Part shown: one piece after another, positions 1 to 64,000 of the stretch
Numbering within the stretch: the first letter of the stretch is position 1
How the letters are laid out: each line of letters begins with the position of its first letter
From: Macrostomum lignano
Lineage: Eukaryota
DNA length: 64,000 nt
NCBI GenBank assembly: GCA_002269645.1
Contig: NIVC01000356.1
Location: 592,124-656,123, forward strand
Reading direction: 5' to 3'
The notes under the pieces: model-generated
Seen by the model: only the letters and a program-made list of their open reading frames with translations
The model's database searches: none
What the model was told of the DNA's origin: nothing
Program-made: the position numbers and the translations under genes

Positions 1-104
1 GGCGTTATCGCCGTCATCGGCGTCATTGGCGTCAGATGCAGCTGTTATATTCGAGAGGGTTGGCTGACAGACCTCGCGGCTCTGAGCAGAGTCAGCGGAG
101 TCTA

Positions 105-1067
105 TTATGACGACTGTTTTGGCCTTCGGCTTTGGCGGTTTCGGCTGCTTCCGCTGGGGAAGGGGGGAGGGGCGGAGCGCGTTGGGAGTTCCAGTCTCTG
201 CCGCGCAGTCGCAGTGCATTGCGTGAACGCCTGACTTAGACTGTCGGCAGTGCACTGCACCCCGGCGTTCGCGAGCCACACACGTACTGCAGCCAATTTT
301 CCCGGGTTTGCGGGTGAAGATGTGGCCTGATGCGCCTTGCGCCCGGACAGTGTGCAGCAGGCGAACTCCCTGTCCGTGAAGACGGCACGCAGGGCAGCTC
401 GGAGAACTGACAGCGTCACAGACTTTCGGAGTGCAGTAAGTTTTGCGTCCTCGCCATCCTGTTTGGCTGGCACTTTTTTGTAGGCTTCTAGCCGATCTTC
501 CGCATCGTGCCGCTTATTCAAAGCTACCTTAACGAAGCCCTGCTGCTCAGAGAATGGCACAAGAGAAGCAGCTGTTAGGTCAACGTTCGGCGTGGCGGCG
601 TCGCAGGCATCTTTCAGAGCGCGCGTCTGCGCTGCGGACAAGCTCTGCGTTACAGTGAAGGACATGGCGTCCTGCCTGGAATCGCTGGCGTCGCCGTCAT
701 CACCGCCATCGGCGTCATTGGTGTCAGATGCAGCTTTTGTACTCGAGCGGGCCGGCTGAGAGACTTCGCGGGCATTCTGGGAAAGCAGCTCTGACCCCTG
801 AATAAGCAGCGAGTTGCACTGCTGCATGCTGCTGACCAGCAGCACGTTACGATGCTGCTCGTCCTCCAGTTGGCGTAAAAGCGTCCGCTCCATACGATTC
901 GCGACACGAAGCTGCTCCGTTAATAGTCGGACGCTCTCTCGCTGATTCGTTTCTTCAACTGTGCTGTGCTGTAACTGGCTCCCTAGAAAAGTATGCGGTG
1001 GTTCAAACAAAGAAGGCACTATACCCGACCTGAAAGTGCAGAAGTAACGACCAACAATTGATGGCAC
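105..1067 (-). CDS. Transposon accessory protein, C-terminal part: coiled coil, low-complexity linker, probable BEN-like domain
   Basis: SVLRAALRAVFTDREFACCTLSG...PANPGKLAAVRVWL resembles the BEN pattern (L..vF...el...sl.G......Ld...l..i). Overlaps the 1019..1828 ORF in another frame, so probably one frameshifted or spliced gene. Confidence 0.55.
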   Translation of the reverse strand: MPSIVGRYFCTFRSGIVPSLFEPPHTFLGSQLQHSTVEETNQRESVRLLTEQLRVANRMERTLLRQLEDEQHRNVLLVSSMQQCNSLLIQGSELLSQNAREVSQPARSSTKAASDTNDADGGDDGDASDSRQDAMSFTVTQSLSAAQTRALKDACDAATPNVDLTAASLVPFSEQQGFVKVALNKRHDAEDRLEAYKKVPAKQDGEDAKLTALRKSVTLSVLRAALRAVFTDREFACCTLSGRKAHQATSSPANPGKLAAVRVWLANAGVQCTADSLSQAFTQCTATARQRLELPTRSAPPPFPSGSSRNRQSRRPKQSS

Positions 1068-1828
1068 TCACGCAGGGTGTCTATAAGCGACGACTGTCGC
1101 TCGTTCTCTATAGCAAACGTCCGGCAGGATGCACAGGCACGTGGAAGTTCCGATGGCTGAGCGTGTACGTTTCCTAGGACCGCTGTGCCTGTCGCGATGC
1201 TTCTGGAAGCGAACGGCCCACGTACTAGTGTCCCGAGCCATTTTTTCGCGGCCGTCCTGTTCGCCTTAGCGACGACAATTAAGACTTCGCTGCCGACATC
1301 GACGTTACTCGGCGACTCGCGTTTGCGTCCCACAATGTCATCGCGCGTGCTGACAACGTCTGTTTTTTCGAAATAGTTGGAGTACTTAAAAATAAAGAAT
1401 CGCGGTACCGCTTCACGTTCGTAGGGCACCATGTCATGCTGTATGAAAACGTCATTCCGTTGGGTGCCCTCTGCGACAGCAGACGAAGAAGGGCCCGAAG
1501 TCTGTGCAACAGACATGGTGTCAGTATCTTCGATGGCTGACAATAGCGTATCCTGCAGTCGACGTGATTTCTCGGCAGTACGACCGAGAAATTGACTCAA
1601 TGACTCATCGTCATCAGTCACAGCTTTGCGCTTCTTTCCACCGGACTCACTCGACGGCGCCTTTGTTGGAGCTGATTTGGAGGTCGGCTTCGACTTCGAC
1701 TTTGAAGTGGACGTGGAATTTGATTTCGACTTGCCGACTACGGCAGTAGTCTTCTTTCCTGTGCCCATTAAAATTAGAGCAGCTGAAAAAGGTGAGTTTT
1801 TTGTGTCAATACTGTGTTCTGTGTTCAC
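1019..1828 (-). CDS. Transposon accessory protein, N-terminal part (K/S-rich, unknown function)
   Basis: 269-aa ORF; the likely true start is MGTGKK. Same strand as the transposase and continues by frame change into 105..1067. Confidence 0.5.
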   Translation of the reverse strand: MNTEHSIDTKNSPFSAALILMGTGKKTTAVVGKSKSNSTSTSKSKSKPTSKSAPTKAPSSESGGKKRKAVTDDDESLSQFLGRTAEKSRRLQDTLLSAIEDTDTMSVAQTSGPSSSAVAEGTQRNDVFIQHDMVPYEREAVPRFFIFKYSNYFEKTDVVSTRDDIVGRKRESPSNVDVGSEVLIVVAKANRTAAKKWLGTLVRGPFASRSIATGTAVLGNVHAQPSELPRACASCRTFAIENERQSSLIDTLRECHQLLVVTSALSGRV

Positions 1829-2017
1829 ATGGGTGAAATGTAATTGTACTCGTACGTTACTTTAACTAGGCCTGGACTCAAGAGTAACAATTAAGGTTGA
1901 GGTTGAAGATTGAGGTTTCCTCCTCAATCAAAAAGTTCGTACAAATTGAGCCGGCAACAAGGCCTTGTGTATTTATCAGCATATGCTGGTATACATACAA
2001 ACGTACATGTCTAACGT

Positions 2018-2311
2018 CCATCATCTCAATGTCGTCATCATCTCAATTTCGTCATCATCTCAATGTCGTCATCATCTCAATGTCATCATCATCTCAATGT
2101 CGTCATCATCTCAATTTCGTCATCATCTCAATGTCGTCATCATCTCAATGTCATCATCATCTCAATGTCGTCATCATCTCAATTTCGTCATCATCTCAAT
2201 TTCGTCATCATCTCAATGTCGTCATCATCTCAATGTCGTCATCATCTCAATGTCATCATCATCTCAATGTCGTCATCATCTCAATGTCGTCATCATCTCA
2301 ATGTCATCAAT
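2018..2311. repeat. 17-bp tandem repeat (tcatcatctcaatgtcg)n
   Basis: Directly visible; explains several spurious ORFs. Confidence 0.95.
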
Positions 2312-2339
2312 CCATCAATTGAGGCAGTCTCCAGTCCAT

Positions 2340-3123
2340 CAATCGCAGTAGTCACTCGTATTCAGTGCGGGGTCTCGGTGACAGACCCCGAAGCGGCCTT
2401 CGACGCCGCTTCCTCACTTTCAATTGATCCAACGGTACGGGCGGTGGTGATGGCGGCATTTCGATCGCGAAGAAGTTTGGCGCTTGCACGATCCGCCTGT
2501 GTCGGTGGCGGCCGTGCAGCGCTAAGCGGCGTGCTCGGCTAGTCGGCGACAGCTCCGCGTACCATTAGGCGCAGTCCGGGCAAGTTTGCGCAGGTAGTAG
2601 GCGTCGCTCGTCCCAACGCCTCGACTCAAATGACGGTGGAGCAGCCGGTTGTAGTCCCACGTATACTTGGACTCAGCAGTGGCTCGCGCGCGGGTCGACG
2701 TTGGTGGCGGGCCGGGAGAGTGACCACCGATTGTGGTGTCGCTACCGTCATCGGAGTGACGTTGGCCTTGGGACCGTCATGCAGCGGCCAAGTAAAGGCT
2801 GTAGAAGCAGTAAGCAGAGACTGGGACGCAGCCTGAGTCGACGTTGGTGGCGGGCCGGGAGAGTGACCACCGATTGTGGTGTCGCTGCCGTCATCGGAGT
2901 CGACGTTAGCCTTGGGACCGTCATGCAGCGGCCAAGTAAAGGCTGTAGAAGCAGTAAGCAGAGACTGGGACGCAGCCTGAGTCGACGTTGGTGGCGGGCC
3001 GGGAGAGTGACCACCGATTGTGGTGTCGCTGCCGTCATCGCAGTCGACGTTGGCCCGGGCATCCCCGTCAGCGATCATTCGGTCGAAAAGTTTTGGCCAG
3101 TCAATTATGGGGCGATCCGACAT
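2340..3123 (-). pseudogene. Frameshifted accessory ORF with ~144-bp (48-aa) internal tandem duplication
   Basis: MSDRPIIDWPKLFDRM... start. Repeat units begin at 2694, 2837 and 2981; one is 1 nt short, which shifts the frame. Confidence 0.45.
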
Positions 3124-3288
3124 GATTTAAATCCAATGGGTTCAGTCTGAAAAGGGTTTAGAAATTTGATTATTTTTTTGCCAATCGTAAAGTAAGGAAA
3201 AAACGAAAGGAAAATACGTTTTATGCTGTCAATCAGTTATCCTAGCCTGTCAATCAGTTATCCCAGCCTGTCAATCAGTTATCCCATT

Positions 3289-3904
3289 CCCATAAGGTGA
3301 TTGTATTAAAAAAGTAATGTCCTTTAGCAGTGTCGGATGCATCCCCAACCCTAGCACACTAACCACTTTGAGACCCGAAAAATTTACTGTGCAGCTACTT
3401 TTACAAGTAGTTTCTTTTACATGTATCGGGAAAAATAAGACGTCGTTTTTGTTTTTACTAAAACAGGCAACAGGAATCACTAATGTGCAGGGCGTAATCT
3501 TAGCTGGCATGCAACCCAGAAAGCAGAAAATCGTTAAAAGCCATTTAAGTACAAGAAAATTTGTAGAATATTCAGCATTGTATTTGTTTAATACATTCCA
3601 TGAATGAAACATGTGGGAGAAAAATCACTATGCAAGACAAAAGTAGAACAGCAGTTGAATTGATTCCCAGAGTGATTCTTGTCCTAGAAACATCTGACTG
3701 CGCTGATTCCCTGTATTGACAGTTTCCTTCCTATAGGTGGGTTGATTCCTTTAGCTACATTTAGCTGATTCCTTAAGTGGAATCGTCATATTTAAGCTGA
3801 TTCCTAAATTGGCAGATTCCTTCCATTAAATTCGGCTGATTCTTTACCCGGAATCATCTGAAATATGTTGGTTCAGTTGATTCTCAACCGAATTTTTTGG
3901 CGGG
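3289..3904. mobile_element. Non-autonomous CCC...GGG element (CACTA/CMC-type MITE), 2-bp TSD TT
   Basis: The empty site is visible in the paralogous copy at 4297-4310 (ttatcccaTTgccacgg). The filled site reads ccaTT[cccataagg...ttggcggg]TTgccacgg. About nine tgattcc subterminal motifs lie at 3660-3885. Confidence 0.75.
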
Positions 3905-4172
3905 TTGCCACGGACGCCAGCAGACTTTGACCACCTATAAGAATATTCTTATTCTTATGCATATGAACGCAACAAAAAATGAAGTGAATATAGTATACAG
4001 AAGTAACACGTAAATAAGCTACATATGACTCATAAAGCATCTCATCCAGATGCTTCTGGAAACCGGGCTCAATTTTTTGGTTCAATTGCATCTACTATTA
4101 CGTGCATATATATACATTTTTACAAAATCGCAAACAATTAGAACGACTACTACAGTTTGTTAAAAAATATAA

Positions 4173-4321
4173 TAGAAATTTGATAATTTTTTTGCCAATC
4201 GTAAAGTAAGGAAAAAACGAAAGGAAAATACGTTTTATGCTGGCAATCAGTTATCCTAGCCTGTTAATCAGTTATCCCAGCCTGTCAATCAGTTATCCCA
4301 TTGCCACGGACGCCAGCAGAC
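4173..4321. repeat. ~150-bp direct repeat of 3160-3288 plus 3905-3926, just downstream of the transposase stop
   Basis: Near-identical agaaatttga...ttgccacggacgccagcagact in both places. Confidence 0.9.
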
Positions 4322-4322
4322 T

Positions 4323-6740
4323 CTACGAATAGCCCAACTGCGGATGGGCCAGCAGAGCTACTTTTGTGTCGGTGACGACACAAACGCCACGAAACTGTGG
4401 CAGCCCCACATGAATCGGGTCGCCGAGGTAGCTCAAGTCGCCGAAGGGATCGCATGCGAATACTCGGAAGTGCGCGAGTCGACAGCCTCGATTAGGTGAC
4501 GTTGTGGCAACCTGTGCTAGTTCCTCCAGCGGGTCGACGGCCGCGAGAACTGGCAGTACGAGCAGTCCGAGCCTAACCTGCTCACCTTGACATTCGATGG
4601 TTTGCACTCGGCAGAATCGGAAATCCGTCGTAGTGTCACCTTCGATGGCCACGAAGCCTGCCGCATCCTGACATCCGGGAGTGAAAATTCGTATTGTCCA
4701 ACCGGATTTCAGAGTGGCACTGTGCCATCCGACTTGCCAGCGTTTCGGTCGACGAAGCACGACATCTGGAAGGGTGAGTACTTCTGTTCGACGGAATAAT
4801 TCCTCTTCGTCTTGCTGATCCCCGTGCCCTATCAGTCGCGCTCGCGCTTGGATGGTGCCGATGTGGCGCTCCACGGCGCCAACCAGCTCGACGTCGGTGC
4901 GCCGCGTCCCATGCAGGCGTTTTTGCAGGCGCAAGTGCGTGCTTTCGAAAATTCCAGCCGATAGGCGGTGCGCAGAGCCGGCCAGATGGACGTATGTCAG
5001 CATGTGGCAGCACACCTGATGAGCATTATAGGTTAGTGCTCTTAAGGAGTACAACCTATACAGTTTGTCGTGGAAGTGGCGCAATGCAATCTCTACGTGC
5101 CGCAACTCAGACAGAGGCGCATAATCGGCAGTCATCCAGAACGCTGCAGCGGAAAGAAGTAACAGATGCTGGTAGTGGGCGGGTGGTAGGACGGCTTCCA
5201 AAACGAGGGGGTCGTAGGCCATCAGCCACATTTCAAACTCGTGCCCTCGGAAATTGCGGAGGTCACTCAGTGGACGCACTTCATGGCGTTGGACGTTGAT
5301 GGGCAGCCGGATGCGGAGCAGCGGCTCATCGACCTGACGTTGAAGCCGGTGCAGGTCCGGACAGTTAGTTTCTCCTCGGTCCGGCTTCTCGGCCTGCACC
5401 AGGAATAATTGGTACATTATCATCCGGACCAGACCTAGGTGCAGCTGGTGGAGGTAACACGGCGGACATCCGCGCATGAAGTCAAAGCCCGGGAGGCGTC
5501 CTAACGGAGAGTGGCCTCGGACACCCAATGTGTCTGTGTTCTGGTGCCGAGCACCTGCTAGGTGTTGCTCCACTAATCTGCGCGTATCTGCCATGCTCCG
5601 CAGGACAGTTTGCAGACAACCTAGACGTCGAGCAGCATTCTGCATTGCTGGCGTTAAGCCGACGTCGAAGACACGCCCAGAGCCTGAAGGATGAAGACGC
5701 GTAGCAATGTAGCACTTCTCGCAGCCGTAGATAGCCGTGCATCGTCGCATGCGGAGCGCATCTGCACGAGCCGGTGAGTCAAACATTGCTAGCAACGCAT
5801 GGAAGCGTATCGTACGCTGAACTCCATCAGCGTCAGTGTACGTTACGCCCCGGATGCGTAAAGAAATCAGCGCGTCGACGACCACCGGAAGGAAAGCCGC
5901 TGAACTCACTTTGGTCTTAGCAGCCCAGAGCCCACAGATTATGACATAGCGCAACTTGACATGATCGTGAACCTCGTTGATGCTTAAGTAGACAGGACAC
6001 ACCTCTACCTTGCTGGTTGACCGTGCTGGAAACCCATCAGAGCTCAGAGTATACGAGAGGTCGCTCTTAGCAACTAGGTTTATCGACTCCCGAAACTGTC
6101 TGTACAGGTGCAGACTGTTGTAGAAATGGATGGTGTCTTCGTGCGGATTGAAGTCGGAAGGAAAAGTCAAATTATGCAGCAGTCCACATGACTCTATGTA
6201 AGTTCGGATCTGCTTTCTAATGTTGAAAACCCAGAAGTTTGCGACTCTCATTGATCCGCAGTCACTGCAATGTCCACCGTTTTGACTGCAGTCTCCTCGG
6301 TAGTTTACGTAGCACTCGTTGCACACAGTGACGCATTTTGCGGAGCCGATGTAACTCTGGGCGGACTTTAGCGTCCGCCACATAGTTCTTGCAGTGCGCG
6401 GAATTCGACTTCCCGGAACCAGACAATGCACAAGACGTAGAAGTCTGGTTATTTTTTTACTTGGGATTCCAAGATCAATGGCGCAGTCGTTGATATGACA
6501 CACAGCTTCACCAATGGTGCCCGTGATGGGTTCGCCGTTGTGCCACGGTAGCTGTAGCCAGGGATCAAGAACTGGCTGTTCCTGGCCATCGCTGTCGCTG
6601 GAGTTAAGTGACTCAGCGTCACTGCCGTCACTGGAGTCTGTGGGAAACGCGCGATAGTTTTTCTGTATCAACGGATATCGGGGCGCCGCATTTTGCAGAT
6701 CCTCGATGCTACTCACCATGCTCGGAGGGCTCACTGTCAC
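4323..6740 (-). CDS. CACTA/CMC-family DDE transposase, apparently intact
   Basis: N-terminal CxxC...CxxC; LSSDGFP (D1); PVYLSINE; MFDSPARA (D2); YGCEKC; CYLHQLHLG (CxxH); GIFES (E). Confidence 0.88.
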   Translation of the reverse strand: MTVSPPSMVSSIEDLQNAAPRYPLIQKNYRAFPTDSSDGSDAESLNSSDSDGQEQPVLDPWLQLPWHNGEPITGTIGEAVCHINDCAIDLGIPSKKITRLLRLVHCLVPGSRIPRTARTMWRTLKSAQSYIGSAKCVTVCNECYVNYRGDCSQNGGHCSDCGSMRVANFWVFNIRKQIRTYIESCGLLHNLTFPSDFNPHEDTIHFYNSLHLYRQFRESINLVAKSDLSYTLSSDGFPARSTSKVEVCPVYLSINEVHDHVKLRYVIICGLWAAKTKVSSAAFLPVVVDALISLRIRGVTYTDADGVQRTIRFHALLAMFDSPARADALRMRRCTAIYGCEKCYIATRLHPSGSGRVFDVGLTPAMQNAARRLGCLQTVLRSMADTRRLVEQHLAGARHQNTDTLGVRGHSPLGRLPGFDFMRGCPPCYLHQLHLGLVRMIMYQLFLVQAEKPDRGETNCPDLHRLQRQVDEPLLRIRLPINVQRHEVRPLSDLRNFRGHEFEMWLMAYDPLVLEAVLPPAHYQHLLLLSAAAFWMTADYAPLSELRHVEIALRHFHDKLYRLYSLRALTYNAHQVCCHMLTYVHLAGSAHRLSAGIFESTHLRLQKRLHGTRRTDVELVGAVERHIGTIQARARLIGHGDQQDEEELFRRTEVLTLPDVVLRRPKRWQVGWHSATLKSGWTIRIFTPGCQDAAGFVAIEGDTTTDFRFCRVQTIECQGEQVRLGLLVLPVLAAVDPLEELAQVATTSPNRGCRLAHFRVFACDPFGDLSYLGDPIHVGLPQFRGVCVVTDTKVALLAHPQLGYS

Positions 6741-7667
6741 CGGTGTCTACGGACTCGGCACCTCTGAGAAGCTGCGACGATGCTGCGACGACAGTGCTAC
6801 TGCTGCGCGAAGTACTAGGTACAGCGCGACTAACCGGGGAACGCGGTCGGTCAGTCACTCAGCGCAGGCCGCGTCAATATTTTGTTGCAGTCGTCGCGCC
6901 CGCTGATAAAATCGTCTGTCGCGTCGTGATCGCTCCATTGTAATTATTTCAGGTTTCTTAATTACTAGCACTGGAAATTCATGGAACTTTATTAACAAAG
7001 GCTGCTACGTACGCTACGCCTAGCGGGCCAATTCAGGGATGGGACTTTGCTTATACATTTTTGTAAAAGAGGAAATCAACGTTAGAATTCCACAGTAGCA
7101 TGCAGCCTTCAGAAATGTGTGCGATGACAGCATTAAAATGACAATATTTTTATTCTCAGTTTACGCTCGTAATGTAACATACGAAGACGCTCATATGATA
7201 TATATAAAGATGAGCGGAAAAAATACTGCAAGAGAACAAAACAGGAGCACATTACAGGACATACAATTACAAGAAAATCTTCATGTCAATTGTCAATTAT
7301 ACAATGTGTCTCCCATACCATTTTCAACCCAATCCTGAATTAAAGGCTTTCATCAGCTCTTTTCTCCGGCTCTTGTCCGGTCGAAGAACCAGAGAAAGAA
7401 CCGGGCAAAATTCCAGGCGGAAATGTTATTTCATCCGCTTTTACTCCGGATTTCCCTGCGTAACTAAACTGGTTCCAAACCTGGCGAAGGACCGGGTAAA
7501 AAAACCAGAGCACTCGTACGGTTTTTCCTCCGGAATTTCGCCTGGTTTAGAAAGGCAGAGAAAAACCGGATAAATTCGCCTGGTTTATGTTCTTCGCCTG
7601 GAAATGGGGCAAAAAACATAGCAAGCCAGAGCAAAACCGGGCGAAAAACCTGATCGGATGGCCACAC

Positions 7668-8420
7668 GGGTGTGCTCAAATAGGTGAAAATTGATGTGCT
7701 CAAACAAGTGACAATGGGTGTGCTCAAACAGGTGACAATGGGTGTGCTCAAACAAGTGACAATGGGTGTGCTCAAACAGATGACAATGGGTGTGCTCAAA
7801 CAGGTTACAATCGGTGTGCTCAAAGAGGTTACAATCGGTGTGCTCAAACAGGTGACAATGGGTGTGCTCAAACAAGTGACAATGGGTGTGCTCAAACAGG
7901 TGACAATGGGTGTGCTCAAACAAGTGCCAATGGGTGTGTTCAAACAAGTGCCAATGGGTGTGCTCAAACAAGTGACACTGGGTGTGCTCAAACAGATGAC
8001 AATGGGTGTGCTCAAACAGGTTACAATCGGTGTGCTCAAACAGGTGACAATGGGTGTGCTCAAACAGGTGCCAATGGGTGTGCTCAAACAAGTGCCAATG
8101 GGTGTGTTCAAACAGGTGACAATGGGTGTGCTCAAACAAGTGCCAATGGGTGTGTTCAAACAAGTGCCAATGGGTGTGCTCAAACAAGTGACACTGGGTG
8201 TGCTCAAACAGATGACAATGGGTGTGCTCAAACAAGTAACAATGGGTGTGCTCAAACAAGTGACAATCGGTGTGCTCAAACAGGTGCCAATGGGTGTGCT
8301 CAAACAAGTGACAATGGGTGTGCTCAAACAGGTGACAATCGGTGTGCTCAAACAAGTGACAATGGGTGTGCTCAAACAAGTGACAATCGGTGTGCTCAAA
8401 CAAGTAACAATGGGTGTACT
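7668..8420. repeat. 24-bp tandem array (gggtgtgctcaaacaggtgacaat)n, ~31 copies
   Basis: Directly visible; gives VLKQVTMG-periodic spurious ORFs. Confidence 0.97.
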
Positions 8421-8458
8421 CAATCTCATTCAGCCGTGATCACGGAATTTATCCACAG

Positions 8459-8998
8459 GGCCAGTCGTTAATTTTCGACACGGACGAAGACGACCTGGAC
8501 GGTTTCGCGCACCCATCTGACTGTTTGACTGCGGGCAAGTGGGACACCGAGCTCGATGGCAAGTTCGCTGCGCAGCTGCCAGCCTCCGCAACTGCATCTA
8601 ATGATGCGGCAACAGACGACGCCACTCTGGCCAATCAGAGGCAGCCGGTCCTGGTGCGTAGCCTGCCAGCCGCCCTGGCCAACAGTCTCCGAGTTCGTCG
8701 CCTGCTGTCGGTCACCAGCTCCGGCCTGGCGCAGCTCACCGCCGCCTGCGCCGAGTCGCCTGTCTGTCAGGCCGCCTGCGACGCTCTGACCCGGCTGAGA
8801 CTGTCCGATTCTGAGCTGCGCAAACTGGCCGAGGCTAGCACCGCCTGTCTGACTGTCCGCTGCCCGCTGTCTGCCGCCTCCGCCGATATTGTCTGCGCTG
8901 ATGGCGATGATGTCGACTGTATTGTTGGCGCCACCGGGACCGCCGTGCGGGTACCCAGTCCGTCGAAAACTCTTCAGCTGGCTGCCATGATGCACCAG
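8459..8998 (+). CDS. Penultimate exon of a CEP192/SPD-2-like gene
   Basis: Phase-0 acceptor tccacag|GGC and donor CAG|gtgaga; open GC-rich frame that joins in phase to the 9745 exon. Confidence 0.65.
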
Positions 8999-9020
8999 GT
9001 GAGAATAGTTGGTTTTCGCG

Positions 9021-9520
9021 TGTCTCTAGATCTATTGTTGCGTCTCTAGATCTATTGGTTCGTCTCTAGATCTATTGGTTCGTCTCTAGATATTTTGGTT
9101 CGTCTCTAGATCTATTGTTGCGTCTCTAGATCTATTGGTTCGTCTCTAGATCTATTGGTTCGTCTCTAGATCTTTTGGTTCGTCTCTAGATCTATTGTTG
9201 CGTCTCTAGATCTATTGTTGCGTCTCTAGATCTTTTGGTTCGTCTCTAGATCTTTTGGTTCGTCTCTAGATCTTTTGGTTCGTCTGTAGATCTATTGGTG
9301 CGTCTCTAGATCTTTTGGTTCGTCTCTAGATCTTTTGGTTCGTCTGTAGATCTATTGGTGCGTCTCTAGATCTTTTGGTGCGTCTCTAGATCTTTTGGTT
9401 CGTCTCTATATAATTTAGTGCGTCTCTAGATCTATTGGTGCGTCTCTAGATCTATTGGTGCGTCTCTAGATCTTTTGATTCGTCTCTAAATCTATTCGTT
9501 CGTCTCTAGATCTATTCGTT
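9021..9520. repeat. Intronic 20-bp tandem repeat (cgtctctagatctattggtt)n
   Basis: Directly visible. Confidence 0.95.
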
Positions 9521-9744
9521 GCATTCAACGAATAAAAGGTATTTTTGGATTGCTTTTTGTAGGCCTTTTTTTGTCTTCAGATATTTGGCCATTTTTTACT
9601 TTGGATAGGTGTCTTTGGTCTCTAGATCTCTAAGGTGTGTCTCTAGATTTATCGAATAGTCCGTCACTAGAGCAGCTTACTTCTGCTACTAAAAGTACTA
9701 GATCATCTTGAATCATCACCCCATCTAATGCTCCTATCGCACAG

Positions 9745-10110
9745 CGCCACAGTTTGGTCTCGACCGCACCTTCCTTGGCCGCCTCTCACCGGTCCCGGTT
9801 CGAGCTGGCCACCAGCCGCCTGGAATTCCCGCAGCTGGCGCCCGGCCAAGAGGCCACGGAGAAAGTTCTGTGCGTCAACAAGAACCAGTTCGATTTGACC
9901 GTTCGAGTTTCTCAACAGCCTGAGGCGCCATTCCACCTGCGTAAACAGTCGCTGGCCAAGTTCACTTTGAATCAGCGCAACTCCGGCAATTATCCGTTCG
10001 TGTTCCGCCCACCGGCTCCCGGCGCCTACAGCTGCACCGTGGCCTTCGCCACCGGCGAGGGCGACTTTGTCAGCCTGCAGCTCACTGGCCGCTGCGTGGC
10101 GCCCAACTGA
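9745..10110 (+). CDS. CEP192: Last exon of a CEP192/SPD-2-like gene: C-terminal ASH/PapD-like Ig domain
   Basis: Acceptor gcacag|CGC. LEFPQLAPGQ..KVLCVN...PEAPFHLR...YPFVFRPPAPGAYSCTVAFATGEG..VSLQLTGR aligns by eye to the CEP192 C-terminal domain (F.pt.vGes..kv.l.N...P.ePFyvk...mPvqFkP...G.f...l.i.TdeG...i.L.G). Confidence 0.65.
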   Translation, partial: RHSLVSTAPSLAASHRSRFELATSRLEFPQLAPGQEATEKVLCVNKNQFDLTVRVSQQPEAPFHLRKQSLAKFTLNQRNSGNYPFVFRPPAPGAYSCTVAFATGEGDFVSLQLTGRCVAPN

Positions 10111-10117
10111 ACTGCAT

Positions 10118-10806
10118 TCCTCACCTTAGCTGACCTCCGCTCCGACACTATTGACCCTCACTGACCTTTGACCTTAGCTGACCTCCGCTCCAACACTTTT
10201 GACCCTCACTGACCTTTGACCTTAGCTGACCTCCGCTCCAACACTTTTGACCCTCACTGACCTTTGACCTTAGCTGACCTCCGCTCCAACACTTTTGACC
10301 CTCACTGACCTTTGACCTTAGCTGACCTCCGCTCCAACACTTTTGACCCTCACTGACCTTTGACTTAGCTGACCTCCGCTTCGACACTTTTGACCCTCAC
10401 TGACCTTTGACCTTAGCTGACCTCCGCTCCGACACTATTGACTTCCCACTGACCTTTGACCTTTGCTGACCTCCGCTCCGACACTATTGACTTCCCACTG
10501 GCCTTTGACCTTAGCTGACATCCGCTCTGACACTATTGACCCTCACTGACCTTTGACCTTTGCTGACCTCCGCTCCGACACTATTGACTTCCCACTGGCC
10601 TTTGACCTTAGCTGACCTCCGCTCCGACACTATTGACTTCCCACTGACCTTTGACCTTTGCTGACCTCCGCTCCGACATTGACCCCCACTGACCTTTGAC
10701 CTTAGTTGACCTCCACTCCGACACTATTGACTTCCCACTGGCCTTTGACCTTAGCTGACCTCTGCTCCGACACTATTGACCCCGACTGACCTCTGACCTC
10801 AGCTGA
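10118..10806. repeat. 48-bp tandem repeat starting just after the stop codon
   Basis: ctgacctttgaccttagctgacctccgctccaacacttttgaccctca units. Confidence 0.95.
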
Positions 10807-11535
10807 CCCTGTGCACTCTTGACCTTAACTGAACTTTAACCTCTGTTGCCCTTTGTTGGAACTAGCCCTTTCTTATTGGCATTTCGCTGGTTGATGCTGC
10901 CACTGAGCAAAAGTCAGTTGAAGCAATATCTTGTTATTAATTGTTATTGACTTCCCATTTAATACAGCCTGAAACTCCCAACCCTGGGAAAGATTTGGTT
11001 CTTGTGGCGCTTGGCTCACTGCCAAGGATATTGGATTAACTATAATCTAAGCGTTAATTTAGTAGATTTTTACTAAATAGCGCATAATTAGCATATTTGA
11101 ATGCACTTTTTATGAATGACTACTAGCTCAAATGTTTTGCAGCTCTTTGCTAAATGCATTAATTAAATATTACATTTTAGTTGTGAAAAGCTCTCTGCAT
11201 TTTAGTATCAATTATTAAAGTATCACTGATCAATTTCTAATGCTGTCCCTGTCTCTAAATTTAATCCTTTTTAAAATTCCATTTATTTGACTGAGCGAAC
11301 TGCAATGCCAATGGTACTAACGCGTTCCCGCTTCTTCTGTGTATAAAATTGACATGGAAATATAAAGTCATATGCATGCACCATTGGGTTAATTAACTTA
11401 GTATTATTATTACCTTCTTTTGTAGACTTCTTTTTCGTCTTATCAGTGTCCTGTTATTTTTATATAGTCATGTGATAATAACCGCAGTAGTGAAGTATGT
11501 CTGTCCCTATTTGTAATGGTCACTCTAGTCTAGCA

Positions 11536-11765
11536 GGGAGTTGTAGCCTAGTGGCTAGAGCGTGGGACTCACAACTGAAAGGTCGGGGGTTCGATTCTTT
11601 ACCCAATCGGAACAATTTGTGTCCTAAAGCAAGACACTTAACTCTGCATTGCTTCAGAGTTAAGCTGGGGTAATTGACGGTGTGTGTGGCGACCCCCCAG
11701 TCCTTGGACTGAACAGCCGTACGCAGCCTTCAGATGCGCCGCGCAATAGCTGCGGCTGAGCTGTC
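11536..11765 (+). mobile_element. tRNA-derived SINE copy
   Basis: A-box TAGCCTAGTGG and B-box-like GGTTCGATTC, then gcaagacacttaactctgcattgcttcag and a 3' tagctgcggctgagctgtc shared with the copy at 40134-40318. Confidence 0.8.
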
Positions 11766-12124
11766 GGTTGCACATCTGGCCATTGTGGCAGACATAATCT
11801 GTAATTATTTTTATTATTAAAGGTCACAGAATACAGATTAACAGTACATGTTAATACAGATTTGCCTTGGGGCATCAATCATGCAGATTGCTGTCTGTAC
11901 TGACGGAGCCGCTGGGCATGCGCAGCAAGTTGCAGGTCTTGTTGCTCCTTAATTTATCGGAATGCAGCTGCATCGCCTTGAATTGCCACTTTAGACCTTT
12001 CGCTTGATTAATAGGCCGCAAGGACTGCATGTACCTTGCTATGCTTGCTACCTTTCGCTTGTAAAACTTTGTCTGCTTTCATCGCTAACTCTTGTCCTGT
12101 TTAATTCAGTACCACGATAATTGG

Positions 12125-12843
12125 CTGCAGTGCCGACTGCCTGACTGCAGTGCCGACTGCCTGACTGCAGTTCCGACTGCCTGACTGCACTTCCGACTGC
12201 CTGACTGCAGTGACAACTGCCTGACTGCAGTGACAACTGCCTGACTGCACTTCCGACTGCCTGGCTGCACTTCCGACTGCCTGACTGCAGTGACAACTGC
12301 CTGACTGCAGTTCCGACTGCCTGACAGCAGTGACAACTGCCTGACTGCAGTGACAACTGCCTGACTGCACTTCCGACTGCCTGACTGCAGTGACAACTGC
12401 CTGACTGCAGTGACAACTGCCTGGCTGCACTTCCGACTGCCTGGCTGCACTTCCGACTGCCTGACTGCAGTGACAACTGCCTGACTGCAGTGACAACTGC
12501 CTGACTGCAGTGACAACTGCCTGACTGCAGTGACAACTGCCTGACTGCAGTGACAACTGCCTGACTGCAGTGACAACTGCCTGACTGCAGTTCCGACTGC
12601 CTGACTGCAGTGACAACTGCCTGACTGCAGTTCCGACTGCCTGACTGCAGTGACAACTGCCTGACTGCAGTTCCGACTGCCTGACTGCAGTGACAACTGC
12701 CTGACTGCAGTGACAACTGCCTGACTGCAGTTCCGACTGCCTGACTGCAGTGACAACTGCCTGACTGCAGTTCCGACTGCCTGACTGCAGTGACAACTGC
12801 CTGACTGCAGTGACAACTGCCTGACTGCAGTTCCGACTGCCTA
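12125..12843. repeat. 20-bp tandem repeat (ctgcctgactgcagtgacaa / ...ttccga)n
   Basis: Directly visible. Confidence 0.97.
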
Positions 12844-13104
12844 TTTCCATATTTTAATCGCTCGCTATAATCTGCTCCGGTTCATGCACTGCTGCCCACC
12901 GCACCATGCGACCAGACTTTTTAAAAAAGCGATCCATCCTCTATTCCATCCTTTTACGACTCTCTAAATAATTTAGTGTCTTCGCTGTTACTAAAAGCGG
13001 ATGGGGCTGAAATGTCTAATAGGTATGGTTGAACGCTTTTAGCTCTAGTCGCAGACTGACTGTTGGTCATGCTTAACCACTTGCTGCTTTTAGAACTGCA
13101 ACTT

Positions 13105-13920
13105 TGTTCTAGCAGGTAATTATAGCGACAGTCTAGCAAGTAACTATAGCAACAGTCTATTAGGTAACTATGGCGACAGTCTAGCAGGTAACTATAGCAA
13201 GTCTATCAGGTAACTATGGCGACAGTCTAGCAGGTAACTATAGCAAGTCTATCAGGTAACTATGGCGACAGTCTAGCAGGTAACTATAGCAAGTCTATCA
13301 GGTAACTATAACAAGTCTATCAGGTAACTATGGCGACAGTCTAGCAGGTAACTATGGCGACAGTCTAGCAGGTAACAATGGCAACAGTCTAGCAGGTAAC
13401 TATGGCGACAGTCTAGCAGGTAACTATGGCAACAGTCTAGCAGGTAACTATGGCGACAGTCTAGCAGGTAACTATTGCAAGTCTATCAGGTAACTATAGC
13501 AAGTCTATCAGGTTAACTATGGCGACAGTCTAGCAGGTAACTATGGCGACAGTCTAGCAGGTAACTATGGCAACAGTCTAGCAGGTAACTATGGCGACAG
13601 TCTAGCAGGTAACTATGGCAACAGTCTAGCAGGTAACAATGGCAACAGTCTAGCAGGTAACTATGGCGACAGTCTAGCAGGTAACTATGGTAACAGTCTA
13701 GCAGGTAACTATGGCAACAGTCTAGCAGGTAACTATGGCGACAGTCTAGCAGGTAACTATGGCAACAGTCTAGCAGGTAACAATGGCAACAGTCTAGCAG
13801 GTAACTATGGCGACAGTCTAGCAGGTAACTATGGCAACAGTCTAGCAGGTAACAATGGCAACAGTCTAGCAGGTAACTATGGCAACAGTCTAGCAGGTAA
13901 CTATGGTAACAGTCTAGCAA
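13105..13920. repeat. 24-bp tandem repeat (agtctagcaggtaactatggcgac)n
   Basis: Directly visible. Confidence 0.97.
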
Positions 13921-14409
13921 GTTTCCTAACGACATAAATTGACCCTACATTTCAACGTGCGGCGTACATTAACTTTCTAAAGAAACTTACATTCGAGCAT
14001 CTATTTAAAAAGGCGCGATAAGTGCAATTACAAGCATAAAAGAGTCTTTAAGCCCGAGGTGCATTGAGCAAAGCATTTCTTGCAGACGACATGACCTTCC
14101 ACTGACCCCTGCTGGTGTGAGTTCTATCGCGCTGTGGATAGACCGCATGGCTGAGTCAACACGGTTCTGTTGTAGGATCTATCATCTACGCTACTTTTTA
14201 TTACTCGTGTGTCAGAACTTTAACTCACTCTCCACCTCGCTCTCAACCTGGTTCTCTGCTCTATTTAGACAGAAGCTTAGGTTTCTTTCCAAAGCGACCT
14301 ACAGCAATTGCAATTTGCATTATTTCTGACAGATCATGCACGCATTATATTGTACTTTTATCAAACTGCCTATCAGGTTTGGTAAATAGACACCAGGTGT
14401 TTCAGTCTC

Positions 14410-14720
14410 TTACTGACAGTCCAACAGGTGACACAGCTGACTAACACAGGTAACTTACTGACAGTCCAACCAACAGGTGACACAGCTGACTAACACAGGT
14501 AACTTACTGACAGTCCAACCAACAGGTGACACAGCTGACTAACACAGGTAACTTACTGACAGTCCAACCAACAGGTGACACAGCTGACTAACACGGGTAA
14601 CTTACTGACAGTCCAACCAACAGGTGACACAGCTGACTAACACGGGTAACTTACTGACAGTCCAACCAACAGGTGACACAGCTGACTAACACGGGTAACT
14701 TACTGACAGTTCAACAGGTG
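14410..14720. repeat. 49-bp tandem repeat
   Basis: ctgacagtccaaccaacaggtgacacagctgactaacacaggtaactta, about 6 copies. Confidence 0.93.
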
Positions 14721-15038
14721 AAACTACGTCATCCATTCCTACTTTCCTACTCTCTTGTACATCTTGTAATTCAAGATTTTCAAACAGGTACTCGAAGGTA
14801 CCTGCAGTTCCGCTCTGCTTTAACAATCAGCAGAAAAACATTTCCTTTCCTTTATTCCTTTTTAATCTGGTTTCCCAATACTTTGGGGAGTTGAGCCTTG
14901 CTTTGTATTCCAATCACATTTCCGTGTTCCAGTGAGACTGCTTCCTGATTGAAAAAGCATTGAGAAATTACACAAAATCAAAATCTCTTTTGAAGATAAA
15001 TGTTGACCATTAGGACAATTGGATTGATTTCAAAGTGT

Positions 15039-15188
15039 GTGACTGAGCCATTAGAATTCAGCTGTGACTGAGCCATTAGAATTCAGCTGTGACTGAGCCA
15101 TTAGACTTCAGCTGTGACTGAGCCATTAGAATTCAGCTGTGACTGAGCCATTAGAATTCAGCTGTGACTGAGCCATTAGAATTCAGCT
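15039..15188. repeat. 25-bp tandem repeat (gtgactgagccattagaattcagct)n
   Basis: Directly visible. Confidence 0.93.
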
Positions 15189-15800
15189 AGTCGAACTTAC
15201 AAAAATGAGGGTTCGGTGCACGCAGCAGGCAAGTGACGAACTTCCCAGACTAATGTAGCTCGTAAATCCTCAACCGACAGAATTCTCATTGAAAGAGGCG
15301 AAACGCGCAGAACGCATGCAGCTGTCGTGTGATAGGCAGGCTAATTACCTCAGTCATAGTTCTTTTTTGAACTCATTGAACTGCAAAATCTGCAGTCCTT
15401 AATTAACTATAGAGACAATACTCGGGCATAAATTAAGATTGTATATGATTATCTAGGCTAGCTTTCAGAGGTTTAAGAGCTAGTTCAGAGAGCTCCTATG
15501 CTTAAAACTGACTTACGTGGGAGTATGACAAGTTTGGCGCCAATTCAAATCAAGAACTACTCATCGCGATATACAAAGACAGCGTTTCAAGCTGCTTGAG
15601 AAAGTTTAAGTTGACAGTTTTAATTAGGACACAACAGAATAGAAATAAGGGGTTTCTTAAATTTTGCAGAGATGAATGAGATTTTATCATGGACTATTGG
15701 GTCTTGACTTACTTGACTTAGCTGCAGGGCTGTCCCGGAGGGGACACAGCGGGAAGGCGCGGGCGCCCATTCCGCTAGTCCCTGAACGGCCGACGCGTCG

Positions 15801-18800
15801 CTATGGACGGAGGGTTGGCGCCGCCCAGGGAGGTCCCCCAGTGTCGCCAGCAGCTATGGTGCTCTCTGGAAAGGAGAGTTCAGCCCTGCGGGTGGCCCGA
15901 AGGTAGCGCATGAGCTGATTAAAGTTTTCGGGTTTGCACGCTTCAGTAATAGATGTGTGTGGCCCGAGGTAAGTGAGTCTGGCCCGCGTGAAGGCGGGAC
16001 AGATGCTGACGAAATGCTCAGCGGTTTCGTCACCTGAGTTGCAGAAACTACAGGTGGCGTTGGTGGCGTTGCCCTGCAGGTACTGGTGCCTGGAGAAGCA
16101 GCCGTGACCAGAGAGGGTCATGGTGGCAGCCCGGATGTCTCTGCGCGAGAGGCGCAAGAGGAGCTTCCGGAGCTGGTGAGAGGGTGAGGGACAGCGCCTC
16201 TGGATTGCCTGCAGTTCGTGCGGTTCGCCCAAGTCGAGCGGTGCTGAGTCCTGATCCACGCTTTGATGCGCGAGTCGATGACACAGCCAGGAATCGGGAC
16301 AAGAGGTTCGGGGCCGAGAGAGGAGCCGGAGGCACCAACTTTTGCAAGGGTGTCAGCCAACTCATTTCCTCGGATCCCCACATGCCCCGGAACCCACTTA
16401 AGGGTAATTTTGTTGGCGGAACCCAACACATTGAGGAGTTTGATACAGTCAAGGACTGTAGCAGAGTTGGTGCTGCAGCCACTGATGGCGTGCAAGGCAG
16501 CTTGGCTGTCCGAATGGAAAATGATGTTCTTACCAGTAACGCCAGTGGCGAGAAGCTCTGCAGTGCAGGAGCTGATGGCCAGAACTTCATTTTGGAAAAC
16601 ACTGGAGTTGACCCCAGTGTATTGAGCGTGGGTAGCGATGACCCTCCCGTTCAGAAAGATTCCAACACCAAAGCCGGTGTTGGCTGACTGCTTAGAACCG
16701 TCGGTGTAGCAATGAAGCTCACCAGGGTTCCAATGGTCATTGATGTTATCGCGCGAGTCGATAGCTACGGAGTAGCGCTGTCTCAGGTTGAGCGTTGAGG
16801 CAATGCCATCGGTGAAGACGCGATTGGCCTGACACTCGTTGAGAAAGTTGAGGCACAGATCGCTATGCGGGACAAGGTTCCGCTTAGCAGGTGCTCTCAT
16901 GTAAATGAATTTGACGCCGGCATCAATTAGACGCCGCGTCGTTCTAGCCGCCTCACCCCTGATGAAGAGGTCAAGAGGCGGAAGATTAAGAAAGGCCCCC
17001 ATGCCAGCAAAGGGCGTGGACCTGGTGGCGTTGCAGATGAGCCTACACGCTCTGCCTTGGATCGTGTTGAGCAGGTCTGCATGGCTTTTGACCTGGGTAG
17101 CGCTAACCCAGACAACAGAGGCGTACGTAATGGCAGGTCTAACTACGGAAGTATAGATCCACCAAAGCCGCTTTGGGGATAGACCCCAAGAAGTGCCAAG
17201 TGCTCGTCGGAGCTGGGCCAGGATGGCTGAGGCACGCTTAGCTTTTGCTTTCACGTGGAAGGACCAGTTGAGCCGGTGGTCAAGTGTGACCCCGAGACAT
17301 CTGGTCTGGTGCGCGAAGGCAATATCTCTGCCGTAGAGCTGCAGAGGACGTATGTTCCAGCGTAGTCTGCTGGTAAACATAATGGCAACGGTTTTGGGCT
17401 CAGAGAGTTCCAAACCATTGTCATTGGCCCAGGATTCTGCTTTGCGGATAAAGCTCTGCATCAGATCCCTGAGCGTGCTGGGAGACGGTCCTGCCACAAT
17501 GGCCGTGACGTCATCAGCATACCCGACTTTGAAGACGGGGTCAGGTCGGGAGTCACTCAGAAGAGCGTCCATGACCAGGTTCCAGAGCGTCGGGGTGAGG
17601 ACTCCGCCTTGGGGTCCACCCTTACAGACTCTGGTGGAGGCAGTTTGCCCAAGAAGTTGGGCAGTGACCGTACGGTTGGAGATCATGTACATGATCCACC
17701 GTATGAGGGTAGCATGAGCTTTGCGATTTTGAAGGGCCCTCTGAAACGCTTCAAAGATAACGTTGTCGAAGGCGCCAACAATGTCAAGAAAGAGAGCCAG
17801 GGCGTAACCGTCACCCAGTACCGCCCGTTCAATCTTTTCGACAATCGCATGCAGGGCGCTGTCAGTCGACCTCCCGGTACGGAAGGCGTGCTGATTATTG
17901 CTGAGGGGCATCGCTGTCAGCTCGCAGGAGAGCAGCCGCCAGAGAATAAGCCTCTCAGTGAGCTTAAGCATTGCTGACGTTAAGCTAATTGGCCGGAAGG
18001 CCTTGACGCTTTGGTAGTCACCCTTCCCAGGTTTGGGAATAAAGACTACTCGAGCTTCAGTCCAGCTTTTGGGAACGTATCCCAGCTGGATAGAGGCCCG
18101 CATAAGATTGCGGGTGAGTCTCAGGAACGAGGGTATCTTGGCTGCTTCACGAAGGAGAACAGGGTAGATACCATCAGGTCCAGGAGATTTGAAGGGTTTG
18201 AAGGTTCTGACCGCACGAGCGATTAGGTCTTCAGTGACAATGCCCGCCGCTAGGGTGGCTCCATCCATCGAATGGTTGGGCTCCGGTCTAGCAGTAGGTA
18301 CCCTCGGGAAGAATGTGCTAAGCATATGCTGAAGCACTTCTTCAGGGTCTTTAGTAAGAGAGCCATCATCTTTTTTGATCATGGCTAATTTGGACATTTT
18401 GTCCATTGTAAGGGCCTTGACAAGCCTAGAAGTAGGTCTGTCTTGATCCAATTCATTGCAGAATTGGCGCCACTTACATTCCTTGGCCTTGCGCACTTCA
18501 GATTTGAAATTGCGGGAGGCTTGCCGGAAAAGCTCCATGTCCTCCGGGTTTCCGGTCTTCATGGCACGGCGATGAAGGCTTTTGGCCTTCCGCCTGAGTT
18601 TCCCCAGCTCCGGGTTCCACCACGGCGCCGAGGTCTTGCCTCTGTAGGCGCGAGCAGGACAAGCCGCTTCGTAGGCTGCAATAATGCAACCTGTCAGCGT
18701 CTCAGCCATATGATCCACATCCTCGCAGGTCTCAATCGGACGTAAGTCCGTGAGTTCCTGCAGGTGCAGATCAAGGGCAGCCTTGTAGGCCGCCCAATCA

Positions 18801-19540
18801 GTGTTGCGGATATTGCGTCTCCAAGTGATCGGAGACTGGGTTTTAGTGTCCGCGATATTAAAGGCGATAAAGCAGTGGTCAGACAGGGAGGGCTCCTCAG
18901 ACCAGACTCTCCACTCCTTGACTCTGTCAAAGAGTCTTGGGGTAACGAGTGTGGCGTCGAGGACCTCGGTCCATCTGCCATTATTAAAGGTAGGAGTGCT
19001 GCCGCGGTTGCAGAGCATGAGGTTTGTGTTAGAGATGAGGGCCAGAAGCTCCTCTCCTCTAGTGTTGGTATCTTTGCTGCCCCAGTGCTTGTGGTGCGCG
19101 TTGAGGTCGCCCCCTAAGCACAGCTCAGCGTTCTGGGACTCGCAGTACTGCGCAAGGCGCAGTAAACTCTCGGGAGCAGGGTCTCTGTCGCCTGGGATAT
19201 AAACCGAGGCAACAAGACACGTACGCGGAGAGAAATGATTAGATTGGATGACGCAAAGGTCTCCATCAGAGAGATCAGTCCTCAGCCAAGCCTGGAGATG
19301 GCTAGCAGCGAGGATAGCCGCTCTAGGGCGGCTGTTCCCCGGGCCACACACATAAAAATCAGAGTAGCCAGAGGGAATGTTGGGCAACTTACCGTTGCGC
19401 ATCCAGGGTTCCTGGATCAGGATGAGGCCTGGCCTGTACAGCTCAGCAATCTTCATCAGATTTACTGACGCAGATACGCAATGCTGTAAATTTATTTGCA
19501 GACAGAATGTCGCTCCTTTGGCAGCGTGGAGCTTAGTCAT
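15801..19540 (-). CDS. LINE ORF2: AP endonuclease, reverse transcriptase, RNase H, C-terminal Zn knuckle; one -1 frameshift near 16189
   Basis: QINLQH, GGDLNAHH, SDH (APE); PGPDG, QGGVLTP, YADD (RT); YTDGS, QNEVLAI, SDSQAA, WVPGH, NELAD (RNH); CSFC...ETAEHFVSIC lies in the 15801..16259 frame. Confidence 0.93.
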
Positions 19541-19579
19541 ACTGTATTAAATGCAATATCTGGCTAGAGCCCAGGGCCA

Positions 19580-21085
19580 TCAAGGAGACTTGGACAACAG
19601 ATCGTCCTCGTCCCAGGCCGCTGGGGCTTGACTGGGAGATGGGAGTTGGTCGACGTCCATGGCCTCCTCACCCCCACCGGCCCCCCCAGCAGAGTCCTCA
19701 GGCTCCGATGACAGGATGGAGGAAGCTTCCTCACCTGCATCTTTACCTTCAGACCCCACCAAGGTGGCCGAGGAGAGCTCGGATTCCGAAGACCCGGCCT
19801 CGTCCTCAACTCCTTCTCCGACTGGCAGGTTTGGTTCCCGGGGCTCGGCCGGAGCCGTTACCGCGGTCGCCGAACTGCTGCTAGCAGAGGGGCGAGATGC
19901 AGCTTTGGCTTTGGGATCGGCTTGCGCCTTTCCTTGGGCCTTAGACTGCGCCCCGCTCTTGCCGGAGATGCCGGGGTTGGCAGTAGCCTTCCCTTTGGCA
20001 GACTTTCCTCGGCGCAACTTGAGCTTGAGGGCACCCAGCTGGAAAGAGGATCCATTAGGGTACCGACTCGCCCAAGTGCTGGAAAGGCCGAGGACAATTG
20101 AGTTGCCCGTCTCCCCCCTGCGGACTTTGCGGTGATACACCAGTCCACTAGCAGGGAGGTCGGGGTTCAGACGCAGTAGGACCCGGCGAATAACGTCTGG
20201 TCCAGCTGCGGTGCTCTTAGCAGGGACGAAAACCACATAGGGTATCGTCTTTGGACGCTGGCCCTCGCGAAGAAAAAGAGCTCCACCAAGGTCAGCATCC
20301 AAGGAGACCGTCGGTAGCCGCTGGAGCAGCCGCCGAGCGTCCTCCTCGCTGCTAGGAGCAATAAGAACGAATGTGCTTCGCAGCACCATCCGCTCAACGC
20401 CGATGGAGATTCCCTCCTCGACAGTCAGCTCAATCAGATAGGAGTCAACAGCACTCCACACTTTTTGAAGCTGATCAGTGGTCCAGTCCTGGTCGCGACC
20501 TTGGATGATCACTCCCGGGATTTTGGCCTTGGCCTTCGCCGCAAAGGTAGCTCCCGAAGGAACCTCCTTGTTGGCAGTGGCCATTTGTTGCGCCGTGGTT
20601 TCGGCCTCAGCAGCCGCGGCAGCAGCTCCAGGGAGCGCCGCCGCTGAACTACTGGAGCTTCCACCGGCCGGCCCGCCTGGTTGCCTTGGGACTCCAGTCG
20701 CTTCAGCATCCATGGTGGACGCCGCCGCTTTGGCCCCCGCAGCTCCCTTCTTGGCCTGCCTTTTGGCGCGTTGTTTAGCGCGTTTGCGCTCAAGCCGAGC
20801 CCGCTGAGCTTCATCGGATCTGCCAGATTTGGCCGGTCCTTTAGGCTCAGAGCTCGCGGTTCCCTTAGATCCACCAGCGGAGCTGGCAGGTCTTAGGGTA
20901 TTTTGAGTTTGGTAGCTCTGGTCGGATCTGCCAGCAGAGCCAGCCGGTCCTTCCTTTGCCACAGTTGAATCAGTCGGTTGGGATCTGCCAGCAGGGCCGG
21001 CCGGTCCTTCGGACTGAGGTTGGGGTTTAGAAGGGTCCCCGTCCCTAGAAATAGCTTGTTTATCCATAGTCGGCTCGAAGGCCAT
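19580..21085 (-). CDS. LINE ORF1 (gag-like, no CCHC knuckle; possibly DUF4780-like)
   Basis: Long ORF ending 39 nt before the ORF2 ATG; low-complexity ends around a globular core (VVFVP...VLLRLNPDL...SFQLG). First ATG at about 21085 (MAFEP). Confidence 0.75.
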   Translation of the reverse strand: MAFEPTMDKQAISRDGDPSKPQPQSEGPAGPAGRSQPTDSTVAKEGPAGSAGRSDQSYQTQNTLRPASSAGGSKGTASSEPKGPAKSGRSDEAQRARLERKRAKQRAKRQAKKGAAGAKAAASTMDAEATGVPRQPGGPAGGSSSSSAAALPGAAAAAAEAETTAQQMATANKEVPSGATFAAKAKAKIPGVIIQGRDQDWTTDQLQKVWSAVDSYLIELTVEEGISIGVERMVLRSTFVLIAPSSEEDARRLLQRLPTVSLDADLGGALFLREGQRPKTIPYVVFVPAKSTAAGPDVIRRVLLRLNPDLPASGLVYHRKVRRGETGNSIVLGLSSTWASRYPNGSSFQLGALKLKLRRGKSAKGKATANPGISGKSGAQSKAQGKAQADPKAKAASRPSASSSSATAVTAPAEPREPNLPVGEGVEDEAGSSESELSSATLVGSEGKDAGEEASSILSSEPEDSAGGAGGGEEAMDVDQLPSPSQAPAAWDEDDLLSKSP

Positions 21086-21317
21086 GATAAAAGGTTGGTG
21101 GGCTACCCTCAAAGGGGCGCGGTACCCACCCGGCCGCTCCACCTGACCGGGCAGTAGGCCAATAGCACCCTCAAGGCTGGCCCGACACCAGGAGGGGGAC
21201 CGCTTGCGACCGGACTACTCCCCGGCCTTCCAGCCCATCGGCACGGTCAACACCTTAGGCATTAGAGAGTACGTTGAGCAGTACCACGGCCTGCAGGTTG
21301 GCGAGCCAGACCCGCAT

Positions 21318-21603
21318 ACCCAAATTCGGCCGAAGCCACTGGATAGGGTCGCCAGCGCCGGAGCCCAGTCTGTCCAGCAGCCCTAGGGACTGCCTTGAAC
21401 ACACGCGGGGACGAGTACCCTGGGTCGACTTGCGAGACAGCGTGGGGGGGGGTCTGCGGCTGCCAGAGGCTAATAGAGGGTGCAGACCTCCCACCAGCCT
21501 TGACCTGCTGAAGATAGGGGCAGGCGTGAAGCATCGCAGACCTTAGCCCATGGGCCTAGTCTGTCTCATACTTCACTGGCATGCTGAATACGCCTTCGCG
21601 TGC
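21318..21603 (-). ncRNA. Candidate HDV-like self-cleaving ribozyme at the LINE 5' end (long J1/2)
   Basis: P1 GCACGCG (21603-21597) / CGCGUGU (21407-21401) with G1.U; P3 GGG/CCC; L3 UACUCGU; P1.1 A-U plus C-G; P2 ACCCA with a downstream UGGG(U). Confidence 0.65.
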
Positions 21604-21744
21604 AGACTATTGGGTCACTAAGTTTATGAATTATGAAATATAAAAAACGCTAATAAATGTAAAATCTACATTCAACACTCATTGAACACTAGCAGCTTCA
21701 TCTGCTCTGGAAAATCCTTGTTTGTCTATGGCCAGCATTATCAT

Positions 21745-21975
21745 TTTGGCGCCTTCCTGACACTCATTTTAGCGCCTTCCTGACACTCATTTTAGCGCCT
21801 TCCTGACACTTGTTTTAGCGCCTTTCCTGACACTCATTTTGGCGCCTTCAAGACACTCATTTTGGCGCCTTTCCTGACACTCATTTTGGCGCCTTTCCTG
21901 ACACTCATTCTAGCGCCTTCATGACACTCATTTTAGCGCCTTCCTGACACTCATTTCAGCGCCTTCCTGACACTC
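21745..21975. repeat. 23-bp tandem repeat (ttcctgacactcattttagcgcc)n
   Basis: Directly visible; same family as 24800-25395. Confidence 0.92.
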
Positions 21976-21984
21976 TTTTTATTT

Positions 21985-22087
21985 GAGGCAGGGGGGTTGT
22001 GTGCACCCTGGCGCACTTTAAGCGACATAGGCACACAACCGGCGTGAGGCATTGCTGCCCATTCCGCCGACTCCCCTGAGCAGACCC

Positions 22088-22160
<73 letters not shown>

Positions 22161-22161
22161 T

Positions 22162-22228
<67 letters not shown>

Positions 22229-22445
22229 GTCTGTCTGTCTGTCTGTCTGTCAGTGTACATTGCCTGACGATCCGAAAGCCAAGGCTGCTGTACACCCTGT
22301 GTGAGCTGTGCTTGAGTGCGTGCCTGCGTACAGTATTGGCGCGCTTGTCTGTGCTCAGGAGTCAGCGGAATTGTCAGAATTGCCGTCAGCTCTGCCTGTG
22401 GGACTACTGTATGTCGCCGAAGGCGTTGCACCAGGGGTGCCTTGC
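21985..22445. repeat. (TCTG)n microsatellite (22086-22250) flanked by inverted copies of a dispersed repeat
   Basis: Left cattgctgcccattccgccgactcccctgagcaga vs reverse complement of right caattctgacaattccgctgactcctgagcacaga. Other copies at 33815-33960 and 43810-43870. Confidence 0.65.
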
Positions 22446-22535
22446 AATCCTTCAATGATTATTGAAATTGTGGGTTCATATTTTATCCACACTTTAAAAG
22501 AACCGCTCGTATTGTCTCGTCTAGAAGTCGCTGAT

Positions 22536-23348
22536 TCAAATTCTTTGCTCAACTTCGCCAGCTGTCGGCATCAACGCCACCCGATTCGAGGTGGCAACCA
22601 GCTGCACCGTTTCCACCGCGCCGTTTCCCGGCAGAGACGCCCGCGGCTGGGTCCGCAGGTGCTGCTGGGGCAGGCGGTAGACTCGGTGGCTGCCGTTCTG
22701 CGGCACCCGGAGCCAAGCCATCGGCGCCGCCTCCGCCGGCTGCTGCGGCCGTCTGGGACCAGCCCGGCCGCGGCGCTGATCGCGCAGGCAGCGGCCGCAG
22801 ACGGCCCGACGGAATTCCCGCCGGAATCGAGCCCCGGACGCGCAGTAGAGATAGAAATTGACCACGTGATTGGTGTACATCACCATCTCGGCGACAGCGT
22901 CGGCCAGGTGATAGCGGGCGATTCTGGCGTGATCGGCCGAGCCCGGCAGGTCGCCCAGGATGATTGACAGCTTGAGTACGGCGATCGGCCCGGTGCACAG
23001 CAGGTAAGACGCGGAAATGACGATGAGCATCAGAGTCACCAGGCGGGTTGGAATCTTCGCGACTGCCGTTGTGGTTGCTGCGCCTCCTGCCTCAGCTGCG
23101 CGAGGTCCGACGACCGCTGACAGCAGGCTGGCGCTCCGGTCCTGCTGGCTGCCGCCGACGCCGCCGCCGCCACCGCCACTCATGAGCGACTTGGCTCGCT
23201 TCACCTGCACAATCATGACGGTGTTCATGGCCAGGATCACGGTGAACGGGATGAGCAGGAAGGCCACGGTGTCGGTCCAGTACGCGGCGTAGCCCAGGCC
23301 CAACTCCGGGCGGAGGTCGCAGTCGCTGTAGTTGTAAGTCAGGCCGTC
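22536..23348 (-). CDS. Class A peptide-type GPCR, last exon (ECL2-TM5-TM7, C-tail)
   Basis: Acceptor ttccgcag|GAC; YWTDTVAFLLIPF, VISASYLLCTGP, MYTNHVVNFYLYC, RFRREF. Confidence 0.88.
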   Translation of the reverse strand, partial: DGLTYNYSDCDLRPELGLGYAAYWTDTVAFLLIPFTVILAMNTVMIVQVKRAKSLMSGGGGGGVGGSQQDRSASLLSAVVGPRAAEAGGAATTTAVAKIPTRLVTLMLIVISASYLLCTGPIAVLKLSIILGDLPGSADHARIARYHLADAVAEMVMYTNHVVNFYLYCASGARFRREFRRAVCGRCLRDQRRGRAGPRRPQQPAEAAPMAWLRVPQNGSHRVYRLPQQHLRTQPRASLPGNGAVETVQLVATSNRVALMPTAGEVEQRI

Positions 23349-23353
23349 CTGCG

Positions 23354-24012
23354 GAATTAGGGTAGGTTAGGGTTGAGGAATTAAGGGTAGGTTAGGATTG
23401 AGGAATTAGGGTAAGTTAGGGTTTAGGAATTAAGGGTAGGTTAGGATTGAGGAATTAAGGGTAGGTTAGGATTGAGGAATTAAGGGTAGGTTAGGGTTTA
23501 GGAATTAAGGGTAGGTTAGGATTGAGGAATTAAGGGTAGGTTAGGGTTTAGGAATTAAGGGTAGGTTAGGATTGAGGAATTAAGGGTAGGTTAGGATTGA
23601 GGAATTAAGGGTAGGTTAGGATTGAGGAATTAGGGTAGGTTAGAGTTTAGGAATTAGGGTAGGTTAGGGTTTAGGAATTAGGGTAGGTTAGGGTTTAGGA
23701 ATTAGGGTAGGTTAGGGTTGAGGAATTAAGAGTAGGTTAGGGTTGAGGAATTAAGGGTAGGTTAGGGTTGAGGAATTAGGGTAGGTTAGGATTGAGGAAT
23801 TAGGGTAGGTTAGGGTTTAGGAATTAGGGTAGGTTAGGGTTTAGGAATTAGGGTAGGTTAGGGTTGAGGAATTAAGGGTAGGTTAGGGTTGAGGAATTAA
23901 GGGTAGGTTAGGATTGAGGAATTAAGGGTAGGTTAGGGTTGAGGAATTAGGGTAGGTTAGGATTGAGGAATTAGGGTAGGTTAGGGTTTAGGAATTAGGG
24001 TAGGTTAGGATT
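23354..24012. repeat. Intronic 24-25-bp repeat (gggtaggttagggttgaggaatta)n
   Basis: Directly visible; fills most of the GPCR intron. Confidence 0.95.
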
Positions 24013-24159
24013 GGCCTGACAATGAGAAGGCGACAGGGCTAGGCTGTCCACTCCATGTGAGCGTGTAACTGTGTTAGTCTGCTCCAGAGCATTGGCGTGA
24101 CTGCTCGCCTCCAAGCTGTCTGCGACTCAACTGCCCGAAGAGCCCCCTAAGTCCCCCAC

Positions 24160-24696
24160 CGTGACATTGACGCTCTTTCTCGCCAAGCCCAGCGTCCACA
24201 GCCAGTGCGTGTTGAAGACGGCGTCCAGGCAGAAGATGGCGGCGATGCTCAGTTTGACTCGGCGCGACCTCACAGAGGCGGCGTTGGCCCGCAGCGGGCA
24301 GGCGATGACGCAGAATCGTTCGGTTGTCATGGCAACAATGAGCCACACGGAAGCGTAGCTGCAGCAGAACTGCGTATAGAAAATCATCTTGCAGCTGACG
24401 GCGCTCCAGGTGTCCGGCCGAAAACCGAAGGCCTCCTTGAGCCATTTCCAGAGCAGGCCAGTCAGCAGCACGGCCTGGTCAGTGACGGCCAGCATGAGCA
24501 GGTACCGGTACACCGGAGTGCGACCGCAGCGACTCCGCAGCACGTGGATGCCGAGACAGTTGCCAACAGTGCCTACTAACAGGAGCAAAGGCGGCAGCCA
24601 GCACTTCACCTGCTTGCCAGCCCTGTAGGCTGGGAAATTGTCGTAGAAGTACTGCTCGTACGGGTAGATGTGCATCCTGACCGGCTTCAGGTGGGT
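24160..24696 (-). CDS. Class A GPCR exon (TM1-TM4), FMRFamide/myosuppressin/sex-peptide-receptor-like; any upstream exon not located
   Basis: GTVGNC, LAVTD, CKM, MTTERFCVIACP. Acceptor tgtccgcag at 24697; predicted phase-0 donor ACG|gtgggg at 24159. Confidence 0.82.
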
Positions 24697-24799
24697 CTGC
24701 GGACAGTGTTCGGAATAGTGAAGATTTTTAGTGCTTTGACATCTTCCTCTTAAGCCTCTTAGATGCACATGTCCTGCACATACAATGCACATGTTAGTG

Positions 24800-25395
24800 T
24801 CCCTTTCTGACGCTCATTTTGGCGTCTTTCTGACAGTTCAGTGTCTACCTGACACTTAATTCAGTGTCTACCTGACACCTAATTTAGTGTCTACCTGACA
24901 CTTAATTCAGTGTCTACCTGACACTTAATTCAGTGTCTACCTGACACTTATTTCAGTGTCTACCTGAAACTTAATTCAGTGTCTACCTGACACTCATTTC
25001 AGTGTCTCCCTGACACTCAGTTCAGTGTCTACCTGACCTTCATTTCAGTGTCTACCTGACACTTAATTCAGTGTCTACCTGACCTTCATTTCAGTGTCTA
25101 CCTGACACTCATTTTAGTGTCTACCTGACCTTCATTTCAGTGTCTACCTGACACTCATTTCAGTGTCTCCCTGACACTCAGTTCAGTGTCTACCTGACCT
25201 TCATTTCAGTGTCTACCTGACACTCATTTCAGTGTCTACCTGACACTCATTTCAGTGTCTACCTGACACTCATTTCAGTGTCTACCTGACACTTAATTCA
25301 GTGTCTACCTGACACTCATTTCAGTGTCTACCTGACACTCATTTTAGTGTTTTCCGAACACTCCTTCTAGCGCCTTCCTGACACTCATTTCAGTG
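24800..25395. repeat. 23-bp tandem repeat (cagtgtctacctgacactcattt)n
   Basis: Directly visible. Confidence 0.95.
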
Positions 25396-25879
25396 TCTCA
25401 TTTTTGAATTTCGGAGCCTGTCTAAAAGCCGCTTATCTGATGAGGGCACGGCAGAACACATCAGAAGAGTCACAAAAGTCAGGCCAAGAGTAGAATTCAA
25501 GCAAGAGCTGCAGGCATCCCGTGAAGCACAATTCACTTCACAATTCAGATCAGCCAAGCAAATATGAGAATCTTCAGCCTCCACATCTCTTTAAAATAAA
25601 ATTCCTGAAACAGTGTTTCTCCCCACTTGCCTAAGGCAGATTGGAATCGTTTAGAAAGAGGATTAACGATTATAACAGGGCTAACCTGGGGTATAATCCG
25701 TTCGAATTCCCAGGCACGCTAATTCTTTTTCAAATTTTTTTTTTAAACAAAAATATAATTCTGCCTTCTAACGACCTTTCAAGTTCCTAAATTCTTTCGC
25801 GCTCACTGACTGATGGCTGATAAGTAAAAGAGCTGGCAAAATATTGAATTTTTACTGCTCCTAGAGTACTCGGCAGCCT

Positions 25880-27850
25880 TCTATGATCCTTCCGACTTCC
25901 CATTCCAATCCTTCTGAGCTCCCATTCCAATCCTTCTGAGTTCCCATTGCAGTCCTTCGGACTTCCCATTCCAATCCTTCCGACTTGCCATTCCAATTCC
26001 TCAGACTTCCCATTCCAATCCCTCAGACTTCCCATTCCAATCCCTCAGACTTCCCATTCCAATCCCTCAGACTTCCCATTCCAATCCCTCAGACTTCCCA
26101 TTCCAATCCCTCAGACTTCCAATTCCAATCCCTCAGACTTCCCATTCCAATCCCTCAGACTTCCCATTCCAATCCCTCAGACTTCCCATTCCAATCCCTC
26201 AGACTTCCCATTCCAATCCCTCAGACTTCCCATTCCAATCCCTCAGACTTCCCATTCCAATCCCTCAGACTTCCCATTCCAATCCCTCAGACTTCCCATT
26301 CCAATCCCTCAGACTTCCCATTCCAATCCCTCAGACTTCCCATTCCAATCCCTCAGACTTCGCATTCCAATCCTTCTGGGTTCCCATTCTAATCCTTCCG
26401 ACTTCCCATTCCAATCCCTCAGACTTCCAATTCCAATCCCTCAGACTTCCCATTCCAATCCCTCAGACTTCCCATTCCAATCCCTCCGACTTCCCATTCC
26501 AATCCCTCAGACTTCCCATTCCAATCCTTCCGACTTCCCATTCCAATCCTTCCGACTTCCCATTCCAATCTCTCAGACTTCCCATTCCAATCCTTCCGAC
26601 TTCCCATTCCAATCCTTCCGACTTCCCATTCCAATCTCTCAGACTTCCCATTCCAATCCTTCCGACTTCCCATTCCAATCCTTCCGACTTCCCATTCCAA
26701 TCTCTCAGACTTCCCATTCCAATCCTTCCGACTTCCCATTCCAATCCTTCCGACTTCCCATTCCAATCTCTCAGACTTCCCATTCCAATCCTTCTGAGTT
26801 CTCATTCCAATCTTTTTGACTTCCCATTCCAATCCTTCCGACTCCCCATTCCAATCTCTCAGACTTCCCATTCCAATCCCTCAGACTTCCCATTCCAATC
26901 CCTCAGACTTCCCATTCCAATCCCTCAGACTTCCCATTCCAATCCCTCAGACTTCCCATTCCAATCCCTCAGACTTCCCATTCCAATCCCTCAGACTTCC
27001 CATTCCAATCCCTCAGACTTCCCATTCCAATCCCTCAGACTTCCCATTCCAATCCCTCAGACTTCCAATTCCAATCCCTCAGACTTCCCATTCCAATCCC
27101 TCAGACTTCCCATTCCAATCCCTCAGACTTCCCATTCCAATCCCTCAGACTTCCCATTCCAATCCCTCAGACTTCGCATTCCAATCCTTCTGGGTTCCCA
27201 TTCTAATCCTTCCGACTTCCCATTCCAATCCCTCAGACTTCCAATTCCAATTCCTCAGACTTCCCATTCCAATCCCTCAGACTTCCCATTCCAATCCCTC
27301 CGACTTCCCATTCCAATCCCTCAGACTTCCCATTCCAATCCTTCCGACTTCCCATTCCAATCCTTCCGACTTCCCATTCCAATCTCTCAGACTTCCCATT
27401 CCAATCCTTCCGACTTCCCATTCCAATCCTTCCGACTTCCCATTCCAATCTCTCAGACTTCCCATTCCAATCCTTCCGACTTCCCATTCCAATCTCTCAG
27501 ACTTCCCATTCCAATCCTTCCGACTTCCCATTCCAATCCTTCCGACTTCCCATTCCAATCTCTCAGACTTCCCATTCCAATCCTTCTGAGTTCTCATTCC
27601 AATCTTTTTGACTTCCCATTCCAATCCTTCCGACTCCCCATTCCAATCTCTCAGACTTCCCATTCCAATCCTTCCGACTTCCCATTCCAATCCTTCCGAC
27701 TTCCCATTCCAATTCTTTCAACTTCCCATTCCAATCCTTCTGAGTTCCCATTCCAATCCTTCCGACTTCTCATTCCAATCCTTCCAACTTCCCATTTCAA
27801 TCCCTCCGACTCAGTCGGATCAGTTTTCCTTTCAACTTCCTATTCCAAAC
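25880..27850. repeat. 22-bp tandem repeat (ttcccattccaatccctcagac)n, ~2 kb
   Basis: Directly visible. Confidence 0.97.
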
Positions 27851-28864
27851 CTTCAAAGTTCCAGATAAGCTGAGGCCCCCGAATCCTTTTGCATTTCTTC
27901 TCACTTTTCCTGAGTTTTTCCGCATTCTCAGGGTATCGAAAAATCTTCACAAAGGCGGCAGACGCAGTCAGTGGCGCAGCGGGTTGGTATCATATATCTC
28001 TGATATCCTGATTGCGTGCCAGGCTAAGAGACCACCCAGTGCGTGTGGGAGATGCTCAATTATGATAACCGGGGTGCCCCGGGTTCATTCTCTAAGCTCC
28101 AGTAAGATTGAAGGGTATAAAAGCACTTTTTTTAAAGAACAGGTCTTTTACAAAGTCATTTATCTGTTGGACAGCAAGGGGTCTCCAAAAAGCAGCGACA
28201 ATCACTCCAATGGATAATATTAATATCTCATAAAAAGACCCATAAAACGGATGTAGTTTTAAATGGATAGATCTATATTTTAGCTTCATTAAGTTATACG
28301 AGCTAATCGTACAGACGTATGGTTTTGACTATGAATTCTAAAAAAAATCATCAAAGTCCCACCTGAGAAAGCCATCTGGACTGCTGTACAACATATGAGC
28401 CAAGGACTACTTAGGTAGAAGGACGGCAACCCCATCCCGTGATGAATTTTTTAATTCCTTTTTCTTGTTTCAGAAAAAAATTTTAATCCCACAAAAGTCA
28501 TTTAGAACTCAAAAAAAGTTTTATACTCGTGCCCTAGCTTAATATCTTTGAAAATATTATTTTTGGTCAGTCTGGTTTCCGGTCTGAGGACTTTGCCAAC
28601 TAAGGAAACCCTGGCTTATAAAATGGTAATTGTCTGGAGGAAAGTTGCACCGTGGTTTTTACACCGTTTTCGAACTATTTTGTTTTAATTGAGAGTGAGG
28701 GGGTTACCAGCAACTTGCTCTGGCCAATCAGCACCGAACACGTGGCACAGATAAAACTGGGGGGGGGGTACAACCGGACGCCAGTCACAACAGCAAACGC
28801 TATGAAAAACTGGGGTCGGGGTATAGCCAGCCGCTGATAGCGCGGCGTGGGGTGCTTGCCACAG

Positions 28865-29300
28865 GCCCTGTGTTTGGGGTGGGTGTCGGTGTGCGTCTGT
28901 CTGGGGGGTGGGTGTCGGTGTGCGTCTGTCTGGGGGGTGGGTGTCGGTGTGCGTCTGTCTGGGGGTGGGTGCCGGTGTGCGTCTGTCTGGGGGGGTGGGT
29001 GCCTGTGTGCGTCTGTCTAGGGGTTGGGTGCCGGTGTGCGTCTGTCTGGGGGGTGGGTGCCTGTGTGCGTCTGTCTAGGGGTTGGGTGCCGGTGTGCGTC
29101 TGTCTGGGGGGTGGGTGTCTTGGGGTGGGTGGGTGCCTGTGTGCGTCTGTCTAGGGGGTGGGTGCCTGTGTGCGTCTGTCTAGGGGGTGGGTGCCTGTGT
29201 GCGTCTGTTTAGGGGGTGGGTGCCAGTGTGCGTCTGTCTAGGGGGTGGGTGCCAGTGTGCGTCTGTCTAGGGGGTGGGTGCCTGTGTGCGTCTGTCTGGC
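28865..29300. repeat. ~29-bp G/T-rich tandem repeat (gggtgcctgtgtgcgtctgtctagggggt)n
   Basis: Directly visible. Confidence 0.92.
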
Positions 29301-30149
29301 GGGGGGGTGCCTTTTTAGCCCCTGTGTTGTGCCCGCCTCGCCTTGTCTCGCTTCGCTGGCTTAAGTGCGTTTTTTTACTCTGCTTTTAACCCCCCTTTAC
29401 TCGCCATCACAACTACTAGTTTTTTTCGCTTCATTGGCCTGTCGCTTATATTCGCAAATATAATAGCGTTATATACAATGCGTATCCATACAGGACAGTA
29501 AAACGTTTTTTGTGCGCCTGCAATTGCTGTCTCTCTTCCTCCTCCCTCCGACCTAAAAAACAAAAACACATTCTGCTACAGAAAAAGAGTAGATAAGCAC
29601 ATTTCTGTTAGTGACACAACTAGTTAGTCTATAGTATCGCTAGTGGCCTCATCCCAGACAGCCAGGAGGACAAGGGTTAACCAACCGGAGCTGGCCCTGC
29701 TCAATCCAGGCAATGCAAATTCACTAAATAAAGAAAATCCATTAACCAAACCCTTGACTTGGCCACCTGCTCTAGGAGGGGTCTCTCGTAATCAGGATTA
29801 TTTTGCATCTCTCCGAGAAAGTCTATAGCATTGCTCATCAGCTTGTAATTCCTTCTATAGACTTCGGTGAATTTCCGGATGAGTTAGCACTAGTTTTATC
29901 AGTTCTTCGGTAACTATAACAAAATCCTCCTCTGTGCTGAGTTTTTTAGTTTTTCTAGTAAACTAGCCTGCTAGAAGCGGTTTGTGCCAGTTGTGAGCAG
30001 ACGGAGCGGCTCGACTTCAAAAATAGTTGAAAAGGGGAGAATGAATTAAAAACTCATTGGGTTTTGAAAACGGAAGCCATGGGAACAATTGGATGAAAAG
30101 GAAGAATAAAAAGCATTGATTTGTTTTCAAACTGCAAATACTTTTTGTT

Positions 30150-30765
30150 TGAGAAGTAGAGATTTAGGAGTGAGATCGGCTGAGACTTAGGGGTAAGATA
30201 GACAGAGATTTAGGGATGAGATAGGAAGAGATTTAAGAGTGAGATAGGAAGGATTTAGGTATGAGATAGGAAGAGATTTAGGGATGAGGTAGGAAGAGAT
30301 TTAGGAGTGAGATAGGAAGAGATTTAGGGATGAGGTAGGAAGAGATTTAAAATTGAGATAGACAGAGGTTAAGGGATGAGATAGGATGAGATTTAGAGGA
30401 GATAGGAAGAGATTTAGGTGTTGAGATAGGAAGAGATTTAGGTGTGAGATAGAAAGAGATTTAGGGATGAGGTAGGAAGAGATTTAAAATTGAGATAGAC
30501 AGAGGTTAAGGGATGAGATAGGATGAGATTTAGATGAGATAGGAAGAGATTTAGGAGTGAGATAGGATAAGATATATGGCCAGATAGTAGACATTTAGAA
30601 GTGAGATAGGATGAGACTTGTTAGTGAGATAGGATGAGGTTTGGGAGTGAGATAGGCAGAGATTTAGGGGTGAGATAGAGATTTAGAAGTGAGATAGGAT
30701 GAGATTTAGGGGTGAGATAGGCTGAGATTTAGCAGTGAGATAGAAAGAGATTTTGGGGTGGATAG
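30150..30765. repeat. ~22-bp degenerate purine-rich repeat (gagataggaagagatttaggga)n
   Basis: Directly visible. Confidence 0.9.
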
Positions 30766-31261
30766 GAGCTAGAAAAAATGAATATTTAGGGATGGGAGCT
30801 GCATGAATTTCGGGTCCTTAGCTAGGGTTAAATCTATGCTAAAATAAGATAGTCATCAATATGTTGTGTCTCGGCTAACATCACAGAATGAACTTTTTAC
30901 TACTTGGCTAGCGAAGACTCAGCCCGTGTTCGTATCCGCCTCTAACTCTTACCTAGTCGTCAAGAAAATCCTTAGATGATGCGTAGTAGCGGCAGTGACT
31001 GTGGCGGCTGAGCTGATGATCTCAGATGGGTTTCAAGTTACAGTCGATGTCTGCAGGCGTCAGGCGTGACAGCTGTGGCCAGTGTATGCGATCCGGCAGT
31101 GTGGCATGGATAAGGGATGGTTATTTTTGGGATTTGATAAATTAGAGGCAGCGGAGAATGAAGGAAAGCGAGGGTGAGTGGCTGGGGGAATGAGCCCGAG
31201 TCAGCCAATGGGAGCATCTGTGAATTTGCCATCGGAAAGTTGGGGAATCATGGAGTGAGGA

Positions 31262-33345
31262 TTTGGGAGGTGGGAATCGGGGAATGGGGAATCGGGGAAT
31301 GGGGAATCTGGAAGTGGAAAATAGGGGAATGGGGAATCGGGAAGTGGGGAATCGGGGAATAGGGGAATGGGGAATCAGGGAATGGGGAATCGGGAATCGG
31401 GGAATGGGGAATCGGGAAGTGGGGAATCGGGAAGTGGGGAATCAGGAAGTGGGGAATCGGGGAGTAGGGAATCGGGAATAGGGAATCGGGAAATGGGAAA
31501 TCGTGGAATGGGGAATCGGAAAGTGGGGATCGGGGAATGGGGAATCGGGGAATGGGGAATCGGGGAATGGGAAATCCGGGAATGTGGAATCGGGATGTGA
31601 GGAATCGGGAAATGGGGAATCGGGGAATGTTAAATCCGGGAATGGGGAATCGGGGAATGGGAAATCCGGGAATGGGGAATCGGGATGTGAGGAATCGGGG
31701 AATGGGGAATGGGGATGAGAGGAATCGAGGAATGGGGAATCAGGATGTGAGGAATCGGGGAATGGGGAATAGGGGAATGGGGAATAGGGAAATGGAAAAT
31801 CGGAGAATTCGGAATCTGGGAATGGGAAATTGGGAAGTGGGGAAGCAGGAAGTGGGGAATCAGAGAATGGGAATCAATGAAAGGGGAATCGAGAACTGGG
31901 ATTTGTGGAATGGTGAATCTGGAAGTGGGGAATCGTGAAGTGGGGAATCGGGGAGTGGGGAATCGGGGAGTAGGCAATCGGGGAGTGGGGAACCGGGGAG
32001 TGGGGAATCGGGGAGTGGGGAATCGGAGAGTGGGGAATCGGGGAGTGGGGAATCGGGGAATGGGAAATCAGGGAATGGGGAATGGGGATGTGAGGAATCG
32101 GGGAATGGGGAATGGGGATGTGAGGAATCGGGGAATGGGGAATCGGGGAACGGGGAATCGGGGAGTGGGGAATCGGGGAGTGGGGAATCGGGGAGTAGGC
32201 AATCGGGGAGTGGGGAACCGGGGAGTGGGGAATCGGGGAGTGGGGAATCGGAGAGTGGGGAATCGGGGAGTGGGGAATCGGGGAATGGGAAATCAGGGAA
32301 TGGGGAATGGGGATGTGAGGAATCGGGGAATGGGGAATGGGGATGTGAGGAATCGGGGAATGGGGAATCGGGGAACGGGGAATCGGGGAGTGGGGAATCG
32401 GGGAGTGGGGAATCGGGGAATGGGAAATCAGGGAATGGGGAATGGGGATGTGAGGAATCGGGGAATGGGGAATGGGGATGTGAGGAATCGGGGAATGGGG
32501 AATCGGGGAACGGGGAATCGGGGAATCGGGAATCGGGGAGTGGGGAATCGGGGAGTGGGGAATTGGGGAGTGGGGAATCGGGGAGTAGGGAATCGGAGAG
32601 TAGGGAATCGGGGAGTGGGGTATCGGGGAGTGGGGAATCGGGAGTGGGGAATCGGGGAGTGGGGAATCGGGGAGTGGGGAATCGGGGAATGGGGAATCGG
32701 GGAATGGGAAATCAGGGAATGGGGAATGGGGATGAGAGGAATCGGGGAATTGGGAATCGGGAATGGGGAATGGGGATGTGAGGAATCGGGGAATCGGGAA
32801 TCGGGATGTGAGGAATCGGGAAGTGGGGAATCGAGGCATGGGGAATCGGGGAATGGGAAATCAGGGAGTGGGGAATCGGGGAATGGGAAATCAGGGAATG
32901 GGGAATCGGGGAATGGGAAATCGGGAATGGGGAATGGGGATGTGAGGAATCGGGGAATCGGGAATCGGGATGTGAGGAATCGGGAAGTGGGGAATCGAGG
33001 CATGGGGAATCGGGGAATGGGGAATCGAGGAATGGGGAATCGGGAAGTGGGAAATAGGGGCATGGGGGAATGCGTGGGAATCGGGGAATGGGGAATCGGG
33101 GAATGGGGAATCGGGAAGTGGGGAATCAGGGAATGGGGAATCGGGGAATGGGGAATCGGGAAGTGGGGAATCAGGGAATGGGGAATCAGGGAAAGGGGAA
33201 TCGGGAACTGGGATTTGGGGAATGGGGAATCTGGAAGTGGGGAATCGGGGAGTGGGGAATCGGGGAATGGGGAATCGGGAAGTGGGGAAATCGGGAAGTG
33301 AGGAATCAAAGTGGGAAGCTGAGAAAGGATAATGGGAAGTGGAAG
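31262..33345. repeat. G-rich simple repeat array (ggggaat/ggggaatc variants)
   Basis: Directly visible; strongly strand-biased G runs. Confidence 0.95.
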
Positions 33346-33814
33346 ATTTGAAGGTTGAAATATGCGATTTCAATTGCCTAAATAGGAAGCAGGTTGTTCG
33401 CTTCCAGTATCAAAAACTGATGCGTGTGCCGGCCTAAAACAGAGAGAGCCGACTGGCTGAGCTTTCATCCACGATGAGGCTGCAGAGGTGAACATGTATC
33501 AATTCAAATTGATTTGATTGACAAAACAATTTTTTCGATACACAAAGGTTGGAAAAATCATTTTATTTTTAGAACTGCAGAACTCTTCGAAATCAGGGAG
33601 GAGCAAAAGGGTGATGTTTCTCTAGGCGTAAGAGTTTGCAAAGCTTTTGCAATCGATTTTGGGGGACAATAAGTCTCAGCGTAGCTTTTATCGAAAACCA
33701 TTTGCTGGGAAGCAATGTCATCTGTACTATTGATATATTAAAACTTCTGTCTGATGAGACGGACCACTGAAATATTTTATTTCCGGGAGGGCTGCAGGTG
33801 AAATCCTTCCACAA

Positions 33815-33976
33815 TCGTTGCTGAGGCAGTTCTGCCCATTCCGCTGAATCCTGAGCACATACAAGCGGGCCAATAATGTACACAGGCACGCACTCATGCA
33901 CTCGCTCACACAGGGTGTTCCGCGGCTCTGACTTTCAAATCGTCAGGCATGTACAGTCTCTTCCTCATGCCTCCAT

Positions 33977-34011
<35 letters not shown>

Positions 34012-34149
34012 TGACAGACAGACAGACAGACAGACAGACACACAGACAGACAGACAGACTGACAGACAGACAGACAGACAGACTGACAGACAGACAGACT
34101 GACAGACAGACAGACAGACATACAGACAGACAGACAGACAGACAGACAT

Positions 34150-34184
<35 letters not shown>

Positions 34185-34187
34185 GTC

Positions 34188-34250
<63 letters not shown>
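33815..34250 (-). repeat. Dispersed repeat copy (33815-33960) plus (GACA)n microsatellite (33975-34250)
   Basis: Reverse complement aligns to 22253-22385 over about 130 bp. Confidence 0.8.
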
Positions 34251-35169
34251 AATATCCTGGACGCAGTTAAATGTTGGACACAGACTCCTCGGTGCTTCTC
34301 ACCCTCCTATGTAATTATCCCTCAAAGCTTACCCTTTTGTTCTCAAATCCTACTTAGAGTTCAGTTCGCACGCGGGAGCACCGCATCTGCGCTCTCTAAG
34401 GACAGAATTTCGCCTCCACAAGCTCTTACTCTCTCCAACATTTTCATTACTTTATTTGTTTTGCTATTCGCTACGTGTCACCTGACGCCACACGGACACG
34501 GCCGGCCCGCGCAGGCAGTCGAAACCCTGTGTGGGCGTCTGCTTTTCGTCTGCTTTTCTACGAAAAAATCTGAATTCCCGCCCTCGCAGCTGAAATGTTT
34601 TTATACCAATCCTTTGCTGGAAAACTTAAGTAAGCTATTGAAGACTTGCGCTTCATTGTCTATGGCCCAAAAGACGCTGTTTACCTGTTCACTGCGGCAA
34701 AAATATGAAAAATCTTCGTCAGAAAATTGTCCTTATTAAGTTGGCGTTTCTGACTGAACTCTACTGTCCACTCTAACAGGCCAAGAAATTCAAGGGTCAG
34801 AGATGAGCCATCGTTCCCGCGACTGCGACTGTTTCTGGCATTGTGAACCGTTATTAATTAATACATTAATTCAGTAGCCGATCATTAAGTCCACGCCTGA
34901 ACGTGACCTCTTCAATGGGGACCCGTTCCACCGCACCGTTCGGCAGGTGGAAAGTCTGACGGAGTGCCTATGAAACTGCGGTGCAAATTGCCAGGCTGCT
35001 CACAGCTTCATCCATGGGCCTGTTGTACCGCGTGACCTGGTCTGGTATGTCTAGTGTCACTTTGTTTGCGACTGGACTCGGGAGGACTTATTTTAAATTA
35101 GTATCCAAGGCGACGACTGCCAGTATTTACTTAAATCAGCTTTAAATTTAGAAATCCCCCACTCATAAA

Positions 35170-35480
35170 GTCACTTGTCACAATCTTGTCACTTGTCACG
35201 ATCCTAACACTTGTCACAATCTTGTCACTCGTCACTAGTCACAATCTTGTCACTTGTCCCTAGTCACAATCTTGTCACTTGTCCCTAGACACAATCTTGT
35301 CACTTGTCCCTAGACACAATCTTGTCACTTGTCCCTAGACACAATCTTGTCACTTGTCCCTAGTCACAATCTTGTCACTTGTCACTAGTCACAATCTTGT
35401 CACTTGTCCCTAGTCACAATCTTGTCACTTGTCACTAGTCACAATCTTGTCACTTGTCACTAGTCACAATCTTGTCACAA
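35170..35480. repeat. 25-bp tandem repeat (tagtcacaatcttgtcacttgtccc)n
   Basis: Directly visible. Confidence 0.93.
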
Positions 35481-35894
35481 TCCAATGATCTGGATAAAAG
35501 TTACATAGGAATTTTGGGATAGTGGTCACGTTTTCTTCCTATTGCCCGACGTAAACTAAAAAAAACACCATTGACGTTGACGTCTGGAAGTTTCAAGCTT
35601 CGAACTTGTGGAGTCTCCAGACTTCCGTCCGATGATGTTGACTTTTGATCTCAAAGATAAAAGTGGATCCTGATTGAGGTCAAACTACCGATAGAGAGCA
35701 GCCCCTACTGAAAATACCCCCCTTCGCATAAAAATGGTTTTGGCTTGACTAACCAAGCTTTTCTAAAGCGCAAGAGAATAGTGAGTTCGAACGGTAGTAC
35801 CCTTTTATTGAAAAACTAAGTCTGTTTCCACGTTGACAAAGCAAGGAATGTATATATTTAAATATAGAAGTTTGCCCTATGAGCCGCCCTATGA

Positions 35895-36258
35895 GCCTTG
35901 GCATCTCAGCAATCCCCCCCGTTAGCCTTGGCATCTCAGCAATTCCCCATGAGCCATGGCATCTCAGTAATTCCCCATGAGCCTTGGCATCTCAGCAATT
36001 CCCCATGAGCCATGGCATCTCAGCAATTCCCCATGAGCCATGGCATCTCAGTAATTCCCCATGAGCCTTGGCATCTCAGCAATTCCCCATGAGCCATGGC
36101 ATCTCAGCAATTCCCCATGAGCCATGGCATCTCAGCAATCCCCACCATGAGCCATGGCATCTCAGCAATTCCCCATGAGCCATGGCATCTCAGCAATCCC
36201 CACCATGAGCCATGGCATCTCAGCAATCCCCACCATGAGCCTTGGCATCTCAACAATC
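35895..36258. repeat. 28-bp tandem repeat (ccccatgagccatggcatctcagcaatt)n
   Basis: Directly visible. Confidence 0.93.
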
Positions 36259-36510
36259 CTGCAGTTTGTACTTCTCGTAGGTGAAGTTAACGCAGTACGC
36301 TTCATTACGTATATTTTAAATATTTCGGCAGTTATTTGAGTCAGAAAAGATGGAGAATATTAGCTAGCTATCGCGGCAGGTAAAATTAACCAGTGCTGTG
36401 AATCCTACAGTACGTAACTATTGCTTTTTGATGTTCAGATGAAAGTTCACTTCTTTTCCGATTTTCTTTCGCTGCGCAATGACAAAATAGAGTAAGAGTA
36501 GATTTTTAAT

Positions 36511-38633
36511 CTACTCAGCAAACAGGTTTCTCAGGTCTCGCATGGCGGCGCAGATGCGGTCTCCAAAGCGTCTGGAGCTCTGAAAAATTGAAAAAGCGAA
36601 GCTCTGCATCACATTGTGTTCGATTTATATTGAGCATACTTTACATTTTTTCGATAGCGTTTGTAATGTAGAGATTGCGGATGTGTAGTGTGACGAGATT
36701 GCGGATGTGTAGTGTGACGAGATTGCGGATGTGCAGTGTGACGAGATTGCGGATGTGTAGTGTGACGAGATTGCGGATGTGTAGTGTGACGAGATTGCGG
36801 ATGTGGTGTGAGGAGATTGCGGATGTGGTGTGGCGAGATTTCGGATGTGGTGTGGTGACATTTCGGATGTGGTGTGAGGAGATTGCGGATGTGGTGTGGC
36901 GAGATTTCGGATGTGGTGTGAGGAGATTGCGGATGTGTAGTGTGACGAGATTGCGGATGTGTAGTATGACGAGATTGCGGATGTGTAGTGCGACGAGATT
37001 GCGGATGTGGTGTGAGGAGATTGCGGATGTGGTGTGGCGAGATTTCGGATGTGGTGTGGTGACATTTCGGATGTGGTGTGAGGAGATTGCGGATGTGGTG
37101 TGGCGAGATTTCGGATGTGGTGTGAGGAGATTGCGGATGTGTAGTGTGACGAGATTGCGGATGTGGTGTGAGGAGATTGCGGATGTGGTGTGAGGAGATC
37201 GCGGATGTGGTGTGAGGAGATCGCGGATGTGTAGTGTGAGGAGATTGCGGATGTGGTGTGAAAAGATTGCGGATGTGGTGTGAGGAGATTGCGGATGTGG
37301 TGTGAGAAGATTGCGGATGTGGTGTGAGGAGATCGCGGATGTGGTGTGACAGGCCGCTGCCCCCTTGATGCGCCTACCGTCTGCTGGCAGCTGACCCGGC
37401 TGCTGATGTGAAAGAAGATGGTGTCCTCTCCACCGATGATGTACGACACTCCGTAGCCGTCATAAGAGACCGGGCCAAAGCCGCCGCCGCAGGACACGAG
37501 CTCCGGATGACGCGTCAGGTCCAGCTTCCCGGTCAGACCATGCGGAGTCTGCGAAGTGGACAGCTTCCACTGGCTCTTCAGTGCCTTATCCAAGAATGGT
37601 GAGTAAATCTGGCAGTACTTGGACACCACGTAAAGAGCGAACAGATGTCGGTCAACGCCCCGGCCAGTCATGGCGTCTCGGTACATCGACTGGTGCCGTT
37701 CGGCCGCCGCTCGCACCAGGCTGCGGAGCTCGGCGTTCTGAGGGCGCAGACGTGATCATGAGGTGGATGAGTTTCAACTACATGTATTATCGCTTTATCG
37801 CTTGAGCGCATTCTAAAGAATGGAGACGGGAAAGAGTAGAGACGGGAGAGAGTATTGACGGGAGAGAGTAGAGGCGGTAGAGAGTAGAGACGGGAGAGAG
37901 TAGAGGCGAGAGAGTAGAGACGGGAGAGAGAGTAGAGACGGGAGAGAGAGTAGAGACGGGAGAGAGTAGAGATGGGAGAGAATAGAGATGGGGGTTTAGA
38001 GATTACTTCATACATAAAATCGTAAAATCCTGCTCGCAGTGTGCTCAATGAAGATCCTCTCCGCTTTCTCTCTATACTACTGCCAGTAGAAAAACACGCT
38101 AGAAATGCTACAAAACCAGTTCTCACGGTGGCAATTCCAGCCTCGAAGGCGCGCACAAACTTGCAAGACTCGTTGGTGCAGGAGCGAACGGTCTCGGTGC
38201 GACCCTCGCGGAACAGACGGGTCATCGACGCCTCGTAGGTGAGGCAGAACTGGCCGCCGCTGTCTCTGAAGTAGGCCAGCTGCAGGGCCAACTGGATGAA
38301 CGCGTCCGGGCTCATGGAGCAGGCCTTGATGGCGCCCTTGCCGAATGCGTTATGCACTACCAGGTGCAGTTCGACGTCGTTGATGAGGTTGCGAGCAATC
38401 TGCAGCTGCTGGTCGATGGTTTCGATGCAGGCCTGTCCGAGATCCCACTGCAGACGGACAGGCGCAGGCAGCTCAGCGGCTGGAGATGAGGACGATCGAA
38501 CGACGCAGTGACCATCTGAATTGTAGCAGCTGCCGCTCTGGTCATAGAGGATGGTCACCTCCTCCCAGATCTGGCCGAGGATCGGCGCATCAGCCCTACA
38601 CGGTTTTGCAGATTCAGGTTAAATTTGGTCGTG

Positions 38634-38705
<72 letters not shown>

Positions 38706-41700
38706 TACGACTACTACTACTTGTAGCAATATCGTTTCCGACTTACCAGCTATGCTCGGCGTTCAGACCCAGCTAAAAGAATTAAAAAATGGATTTTCCC
38801 AGTTAAGTACGTGTGAGAACATACAATTATGAGCAAGCTGATTCCCTTTTCTCGAATCGCAGCCGTGTCACTTTTTAGTTCAATAATTTCAGCGAAACCG
38901 AATCCCAAGTTTTATACATCATAACATCTTATACGAGTATACGAGCATACTAAAATGGTTTGTCTGTCCTAATAAAATTCTTCCTAATAAAAAAACACTG
39001 CCAGCTGTCAATGCATCAGGCATCAGGCATCAGACGTCGGACATCAGACATCAGACATCAAGGATCAGACATCAGACATCAGACATCAGGCATCAGACAT
39101 CAAGGATCAGACATCAAGGACCAGACATCAGACATTGGACATCAGACATCAGGAATCAGACATCAAGGATCAGACATCAGACATTGGACATCAGACATCA
39201 GACATCAAAGATCAGACATCAGACATCAGGCATCAGACATCAGGCATCAGACATCAGACATCAGACATCAGACATCAGACATCAAGAATCAGGCATCAGA
39301 CATAAGACATCAAGGATCAGACATCAGACATCAAGGATCAGACATCAGACATCAAGGATCAAGCATCAGATATCAAATACCAGACATCAGGCATAAACCA
39401 GACCAGATCAGGCCTCAGGCATCAGACGTTCGCGTGAAACCCTTGCTGGCAAATGCATGTAAATGTACCGCACTCGTACACTCTTAATTCCATGAACTTT
39501 CAAAACCCGTAGCTGTAACTCCAGAGAGAAAGCAAGAGTGTGCGGCCTGCAGTAACCATCCGTGATGTGCCAATTCTAAAAAGCGCTCACCCGTCCATTG
39601 GCAAAGACGACCATGGTGAAGGACTTGTCAAACCAGCGGTTGCAGCCGTCTCCATGCAACAGCAGCTTGGCGTAGCGATTCAACTTGGCGTCGTCATCCG
39701 GGTCGTAGTCGCCCGCCTCGTCGTCCAGCGCCAGCACGAAGGCCGCCTCCTCCAAGGCTTCCAGGCTGGTTTTGTTGACGCCGCGGCTGAAATGGAGCGA
39801 CCTCGCTCGCGCCCAGGCGCTCCGATTGCCGGCGGTTAGCGCGCCAAGCTGGCGCTCGCCCGGCGCCGGCTCAGACTTGTCGTCGAGGATCTGCTGCAGC
39901 TGAGCCTCCAGCTCGTGCGGCTCCAGCCAACGGTTATTGTGACGAAAGTACAGCGCGTAGTACCTGCCGGCGTGGTGCACGGCGATGTGCCCGGTGTCTT
40001 TCAGGTGTACAAGGTAGTCGCGCTCCTCCCCAGGCACCCGGGTGGTGGCAAACGCGCGTTCGTACTGCCAGCTGCACAGCGGGACCTGAAATTCAGTGTG
40101 ATCGAGTTAAGCTAGCATGAGGTCTTATTTTCTGACAGCTCAGCCGCAGCTACTGCGCTATTGCTGGCACCCATTTTACAGCTGGGTGAACTGAAGCAAT
40201 GCAGAGTTAAGTGCCTTGCTCATGGACACAAATCGTTCCGAGTAGATCGAGGTCGAGATTCGAACCCATGACCTTTCAGTCGTTAGTCCAACGCTCTAAC
40301 CACTAGGCTACAGCCCCCTTATGAGCTCTACTAAGGTACTACGTAACTACTTCTAATAAACGGCGCCAGCTTAGAGACACTGTGACTCCAGCTTAGAGAC
40401 ACTGTGACTCCAGCTTAGAGACACTGTGACTCCAGCTTAGAGACACTGTGACTCCAGCTTAGAGACACTGTGACTCCAGCTTAGAGACATTGTGACTCCA
40501 GCTTAGAGACACTGTGACTCCAGCTTAGAGACACTGTGACTCCAGCTTAGAGACACTGTGACTCCAGCTTAGAGACACTATGACTCCAGCTTAGAGACAC
40601 TGTGACTCCAGCTTAGAGACACTGTGACTCCAGCTTAGAGACACTATGACTCCAGCTTAGAGACACTGTGACTCCAGCTTAGATACAGAAGCTGACTCAC
40701 CGAATCTCCAGCAAACAGCGGTCGCATCTCCTCCCGGCAGATTCGCCGCCAGCACTGCAGCAGGCCCCAGGTGACGTTGGCCGCTCGGGCCGCCTGAACT
40801 CGGGTTGGCTGCACAAACAGACAGTCCATTCCGTAGTAGTTTGAGTTGATCATTATCGGCTCACGACTGTACAGGTAAACGAACTCCTCCCACCAGTCGC
40901 TGACATAGTTGGGCGCCCACCAGGACTTCAGGCGCAGGTAGAATTGAAGCTTACGTCCAACGCCAGACTGGGTAATCGGGTGGTGGGTGTTCGCTAAATG
41001 TCCTGATCAGTTACAATGATGTCATCTAATTAGTGTTTGCTAAAGGTGAAATTTTGCGACAAATGAAATATGAGCGTATGTAATGAGAAATAGACACAAA
41101 TCTGACCTTCAAATATTTCCTAAGTTCACTAAGATCAGTGAACTATGAGACAGTACTTAACCAAGGATTACTTGAAGGTGCATCACACTAAGGTACATAT
41201 TCGCATCAATGAAAAGTACATTGTGTGCCTGAAACTCCTTAGCCAGACGGTGCATCTCAACCAGCTCAGTATCGTCCAGCAGTGGCTCCATGGAGGTGAG
41301 ATAACGCCGCACGCTGTCGCTCAGCGCCGGGACCGGCAACGTCGGCAGCGCTCCCTGGAAGCTGTACAGACCGACGCGGCTGTTTCCGCTGCCGGCGCCA
41401 ACCAGGAGACGCATCGAAGCGGCCCACAGGCGGGTGCGCAGAGACACGGAGCCGCGAGATTCGTATATCCAGCCGTGGTAGGAGAGCAGCAGGCCGATTA
41501 GCCACCTGTGCAGCATGGCGGCAGTCAGCCACACGGTAATGCCGATCACCATGTACGACACGTACGTATCGTGCGGTGGAACCACCTTCAGGTACCTGTG
41601 TGTGCATGTGTGTTGATTTTTCCTAGCGTATGAAGCGAGGCTGCATATCACTACTATACTACTGCTACTACTAGTGAAAACAGAAAAACCGGTGAAACCA

Positions 41701-41759
41701 ACCCCCTGTTTCTTCTGTGAATTTCGTCCCGGCATTCGATACATCTCTATCTGTCTGGC

Positions 41760-41844
<85 letters not shown>

Positions 41845-41847
41845 TAG

Positions 41848-41882
<35 letters not shown>

Positions 41883-44850
41883 GTTTGTCTCTCTGTTATA
41901 GCATAGGTCGTATAGATTCGATGCTTGACATTGAAGTTATCAAAGTCGCACACTTGTATTTGTCATAGCGGTCATAAATAAAAAATATGCTTCATCGCAT
42001 GAAGTGGGAAGGTATTTGCAGATCTTTTGTTTTGAAAAGTTTAGAAACAAGGTATAATAATAGACAGACTAAAGAGAGTATGCTACCGCGCACACAAAGA
42101 AACTGCATGCTGACATTTTTCAAAAGTCGTCAGTCTACGGTCGCCTCAAGCAGGATAAGATCTAAACAAAAACACGCAAATGATGACAACGGTAGCGACC
42201 ACACCGAATAGCATCAGGAATCTCTCGATAGCTCGGGCCGCCACGGCCCAGTCCGAATCGACCGAAGCTTTGCCGCTGTCATCTTTGTCCAGCTTGTCCG
42301 GAGCGGTACCGCCGGTGCCTGACGGATTCACCCGGCTTCGGCACAGCAGGCGGCCCAGGAAGTTTACTAAGACTGCGCGCGTGCAATTCGACATGCGAGC
42401 GGTCGCCGGCCTGAAGTGAAGGCACAGCGTCAGCGAAGTCAGAAGCAGCGACACGGTGGACAGCACCATGGCAGCCGTGATGAACAGGGCGATGGCCGGA
42501 AGTTCCGTCGATTTCGGCAATATGCCATCAAGCAGCAGCAGGAATACGGTGTAGCTGAGCATGATGGTGATGCCCAGTCCCAGCTTCTCACCGGACTCAA
42601 GAGGCACAAAGTACACAAGCAACTGGAGCAGAGCCAGCAGAAGCAGTGGAATGATGACGTTAACGATGTAATATGTTGAGACACGTTTTATCTCTATTGA
42701 CAGTCGGAAAATCTTTGCCAAAAACTCGATTTGGTCTCCAAAGATTTTGTACTTCTCCCTTCGCACTTTAAGAGTGACTCTAGTCAAAGTCCATTCGCTG
42801 TTTTTTCTATAAATTGCAGTCAAATTGTACTGAGATTTTGGTACCACAGGTCGAACGAAGTCGTTATAATCCATGTCATTCAAGAAAAGGTCAAGATCGC
42901 AGATGTGATAGTCGAATGGAAAATCTGCCATAACGAAGTTGCAATGGAATTCAAACTCCCTTCGCCAATAGGATTTCACTTCAGTCACATTGGGACTAAT
43001 TGAAGTCAGTCCGACATAGTTCTGCGGCACTAAGGCTTGCTCGTCGCCATTGCCGTTGTATAGCATAATGTCGGGATACCAGGCCTGCGCAGCGTCCCAA
43101 CGGGTGAAGCCGATGCCACCGAAATCGGCCGGGTTCCAAACTAGTCGCTCCTCCTCTCTGGCTGTCTCGATGTAAAGCGCGACCGTGATGCTTTGCTGCG
43201 CCGTGTCCACCGACACGATATGGCTGAGCAGGACGTTCAGCGATACGTTGAGTATAGTGGCAGTTCTGTTGATTCTCGGGTAGAGAGTAGGACTGAAGCC
43301 GGGAATATTCTTCAGGTGCTGCAGCAAGTTCGCTTCAAAGTCTTTTGTTGCCGAAGCAGTTGCCAAAAGAAACAGCAGCAGGGATGTTGTGAGCGCCAGC
43401 ATTGCTCTTAGTTACCAACTAGTCTCTCTTCAGCTCATGTGACAATGATAGGCTCTACTCAATCATTATATCGCTAACAAAATGTAAATATTTGTGGGAT
43501 CACGGATCATACGTTGACTCAAACAGATGGATTTTCTGCTCTAAAATTCGTTTCTCTCTGTCAACATTCGATCGCATCTAGGCTAATAAGCTGTCATTAG
43601 AGTTAAAAGCAAATATGCACTTGCATTAGTCAATGCTAAGTGAGGGACAAGTTCACTTTTTCAGCCTCTGGCTAATGCGGCTAGTAAAAGTTTCACTGCA
43701 TTGAGAGGCCTTTCCTGCAGGTTCTGACATCAATGACCGTAACTTATTCTGGCTTTTACCCAATATTGCGAGAAACATGATAATAATTATGGTAATGGAC
43801 CCACTAGGTTGTGGACCCCTTGACGCAACGCCTTCGGCAATGCTGCACCCATTCCCGCTGACTCCTGAACATTCACCCTATGTTGGCTCTCATGGGGTGA
43901 ATCCCACGACAACCACTTGCCAATTTTCGTGCCCGAAAGCCCCAAATGAATGTGGCCGGCTACGTAATTGACGAACAAGAGGTCGTGACCTTCGGAGAGA
44001 GTCAAGACGCCTTTACCGCTGAGCTGCTCCGCCTCTTGCAAGGAACGTACATGATGTATGTCACGATTATCACTCCGCGCTAAGCCTCAGGTAGACAATC
44101 CATGAGCAACATACTGAATGGCCCAATATTTAACTACCGGTACAATGAAGTACCTTTCAATAGGTACACGTTAGCAGCCATTTTCTAGCAGCATTTTTAA
44201 AAGCAAACTTAATGTCTACTCATGCAACATCGAAAAGTCGCCATCACAGAAGATTCCGTCTGTGGTCGCCACTTTTGAGAGGGCAGGTAAAGTCGAATTG
44301 ACAGACGAATTAAGGAATGAAATGGGGGAGCAATGTGCGAGGGTTGGACGGATTAAGGCTACCCCGATCAGTTTTCTCGTATCTTCTATTTCAGAATGGT
44401 CCAAGAGAAATCGCTCACTGGCGCATAGAGTGGCAACTTTTCAATGTTGCTGAGTGTAGCTGTAAGTTTTAGGAAGTGAGGGGGTGGGCGCTAAGATTCG
44501 TGCATTAAACACTCTGCTGAAGAAACCGTCTGCATCTGGAACAGCTCACACAAACAAGTTGCTGGGACTCACCGTTGCACCGCTCTGTTGAGAGGTGCCG
44601 CAAAGCCAAACGACAGATCGCTGCCCAGCATGGCCGCGGAGATCATGAGCAGCATGACGAGCCACAGGCTGCTCGGCTTGGCCGGATAGACGCCATCGCG
44701 TAGACGGTTGCGCAGACGAGCGCAGCGCTTTTTGTAAGCGCGCAGGCCGGACTGCCAGACCTGACGAAGGGCGGCTCGGTCGAATTCGATGCGCACACCG
44801 CGGTTGGTGACGTTGAGAGTGAAGACGACAGCTTGGTGAGCTTCCGCCAT
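36511..44850 (-). CDS. CPT1: Carnitine O-palmitoyltransferase 1, 8 coding exons: 44850-44573, 41595-41229 (or 41220), 40967-40701, 40085-39591, 38772-38747, 38595-38127, 37737-37378, 36579-36511
   Basis: MAEAHQAV N-terminus; [36 protein letters not shown] (catalytic His), [52 protein letters not shown]. Splice phases are mutually consistent. Confidence 0.95.
36670..37348. repeat. Intronic 24-bp repeat (gagattgcggatgtgtagtgtgac)n, CPT1 intron 7
   Basis: Directly visible. Confidence 0.95.
37835..37990. repeat. Purine-rich simple repeat, CPT1 intron 6
   Basis: (gagagtagagacgg)n variants. Confidence 0.85.
38635..38720. repeat. (TAC)n microsatellite, CPT1 intron 5
   Basis: Directly visible. Confidence 0.95.
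39010..39425. repeat. (cagacat)-derived simple repeat, CPT1 intron 4
   Basis: Directly visible. Confidence 0.92.
40134..40318 (-). mobile_element. tRNA-derived SINE copy with CORE-like segment
   Basis: ggggctgTAGCCTAGTGGttagagcg...GGTTCGAATC...gcaaggcacttaactctgcattgcttcagttcacccagctgtaaaatggg; homologous to 11536-11765. Confidence 0.85.
40366..40685. repeat. 22-bp tandem repeat (ccagcttagagacactgtgact)n, CPT1 intron 3
   Basis: Directly visible. Confidence 0.95.
41755..41885. repeat. (TCTG)n microsatellite
   Basis: Directly visible. Confidence 0.95.
42146..43402 (-). CDS. Intronless Cys-loop ligand-gated ion channel subunit (nAChR/5-HT3-like, non-alpha), nested in CPT1 intron 1
   Basis: Signal peptide; WYPDIMLYN; Cys-loop C-x13-C ([15 protein letters not shown]); YYIVNVIIP (M1); [13 protein letters not shown] (M2); AARAIER (M4). 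Confidence 0.92.
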   Translation of the reverse strand: MLALTTSLLLFLLATASATKDFEANLLQHLKNIPGFSPTLYPRINRTATILNVSLNVLLSHIVSVDTAQQSITVALYIETAREEERLVWNPADFGGIGFTRWDAAQAWYPDIMLYNGNGDEQALVPQNYVGLTSISPNVTEVKSYWRREFEFHCNFVMADFPFDYHICDLDLFLNDMDYNDFVRPVVPKSQYNLTAIYRKNSEWTLTRVTLKVRREKYKIFGDQIEFLAKIFRLSIEIKRVSTYYIVNVIIPLLLLALLQLLVYFVPLESGEKLGLGITIMLSYTVFLLLLDGILPKSTELPAIALFITAAMVLSTVSLLLTSLTLCLHFRPATARMSNCTRAVLVNFLGRLLCRSRVNPSGTGGTAPDKLDKDDSGKASVDSDWAVAARAIERFLMLFGVVATVVIICVFLFRSYPA

Positions 44851-45804
44851 ATTCTGGGGGGGGGGTGTAACAGCTAATTCGAGGGTGTGTGCTGAGTGCG
44901 TTCGTGCTCAGAGTGTCCCAGTTCGTGCCAGGGTGCCAGGCGGGGCTCTCTGGCCTCTTCTACCGGCGGTTAATTTATCGTAAAACTAAGATCGAACAAG
45001 AGCACTCGAGACTATAATTAGCGATTGCAGTATTCGAGCGATACGGCTAGATCTCTTTCTTATCTGCTTGATATTGACGCTTGGTACAAGGCTGTGCCAC
45101 TGACATTAAAGGTCGAATCACCCGCACTCAATTGTTGGAGGTCGCATGGAACCGCTTTGCTGGGATGCCAGAGTCCAAAGGCCGCAGGGCAGCGAACTGT
45201 GAAGTTTCTCTTTGGTGACCGCTACGGGAAAATACATTCAGACCTACAGTCAATTCATTCCCTATCCCTCATTTTCAAGAAAAATTAACGTTTTTTTAGA
45301 AAAAAATTGCCATGAAAGCCAGCTCTTTCTAGCCTATGCTAACAGCGTCCCGCATGAGCCTCGACATCTTAATTCCATATTGACAGTGACATGTCAGCAA
45401 CTCCACCTAAGCACCAGTGACATGTCGCAGTCCTACTTTTAGGGCGTACACTGCACTCACCGCCATTTTACTGAAATAAAATTAAGCCATTAGAAGGCTG
45501 TTAAATTCCTACTGTCCATCTTAGTGAGCCCATGCAGCATCGCAGTTCGCGCATGCAACGTACTCTTACGTGTTGTGCGAATTAGAAGCGATACATTAGC
45601 CGCAAGTCTACGCCTTGTTGTACCATGTACTCGTATCTTTACGTAAAAGAGAACCTTTACATCGTACAGGTATATATAATGTTCACTACATCAATTTTGT
45701 ATTGGGGCGATACTAACGTACCTTTAGCCTAAGAGAAATTCGCAAGCACGTATGTAGGTTCATGGCTTGTATCGCATGTACATGTATACTGGACAAGGAT
45801 GGTG

Positions 45805-47045
45805 CGACGCCAGGGGGCCTTCAGAGTTCGGCAGTTCATCGTGCCGAGTCTGAGGCGGCCACCTGGTACAGCTGGGGCCAGATGGAGGTTGGCCTCGTGG
45901 TCCCCGGCGCCACCCGGCCGATCCATAGTTGAAATAGCAGGGACTGGGGGGCGACAGGCGCCTGGCCGCGCCACGGAGTCGCCCTCGCCGGTTGCGCTCG
46001 CGCCGCCGCTCAGTGCGACGCTGCGCGCTGCGCCGACCTCTGCGAGTCCCTGCTGTGCTGAACTTTGCTGCCGCAGCCGAAGCGCGGCCGTCCGAGCCAA
46101 CCGAGGTCATCCGCGGCCTGGTGATCTGGCCGCGATGCCAGGAAATGTCAGCACTATTTGCACGGGTGTGCAAATATAATGGCTCTGCAAAAATAATGGC
46201 TCTGCAAATATAATGGTTACCACCTTCAGCTGGACCTCGTCTCGCCGCAGGAGGTTTCTATCGTGGCTGAGCCGGGGCTCCACTCTGAGGACCTCGGAGC
46301 CGGCTGGAGCCTCCTGTACACGTCGGCAGATAACCGCGGCCTGGGCGGTGTCGGCGTACTGATCGGACCGCGCCTCCAGCAGAGCGTGCACTGGATCTCG
46401 CTGTCCCCGCGACTGATGCGGGTCGACCTGCGACTGCGCGCCGGCTGCATCCGGCTGTTCTGCACGTATGCACCCACCGCTGCTCATCCCGAGGAGGCTC
46501 GTGCCTTCTTCGACTTCCTGGCTGGGCAGCTGGAAGAGGTGCCAAACCGCGACATGCTGGCAGGGCTCGGAGACCTGAACGCAGTCCCGCGGAGGTCCGA
46601 GCGCTCGCCCTTTGTCGCGGGACGCGAGAACGCCAACACCGATGCACTGGAAGACCTGCTTGACCGGCTGGACCTGGTGTCCGCGAACACCCAGTTCCGG
46701 AAGCCCCTGCCCACCTGGTCACCTTTGCGGGCTGCAAGAGAAGGCGGCCGGAACGCACGCAGGCGGAACGTCAAGAGGAGACTGGTGCAACTCGATCATG
46801 CGCTCGCGAGCGCCGCCGCGTCACCAACTGCGACACCACGGCTCCGCTGGCTCTCTGGTCAGACCATCGACTTCTGCTCTGCGACTTACGGCTCTATCGA
46901 CCGCCAAAGCAGCGGCAACGGCGCTACTATTGCGCTCTGTCGGACACCCGCGTCAAGCGTCATGCAATTCACGGGCGTCTAATTCGTCGGGGCGCTTGGA
47001 GACCAGCGCGAGGCGGAGTATTCCGACATTCAAGTATTCAGCCAA
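45805..47045. pseudogene. Degenerate non-LTR retrotransposon fragment (AP endonuclease only) with an inverted 5' segment
   Basis: LRLGTMNCRTL (APE N-terminus) on - at about 45815-45865. The continuation LQLD..QE...GGVG...YAPT...GDLNA...LDH...SDH is on + from about 46222. No RT present. Confidence 0.8.
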
Positions 47046-47066
47046 TTTGGGTGGTCACCGCCTCCC

Positions 47067-47115
<49 letters not shown>

Positions 47116-47867
47116 AGGAGTCAGTTTTCGAAATTGTTATTGAATTTTCGAGCTCATTGAAATCATACTTCTTAAACATCGAATTTCATGGCGTAAAGAT
47201 GAAAATGATCAAGCTATAGTTTGTTTGTCTTTTTATCAACTTTCTTCCCTTTCCGTAAATTTCTATGCATAAGGCAAGACCAAATCTATTGCTGAGAATG
47301 GGAATACTCAACTTGGTTGGCTTACTATTGATATCAAGTTTGCTGACTTGTTACAAAACCAATAGTGAGGTATATACATAAACAATTAAGTATAAGTGGG
47401 TCACTCTAATTTGAGGGGACGAGGGGACGAGGGGACGAGGGGACGATTGATTTCTAAGTTTAGATTATGCAATATAACAATCGCAACAATCAACATATAC
47501 CTTAAGTTCGAAAATCGTTTGTACTGCTTCTGCTGTAAAAGAAATAAATTCCAAAGTAAAATTGATTCTGCTTAAACTCCGAGGTAGAGTAAAAAGTTCA
47601 GATCGAATGAGTTGGAAATACACTTGGATAGAAACGTAACATCAACGTATTCGGATAATATGTGCAAAGGCCCAGAGCTAGAGCTCGACAATTTTGTATA
47701 ATAAAGTATTTGCATTAGCGCATTTCTGATTATTTATTCTGGTTATTTTGATTAATCAGCAAGAATGTAAGCTGGAAAGAAAAACGATCTATAAATTAGG
47801 CATCTTTTGTAGACGTCTTCTTCTTCTTCTTCTCCGTTTATCGCCTTGCGGCGTGGAGTGAACAGCG

Positions 47868-50800
47868 TCAGGCTTCACCGCAAGTGCGTTTGTGTCGCGC
47901 CATGTTTGTCGCCGATAACGTTCTTCCGCACTTGTCGCATTCTGCTGTCTTCCTTCGGTATTTTCTTGCTCTTCTCTTGTTCTCCTCCATCTCCGGTGGA
48001 TTGTGGTGTTGTTCTTTACATGTCTTTCTGTGCCTCGCTAGGTTCGATTTTACGATTGTGCTTCCACATTGCTGACATTTTACTCTTGACGCATCTATTT
48101 CCGTCTCGCCTTGGCACACCTTCTCATGGTTTGCCAGGGTCGCTTCCTGTCGGAACTCCTTGTCGCATTTGTGGCATCTGAATTTCACCGGCTCTTTAAA
48201 CACGCGATGCATCCTCTTTTGGTGGATGGTTAGTCCGCCCTTGCTTTTACACACTTTGCCGCAGAGTTCGTATTCGCATTTGAAGCCATCTCCAACCTCT
48301 CTCGGGTTCGTTTTTACGTGGTACCGTTCTTGACTTCGTTCGATCAGGCTGTTGTTACTGTCCGTCTTGGCCTTTTTTCCTTGCACTCTCTCCCACTCTT
48401 GTAGGTGTACAGTCCGCTGGTGTACTACGTTCCGCCAGTGTTTCCTGTCTAGAACGTGGCGTTCGATGTCTTGCGGTTCCATACCGGCTTCCCGGATGAG
48501 GCGCTTCCAGTAGGATATGGTGTTGTTTTTCCGTTTTTTGCGCTTAGGGATCCTTTCCAGGCCTCTGTACCACCCTAATACGGCTTGCTTTATTTGTCTG
48601 TCGTCTTCCATCCGTAGGACGTGGCCAATCCTTTTTAGGTGACTTTTCTCAATCTTTGTTCTTAATGACACAACACCTAGTTCGTTGCGGATATCTTGCA
48701 TATTTACTCCTAGGCTTTCCATTTCGCGCAGCGGTTCCATTCTCTTGTTGGACCAAATGTTGCGGTATGTTTTGTCGATGAACTGTTGCATTTTCTTGAT
48801 TTCGCCGAGCAGGAACGGGCGGGTGTTCGCATGGAACAGGAGTACACTTTCCACGCACGCCTCGACCACTTTAGCTTGTGTGGTCTTTTTCAGGCGGCAT
48901 CGATGGAACCTTTTCCTGATCGCATTCCACGCTTTGGCGGCTCTCTGGATTCTTTGCTGTGTGTCGTATCTCCTATCCATCCACGACCCTAGGATGCGAG
49001 TTTTACCTCCGACGGATGTTCCTAGGGCCATCTCCTCCTGTTTCTCGTCATTTGTCAGTTCTTCGAACTTCTTCATATTCTCTTTGGTCGTTGTTAGGCT
49101 TCTCGTCAGTTCTCTGCCATTGCCTAGGATGGTGGTGTCGTCTGCAAAGAGCGATGAGGTCCACTTGACCGTTCGCATCTCCGAGTTGTACTGGTTGATT
49201 CTCTGAGGTGGCAAGGAGTGTCCAGGTAAGTACTTCCATTCCACCCCGCAGCTTAATCCTCTGCTGGCCGCTTCTGTCTCCCGAGTTTCTTCCGCTTTCC
49301 TGATGCTCGCCTGGTGGTAGATGTTAAATAATATCGGGGAAGTTGGGCATCCCTCGCGTAAGCCTCGCTCGGGTAGCCATGTTTCGCTTGATTTCTCCTT
49401 GCCTTGCACTTTATACGCGGTATGTTCATGCAGGTCTTTCAGTTTTTCGATCGTCTCTTGCGGCATCTTGTACGCTTGGAGGATTCCCCACAGGATCGGC
49501 TTGCACACTCTCGGATATGCCTTACGGAGGTCTAGGAGGATTGCCGTTTCTGTGTCTTCGATGTTGCAGTCTCCTGATGCTCTTTTTGTTTCCAGGTACT
49601 CGGCAATGTCCTCGTGCATCCTGGTGAATATCTGTGCGTTGTCCGCCGTCGATCTTCCACTTCGGAAGCCGTTCTGGTTGTCATCTAGCGCTCCTATCAC
49701 TTCTGCCCAATTCCGGATTCTGGTAGCCAGAATGCGGGCTAGTATTCTGCTGAGCATAGGTAATAGGCAGATTCCTCTGTAGTTATTCATGTCTGCTCGG
49801 TCTCCCTTCTTGAATAATGGAATAATGAGTCCAATTTTCTCGTTGTCATTCCATTTGTGCGCTCGCTCTTCAAACAGAAAGCGGATCCTTGCATACAGTT
49901 CTTTACGTACTGCGTCTGGGGCGATTCTAATGTATCTGATACGAAGTTCGTCCTCCCCGGGACTTCGGTCTTTCATTTCTTTAATGGCTGCTTCTATTTC
50001 AAGGTCCGTTGGGACTGTCGTCAGTTGTGTTCTTGTCTTTTCCGTATCTTCCTGTTCCTTCATGGTTTTGATTGATCTGATCAGTTCGGCTGTTTCGGTT
50101 TCCGGGTTTTCCAATCTAGTCCCTTGGATTCTTTCCAAATGGTTCTTGAAGTCATCTTCGTCAAAGTTGGTGTCTGTTCCGCTGTTGTTCCACTTTCCTC
50201 GCTTGTCCAACATCCTTAATTTCTCATAGACCACTGCGATCTGGCCTCTATCCGCGGCATTTCTGCATTCCTCAGCGATTGCGTCCCACCAGTTTTCCTC
50301 CCATTCCGCGAGCTTCTTTTTTATCTTTTTTCGGATAGTTGTAGTCGCTAGGCGGGCTAGGGTCGTCGCCGCCGAGGTGGGGTCTTCTCTGACGCATGCG
50401 TTGCGATGGGCCAGCGTTTCTGCCAGCTCTCTTTGTTGTGCCTCGTGTTCGTCCAGGTGGGGGGCCATCCACGGGTTCGTTACTCGTGTCACCGTGCCGC
50501 ATACGTGCCTTGCACTGTCGATGATTGAGTTTTGAACGTCTGTCCATTTCATGTCTGTGAGGTTCCTGTCCTGCTTCTCTCTTAGTTCTTCGAATCTTGT
50601 TAGTATTTCTTTTTTTAACTCAGATGCCTTGTTCTCGTCGTGGAGTTTCCTCCAGTCGATGTTCTTCCGCCTGCGTCTCGTCTGGTCCTTGACGTACTTG
50701 TTCCGTGTCCAGCCCCGAATTATGACGGTTTTGGGCAGGTGGTCCGACAAGTTGCACTTGTTGTGGTTCTTTATCGTTTTGACCAGGCGGTGTCTGTCCT

Positions 50801-51920
50801 GCGCGCGAGTTATGAAGCCGTCTATCTCATACCACGTGCCGGTGCTTGGATTTCTCCAGGTTCCCCGGTTTTTTGACTTGTGGAACGAGTTGATCCAGGC
50901 TAGATCATTTGTCACTAACCAGTTTGCGAGGTCTTCGCCCTGCTGGTTGGTCAGTGCTAAGCCAAACTTTCCTCGATGTTGCGCGTCTGTGCTTTCAAAT
51001 TTGCCAATCTGTGCGTTCATGTCACCGCCAATGATGATTGGTTTGTTCTTTCTTTCATTATGAATGTAACGTTCCAGGGTGTTTCTGAGCTCTGCTAGTT
51101 CCGTTTCGTAGTCCGGAGTGCCTCTAACTGGGCAGTACACGCTGATCAATGTCGCGTCGTATATTTCTATCATGATCGCTCTGTTCGTAATCTTCTTTTT
51201 TGATCCGCTGTCCTTCCACGTCTGGTACAATTCCTGGTTTAGGATGATGCCTGTTTTCTTGCCGTGAATCAGGAATGAATTTTGTTTCGGTTGGTGGTAA
51301 CTTCTTATTCCGTCTGACGGTGCCGATAACTCCGAGATGAGGGCTACCTCCCAATTCTCACTCATAATCTTTTTTGCGATCTCTCCAAAACGCGTGCCGA
51401 ACACGTTTGCCCGCTGGACATTCCATGTTGTTATTCTCAGCTCGTTGTTTAATGTTTCTCTGCGTTTGTTAATCTTCTTCGTTCTTCTTGTTCCACGGCG
51501 TCGGGTTCTTCTGATTAGTCTGCTTTTCTTCTCTTTTTGGGTTTTCGGTCGTTTTGTGCTTTTTCTTGGGTTTTCGGATTCTTTCTTTGGTCTTTCCTTC
51601 CTGTTTGGTCCTGGGTTCTTCTCTACTGTCGTCAGCTGTGCTTTCACTTCCGCCGACCTTTGTTTCCGGCTTGGTCTTGTGCGGCTCTGCTGTTCCTCTA
51701 GCTCTCTACCTTTGTGCTGTCCACTGGTTTTTGCCTGGTTAATCTCGGTACCCAGGTCGGCTACTTCTGGGTACCACGAGTGAAAAGGGCCGGTGTCGTC
51801 GTACTGGCTTCCGCCAGTGGCTTCGATCCATGGTCCCTTCCGTTTGCTCCCTTCTTTGCCAAGACTTTTTCGGGTCTTGTCCACTGGCCACCTCGTGAAG
51901 GTGGGGGAACAATCGGCCAG
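47868..51920 (-). CDS. RTE polyprotein: 2A-like peptide, AP endonuclease, reverse transcriptase, four C-terminal Zn fingers (one C2H2, three C2HC)
   Basis: VEKNPGP; ITTWNV, GGDMNA, EIDGF, LSDH (APE); SPGED, NYRGICLL, DLRKAY, REGCPTSP, FADD (RT); IGHVLRMEDDR and DRKHWR (RTE C-terminus). No stops. Confidence 0.92.
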   Translation of the reverse strand: MADCSPTFTRWPVDKTRKSLGKEGSKRKGPWIEATGGSQYDDTGPFHSWYPEVADLGTEINQAKTSGQHKGRELEEQQSRTRPSRKQRSAEVKAQLTTVEKNPGPNRKERPKKESENPRKSTKRPKTQKEKKSRLIRRTRRRGTRRTKKINKRRETLNNELRITTWNVQRANVFGTRFGEIAKKIMSENWEVALISELSAPSDGIRSYHQPKQNSFLIHGKKTGIILNQELYQTWKDSGSKKKITNRAIMIEIYDATLISVYCPVRGTPDYETELAELRNTLERYIHNERKNKPIIIGGDMNAQIGKFESTDAQHRGKFGLALTNQQGEDLANWLVTNDLAWINSFHKSKNRGTWRNPSTGTWYEIDGFITRAQDRHRLVKTIKNHNKCNLSDHLPKTVIIRGWTRNKYVKDQTRRRRKNIDWRKLHDENKASELKKEILTRFEELREKQDRNLTDMKWTDVQNSIIDSARHVCGTVTRVTNPWMAPHLDEHEAQQRELAETLAHRNACVREDPTSAATTLARLATTTIRKKIKKKLAEWEENWWDAIAEECRNAADRGQIAVVYEKLRMLDKRGKWNNSGTDTNFDEDDFKNHLERIQGTRLENPETETAELIRSIKTMKEQEDTEKTRTQLTTVPTDLEIEAAIKEMKDRSPGEDELRIRYIRIAPDAVRKELYARIRFLFEERAHKWNDNEKIGLIIPLFKKGDRADMNNYRGICLLPMLSRILARILATRIRNWAEVIGALDDNQNGFRSGRSTADNAQIFTRMHEDIAEYLETKRASGDCNIEDTETAILLDLRKAYPRVCKPILWGILQAYKMPQETIEKLKDLHEHTAYKVQGKEKSSETWLPERGLREGCPTSPILFNIYHQASIRKAEETRETEAASRGLSCGVEWKYLPGHSLPPQRINQYNSEMRTVKWTSSLFADDTTILGNGRELTRSLTTTKENMKKFEELTNDEKQEEMALGTSVGGKTRILGSWMDRRYDTQQRIQRAAKAWNAIRKRFHRCRLKKTTQAKVVEACVESVLLFHANTRPFLLGEIKKMQQFIDKTYRNIWSNKRMEPLREMESLGVNMQDIRNELGVVSLRTKIEKSHLKRIGHVLRMEDDRQIKQAVLGWYRGLERIPKRKKRKNNTISYWKRLIREAGMEPQDIERHVLDRKHWRNVVHQRTVHLQEWERVQGKKAKTDSNNSLIERSQERYHVKTNPREVGDGFKCEYELCGKVCKSKGGLTIHQKRMHRVFKEPVKFRCHKCDKEFRQEATLANHEKVCQGETEIDASRVKCQQCGSTIVKSNLARHRKTCKEQHHNPPEMEENKRRARKYRRKTAECDKCGRTLSATNMARHKRTCGEA

Positions 51921-51921
51921 C
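51846..51921 (-). ncRNA. Compact HDV-like self-cleaving ribozyme candidate at the RTE 5' end
   Basis: P1 GCUGGCC/GGCCAGU; P2 GUUCCC/GGGAGC; P3 ACC/GGU; L3 UUCACGA; P1.1 GG; P4 CAAGAC/GUCUUG; J4/2 CAAA. Confidence 0.82.
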
Positions 51922-51999
51922 TTTTGTAGACGTCCCCTCGTCCCATCGTCCCATCGTCCCCTCAAATTAGAGTGACCCCAATTAAGTAATTTCTGATTC

Positions 52000-54900
52000 T
52001 GCAGTCTGAGAAAGTTAATAATTTGCTTCGTTACTTCTTAGTAAAAAGTGACTATATGTTTAGATAAAATTTAACGTCAAACGTTTGACTAAATTTTATT
52101 ACAAAGCACTTTTGTTTCGCTACTTCTTTGTTATTCTTTAATGAGGCGCGATAATATCAAATAATCGTTTTCTAAGAACGCAAGAATAGAATGTAGCAAG
52201 ATTATGAATTAATAGAATTTGGTAACCGCTGCGGTCTGACTTCTGAAATATTCTCATTCAAGAATTTTCAACCCTGCTCTGAATTAATGAATTAGCCTAT
52301 CAAAAGTTGAGGATTTCGATTCATATTTTTCTAAGTTTGATTTATTAGCAACAATATTCAATAACCAATAATTCGCCATGGAGTTTTATAATCAATTATC
52401 AAAAACACTCAATGAATATTTTGTTTTCTATTGAGATCTAGGCCTAGTGTAATTCGTAAGTAAAGTCCATTATTTTTTGTTTATTGAAAGTATTAAGCTA
52501 GACCTGAATCTAAGAGTAAATTATTGAACTTACTCTTGCATCTTGCATCAATAAGATATCTAAATTGGGTTCTGGTTCTTTAAATATTGTATCTAATTTT
52601 GATCAAGAACTGCACTTAGTTTATCATTTCATTTTTATATTTTTATAATTTAATTTTATGAGTTGTTAATTTATGTTTTAAATATATTTTACTATCTCAA
52701 TTTGCATATTATTTCATTTAATCTTTCAAAAAATTATGCTTAAGAGAAGACAATGGTATAATTATAAATAAGACTTCTTTTTTAGTAGTTTAAGTCTTAA
52801 TTATAGCACAATAATGACAATATATTATAAAGAGATATAAAAAAGAGATAGATATTTTTACATTTAGGTTTTTCAATGCATGCTAAATTTGCTAACATAA
52901 AAAATGAAGTTATTGGAATATTAAAAATCTTTTATCTTTTATTTGATATGGCCCTATAAGCTTTTGACAGCAAAAGTTTTGTACATGAAATAAAATATGT
53001 TAATTAAACTAGGTTTAGATCCCAAAAATTGAATAGAATCATTGTTGTGTATGGACTTTTGGTTTAGTTTAGCAAATGCACTAATGCTTCCCTTCTTTTG
53101 TCTATAGTCTAGGGTACAATATTTTATTTTTTAAGAGCCAAAGGCTAACAGTATTACAAAGGGCAAGCAAGACATGCGCCAGCTAGAGGCAAATAAAGCT
53201 TGTGAACAGCTCGTATTTTAAATAATGCTTCTTTGACTTGACTTTGATGTCAGATGGTAGCCTGGAGGCAATAGTCGGTATAAAAGCAGAAGAAGAGGAC
53301 ATAATAATCCTAGATCATTACAACGCTATATTAATTTTACTTTGCTTTTGATTATTTATTTATTCAAAAATAAATAAATAATAAATAAAATTCTTATATC
53401 TAAAGCTCAGCAGACCAATCAATTGATCAATCAATTGACTGGCCAGGTTTAATATGAATCTCCTTTTTATTACTCTAAAAAAATTAAAACTCAAAAGACA
53501 ATGCATCATTTTTGCCCTTCTCTAAATTTCCTACAAATTAAACAAGAAAACATATTTATTTATTTGACTTAAGTAGTGGCATATAGAGTTAGCCCTACCA
53601 AAAGCAAAAGGGTTGCATGTTAAAGAGAATTCCTAATAGTACTTTTGTATATGACCTTGGATTAAAATTTGGCAGGGATATAAATTGAGATTTTGGTTGA
53701 CTAAAAGTCAATAAATTTATTCAAATTATGTATATATGCTAGGTAATTATGTATATCATTGCTATTACTTATATATAATATATATATAAACTGTATTTGC
53801 ATAGAAATTGCTTAGTTTTTGCTTATTCAAAGCAAGTGATTTTTTAGGCTGCTAGTGTTTGTAATAGTATTTTCTACCATAGAAGACAAAAAATTATTTA
53901 AAATATTTAACCATTTTTAATCAGTTGATATCTTAGCTTGTATCTTTCTATACATAGTTATATTAATGCAAAACATTTAGCCTAGTCTAATTGATTCAAG
54001 AATGAAGCATGATGCATGTATAAGCATAATGCAAGAATGATAGGAAACAATATCAACAAACGATGTCAATGTTAGAATTTTAGCTATGATACACTTGTCT
54101 TTGGTCTAGTAGAGTGTTTAATTATAATTTGGACAAAGCCTTTTACATGAATCTAGTTGGCTATCTAAGTGATAGTAGAATAGTAAAATGAATTTAATTG
54201 CAAATAAATATAACTGAATATAATATAGTGCAATATAATATGAAGTATATTAGTTTAATGGTACATTAATACCCATGCTTTAAAGGCATTAATGGGAAAA
54301 TCAGAGGGTGCCATTAGGTGCCCAAGGATTTCTCATTAACGCCTGCAAAGCATGGGTATTACTATTATTGTGCCATAGACATTTGTGTCCTTGACAAAGT
54401 AGGACAAAATAATTGGGCATTAAATGTCATTAACTGCCTATTAAATTGCATTAAAGTAAGTTTGACATAGACAATTGGGTGTTAAATGTCATTAACTGCC
54501 TGCTAATTTGCATTAAAGTAAGTTTAAAGCATTAAAGTCCTGCAAGCAGGCTTAAATGCAGTCTATGGCATTAAAAGGCAAGAATAAGTTCCAAAGGTCA
54601 TGGTACAATGTTTCCTTATAACACAGGTTTAGCAAAATATTTTTTAAATATGAAACTAATGATTCTTATCTATTGGTATATTTTAAAATGTCTTTGATCT
54701 TATATTCAACAAATAGTCTAGAAGCTTAGTTTTGTAAATTATTTTAGCTATATTTTAAATTGATAAAAACAATATGATAGTACTAAAATTGTATTATTCA
54801 TATTATCTATATCAATTTGTAAGTTTTATATTATTACATTCTCAATTAAAACATTGCTGTGTACCTCATAAGTTCAAGTAGGTTCCTTATAATTTGCAAG

Positions 54901-55200
54901 TATAGTGTACTCACAAACTATGTAAGCAGTGGGTTTATTTGTGGCAGATTTTTACTTATCTTTCTATAAGTTCATTTTTATTATATAGTATTATCTAGCA
55001 ATACAATATCAGACTAATAAAATTTAAATTGTTTTAGATTTTGTTTTTAAATATGAAAATTGTTATTCTCTACAAATCATAGCATCTATTGCAATGATCT
55101 TTTCATATCTTATTATATGCTGTCATAACTATCCTATCAAATATAGTCTAGTATGAGTATATTAGGCATTTATTCATTAATTTAGTAAGTAATATTAGTA
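52000..55200. other. Very AT-rich non-coding block
   Basis: No ORFs in the track; composition visibly far more AT-rich than the flanks. Confidence 0.7.
54272..54356. mobile_element. 85-bp CCC...GGG mini-MITE, 2-bp TSD TA
   Basis: 23-bp imperfect TIR cccatgctttaaaggcattaatg / cccatgctttgcaggcgttaatg, flanked by ta on both sides. Confidence 0.65.
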
Positions 55201-55210
55201 TGTATATATC

Positions 55211-55493
55211 CATACATGCGCAACCTCGAAAATTCAGTCGGCCGTGCGACTTAGTTTTAACAAAAATGCGACATAGTTTTTGGCCAAAAATGCGACTTAC
55301 ATGTAAAAAAACCCTCAAGAAAATTAACGCAACTTTGGGTAAACGGCAGGAGTAACTATGACTGTCTTACTAAGCCAAAATGCCTCGTCAGCTACTTAGT
55401 GCTACTACTTCGGTATTTTTTTTGGGTGGGCATTTTTGTGACTTCCTTGGTTGGCCGCCAAATCAGTCGGCCGCCAACTGTTGCGCATATATG
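55211..55493. mobile_element. ~280-bp MITE-like element in TA-rich context
   Basis: Terminal inverted catacatgcgcaac / catatatgcgcaac; internal repeated aatcagtcggccg and aaaatgcgac. Confidence 0.55.
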
Positions 55494-55699
55494 TATATAT
55501 CCTATTTGCCATTAGTAGCAATGGAGTAATGATTGCTATTATTTTTGGCTTGGCTAGCTAGCTCATTAAATAACAATTAACAAGTTCAGCTAGCAACATG
55601 TTACTTTTTCATTAAAGTTAATTAGTTCATTGACAAAAACTTGTTTTTTATCTAATGTCAATTTAAGCTTTGTCAATTTTTTATCATATGATAACTAAT

Positions 55700-56805
<1,106 letters not shown>

Positions 56806-57184
56806 TATTTGTCTAGTACTATTCACTACTACTTGCTATTTTATAAGATTTTATTTATACAGTGTCAGTAGTATTATTAAATTACACGCACCCCACATTT
56901 TTACATGTAAAAATGAATATAGTCCCCACCTACACTCGAACTGTAATACGCCTCCGTCAGTTCGAGCTAACGAACGAAACGCAACTCGCCCAAGCCGGCG
57001 TTCGATAAGGTACAAATCTTAGCTTTCTTATCTTAATACGACACACTAACCAACACTAGCGTTCTCCCAAAAGAAATATTGAATTCAAAGTCCAATTCTT
57101 CCTTAGCCTTGGCCATTTATTTCTGCAAAGTATATTTGACTGAATTCGCCGCAAGTCCATACGCATTAAAAACGAGTAAGCAAA

Positions 57185-57730
57185 TTACCGCAATCTAATA
57201 CGCAGATAGTTCATCGCGAAAGAACGCAAACGATTATAACAGCGCTTAAACAGATTCTCGGCGCCACCACCACTAATCATGCTCGCTAGAAAATCCTTCA
57301 AACCACCACCACGATGCAGTTTAAAGTATAAATAAAACAAAACCCATATACCACAGTGCAGACTTGTTGGTTCTTGAATAGCAAAACGCGAATATTCCCA
57401 ATTTCCCCCTCCACAATTCCGTATAAACCACCGACGTATTAACTCACATGGATTTAACCCCAAGGAATCGAAATACTCTCCCTTCCTAGAGCCCCTCCTA
57501 CCCAACCTAAAACCCCCCACCCATAACAAAACCCAATGAGAACCCGGCAAATTTGAAGTATCGGTATTCACGATCAGAAAATAATGCCTTCTGTCTCTCG
57601 GGATTCGCGGGATACTACTCAACAAATCGACAGGAAAAATACCCAAAAAACAAACGTCTTTAAAACCGTTACATAGAATAATCACAACACGTTGCAAGAA
57701 CAAGTTCGTTACACCTTCGCCTCGCCTCAT
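57185..57730 (-). CDS. Adenain-like cysteine protease
   Basis: IVNTD...GSHWV (His), YFDSLG (Asp), IQ...HCG (Gln/Cys). The ATG at 57730 overlaps the MCP stop (ATGA). Confidence 0.9.
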   Translation of the reverse strand: MRRGEGVTNLFLQRVVIILCNGFKDVCFLGIFPVDLLSSIPRIPRDRRHYFLIVNTDTSNLPGSHWVLLWVGGFRLGRRGSRKGEYFDSLGLNPCELIRRWFIRNCGGGNWEYSRFAIQEPTSLHCGIWVLFYLYFKLHRGGGLKDFLASMISGGGAENLFKRCYNRLRSFAMNYLRIRLR

Positions 57731-59049
57731 TTCCAAGCGGTTCCTGGCACAACGTCCCGCAGTTCGGTAATCTGTAGTTGCTTGTCGAAAACACCACCGA
57801 AAATAACGTTATAGACCTCCGCTGTAGCCGTTCCAAAACGCATCTCCAGTCGGACATTCCCTTCCTTATATAATTGTACCGCCGGCGCAACTCCCCCGTC
57901 AGATCCTAACGAATACGCGAGTATCGTATACCCTCCGTTGTAGTCCGCCATCGAGAACCCCAAATCCCGTCCTTGTAAATACAAACCCAGTTGTTGACGC
58001 AGAGTTGTATACTCCTTTGCACAATCCCCTGTGAAGTCGAATTGACTAGGCCGTGTCGGTACCGCCTCACCATTTACGTAAACTCCAACGCTGATCAAAT
58101 TCGCATGCACGAAATTGAACGGATTTGTCGCCAGACTTCCATTAAATGCAGTATTTCCAACGACTACCACCAGCAAAAGACGTGGCACTCCGCTCGGAAA
58201 CAGATTTTCGTGCGTATGGCTTAACGACCCTTGCGGTATTGTGAACGTACCCAATGATAAACTGCGATGAGGGTACAAGGCATTATGGGTCTTCAAACCA
58301 TGTGCATGGGCTCCAATCACACTGGCAGATGGCTGAACATACCGCAAACGAAGCTCCGCACTCTGAATCTCAACCTCGTAATCCTTTAACACTGCCTCAC
58401 CAATCTGTGCGGCACTTAACACGAATTTGCTCTTTGCCGGTAGTAACTTTATCCGCAAAGGCGTCTTTGACAACAAATACCGTGGCTGACGAAATAGATC
58501 CAAAAACAAAGGCCCTGAAACCGTACAAGTTCTCCCACCCGCAATTAGTGCCTGTCGCTTCACTCGCCCAACGTTCGCGACGCCGGTGGCATTCATTTTT
58601 CCAGCAGTGTCCTTGTAAAATCCCCAGGCAGCCAATCCGCCGTCTTGTCCCAACCGACCATACTCCAAAAGCGTCAGAAGCATGGCCTTGTACGGATACA
58701 TGAAGCTCCCGCCTTCAACGACCGTATCTCCTATCCGCAATTGCACGTCTTCGAACAGCGTACTCACCACCATGTTATTCAGACAGACATAGTTTTTCGC
58801 AGCATCCACAGCCCCTCCACTCTCGTCTACTACTCGGATTCCAACAGTTAGAACTGTTTCTTGTAAGTCGACATACAAATCTCCAGCCGGTACAATCTCG
58901 AACTCAATTGGCCCTCCTTGCGTAATCCCATGTTGAGGCTGTATATCCGTGTAGCGACTGTCCACAACACTGAATTGTACTGGTGGGCTGTCAAATAACG
59001 TCAACTCACTTTTCAATCCAGCGACGTCAGGCCCCAACAACTGATCCAT
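57727..59049 (-). CDS. Double jelly-roll major capsid protein (Polinton PY / hexon-like)
   Basis: KSELTLF..PPVQ, GPIEFEI, DLYVDLQET, LF..VQLRI, YPYKAM..LL.YG, P.LLLV, NPFNF, TILAYSL; intact 440 aa. Confidence 0.9.
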   Translation of the reverse strand: MDQLLGPDVAGLKSELTLFDSPPVQFSVVDSRYTDIQPQHGITQGGPIEFEIVPAGDLYVDLQETVLTVGIRVVDESGGAVDAAKNYVCLNNMVVSTLFEDVQLRIGDTVVEGGSFMYPYKAMLLTLLEYGRLGQDGGLAAWGFYKDTAGKMNATGVANVGRVKRQALIAGGRTCTVSGPLFLDLFRQPRYLLSKTPLRIKLLPAKSKFVLSAAQIGEAVLKDYEVEIQSAELRLRYVQPSASVIGAHAHGLKTHNALYPHRSLSLGTFTIPQGSLSHTHENLFPSGVPRLLLVVVVGNTAFNGSLATNPFNFVHANLISVGVYVNGEAVPTRPSQFDFTGDCAKEYTTLRQQLGLYLQGRDLGFSMADYNGGYTILAYSLGSDGGVAPAVQLYKEGNVRLEMRFGTATAEVYNVIFGGVFDKQLQITELRDVVPGTAWK

Positions 59050-59442
59050 CTACTTGCCAAACAAACTGAATAACTTTTTAGTCGTGGCGCTCGGCTTTTT
59101 CTTTTTACGTATGCGTCTAACTCGCCGACCACGTCCAACCTGTTTTTTTACCGCAGGTGTCTTTCTGCTTATACCCTTTTTCCTGACTCGTCGTCGCTTA
59201 ACCACAACTGGTCCATCAGTAGTCGTCAATCTACGTTTCTTACCCATTCCAATCGTCTTCTTCAGGAAGCTTAAACCGCCCTCTACTAAATCCTTCCGAG
59301 CTCTACGTAGCACGGGATATATCACTCTCTCTGTTAAATTCGTCAAATATCCGTATCCCTCGTACACAGGTATCGAACTCGACCCACCACCCGTCCGCGG
59401 CTGTGTACTAGGTCCCGAATAGAATGCAAAAACCGGATCCAT
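59050..59442 (-). CDS. Small basic putative core/DNA-condensing protein
   Basis: N-terminal GGG..IPVYEGYG, amphipathic helix, R/K-rich tail with QVGRG; position and pattern as in Polinton small core ORFs. Confidence 0.6.
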   Translation of the reverse strand: MDPVFAFYSGPSTQPRTGGGSSSIPVYEGYGYLTNLTERVIYPVLRRARKDLVEGGLSFLKKTIGMGKKRRLTTTDGPVVVKRRRVRKKGISRKTPAVKKQVGRGRRVRRIRKKKKPSATTKKLFSLFGK

Positions 59443-59471
59443 GAATGCCGAGCGAAACTATACGTCAAAAT

Positions 59472-60614
59472 CTACTTAAAGTGCTTTGCTAATACCCGTG
59501 CTGTCTCTTTATCTAGATCTGATTCAGCCAACCACTGACCTCTCGAGTCGGGCATTCCCTCCCACTTGACAAAATATCGCCTGCCCTTCTTCCCCATACG
59601 CTCAACACGCTCGACCCGATCAATTTTAACAACCTCCGCCTCAGGTTCAGCCACTAGAAGCAGTTCACCTTGGTTGAATCGACCCTCCAACACTGTCGAA
59701 TCGTCCTCGGGGTCTAACAGACCATAAGACGGTGGCTTCGTAGAATACACCCGATGAATTCGATACACCCTATTACTCCATGTCGTTGTGTAACCCTTCT
59801 CAAATTTTCCCTTTTGACGTGCAAGTCGTACCCAATCACCAACCTTAAAACGCGGAATAGGCCTCACATCGTCGCCATACAACTCCTCCCACACCATGCC
59901 CTGCAGATGGCCATCCGCACTCACATCAATGGGGCTACGACCATTTAAACTGCGGTGTGGAGAGTTATTCAACGCAAGCTCTAATTTTGGTAGAACATCA
60001 AACCACCGGGCCAGATTTCGAGTCCGAAATAGTCGTAGTAATCGCTCCTTCACGGTGCGTATCAATCGCTCAGCCATGCTCGCTTTGTAGGTACTCTGAC
60101 TTACGAAAAATCGTACGCCCTCACGCTTTAACATCGACTGAGTTTCTCGCCCAAGAAACTCTCGACCAGCATCGCCTTGTAAGTACAGCGGTTTAAACCC
60201 CGTGCGGAATATCTCATACAATACACGGCTCACCTCACTTGGCTTCTTCGTCTTCAAAGCTCTCAAGCGAGCCAACCTAGTGAAACAGTCGACTAATACG
60301 AGGATGTACCTGTAACCACGGTTTTCGTCCTGATATTGCGGTAAGTCTGCCAAATCAATCTGCATTTGAAATTTTGCAACGGGCGGTAGTTGTATTTTCG
60401 GAGTTTTGAACTTCCGATTCGACTTCTGGAACAGATGTATCTCCTTCGTCCTACGCACCCACTTGTCAACAACAGCCTTGGCTTTTTTTTGCGTTAACTC
60501 CGGATACCTCCGCCTCAAAACTCGTATAAATTGCTTCTTATTACCACTAAACGCAGTAGGGCGTTCCAAGTCGAAAAATGCCACGTCCAGAAACTTAAAA
60601 AAAATCGCTTCCAT
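59472..60614 (-). CDS. Retroviral-type (rve) integrase with C-terminal chromodomain-like module
   Basis: QIDLAD, LQGDAGREF, AERLIRTVK (DDE); FKVGD.VR, KFEKGYT..WS; YFVKWEG......W. Confidence 0.92.
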   Translation of the reverse strand: MEAIFFKFLDVAFFDLERPTAFSGNKKQFIRVLRRRYPELTQKKAKAVVDKWVRRTKEIHLFQKSNRKFKTPKIQLPPVAKFQMQIDLADLPQYQDENRGYRYILVLVDCFTRLARLRALKTKKPSEVSRVLYEIFRTGFKPLYLQGDAGREFLGRETQSMLKREGVRFFVSQSTYKASMAERLIRTVKERLLRLFRTRNLARWFDVLPKLELALNNSPHRSLNGRSPIDVSADGHLQGMVWEELYGDDVRPIPRFKVGDWVRLARQKGKFEKGYTTTWSNRVYRIHRVYSTKPPSYGLLDPEDDSTVLEGRFNQGELLLVAEPEAEVVKIDRVERVERMGKKGRRYFVKWEGMPDSRGQWLAESDLDKETARVLAKHFK

Positions 60615-60641
60615 CCTCCGTATTAGCGGCTCTCCAAATTT

Positions 60642-60815
60642 TTATGATGCAGAACCCACATTAGTATTGCAACAGTTAAAACTTGCCTTTACCGTTACGT
60701 CTCCGTCAGGCTCCTCTGCGCGCAGTACGCGTTCCAATAAATTCGCAATGCAACCACCCTCCCCCAAAAAACAAATTCTAAAACGCTTGTACAACCACTG
60801 AAACACATTCGCCAT
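60642..60815 (-). CDS. 57-aa small ORF, below the ORF track threshold
   Basis: MANVFQWLYKRFRICFLGEGGCIANLLERVLRAEEPDGDVTVKASFNCCNTNVGSAS*; fills the gap between two viral genes on the same strand. Confidence 0.5.
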   Translation of the reverse strand: MANVFQWLYKRFRICFLGEGGCIANLLERVLRAEEPDGDVTVKASFNCCNTNVGSAS

Positions 60816-60858
60816 CCCCAGACTCGATATATTTCACGTAAAATACAATGCTTATACA

Positions 60859-61530
60859 TTACGCTAGAGTCTCATAATCTTCCAAGGCTTGCAAGTCCCC
60901 ACCGCGCGACTCTGACTCGGGAGTAGGTTCCATGGGTGTTCCTTCCTCCAGAACGTTTCGCATATGCCGCCCTAGCATCGACGGTGGAATTGATTCCCTG
61001 CGAAGCAGTGAGACGAAACGTTCCAGCTCTGCCGCCGGAGGCGATCTCCCTCGTTTCAATGGTTGGTCGCGAGTGACATACTCTACTAGCTCGTCAAAAT
61101 CTCCTCCTCCAATCTCATTCGCAGCACCTGTCAGCCTTGCCTTCAGACGGTCGAAACGTGGTTGTACATTACGGGGGAGTCGCCTCCCCTTCTCGGTCTC
61201 ACCCTCCGTCGGGCCATCATGACCAACGGATGAGCGAACCTCTGGCGGGGTCTCACCATTCTTATTGTACAGAGACCGCGTTTGTAGCAACCGACTCTCC
61301 AAATCAGTTCTTTCCAACTGTGCGGTTGTAGGCTGCAGACTAGTCGATTCACCAATCTCCCGGTCAAGCCTATTCATCTCACCTTGCATTTCAACAATAT
61401 TCTTACCCAAAGCGTCCACAGGTCCGTCCAATACTCCCGTCCTTCGCTCATCTTTCGCCGTACATTCCAAATAAGCCTGCAACGGCAGCAAAACCATTCG
61501 CTGAAGAGTTCCTCCTCTATTGACTGGCAT
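60859..61530 (-). CDS. Polinton hypothetical protein (RMVLLP motif, coiled coil)
   Basis: 223-aa ORF whose ATG lies 1 nt after the upstream stop. Confidence 0.65.
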   Translation of the reverse strand: MPVNRGGTLQRMVLLPLQAYLECTAKDERRTGVLDGPVDALGKNIVEMQGEMNRLDREIGESTSLQPTTAQLERTDLESRLLQTRSLYNKNGETPPEVRSSVGHDGPTEGETEKGRRLPRNVQPRFDRLKARLTGAANEIGGGDFDELVEYVTRDQPLKRGRSPPAAELERFVSLLRRESIPPSMLGRHMRNVLEEGTPMEPTPESESRGGDLQALEDYETLA

Positions 61531-61531
61531 A

Positions 61532-61969
61532 TTACCTACGCCGTCCGGCCCGAATTGCTCGAACTAGATTTGCCGTCCCCGCAGCCGTACCGGCCAATCC
61601 CGATGTAATCCCTAGAGCCGTGCCAATGGCTGGCAAAGCAGAAATTATCGGAGCAAGAAACGGCAGGAAACCACCACGCTGTACCAAAATTTCCTTCCTG
61701 GCTCTAGTTGATTTTTTCTCCTTCAACAATTCTTGTATCGGTTTCCGATAGCGTTCTAAACGTTTCTTGTCACACGACTTTAACGGCACGCGTCCTTTTA
61801 CGATATTCAAAAGAAACTCAACCAGGCAACGCACCTCGCCCGGACTTAAACTTCGCAGAAATCGCTTGCGCTGGTCCAATCCCCGAAGCCTCGCGACAAC
61901 TTGCAATAGGAAGGCACACTGGGACAATGATCGCGCGCTTTGTACGCTCTTTTCTGTCAGCCCGGTCAT
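61532..61969 (-). CDS. Putative virion protein with an adenovirus pX-like C-terminal segment
   Basis: EFLLNIVKGRVPL; LVQRGGFLPFLAPIISALPAIGTALG resembles adenovirus pX MRGGILPLLIPLIAAAIGA. Confidence 0.65.
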   Translation of the reverse strand: MTGLTEKSVQSARSLSQCAFLLQVVARLRGLDQRKRFLRSLSPGEVRCLVEFLLNIVKGRVPLKSCDKKRLERYRKPIQELLKEKKSTRARKEILVQRGGFLPFLAPIISALPAIGTALGITSGLAGTAAGTANLVRAIRAGRRR

Positions 61970-62013
61970 TGTCTATCATGCCTTCTACTGATTCCGACTG
62001 TACTTGCTTATAA

Positions 62014-62970
62014 TCAATCGTCTCGTACCCTGAAGTGCAGCACAGCAATCACATGGCTTCCATCAGGGAAATTCAAATCTTGCCCCCGTTGGTCGGCCAG
62101 ACGAATGGAGATCTCATTAATGTAGCTCCGATTTGTCCGCAAGTAATATGGCGTCTGCAAAGCATTTCCGTCTCGTCGAAATATTCCGTTCTTTTCCTGG
62201 CGAAACTCAACCACGCGAAGTAGCGGAACCTGACGACTTCCAACCATTTGATATTCAACAATGTCGCTATAGCAGTACATGTAAACACTCCGCAGTATCG
62301 CTTCGGGTATTCTATCCAAATAGACCTTCGTCAGACCCCACGCACGATTTTTCCTCCAATACTCAACCACCTCCTTTAACGTATCCCCGGCAGGCCGTAT
62401 TACCTGCGTACTCTTCATCCAGACGGCGAAACCAGGTTCCAAGACAGCACGAAAATCGTACCAATTCGAATCTAATATACCTGCCTCGTCCATTGCATTC
62501 GTTATGTTCGTCCAGGATTCACCCGCCGCATCCGCGGGTTGGGTGCGTCCGTCGTGAGCTGTCAAACCCCACGTACTGAAACCAAAGCATGTCAAAAAAC
62601 TCCTTGGCAGTTCAATGCCCATACGTCGGCTGCCGGAATTTCGCAAATACCAAACATATGCTTTAGTAGCCGGCGTCCACGACAAGTGTACCTCCAAATC
62701 ATCGGCCTGCCAGACCTTACCCAAGAAGACTTCATCTGTTTTCTCGATAATTTTCTCGATGTTGCAATAATATATCACCTTCACCTCTTCTCGAAGTTCC
62801 GCCGAGGAAGTTTCCGCCGGCGGGCTGTTACATAGCAAATCCACCAAAGCCACTTCATACTTCCCAGCCGGCGCTAGATTCAATGGTGTAGTTAGCCGCA
62901 CCCGAAACTCGTGCGCAGAATTGGTCGGATAACTACGATCGTTTGACGGAATAAACACAAAGAAACTCAT
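62014..62970 (-). CDS. Minor capsid protein (penton, Polinton PX)
   Basis: F.V.IPSN...YP.N....FRVRL..PL.L...YEVAL N-terminus; YCYSDIVE...VG....PLLR...Y.......I.EI.I.L.D..G...F C-terminus. Confidence 0.85.
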   Translation of the reverse strand: MSFFVFIPSNDRSYPTNSAHEFRVRLTTPLNLAPAGKYEVALVDLLCNSPPAETSSAELREEVKVIYYCNIEKIIEKTDEVFLGKVWQADDLEVHLSWTPATKAYVWYLRNSGSRRMGIELPRSFLTCFGFSTWGLTAHDGRTQPADAAGESWTNITNAMDEAGILDSNWYDFRAVLEPGFAVWMKSTQVIRPAGDTLKEVVEYWRKNRAWGLTKVYLDRIPEAILRSVYMYCYSDIVEYQMVGSRQVPLLRVVEFRQEKNGIFRRDGNALQTPYYLRTNRSYINEISIRLADQRGQDLNFPDGSHVIAVLHFRVRDD

Positions 62971-63000
62971 AATCTCACCCCATAAGCTGTAGCCGCTTCC

Positions 63001-63732
63001 TCAAAACTTGCTTATAATATCCTCCTCCTTGATAGTCTCCGGACGCATATAAACAACCTGGTGAGTGTCACTCGAAAGACATTCGTCCGTATGCGTATCA
63101 TATCCGGCGTGTCCTGTCGTAAGTCTATGAAGAGATAGCTGAAGGCCTTGTCACCCGTCGCGTCGTCATAAGCCTGCACCAGAAATCTACTAGCTCGGGG
63201 TACATCTGCCGACCCAAATGTTCAACGGCGCTACGATCCCTAACATTTCGGCTTAAACAGATATAACTCGTCGATAAACTTCTTTTTCTTGCCTCAGGAT
63301 CCGCAGGGTCAAACAAATTTTGGCACAAATAAAGACAAGTCAATGGCGTATGATGAGCCAATTTGGTGAATACAGCGGTAAAAGCGCGTTGCTTTGCAAC
63401 TTCACCCTGCAAATCATCAACAACGACTAAATCGTGCGGCTTGAATCTAGCCAACAACTGATCGGGGAATCCCTGTACGAAGTGACATTCGCCACTTCCA
63501 CCCAATGTCCAACATTCTCGAACTCGTTTTTCCTCAGACGAATGTAACTCTGTACCGTGACACCAAATTAGACGCCTTGGTACTACTCGAAACAGACCCA
63601 AGCGCTCCCTTACCAGTCGAAGCACCCATTCACCAGTCGAAGCACCCATTCAGTCTTTCCCGAATTCGAAGGACCTGCGACGATAAACGTCGAGTCATGA
63701 GCAAATCGCAAGTCGAATGTACGCCTGTCCAT
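63001..63732 (-). pseudogene. FtsK/A32-type packaging ATPase with three frameshifts
   Basis: Walker A GPSNSGKT and Walker B VVVDD; FTKLAHH, QNLF. 20-bp tandem duplication at 63612-63651 and apparent 1-bp deletions near 63195 and 63073. Confidence 0.85.
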
Positions 63733-63733
63733 T

Positions 63734-64000
63734 CTAGGCACCCAAACGCTGTTTTACGTTCATAACACGGGATACCAGTTTTGCGGCCAAACGTTCCCCC
63801 CACTTAGTTGTAGGATCCGCAGCAATCTCTCGAGCTCCTGCTTCGAGTTGTTGATCGGCCTTTGAACGCTCTGCCACGTCCGAGTGCTTCTCGTATGCCA
63901 GGTCGTGTAAGAGACACAATTTATCGAGCCGATTCTTCCCAGTATCGCCCCGCGCTAAACGTTCTCTCAATCTGGTCCCGGGGCCGCAGAATTGGTAACC
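63734..64000 (-). CDS. Parvovirus VP1-like phospholipase A2 domain protein (5'-partial)
   Basis: GYQFCGPGT (Ca loop), RLARGD..KNRLD..CLLHDLAY (HD dyad), KAD; frame open to the window edge. Confidence 0.88.
   Translation of the reverse strand, partial: GYQFCGPGTRLRERLARGDTGKNRLDKLCLLHDLAYEKHSDVAERSKADQQLEAGAREIAADPTTKWGERLAAKLVSRVMNVKQRLGA

What the first reader, a model, noticed from the sequence alone, without database searches (positions are those of the whole stretch)
51846..51921. Compact HDV-like ribozyme whose G1 coincides with the TSD-defined 5' end of an RTE retrotransposon
Seen: minus strand GCUGGCC-GAUU-GUUCCCCC-ACC-UUCACGA-GGU-GGCCAGU-GG-A-CAAGAC-CCGAAAAA-GUCUUG-G-CAAA-GAA-GGGAGC. 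It gives a 7-bp P1 with G1.U wobble, 3-bp P3, an L3 one base from human CPEB3 (UUCACGU), GG for P1.1, 6-bp P4, catalytic C in CAAA and 6-bp P2. G1 (51921) is the boundary base of the TSD, which was found independently. Established: HDV-like ribozymes process the 5' ends of R2, RTE, Baggins and L1Tc elements. Inference: this copy is full length and was released from a read-through transcript by self-cleavage.
Basis: partly seen in the sequence, partly recalled or inferred. Interest (0 to 1): 0.88.

Follow-up and report, generated by a model that had tools for sequence, protein, structure and literature searches.

The report
Self-cleaving ribozyme heading a jumping gene
The first 78 bases of an intact 4.1-kb LINE retrotransposon fold into a hepatitis-delta-virus-type self-cleaving ribozyme, conserved with compensating base changes in distant relatives; this is a clean new example of a known way for such elements to trim their own RNA.

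Summary
Minus strand 51921-51844 reads as reported and fits a full HDV-type nested double pseudoknot: P1 7 bp with G1.U, P2 6-8 bp, P3 3 bp, P1.1, P4 6 bp, and C51858 in CAAA.

- **Not chance:** a generic descriptor hits the window only here, against 8 hits in 654 shuffled windows.
- **Independent model:** Rfam's HDV-F-prausnitzii model matches exactly 51846-51921, but at 31.6 bits, below its threshold of 44.
- **Conserved fold:** fourteen related elements (36-45% protein identity, from marine metagenomes) carry the same fold at their 5' ends. 98.9% of helix cells pair and 14 of 19 pairs change on both sides, while GG and CAAA stay fixed.
- **5' end:** G1 is the last base of an exact 14-bp target-site duplication, so the boundary is uncertain by one base.
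- **Intact copy:** the element has one unbroken reading frame encoding APE, RT and C2H2 fingers, a 35-nt 3'UTR and a (GAA)5 tail.
- **Added finding:** the reading frame runs through the ribozyme to a conserved 2A-like NPGP motif.

The 'RTE' label is unverified; the ribozyme, 2A and C2H2 combination resembles L1Tc. Cleavage itself is inferred. This is a new member of a known kind.

The parts
51844..51921 (-). HDV-like ribozyme, 78 nt (76 nt with a 6-bp P2); nt 1 = 51921
   Evidence: Sequence; only descriptor hit in the window; Rfam RF02682 on 51846-51921; covariation in relatives
51915..51921 (-). P1 5' strand GCUGGCC; predicted cleavage is 5' of G51921
   Evidence: Pairs with 51883-51889 (GGCCAGU), 7 bp including G1.U; 4 of 6 aligned P1 pairs change on both sides
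51905..51912 (-).
   Evidence: Pairs with 51844-51851 GGGAGCAA; 4 of 4 aligned P2 pairs change on both sides
51890..51902 (-). P3 (ACC/GGU) closing L3 UUCACGA; L3 nt 2-3 (UC) form P1.1
   Evidence: the L3 C is invariant in 14 lineages and 2 of 3 P3 pairs covary
51883..51889 (-). P1 3' strand GGCCAGU
51881..51882 (-). GG of P1.1
   Evidence: Invariant in all 15 family ribozymes
51860..51879 (-). P4 hairpin CAAGAC-CCGAAAAA-GUCUUG
   Evidence: Predicted in the MFE fold; 4 of 4 aligned P4 pairs covary
51855..51858 (-). J4/2 CAAA; C51858 is the predicted catalytic cytosine
   Evidence: CAAA in 14 of 15 family ribozymes, CAAG in L006; aligns with the GCUAAG core of RF02682
51844..51851 (-). P2 3' strand GGGAGCAA
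51747..51775 (-). Second conserved hairpin, GGUACCCAG-aaguagccgac-CUGGGUACC, with a UAGCC loop
   Evidence: Same position and loop motif, with different stems, in 12 of 15 lineages; present in the MFE fold
51606..51638 (-). 2A-like motif QLTTVEKNPGP, in frame with the ribozyme and with APE-RT
   Evidence: NPGP nearly invariant at this position in the family; the frame is open from ribozyme nt 2
47868..51920 (-). Single uninterrupted reading frame from ribozyme nt 2 to the stop codon (the mechanical ORF runs up to 51965)
   Evidence: Pfam: APE at about 51428-50733, RT at 49808-49029, C2H2 at 48182-48120
47818..47867 (-). 35-nt 3'UTR plus (GAA)5 tail (47832-47818)
   Evidence: relatives have equally short UTRs with lineage-specific microsatellite tails
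51921..51934 (.). 5' copy of the target-site duplication (minus strand GACGUCUACAAAAG); its last base is G1
   Evidence: family D3
47804..47817 (.). 3' copy of the target-site duplication
   Evidence: family D3

Best explanation
The first 78 nt of this non-LTR retrotransposon RNA fold into an HDV-type nested double pseudoknot.

1. In a transcript that starts upstream of a source copy, the fold places the phosphate 5' of G1 next to C64 (51858) of J4/2 and a bound Mg2+. The RNA cuts itself there.
2. Host sequence is discarded, and the element RNA starts exactly at G1 with a 5'-OH.
3. That RNA is translated without a cap. The frame is open from the first bases of the ribozyme, and several relatives carry an in-frame AUG at ribozyme nt 9 or 11.
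4. A 2A-like NPGP motif then separates the leader peptide, encoded by the structured RNA, from the APE-RT-zinc-finger protein.
5. The protein nicks a target and primes reverse transcription from the (GAA)n tail. It copies the RNA to G1, giving this full-length insertion with a 14-bp duplication.

Shown here: the sequence, its fit to the fold, covariation, fixed core bases, coincidence with element 5' ends, and the open frame. Inferred: cleavage itself, its chemistry, read-through transcription, cap-independent initiation and 2A activity.
For: - **Sequence and helices:**
- **Chance test:** the window's only descriptor hit, against 0.012 per shuffled window.
- **Rfam:** RF02682 aligns full length on the same coordinates. 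Relatives hit HDV models at the predicted places: L015 147-232 to RF00094 at 29.4 bits and L005 50-140 to RF02682 at 28.7 bits.
- **Own model:** a model built from the window sequence alone finds L001 2618-2688 (E=1.5e-4) and L021 302-372 (E=1.8e-3).
- **Covariation in 14 distinct lineages:** 98.9% of cells pair against 67.5% when shuffled (0 of 500). The covariation score is 0.881 against 0.221, pairing falls to 33-42% when partners are slid, and 14 of 19 pairs change on both sides.
- **Descriptor control:** a permissive family descriptor parses 12 of 15 real sequences and 0 of 6000 shuffles.
- **Fixed core:** GG, the L3 C and CAAA do not vary.
- **5' ends:** G1 is the duplication boundary. 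Six independent contigs of one relative diverge exactly 5' of predicted nt 1, and L003 and L004 diverge within one base of it.
- **Open frame:** 2 stops in the 2A frame against 111 in the other two frames, over 15 lineages.
- **Precedent:** PMC6765202 and PMC3185411.
Against: - No cleavage data exist.
- All Rfam matches fall below gathering scores.
- The nested MFE fold (-25.3 kcal/mol) uses an extended 7-bp P3 that competes with P1. The plain MFE z-score is -0.3.
- At this insertion site the G-rich upstream repeat can pair with the P2 5' strand.
- The base at -1 is A, which is less favourable than U or C in HDV (PMC1874588).
- J1/2 is only 2 nt if P2 forms all 8 bp.
- The duplication leaves a one-base ambiguity at the 5' end.
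- The covariation alignment was built by hand to fit the structure.
- This copy has no in-frame AUG before the 2A-like motif.
Confidence: 0.85

Rival explanations
1. The 5' end is set by transcription initiation at +1 from an internal promoter, as reported for L1Tc Pr77. The conserved fold would then serve mainly translation or protein binding, with little or no role for cleavage.
For: L1Tc's first 77 nt act as both promoter and ribozyme (PMC3185411). The frame open through the fold, and a second conserved hairpin, show the 5' region has roles beyond cleavage.
Against: The bases that stay fixed while the helices covary are the catalytic-core ones: the J4/2 C, the P1.1 GG and the L3 C. A structure needed only for translation would not have to keep an HDV active site.
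Confidence: 0.1
2. The ribozyme family is real, but this copy is catalytically or translationally dead. It would then be a recent fossil whose fold records only its parent's processing.
For: This copy lacks the in-ribozyme AUG seen in L001 and L014 and has no in-frame AUG before the APE domain. Its upstream flank can trap the P2 strand.
Against: All helices and core bases are intact, the 1365-codon frame is unbroken and the duplication is perfect. Four other lineages (L003, L015, L016, L020) also lack an AUG inside the ribozyme yet keep the frame open from its first bases.
Confidence: 0.25
3. The fold is a chance match to a permissive motif.
For: All Rfam scores are below gathering, and the MFE is not better than shuffles.
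Against: Shuffles, covariation and position at element 5' ends in about 14 lineages.
Confidence: 0.01

Closest known systems
L1Tc ribozyme (L1TcRz / Pr77) of the Trypanosoma cruzi L1Tc LINE, Ingi clade (PMC3185411)
   Same: An HDV-like ribozyme of about 77 nt occupies exactly the first bases of the element and cleaves at +1. The element has one ORF with an N-terminal 2A, then APE and RT. From my own knowledge, L1Tc also ends in C2H2 fingers.
   Different: L1Tc has an RNase H domain and a poly(A) tail. Here Pfam finds no RNase H and the tail is (GAA)n. The host is an animal, not a kinetoplastid. Promoter activity was not tested.
HDV-like ribozymes of R2, R4, R6, SART, Baggins and RTE elements (Ruminski et al. 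2011 and Eickbush & Eickbush 2010, as summarised in PMC6765202)
   Same: The ribozyme at the 5' terminus frees the element RNA from a co-transcript. It is also proposed to promote cap-independent translation of a frame lacking a conventional start.
   Different: This element family is new and has no named relatives. It carries a 2A-like motif and C-terminal C2H2 fingers. Whether it belongs to the RTE clade was not established.
Rfam RF02682, HDV ribozyme from Faecalibacterium prausnitzii (best curated model match)
   Same: A compact minimal architecture that aligns almost without gaps over all 74 model positions.
   Different: The score of 31.6 bits is below the threshold of 44. That family is bacterial and sits upstream of glmM (PMC6765202), so the similarity is in fold and core, not in ancestry shown here.
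Human CPEB3 ribozyme
   Same: From memory, L3 (UUCACGA) differs by one base from the CPEB3 L3, and the fold is the same.
   Different: RF00622 does not match at E<=10. CPEB3 is intronic and not part of a transposon.
2A-like sequences at the N-terminus of single-ORF APE-type LINEs (Odon et al. 2013, PMC3708506)
   Same: An NPGP motif lies just upstream of the APE domain in an element without ORF1.
   Different: That paper reports Rex1, Crack, L2, L2A, CR1 and Ingi clades and does not mention ribozymes. Here the 2A frame begins inside a ribozyme. The window's motif is TVEKNPGP, with T where the canonical motif has D.

Membership tests
HDV-like self-cleaving ribozymes | Nested double pseudoknot: P1 of 6-7 bp starting at the cleavage site, P2, 3-bp P3, P1.1 and P4 (PMC4908430) | tested here: met
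   Sequence; descriptor hit unique in the window
HDV-like self-cleaving ribozymes | Catalytic cytosine in J4/2, with core bases in L3 and P1.1 | tested here: met
   C51858 lies in CAAA. GG and the L3 C are invariant, and CAAA is kept in 14 of 15 relatives
HDV-like self-cleaving ribozymes | Helices supported by compensatory changes | tested here: met
   14 of 19 pairs change on both sides; 98.9% paired against 67.5% shuffled and 33-42% slid. The alignment was fitted by hand.
HDV-like self-cleaving ribozymes | Score at or above the gathering threshold of a curated Rfam HDV-type model | tested here: not met
   RF02682 31.6 against 44; drz-agam-1 16.7 against 37. These models describe particular subfamilies, not the whole class.
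HDV-like self-cleaving ribozymes | Mg2+-dependent self-scission 5' of nt 1, giving a 5'-OH and a 2',3'-cyclic phosphate | not testable with these tools
   Indirect only: element 5' ends coincide with predicted nt 1
RTE clade of non-LTR retrotransposons | RT phylogeny placing the element inside RTE | not testable with these tools
   No labelled references were available. The closest named protein is Branchiostoma Hypp3340 at 23% identity.
RTE clade of non-LTR retrotransposons | Single long ORF with N-terminal APE then RT, no substantial ORF1 | tested here: met
RTE clade of non-LTR retrotransposons | Very short 3'UTR ending in short tandem repeats (from my own knowledge of RTE and Rex3) | tested here: met
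   35-nt UTR plus (GAA)5; the same design in all relatives. Not exclusive to RTE.
RTE clade of non-LTR retrotransposons | Classical RTE has no 2A and no C-terminal zinc fingers | tested here: inconclusive
   The element has both. Odon et al. list 2A in Rex1, Crack, L2, L2A, CR1 and Ingi, not RTE. Absence from one survey is not a definition.
Ingi / L1Tc-like LINEs | HDV-like ribozyme at +1, N-terminal 2A, APE, RT, C-terminal C2H2 | tested here: met
   L1Tc features from PMC3185411
Ingi / L1Tc-like LINEs | RNase H domain after RT | tested here: not met
   No RNase_H hit at E<=0.01. The other LINE in the window does have one.
Ingi / L1Tc-like LINEs | Poly(A) tail | tested here: not met
   The tail is (GAA)5
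2A 'ribosome-skipping' peptides | C-terminal motif D(V/I)ExNPGP in a suitable upstream context | tested here: inconclusive
   The window has TVEKNPGP. L001 has DVEKNPGP, L014 has DIETNPGP and most others have TIHPNPGP. Activity was not tested.

The most novel reading that the evidence does not exclude
In this LINE family the ribozyme is also the start of the coding region. After self-cleavage the uncapped, 5'-OH RNA would be translated from within or next to the pseudoknot, at an AUG at nt 9 or 11 in some lineages and at a non-AUG codon in this copy. The conserved 2A-like site would exist to discard the peptide that the structured 5' RNA (ribozyme plus UAGCC hairpin) is forced to encode. Ribozyme, initiation platform and 2A would then form one functional module.
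Probability: 0.35. Interest if true: 0.65.

Novelty: new member of a known kind. Interest (0 to 1): 0.45.

Why it matters
HDV-like ribozymes at LINE 5' ends are established, so the mechanism is not new. The value lies in the material.
- This is a previously undescribed element family, seen otherwise only in marine metagenome assemblies.
- It supplies about 14 divergent natural variants of a compact ribozyme, useful for structure-function work.
- It shows selection for a reading frame that runs through a ribozyme into a 2A-like site. That makes the proposed link between ribozyme processing and cap-independent translation directly testable.
- It also warns that curated Rfam thresholds miss genuine HDV-like ribozymes.

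Tried and rejected
- **MAFFT on the raw ribozymes (A2):** structurally wrong and not used.
- **Model from the window sequence alone (R1):** reached only L001 and L021.
- **Three-sequence model (R2), filters off:** ranked L014, L006 and L020 highest among non-training hits, at the expected places but only at E 0.4-1.4. I therefore built a structure-guided core alignment by hand.
- **Plain MFE folding:** uninformative for a pseudoknot.
- **Clade assignment by named homologues:** failed in two large searches. PDB gives only weak L1 ORF2p and C2H2 matches.
- **Host organism:** unresolved. The nAChR-like ORF has its best named hits at 25-29% identity.
- **Other copies in the window:** none by blastn or tblastn.
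- **Missing sources:** Ruminski 2011 and Kojima 2011 are not held, and the P0013 contig has no DNA.
- **CPEB3 L3 sequence:** not found in the papers held.
- **My first permissive descriptor:** gave two spurious hits in the window (63647, 57205), so I tightened it.

Full report
**Observation.** The helices are:
- P1: GCUGGCC with GGCCAGU, 7 bp, with G1.U at the base.
- P3: ACC with GGU, closing L3 UUCACGA.
- P1.1: GG directly after P1.
- P4: CAAGAC with GUCUUG.
- J4/2: CAAA.
- P2: GUUCCC with GGGAGC, extendable to 8 bp (UUGUUCCC with GGGAGCAA), which puts the 3' end at 51844.

**Is it more than chance?** A generic HDV descriptor hits both strands of the window only at 51921. It requires G1, a 7-bp P1, a 3-bp P3, an L3 of 7-8 nt with C at position 3, GG, P4 of at least 4 bp, CNRA, and P2 of at least 5 bp. 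The same descriptor gives 8 hits in 654 dinucleotide-shuffled windows, and a stricter form gives 2 in 654. I wrote both descriptors after seeing the candidate.

The Rfam gathering scan of the window is empty. A permissive scan of 51750-52020 aligns RF02682 (HDV-F-prausnitzii) end to end on exactly 51846-51921, at 31.6 bits against a threshold of 44. The E-value is 2.3e-4 for that stretch, about 0.05 when scaled to the window. drz-agam-1 follows at 16.7 bits. Plain MFE folding cannot represent the pseudoknot (z = -0.3). The four helices sum to about -26 kcal/mol. The best nested fold reaches -25.3 and uses an extended P3 that competes with P1.

**The element.**
- One reading frame runs on the minus strand from upstream of the ribozyme to 47868 (1365 codons). 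Pfam finds an APE endonuclease, an RT and a C2H2 finger, and no RNase H. PDB matches to CTCF and ZNF568 confirm the C-terminal fingers.
- A 35-nt 3'UTR and a (GAA)5 tail follow.
- An exact 14-nt direct repeat flanks the element: 47804-47817 equals 51921-51934. G1 is the last base of that repeat, so the 5' end is 51921 or 51920.
- The insertion lies inside a roughly 464-bp MITE-like element with 48-nt inverted termini.
- No other copy or relative of the element is in the window.

**Relatives.** The protein has ten relatives at 36-45% identity, all from ENA or Logan metagenome assemblies. Most sit on 4.1-5.9-kb contigs that look like whole elements. A profile search added one more family member (P0012) and only distant LINE proteins beyond it, with no informative names. 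I fetched their DNA, plus ten JGI metagenome loci.

The same fold sits at the 5' end of 14 further loci, upstream of the APE domain. Independent checks agree:
- A model built from the window sequence alone finds L001 2618-2688 (E=1.5e-4) and L021 302-372 (E=1.8e-3).
- Rfam places HDV_ribozyme on L015 147-232 (29.4 bits) and HDV-F-prausnitzii on L005 50-140 (28.7 bits), both below threshold.
- A permissive family descriptor parses 12 of 15 real ribozymes and 0 of 6000 shuffles.

**Covariation.** I built a structure-guided alignment by hand and checked every string against the loci. The fixed-length core blocks (43 nt, no artificial letters) aligned without gaps in MAFFT. On 14 distinct sequences:
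- 98.9% of helix cells pair, against 67.5 ± 2.0% after column shuffling (0 of 500).
- The covariation score is 0.881, against 0.221.
- Pairing falls to 33-42% when partners are slid by 1-3 columns.
- 14 of 19 pairs change on both sides: P1 4 of 6, P2 4 of 4, P3 2 of 3, P4 4 of 4.
- The P1.1 GG and the L3 C never vary, and CAAA is kept in all but one.

This pattern, variable helices around a fixed core, is what a working ribozyme shows. The caveat is that the alignment was fitted to the structure. P1 is 7 bp in the window, L001, L021, L014 and L006, and 6 bp elsewhere. Both lengths are normal for the class (PMC4908430).

**5' ends.** Six independent contigs encoding the same protein (L008-L013) have unrelated upstream flanks. 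They become identical exactly at the predicted first base of P1, which is A in five and G in one. L003 and L004 diverge within one base of predicted nt 1. With the duplication in the window, this shows element RNAs of this family begin at the ribozyme's first base.

**Beyond the finding: the frame runs through the ribozyme.** A 2A-like motif (L-x-T-[IV]-[HE]-x-NPGP) is nearly invariant just upstream of the APE domain. The window has QLTTVEKNPGP at 51638-51606.
- The frame carrying this motif is open back to nt 1-3 of the ribozyme in 13 of 15 lineages. Across the 15 there are 2 stops in that frame and 111 in the other two.
- Six lineages have an in-frame AUG inside the ribozyme, at nt 9 or 11, in a conserved CAAUGG or UCAUGA context.
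- The window has GAUUGU there and no in-frame AUG before the APE domain.
- A second hairpin with a UAGCC loop lies 150-175 nt into the element in 12 of 15 lineages, with covarying stems. In the window it is at 51775-51747.

**Mechanism and comparison.** The best reading is the established one. The ribozyme trims a co-transcript so that the element RNA starts at +1, and it may also support cap-independent translation (PMC6765202). The closest architectural match is L1Tc: a 77-nt ribozyme at +1, then 2A, APE and RT (PMC3185411). The window element differs from L1Tc in lacking RNase H and in having a microsatellite tail instead of poly(A).

The short 3'UTR and lineage-specific microsatellite tails fit RTE, but also fit other clades. 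2A-like motifs have been reported for Rex1, Crack, L2, L2A, CR1 and Ingi, not for RTE (PMC3708506). I could not place the RT phylogenetically, so 'RTE' stays unverified.

[quoted passage not shown] It is a new member of a known kind. Cleavage, read-through transcription, the mode of initiation and 2A activity are all inferred.

Noticed in passing
window 51747-51775 (-): A second conserved RNA hairpin lies about 150 nt into the element (GGUACCCAG-aaguagccgac-CUGGGUACC). The UAGCC(A/G)A loop sits at the same distance from the 5' end in 12 of 15 lineages, with quite different stems, often followed by UAAAA. It may bind a protein or act in translation.
   Followed up: partly
window 51606-51920 (-) and the 5' regions of L001-L027: The frame carrying the 2A-like NPGP motif is open from ribozyme nt 1-3: 2 stops against 111 in the other two frames over 15 lineages. 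Six lineages have an in-frame AUG inside the ribozyme at nt 9 or 11; the window copy has none.
   Followed up: yes
L002 83-162, L005 50-138, L006 261-352, L007 340-422, L027 ~46-135: One subfamily carries a covarying hairpin inserted inside L3 (NCC + hairpin + A), with P1, P2, P4, GG and CAAA intact. L005 still matches Rfam HDV-F-prausnitzii at 28.7 bits. An insertion in the catalytic L3 loop is unusual for this class, to my knowledge.
   Followed up: partly
L001 2232-2558: About 390 nt upstream of the LINE, L001 holds another HDV-like fold with a large P4 (Rfam RF02682 22.5 bits; R1 hit). It heads a roughly 330-nt non-coding element that ends in (GACAA)3 and lies within (GAT)n. It may be a ribozyme-headed SINE-like partner.
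   Followed up: partly
window 47398-47445 and 51931-51978: 48-nt inverted repeats, 96% complementary, with (GGGGACGA)n subterminal repeats delimit a roughly 464-bp MITE-like element into which the LINE inserted. The G-rich repeat just upstream can pair with the ribozyme's P2 strand.
   Followed up: partly
3' ends and 5' flanks of L001-L016; window 47818-47832: Each lineage has its own microsatellite tail: GAA, CGA, GGAA, GAT, GACAA, GGAT, CCAGA, GTCAA or GTCAT. Many copies lie directly beside (GAT)n or (GAA)n arrays. This suggests either microsatellite targeting or seeding of microsatellites by the tails.
   Followed up: no
window 16118-21142 (-): A second, unrelated LINE: a 1140-aa ORF with APE, RT and RNase H, preceded by a 520-aa ORF. 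No HDV-like hit by Rfam or by my descriptor.
   Followed up: no
window 42146-43402 (-), 36625-37716 (-), 59472-60614 (-): An uninterrupted 418-aa Cys-loop receptor ORF (best named relatives 25-29% identical; 67% to a metaclust protein), a carnitine acyltransferase fragment, and a gypsy-type integrase with a chromodomain. The host is an animal from a poorly sampled lineage.
   Followed up: partly

Follow-up and report, generated by a model that had tools for sequence, protein, structure and literature searches.

The end of a contig from Macrostomum lignano raises the question of what kind of element carries a parvovirus-type phospholipase (PLA2) among capsid genes, and what the enzyme is for. 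The window is the whole stretch analysed, 64,000 nucleotides of contig NIVC01000356.1, and its last 7.1 kb (56867-64000) are the left part of a Maverick/Polinton of about 20 kb; the end of the contig, which is also the end of the window, cuts off the rest. The reading we consider probable is that of a recent Polinton with an Alpha-like polymerase and phospholipase and a Beta/group-1 capsid, in which a stand-alone PLA2 is likely made late, packaged in the particle and used to open the endosome. The flatworm host that the initial annotation had supposed is Macrostomum lignano. The element has all of its genes in the window on one strand:

56861..56866, plus strand: left copy of the 6-bp target-site duplication (TSD), AGTGTC; the 6-mer recurs after the partner end at G000:C1668:42966
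56867..56930, plus strand: left terminal inverted repeat (TIR), 64 bp, beginning AGTAGT
57185..57730, minus strand: adenain-type maturation protease (PRO), its start overlapping the MCP stop; GSHWV/YFDS/HCG motifs (His/Asp/Cys)
57727..59049, minus strand: major capsid protein (MCP), 440 aa, double jelly roll, group-1/Beta type (F54H12.2-like)
59050..59442, minus strand: basic 130-aa protein, 28% K+R, kept in other families
59472..60614, minus strand: rve integrase with C-terminal chromodomain; PF00665 E 5e-7 (below the cut-off), PF00385 E 2e-5, D-D-E motifs
60859..61530, minus strand: conserved 223-aa ORF, 23-37% identity in other families
61532..61969, minus strand: 145-aa basic protein with a C-terminal pX-like segment; Adeno_PX E 1.5e-4, below the cut-off
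62014..62970, minus strand: probable minor capsid protein (penton), 318 aa
63001..63732, minus strand: packaging ATPase of the A32/FtsK type; three breaks interrupt its frame in the assembly
63734..64000, minus strand: last 88 aa of a parvovirus-type PLA2 that stands alone and has no pX tail; the basic N-terminus falls past the end of the contig

The termini and sibling copies show that the element is a Polinton, as initially annotated. The left terminus is exact at 56867, and the TIR there pairs with the right ends of sibling copies at 94-95%. Exact 6-bp TSDs flank six insertions, placing the element at six or more genome sites. Ten of the 11 exact TIR matches form five pairs with exact 6-bp TSDs, and the eleventh has as its partner a left end that has diverged and lies on the same contig. 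The left ends on C273 and C4741 are not a separate insertion, since their junction is common with C1391. The protein-primed polymerase (pPolB), which in the window would lie beyond the contig end, is found in sibling copies. These TIRs, TSDs and an empty site agree with the definition of Maverick/Polinton elements (Eupolintoviridae) in PMC8097293.

The earlier suggestion of a recent integration is also supported. Five copies differ by 0-6 substitutions in 5.1 kb, a near-identity possibly inflated by assembly polishing, with ends scrambled between contigs. Looking for exact matches to the empty site gave none; a reference-based search found two homologous sites at 97%, and AGTGTC is single-copy at the empty site on C282. 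The insertion is taken to be recent because the copies are so similar and an empty homologous site exists. The gene layout is kept across several Macrostomum families whose synonymous sites are saturated, and the element family also encodes TBP-like, dUTPase and deoxynucleoside-kinase genes. Many copies have internal deletions of capsid or polymerase genes. The stretch in the window occurs in 20 of 24 sequencing runs, none recorded as RNA; two runs presumed to be RNA cover it as contigs, which carries no information about expression.

The capsid groups with those of fish and invertebrate group-1 (Beta-type) elements by sequence comparison, so the label "alpha-type" given initially is half right: it suits the polymerase and the PLA2 domain, but neither the capsid nor the tailless PLA2. 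The predicted MCP fold is a double jelly roll (pLDDT 91). By BLAST the protein is 31-35% identical to group-1 capsids of fish, molluscs, echinoderms and corals. It scores 194-241 bits against 11 named animal group-1 capsids and 22-27 bits against four PLA2X-linked capsids, to which it is unrelated by BLAST (E 0.04-0.9), and a 100/100 branch of the MCP tree separates the two groups. PF21738, which a PLA2X-linked capsid matches at 544 bits, is absent from the window's MCP in a Pfam search. A scan of IMG/VR with the MCP found no relative, and a metagenome scan gave only two short, distant loci (24%). Alpha and Beta classes are assigned here through proxies for the Mayetiola and Terrapene references: the MCP does not match the Mayetiola-class hexon of Alphadintovirus as represented by the proxies, and it joins the Terrapene-class (group-1) hexon through F54H12.2-like capsids, which we take, also on the basis of PMC11071296, to be that class.

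The polymerase looks Alpha-like. In sibling copies it matches PF03175 at 75 bits and contains an Endonuclease_7-like insert; its N-terminal part, where an OTU-like domain characterises Alphadintovirus, has no Pfam match. It is 30% identical over 951 aa (E 2e-116) to a PLA2X-linked polymerase that carries this insert too, which would place it in the Alpha (pfam03175-type) class by proxy, 30% being borderline, on the published boundary, in a comparison made with PLA2X-linked polymerase.

The remaining genes include a packaging ATPase, a maturation protease and an rve integrase, as expected of a Maverick/Polinton. The initial annotation described MCP, penton, protease and integrase as intact; their frames are indeed open, and the name penton depends on position and a C-terminal match of 40-70 aa. 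That match consists of a 40-column profile hit (probability 66%) and a separate 69-aa hit, both weak, and a PDB sequence search with the penton alignment gave no match. The ATPase breaks, near 63.07, 63.20 and 63.61 kb (the last a short tandem repeat), are absent from contigs of four of four sequencing runs and are therefore probably assembly errors near the contig end. The ATPase frame is open in three of five near-identical copies and has Walker motifs, and a sibling matches Pox_A32 (E 0.023). PRO matches the ASFV S273R protease weakly (E 0.056) and is 31-34% identical to the proteases of PLA2X loci; the integrase is 32-36% identical to those of IMG/VR adintovirus loci. A Pfam search with the 223-aa ORF found no match. 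The basic 130-aa protein is likely a DNA-binding core protein; we assume that it resembles Maverick PZ/cupiennin, and it is a Cupiennin candidate by position only. A search with the 145-aa protein gave no named homologue. A homologue, P0195, passes the Adeno_PX cut-off; the 145-aa protein itself is 41% identical to P0197 and is presumably a GasderminX-type core protein.

The PLA2 has the motifs of the parvovirus type and lacks the tail of PLA2X. It matches PF08398 (E 5e-8) and has a CGPG loop, an HD motif and a downstream Asp, and the ATPase start follows one base after its stop, in agreement with the earlier description of a Ca loop domain directly upstream of the ATPase. The HD motif had been called a dyad; it comprises the catalytic His and a Ca-binding Asp and is not the catalytic dyad. 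The domain is 48-60% identical to the PLA2 of all nine IMG/VR loci. Those proteins continue for 145-284 aa beyond HDxxY; eight have a pX motif, and the ninth is cut by its contig end. In contrast, Macrostomum PLA2 genes that are unbroken end 52 aa beyond HDxxY in each of the five sequence types seen, and pX is on a separate gene. A PDB sequence search with the PLA2 returned nothing. Amino acid identity among three families is 60-70% at a pS of 0.73-0.86, with similar values for the integrase, and PLA2, MCP, penton and pX are under purifying selection across families. A group I intron in PLA2 was considered and rejected, as there is no Rfam match in six of six loci and the PLA2 frames are uninterrupted. 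GGNCC is not depleted in the window's element (13 against 18.6 expected; shuffle range 9-29).

The genes of the virion module have an upstream sequence in common. Four copies of a box are found in the window:

59166..59173, minus strand: TATAAGCA box, 124 nt upstream of MCP
60849..60856, minus strand: TATAAGCA box, 242 nt upstream of the integrase gene
62005..62012, minus strand: TATAAGCA box, 43 nt upstream of the pX gene
63009..63016, minus strand: TATAAGCA box within the 3' end of the ATPase gene, 46 nt upstream of penton

TATAAGC occurs four times on the coding strand of the window and not on the other, with 0.33 expected. In eight elements, which represent about six independent families and for which several gene starts are projected, TATAAG lies at most 260 nt upstream of penton (8/8), pX (8/8), MCP (7/7), the basic protein (6/7), PLA2 (6/8) and PRO (4/6), against 18% of random windows. 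It does not precede pPolB (0/4), the TBP-like gene (0/4) or a 221-aa gene (0/3). This variant TATA box is restricted to virion genes with some exceptions: it is mostly missing upstream of the ATPase (1/8), the 223-aa gene (2/8) and the integrase (3/8 sampled elements), it is missing before PLA2 in the C889-type family, and it is present before dUTPase in two of six. The nine PLA2X loci have no excess of TATAAG. The element's TBP-like protein has a TBP fold (Z 13.9 and rmsd 3.0 over 169 aligned positions against human TBP) and matches PF00352. Its closest folds are cellular and giant-virus TBPs at 10-20% identity. Judging from the sequences, it likely switches on the virion genes through the box. 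The PLA2 gene stands behind the same box as the capsid genes, which suggests that PLA2 is likely a late-expressed, particle-packaged entry enzyme.

These features can be combined into a proposed life cycle. Insertion is of the integrase type, with a 6-bp duplication, and sibling copies have a protein-primed polymerase. Its divergent TBP-fold protein would recognise the box common to the capsid, penton, pX, basic-protein and PLA2 genes, which the replication genes lack, and would switch on the virion module after replication. The basic N-terminus may carry PLA2 into the core, the protease may trim it, and at entry the enzyme would open the endosomal membrane. The lineage may have arisen by exchange of virion modules, with PLA2 retained from an Alpha-type parent; its pX tail may have been lost because pX already comes from a separate gene of the Beta module.

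Other explanations differ in how much of this they leave standing. A standard alpha-type adintovirus whose entry gene is a canonical PLA2X would account for the Alpha-like polymerase and for the similarity of the PLA2 to PLA2X domains, and PLA2 is characteristic of Alpha modules according to PMC8502044. The capsid evidence and the missing pX tail speak against it, the ATPase is matched in only one of the nine PLA2X loci (25%), and the gene order differs; this reading is largely refuted and very unlikely. Spread inside cells only, as a transposon with capsid genes and PLA2 acting in an intracellular particle or in remodelling of membranes rather than in entry from cell to cell, would suit an element that is known from its genes and that has so many copies with deletions. 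It is improbable given the purifying selection on the virion genes and PLA2 and the one upstream box that they have in common; adintovirus DNA has also co-purified with particles in insect cell work (discussion of PMC8502044, citing its unpublished data). As for the box, host TBP/TFIID could read TATAAG as a plain TATA variant, with the viral TBP-like protein working elsewhere, for example in blocking host transcription. Only one base separates TATAAG from TATAAA, and the viral protein, whose binding to the box is putative, is only 18-20% identical to cellular TBPs. Nevertheless the G of TATAAG is kept across families with saturated synonymous sites, elements without a TBP match have no such box, and the coding strand of the window has no TATAAA (0 against 1.7 expected, not significant alone), so we hold host reading to be rather unlikely.

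The window's own copy adds a further choice. In the assembled sequence, its insertion closes on the far side with another end of the left type; provided that the interior is assembled correctly, this copy would need TBP from sister copies. Instead of a single long-TIR derivative, there could be a tail-to-tail pair of inserted copies, or an interior joined wrongly, which is a real possibility although we doubt it. Each of the five young TSD pairs has its two members on different contigs, and comparison of the inverted arm with that of the window shows differences at 5-6 of 1587 sites, compared with 0-5 of 5124 for other left arms. None of the four runs has a loose end where the joint would fall (near 58449); their contigs drop rare variants. 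Against this, both host junctions are real, judged by the empty site, no right-to-right junction occurs among the 11 TIR matches, and the assembled internal joint, near G000:C1668:41383, has short microhomology. A more far-reaching proposal, which we offer as speculative, is that Macrostomum hosts an active third polintovirus architecture. It would combine an Alpha polymerase, a Beta capsid, a pX-free PLA2 and a self-encoded TBP with a herpesvirus-like late TATAAG programme, and would make infectious particles and copy-back genomes with two left ends, which would integrate and depend on sister-copy TBP and of which the window's copy would be one.

Parts of this architecture are known from other elements. 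PLA2-bearing Polintons have been described, and therefore the finding as first written is ordinary; less ordinary is a trimmed PLA2 under selection inside the module of the other capsid class. The literature presents PLA2X and GasderminX as alternatives, each the entry protein of one of the two capsid classes. Hybrid adintoviruses with an Alpha PolB and a Beta virion module are on record (Parasteatoda type, PMC8502044; TSCL adintovirus 6, 10.64898/2026.07.28.741253) and resemble the Macrostomum element in their PF03175-type polymerase, group-1/Beta-type capsid and small pX-tailed protein. In those hybrids GasderminX and Cupiennin are described as replacing PLA2X, whereas the Macrostomum element retains PLA2 within the module and has the TBP-like, dUTPase and deoxynucleoside-kinase genes as extras. 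The examined part of the PMC8502044 supplement, short of its sequence file, does not mention Macrostomum. PLA2 or TBP in group-1 elements may already be recorded (PMC11426020; supplements; Fig. 2 of 10.64898/2026.06.19.733378). Alphadintovirus (Mayetiola class; group-2 Maverick-Polintons, Eupolintoviridae) is similar in polymerase class, PLA2 domain, integrase, protease, TIR and TSD, but the Macrostomum capsid and ATPase are of the other class, its PLA2 is not fused to pX and its gene order differs. Vertebrate Mavericks/Betadintovirus (group 1; PMC8097293) have similar AGTAGT ends and 6-bp TSDs, and the MCP is 31-32% identical to fish F54H12.2-like proteins; the Macrostomum element differs from them in its Alpha-like polymerase, PLA2, one-strand genes and TBP-like gene.

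Two comparisons lie further afield. The PLA2 of parvovirus VP1u has the same PF08398 domain, GPG loop and HD motif, and by analogy a membrane-opening role is proposed for the Macrostomum enzyme, which is known from sequence and differs in being a small basic protein of its own rather than extending a capsid protein. The TBP mimics of beta- and gamma-herpesviruses (KSHV ORF24; PMC12529657) and the TBPs of NCLDV may offer a functional parallel, a viral TBP fold with a variant TATA before late genes; relative to the herpesviral proteins, the Macrostomum TBP is small and two-lobed and comes without other herpesviral activators. Literature searches at the level of listings found no description of an early/late switch in animal Mavericks. 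The common upstream box is sequence evidence for co-expression of PLA2 and capsid and points to such a switch. With young copies in a laboratory flatworm, the old question whether animal Mavericks form particles becomes approachable by observation alone.

The element under study is a real and young Polinton, of a known kind and in an unusual variant. It begins with AGTAGT, is cut at 64000 by the contig end, and carries all of its genes on the minus strand. The features of this region are as follows.

46197-46982, plus strand: fragment of a second LINE with an APE endonuclease (PF03372, E 6e-4)
47868-52037, minus strand: LINE-type element with an unbroken 1389-codon frame (APE endonuclease, reverse transcriptase, C-terminal C2H2 fingers)
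55704-56808: TATC microsatellite of 1.1 kb, ending 59 bases before the element
56867-64000, minus strand: left 7.1 kb of the element; in its own direction PLA2, ATPase, probable penton, 145-residue pX-tailed protein, 223-residue ORF, integrase, 130-residue basic protein, major capsid protein (MCP), protease, and terminal inverted repeat (TIR)

The microsatellite is also found at empty homologous sites and therefore predates the element. The initial annotation placed a parvovirus-type PLA2 beside the ATPase and listed a capsid gene, and both assignments hold. The PLA2 scores above the PF08398 cut-off and directly precedes the ATPase, while the confident MCP model (pLDDT 91) predicts a double jelly roll matching the capsids of Sputnik (TM 0.65), iridovirus, and PBCV-1. 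The ATPase is divided among three frames. Its three breaks are absent from contigs of all four sequencing runs, and the frame is open in three of five near-identical copies, so the breaks are probably assembly errors.

Copies elsewhere in the genome supply the remainder of the element. A DNA search with the MCP gene, in which 40 of 53 candidates were scored, gave at least 41 matches: five full-length at about 100% identity, one at 95%, some partial, and many at 68-70%. The polymerase and right TIR that were sought beyond the contig end are both present in siblings, two of which extend about 20-21 kb and end in a 64-bp right TIR. Upstream of PLA2 these carry a dUTPase, a pPolB that contains an Endonuclease_7-like insert, and a single ORF in which a TBP domain is combined with a deoxynucleoside kinase. 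Frame breaks vary between copies. MCP is open in five of five and integrase in four of five, pPolB is a single frame in one of the three copies covering it, and the morphogenesis gene set is complete when the copies are taken together. A sibling polymerase carries the database name Macrostomum lignano, confirming the proposed flatworm host.

The insertion sites indicate that integration was recent, as had been proposed. Exact TIR matches comprise six left-type and five right-type ends. Ten of these 11 make five exact 6-bp target-site duplication (TSD) pairs, every one split across different assembled elements, so ends have been swapped between copies in the assembly. The partner of the remaining match is on the same contig and is the diverged left end of an older 95% copy whose capsid genes are deleted. 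The window element has the TSD AGTGTC, and of two homologous host segments lacking the element, one has a single AGTGTC and the other a one-base variant. Left arms of the copies differ by 0-6 substitutions per 5.1 kb, a figure that polishing can lower by homogenising copies. Together with the empty sites, this indicates young insertions.

The far end of the window's own insertion, with the second AGTGTC (C1668:42966), is also left-type. As assembled, the right 6.1 kb is missing and 1.58 kb of the left arm, repeated in inverted orientation, stands in its place, removing the start of the TBP gene. Adenoviruses replicate by strand displacement, and by analogy the preferred reading is that the second left end would be a copy-back product of such replication. 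The rival reading is a tail-to-tail pair of copies or a mis-join. The empty site supports the junctions with host DNA at both ends. The internal joint is known only from the assembly, and four sequencing runs aligned to the window showed no loose end at that point.

The element combines an Alpha-like replication half with a Beta-like virion half. In PMC8502044 (Starrett et al.), Alpha adintoviruses are characterized by a pfam03175-type PolB and PLA2X, a PLA2 with C-terminal pX, and Beta modules by GasderminX and Cupiennin; a 2026 preprint describes phospholipase as common in group 2, the PLA2X-bearing class. Nine IMG/VR loci found via PLA2 served as Alpha proxies. The initial assignment to alpha-type adintoviruses is supported by the PLA2 domain (48-60% identical) and the polymerase (29-31%) and not by the capsid. 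The proxies' capsids gave no match to the Macrostomum MCP, and PF21738 is matched by the one PLA2X-linked capsid tested but not by the Macrostomum protein. The latter is instead 31-35% identical to group-1 animal proteins (fish F54H12.2-like, echinoderm, mollusc, and coral), with which it also groups in a midpoint-rooted tree of 31 rows with 23 of 103 search matches and a long branch to the Alpha set. PLA2X proteins run on into a GG-hydrophobic pX segment in eight of the nine loci, whereas unbroken Macrostomum PLA2 genes end 52 residues past HDxxY and a pX-like segment is on the separate 145-residue gene. PLA2 lies exactly at the border of the two halves, which suggests, without proving, a module crossover immediately behind its domain.

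Parts of this arrangement are known. Hybrids of Alpha PolB and Beta capsid are described in PMC8502044, polymerase swaps in a nematode preprint, and PLA2 in Polintons in PMC3671162 and PMC11296320; PMC12451622 renames the family Eupolintoviridae. The comparison also drew on PMC11071296, PMC8097293, and 10.1101/341131. The passages of PMC11131425 examined mention neither PLA2 nor TATA, and a search of PMC4028283 gave no matches. None of the titles and passages searched describes PLA2 together with a group-1 capsid, or a late box linked to TBP in an animal Maverick.

The PLA2 gene is maintained under selection. All seven further elements examined that keep the module repeat the window's gene order, and the genome has at least 72 PLA2 matches (150 of 315 candidates scored). 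Among three families amino acid identity is 60-70% for PLA2, 75-81% for MCP, 59-67% for integrase, and 62-64% for the pX protein, with synonymous sites near-saturated in all four.

A TBP-like gene is found in all three families checked. In the family of the window's element it shares a frame with the kinase (L008:6871-8289, minus strand, in a sibling), in a second family the kinase is adjacent, and the third has no kinase. The model predicts the TBP fold with its two lobes (Z 13.9 and rmsd 3.0 against human TBP, 169 aligned), and against 1.84 billion representatives only four matches fall below 1e-10, all unnamed. Herpesvirus TBP mimics such as KSHV ORF24 (PMC12529657) served as a comparison, and a figure legend in PMC8502044 mentions TBP for non-animal MELD viruses.

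In the window element the coding strand contains TATAAGC four times and the opposite strand lacks it (0.33 expected). TATAAG was surveyed within 260 nt upstream of genes in eight elements of about six families, with some starts projected from alignments. It precedes penton in 8/8 (at 43-55 nt), pX in 8/8, MCP in 7/7, basic protein in 6/7, PLA2 in 6/8, and protease in 4/6, and it occurs in 18% of random windows. Counts are lower for integrase (3/8), dUTPase (2/6), the 223-residue gene (2/8), and ATPase (1/8), and within this span it is absent before pPolB (0/4), TBP (0/4), and a 221-residue gene (0/3). No excess was seen in nine PLA2X loci without a TBP match. PLA2 thus appears to belong to the capsid genes' putative promoter class. 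Boxed genes lie immediately ahead of ATPase and of the 223-residue gene, both of which may be carried on the transcripts of those genes. The 221-residue ORF (L008:8390-9055, minus strand) is kept in three families and has a folded-looking N-terminal half, an acidic tail, and no Pfam match.

Integrase-type insertion, the morphogenesis set across copies, PLA2 selection, the common box, and the TBP fold are the established parts of a proposed infection cycle. Early expression of pPolB and TBP would be host-driven, and boxed genes would follow in a TBP-dependent late phase. Basic PLA2 and pX proteins may be packaged into the core, the protease would mature the particle, and PLA2 could aid membrane escape like parvovirus VP1u, an analogy drawn for Polinton PLA2 in PMC8502044.

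Several internally deleted copies (L082-L084, L086, L087, L034, L092) have lost the capsid block, have PLA2 joined to MCP or protease fragments, or lack most of pPolB, and the pPolB of the older copy is interrupted by about 5 kb of other DNA (L082:2081-7105). A different Polinton, with integrase and PLA2 about 30% identical, flanks the older copy on contig C1391 on both sides (L080:279-1065, L083:5289-5888), suggesting that this copy inserted into it. Another family's 19.6-kb element on contig C84 (L038:3945 to L036:7526) has AGTAGT TIRs of about 100 bp, and its flanks have no 6-mer in common, suggesting that its ends were swapped in assembly.
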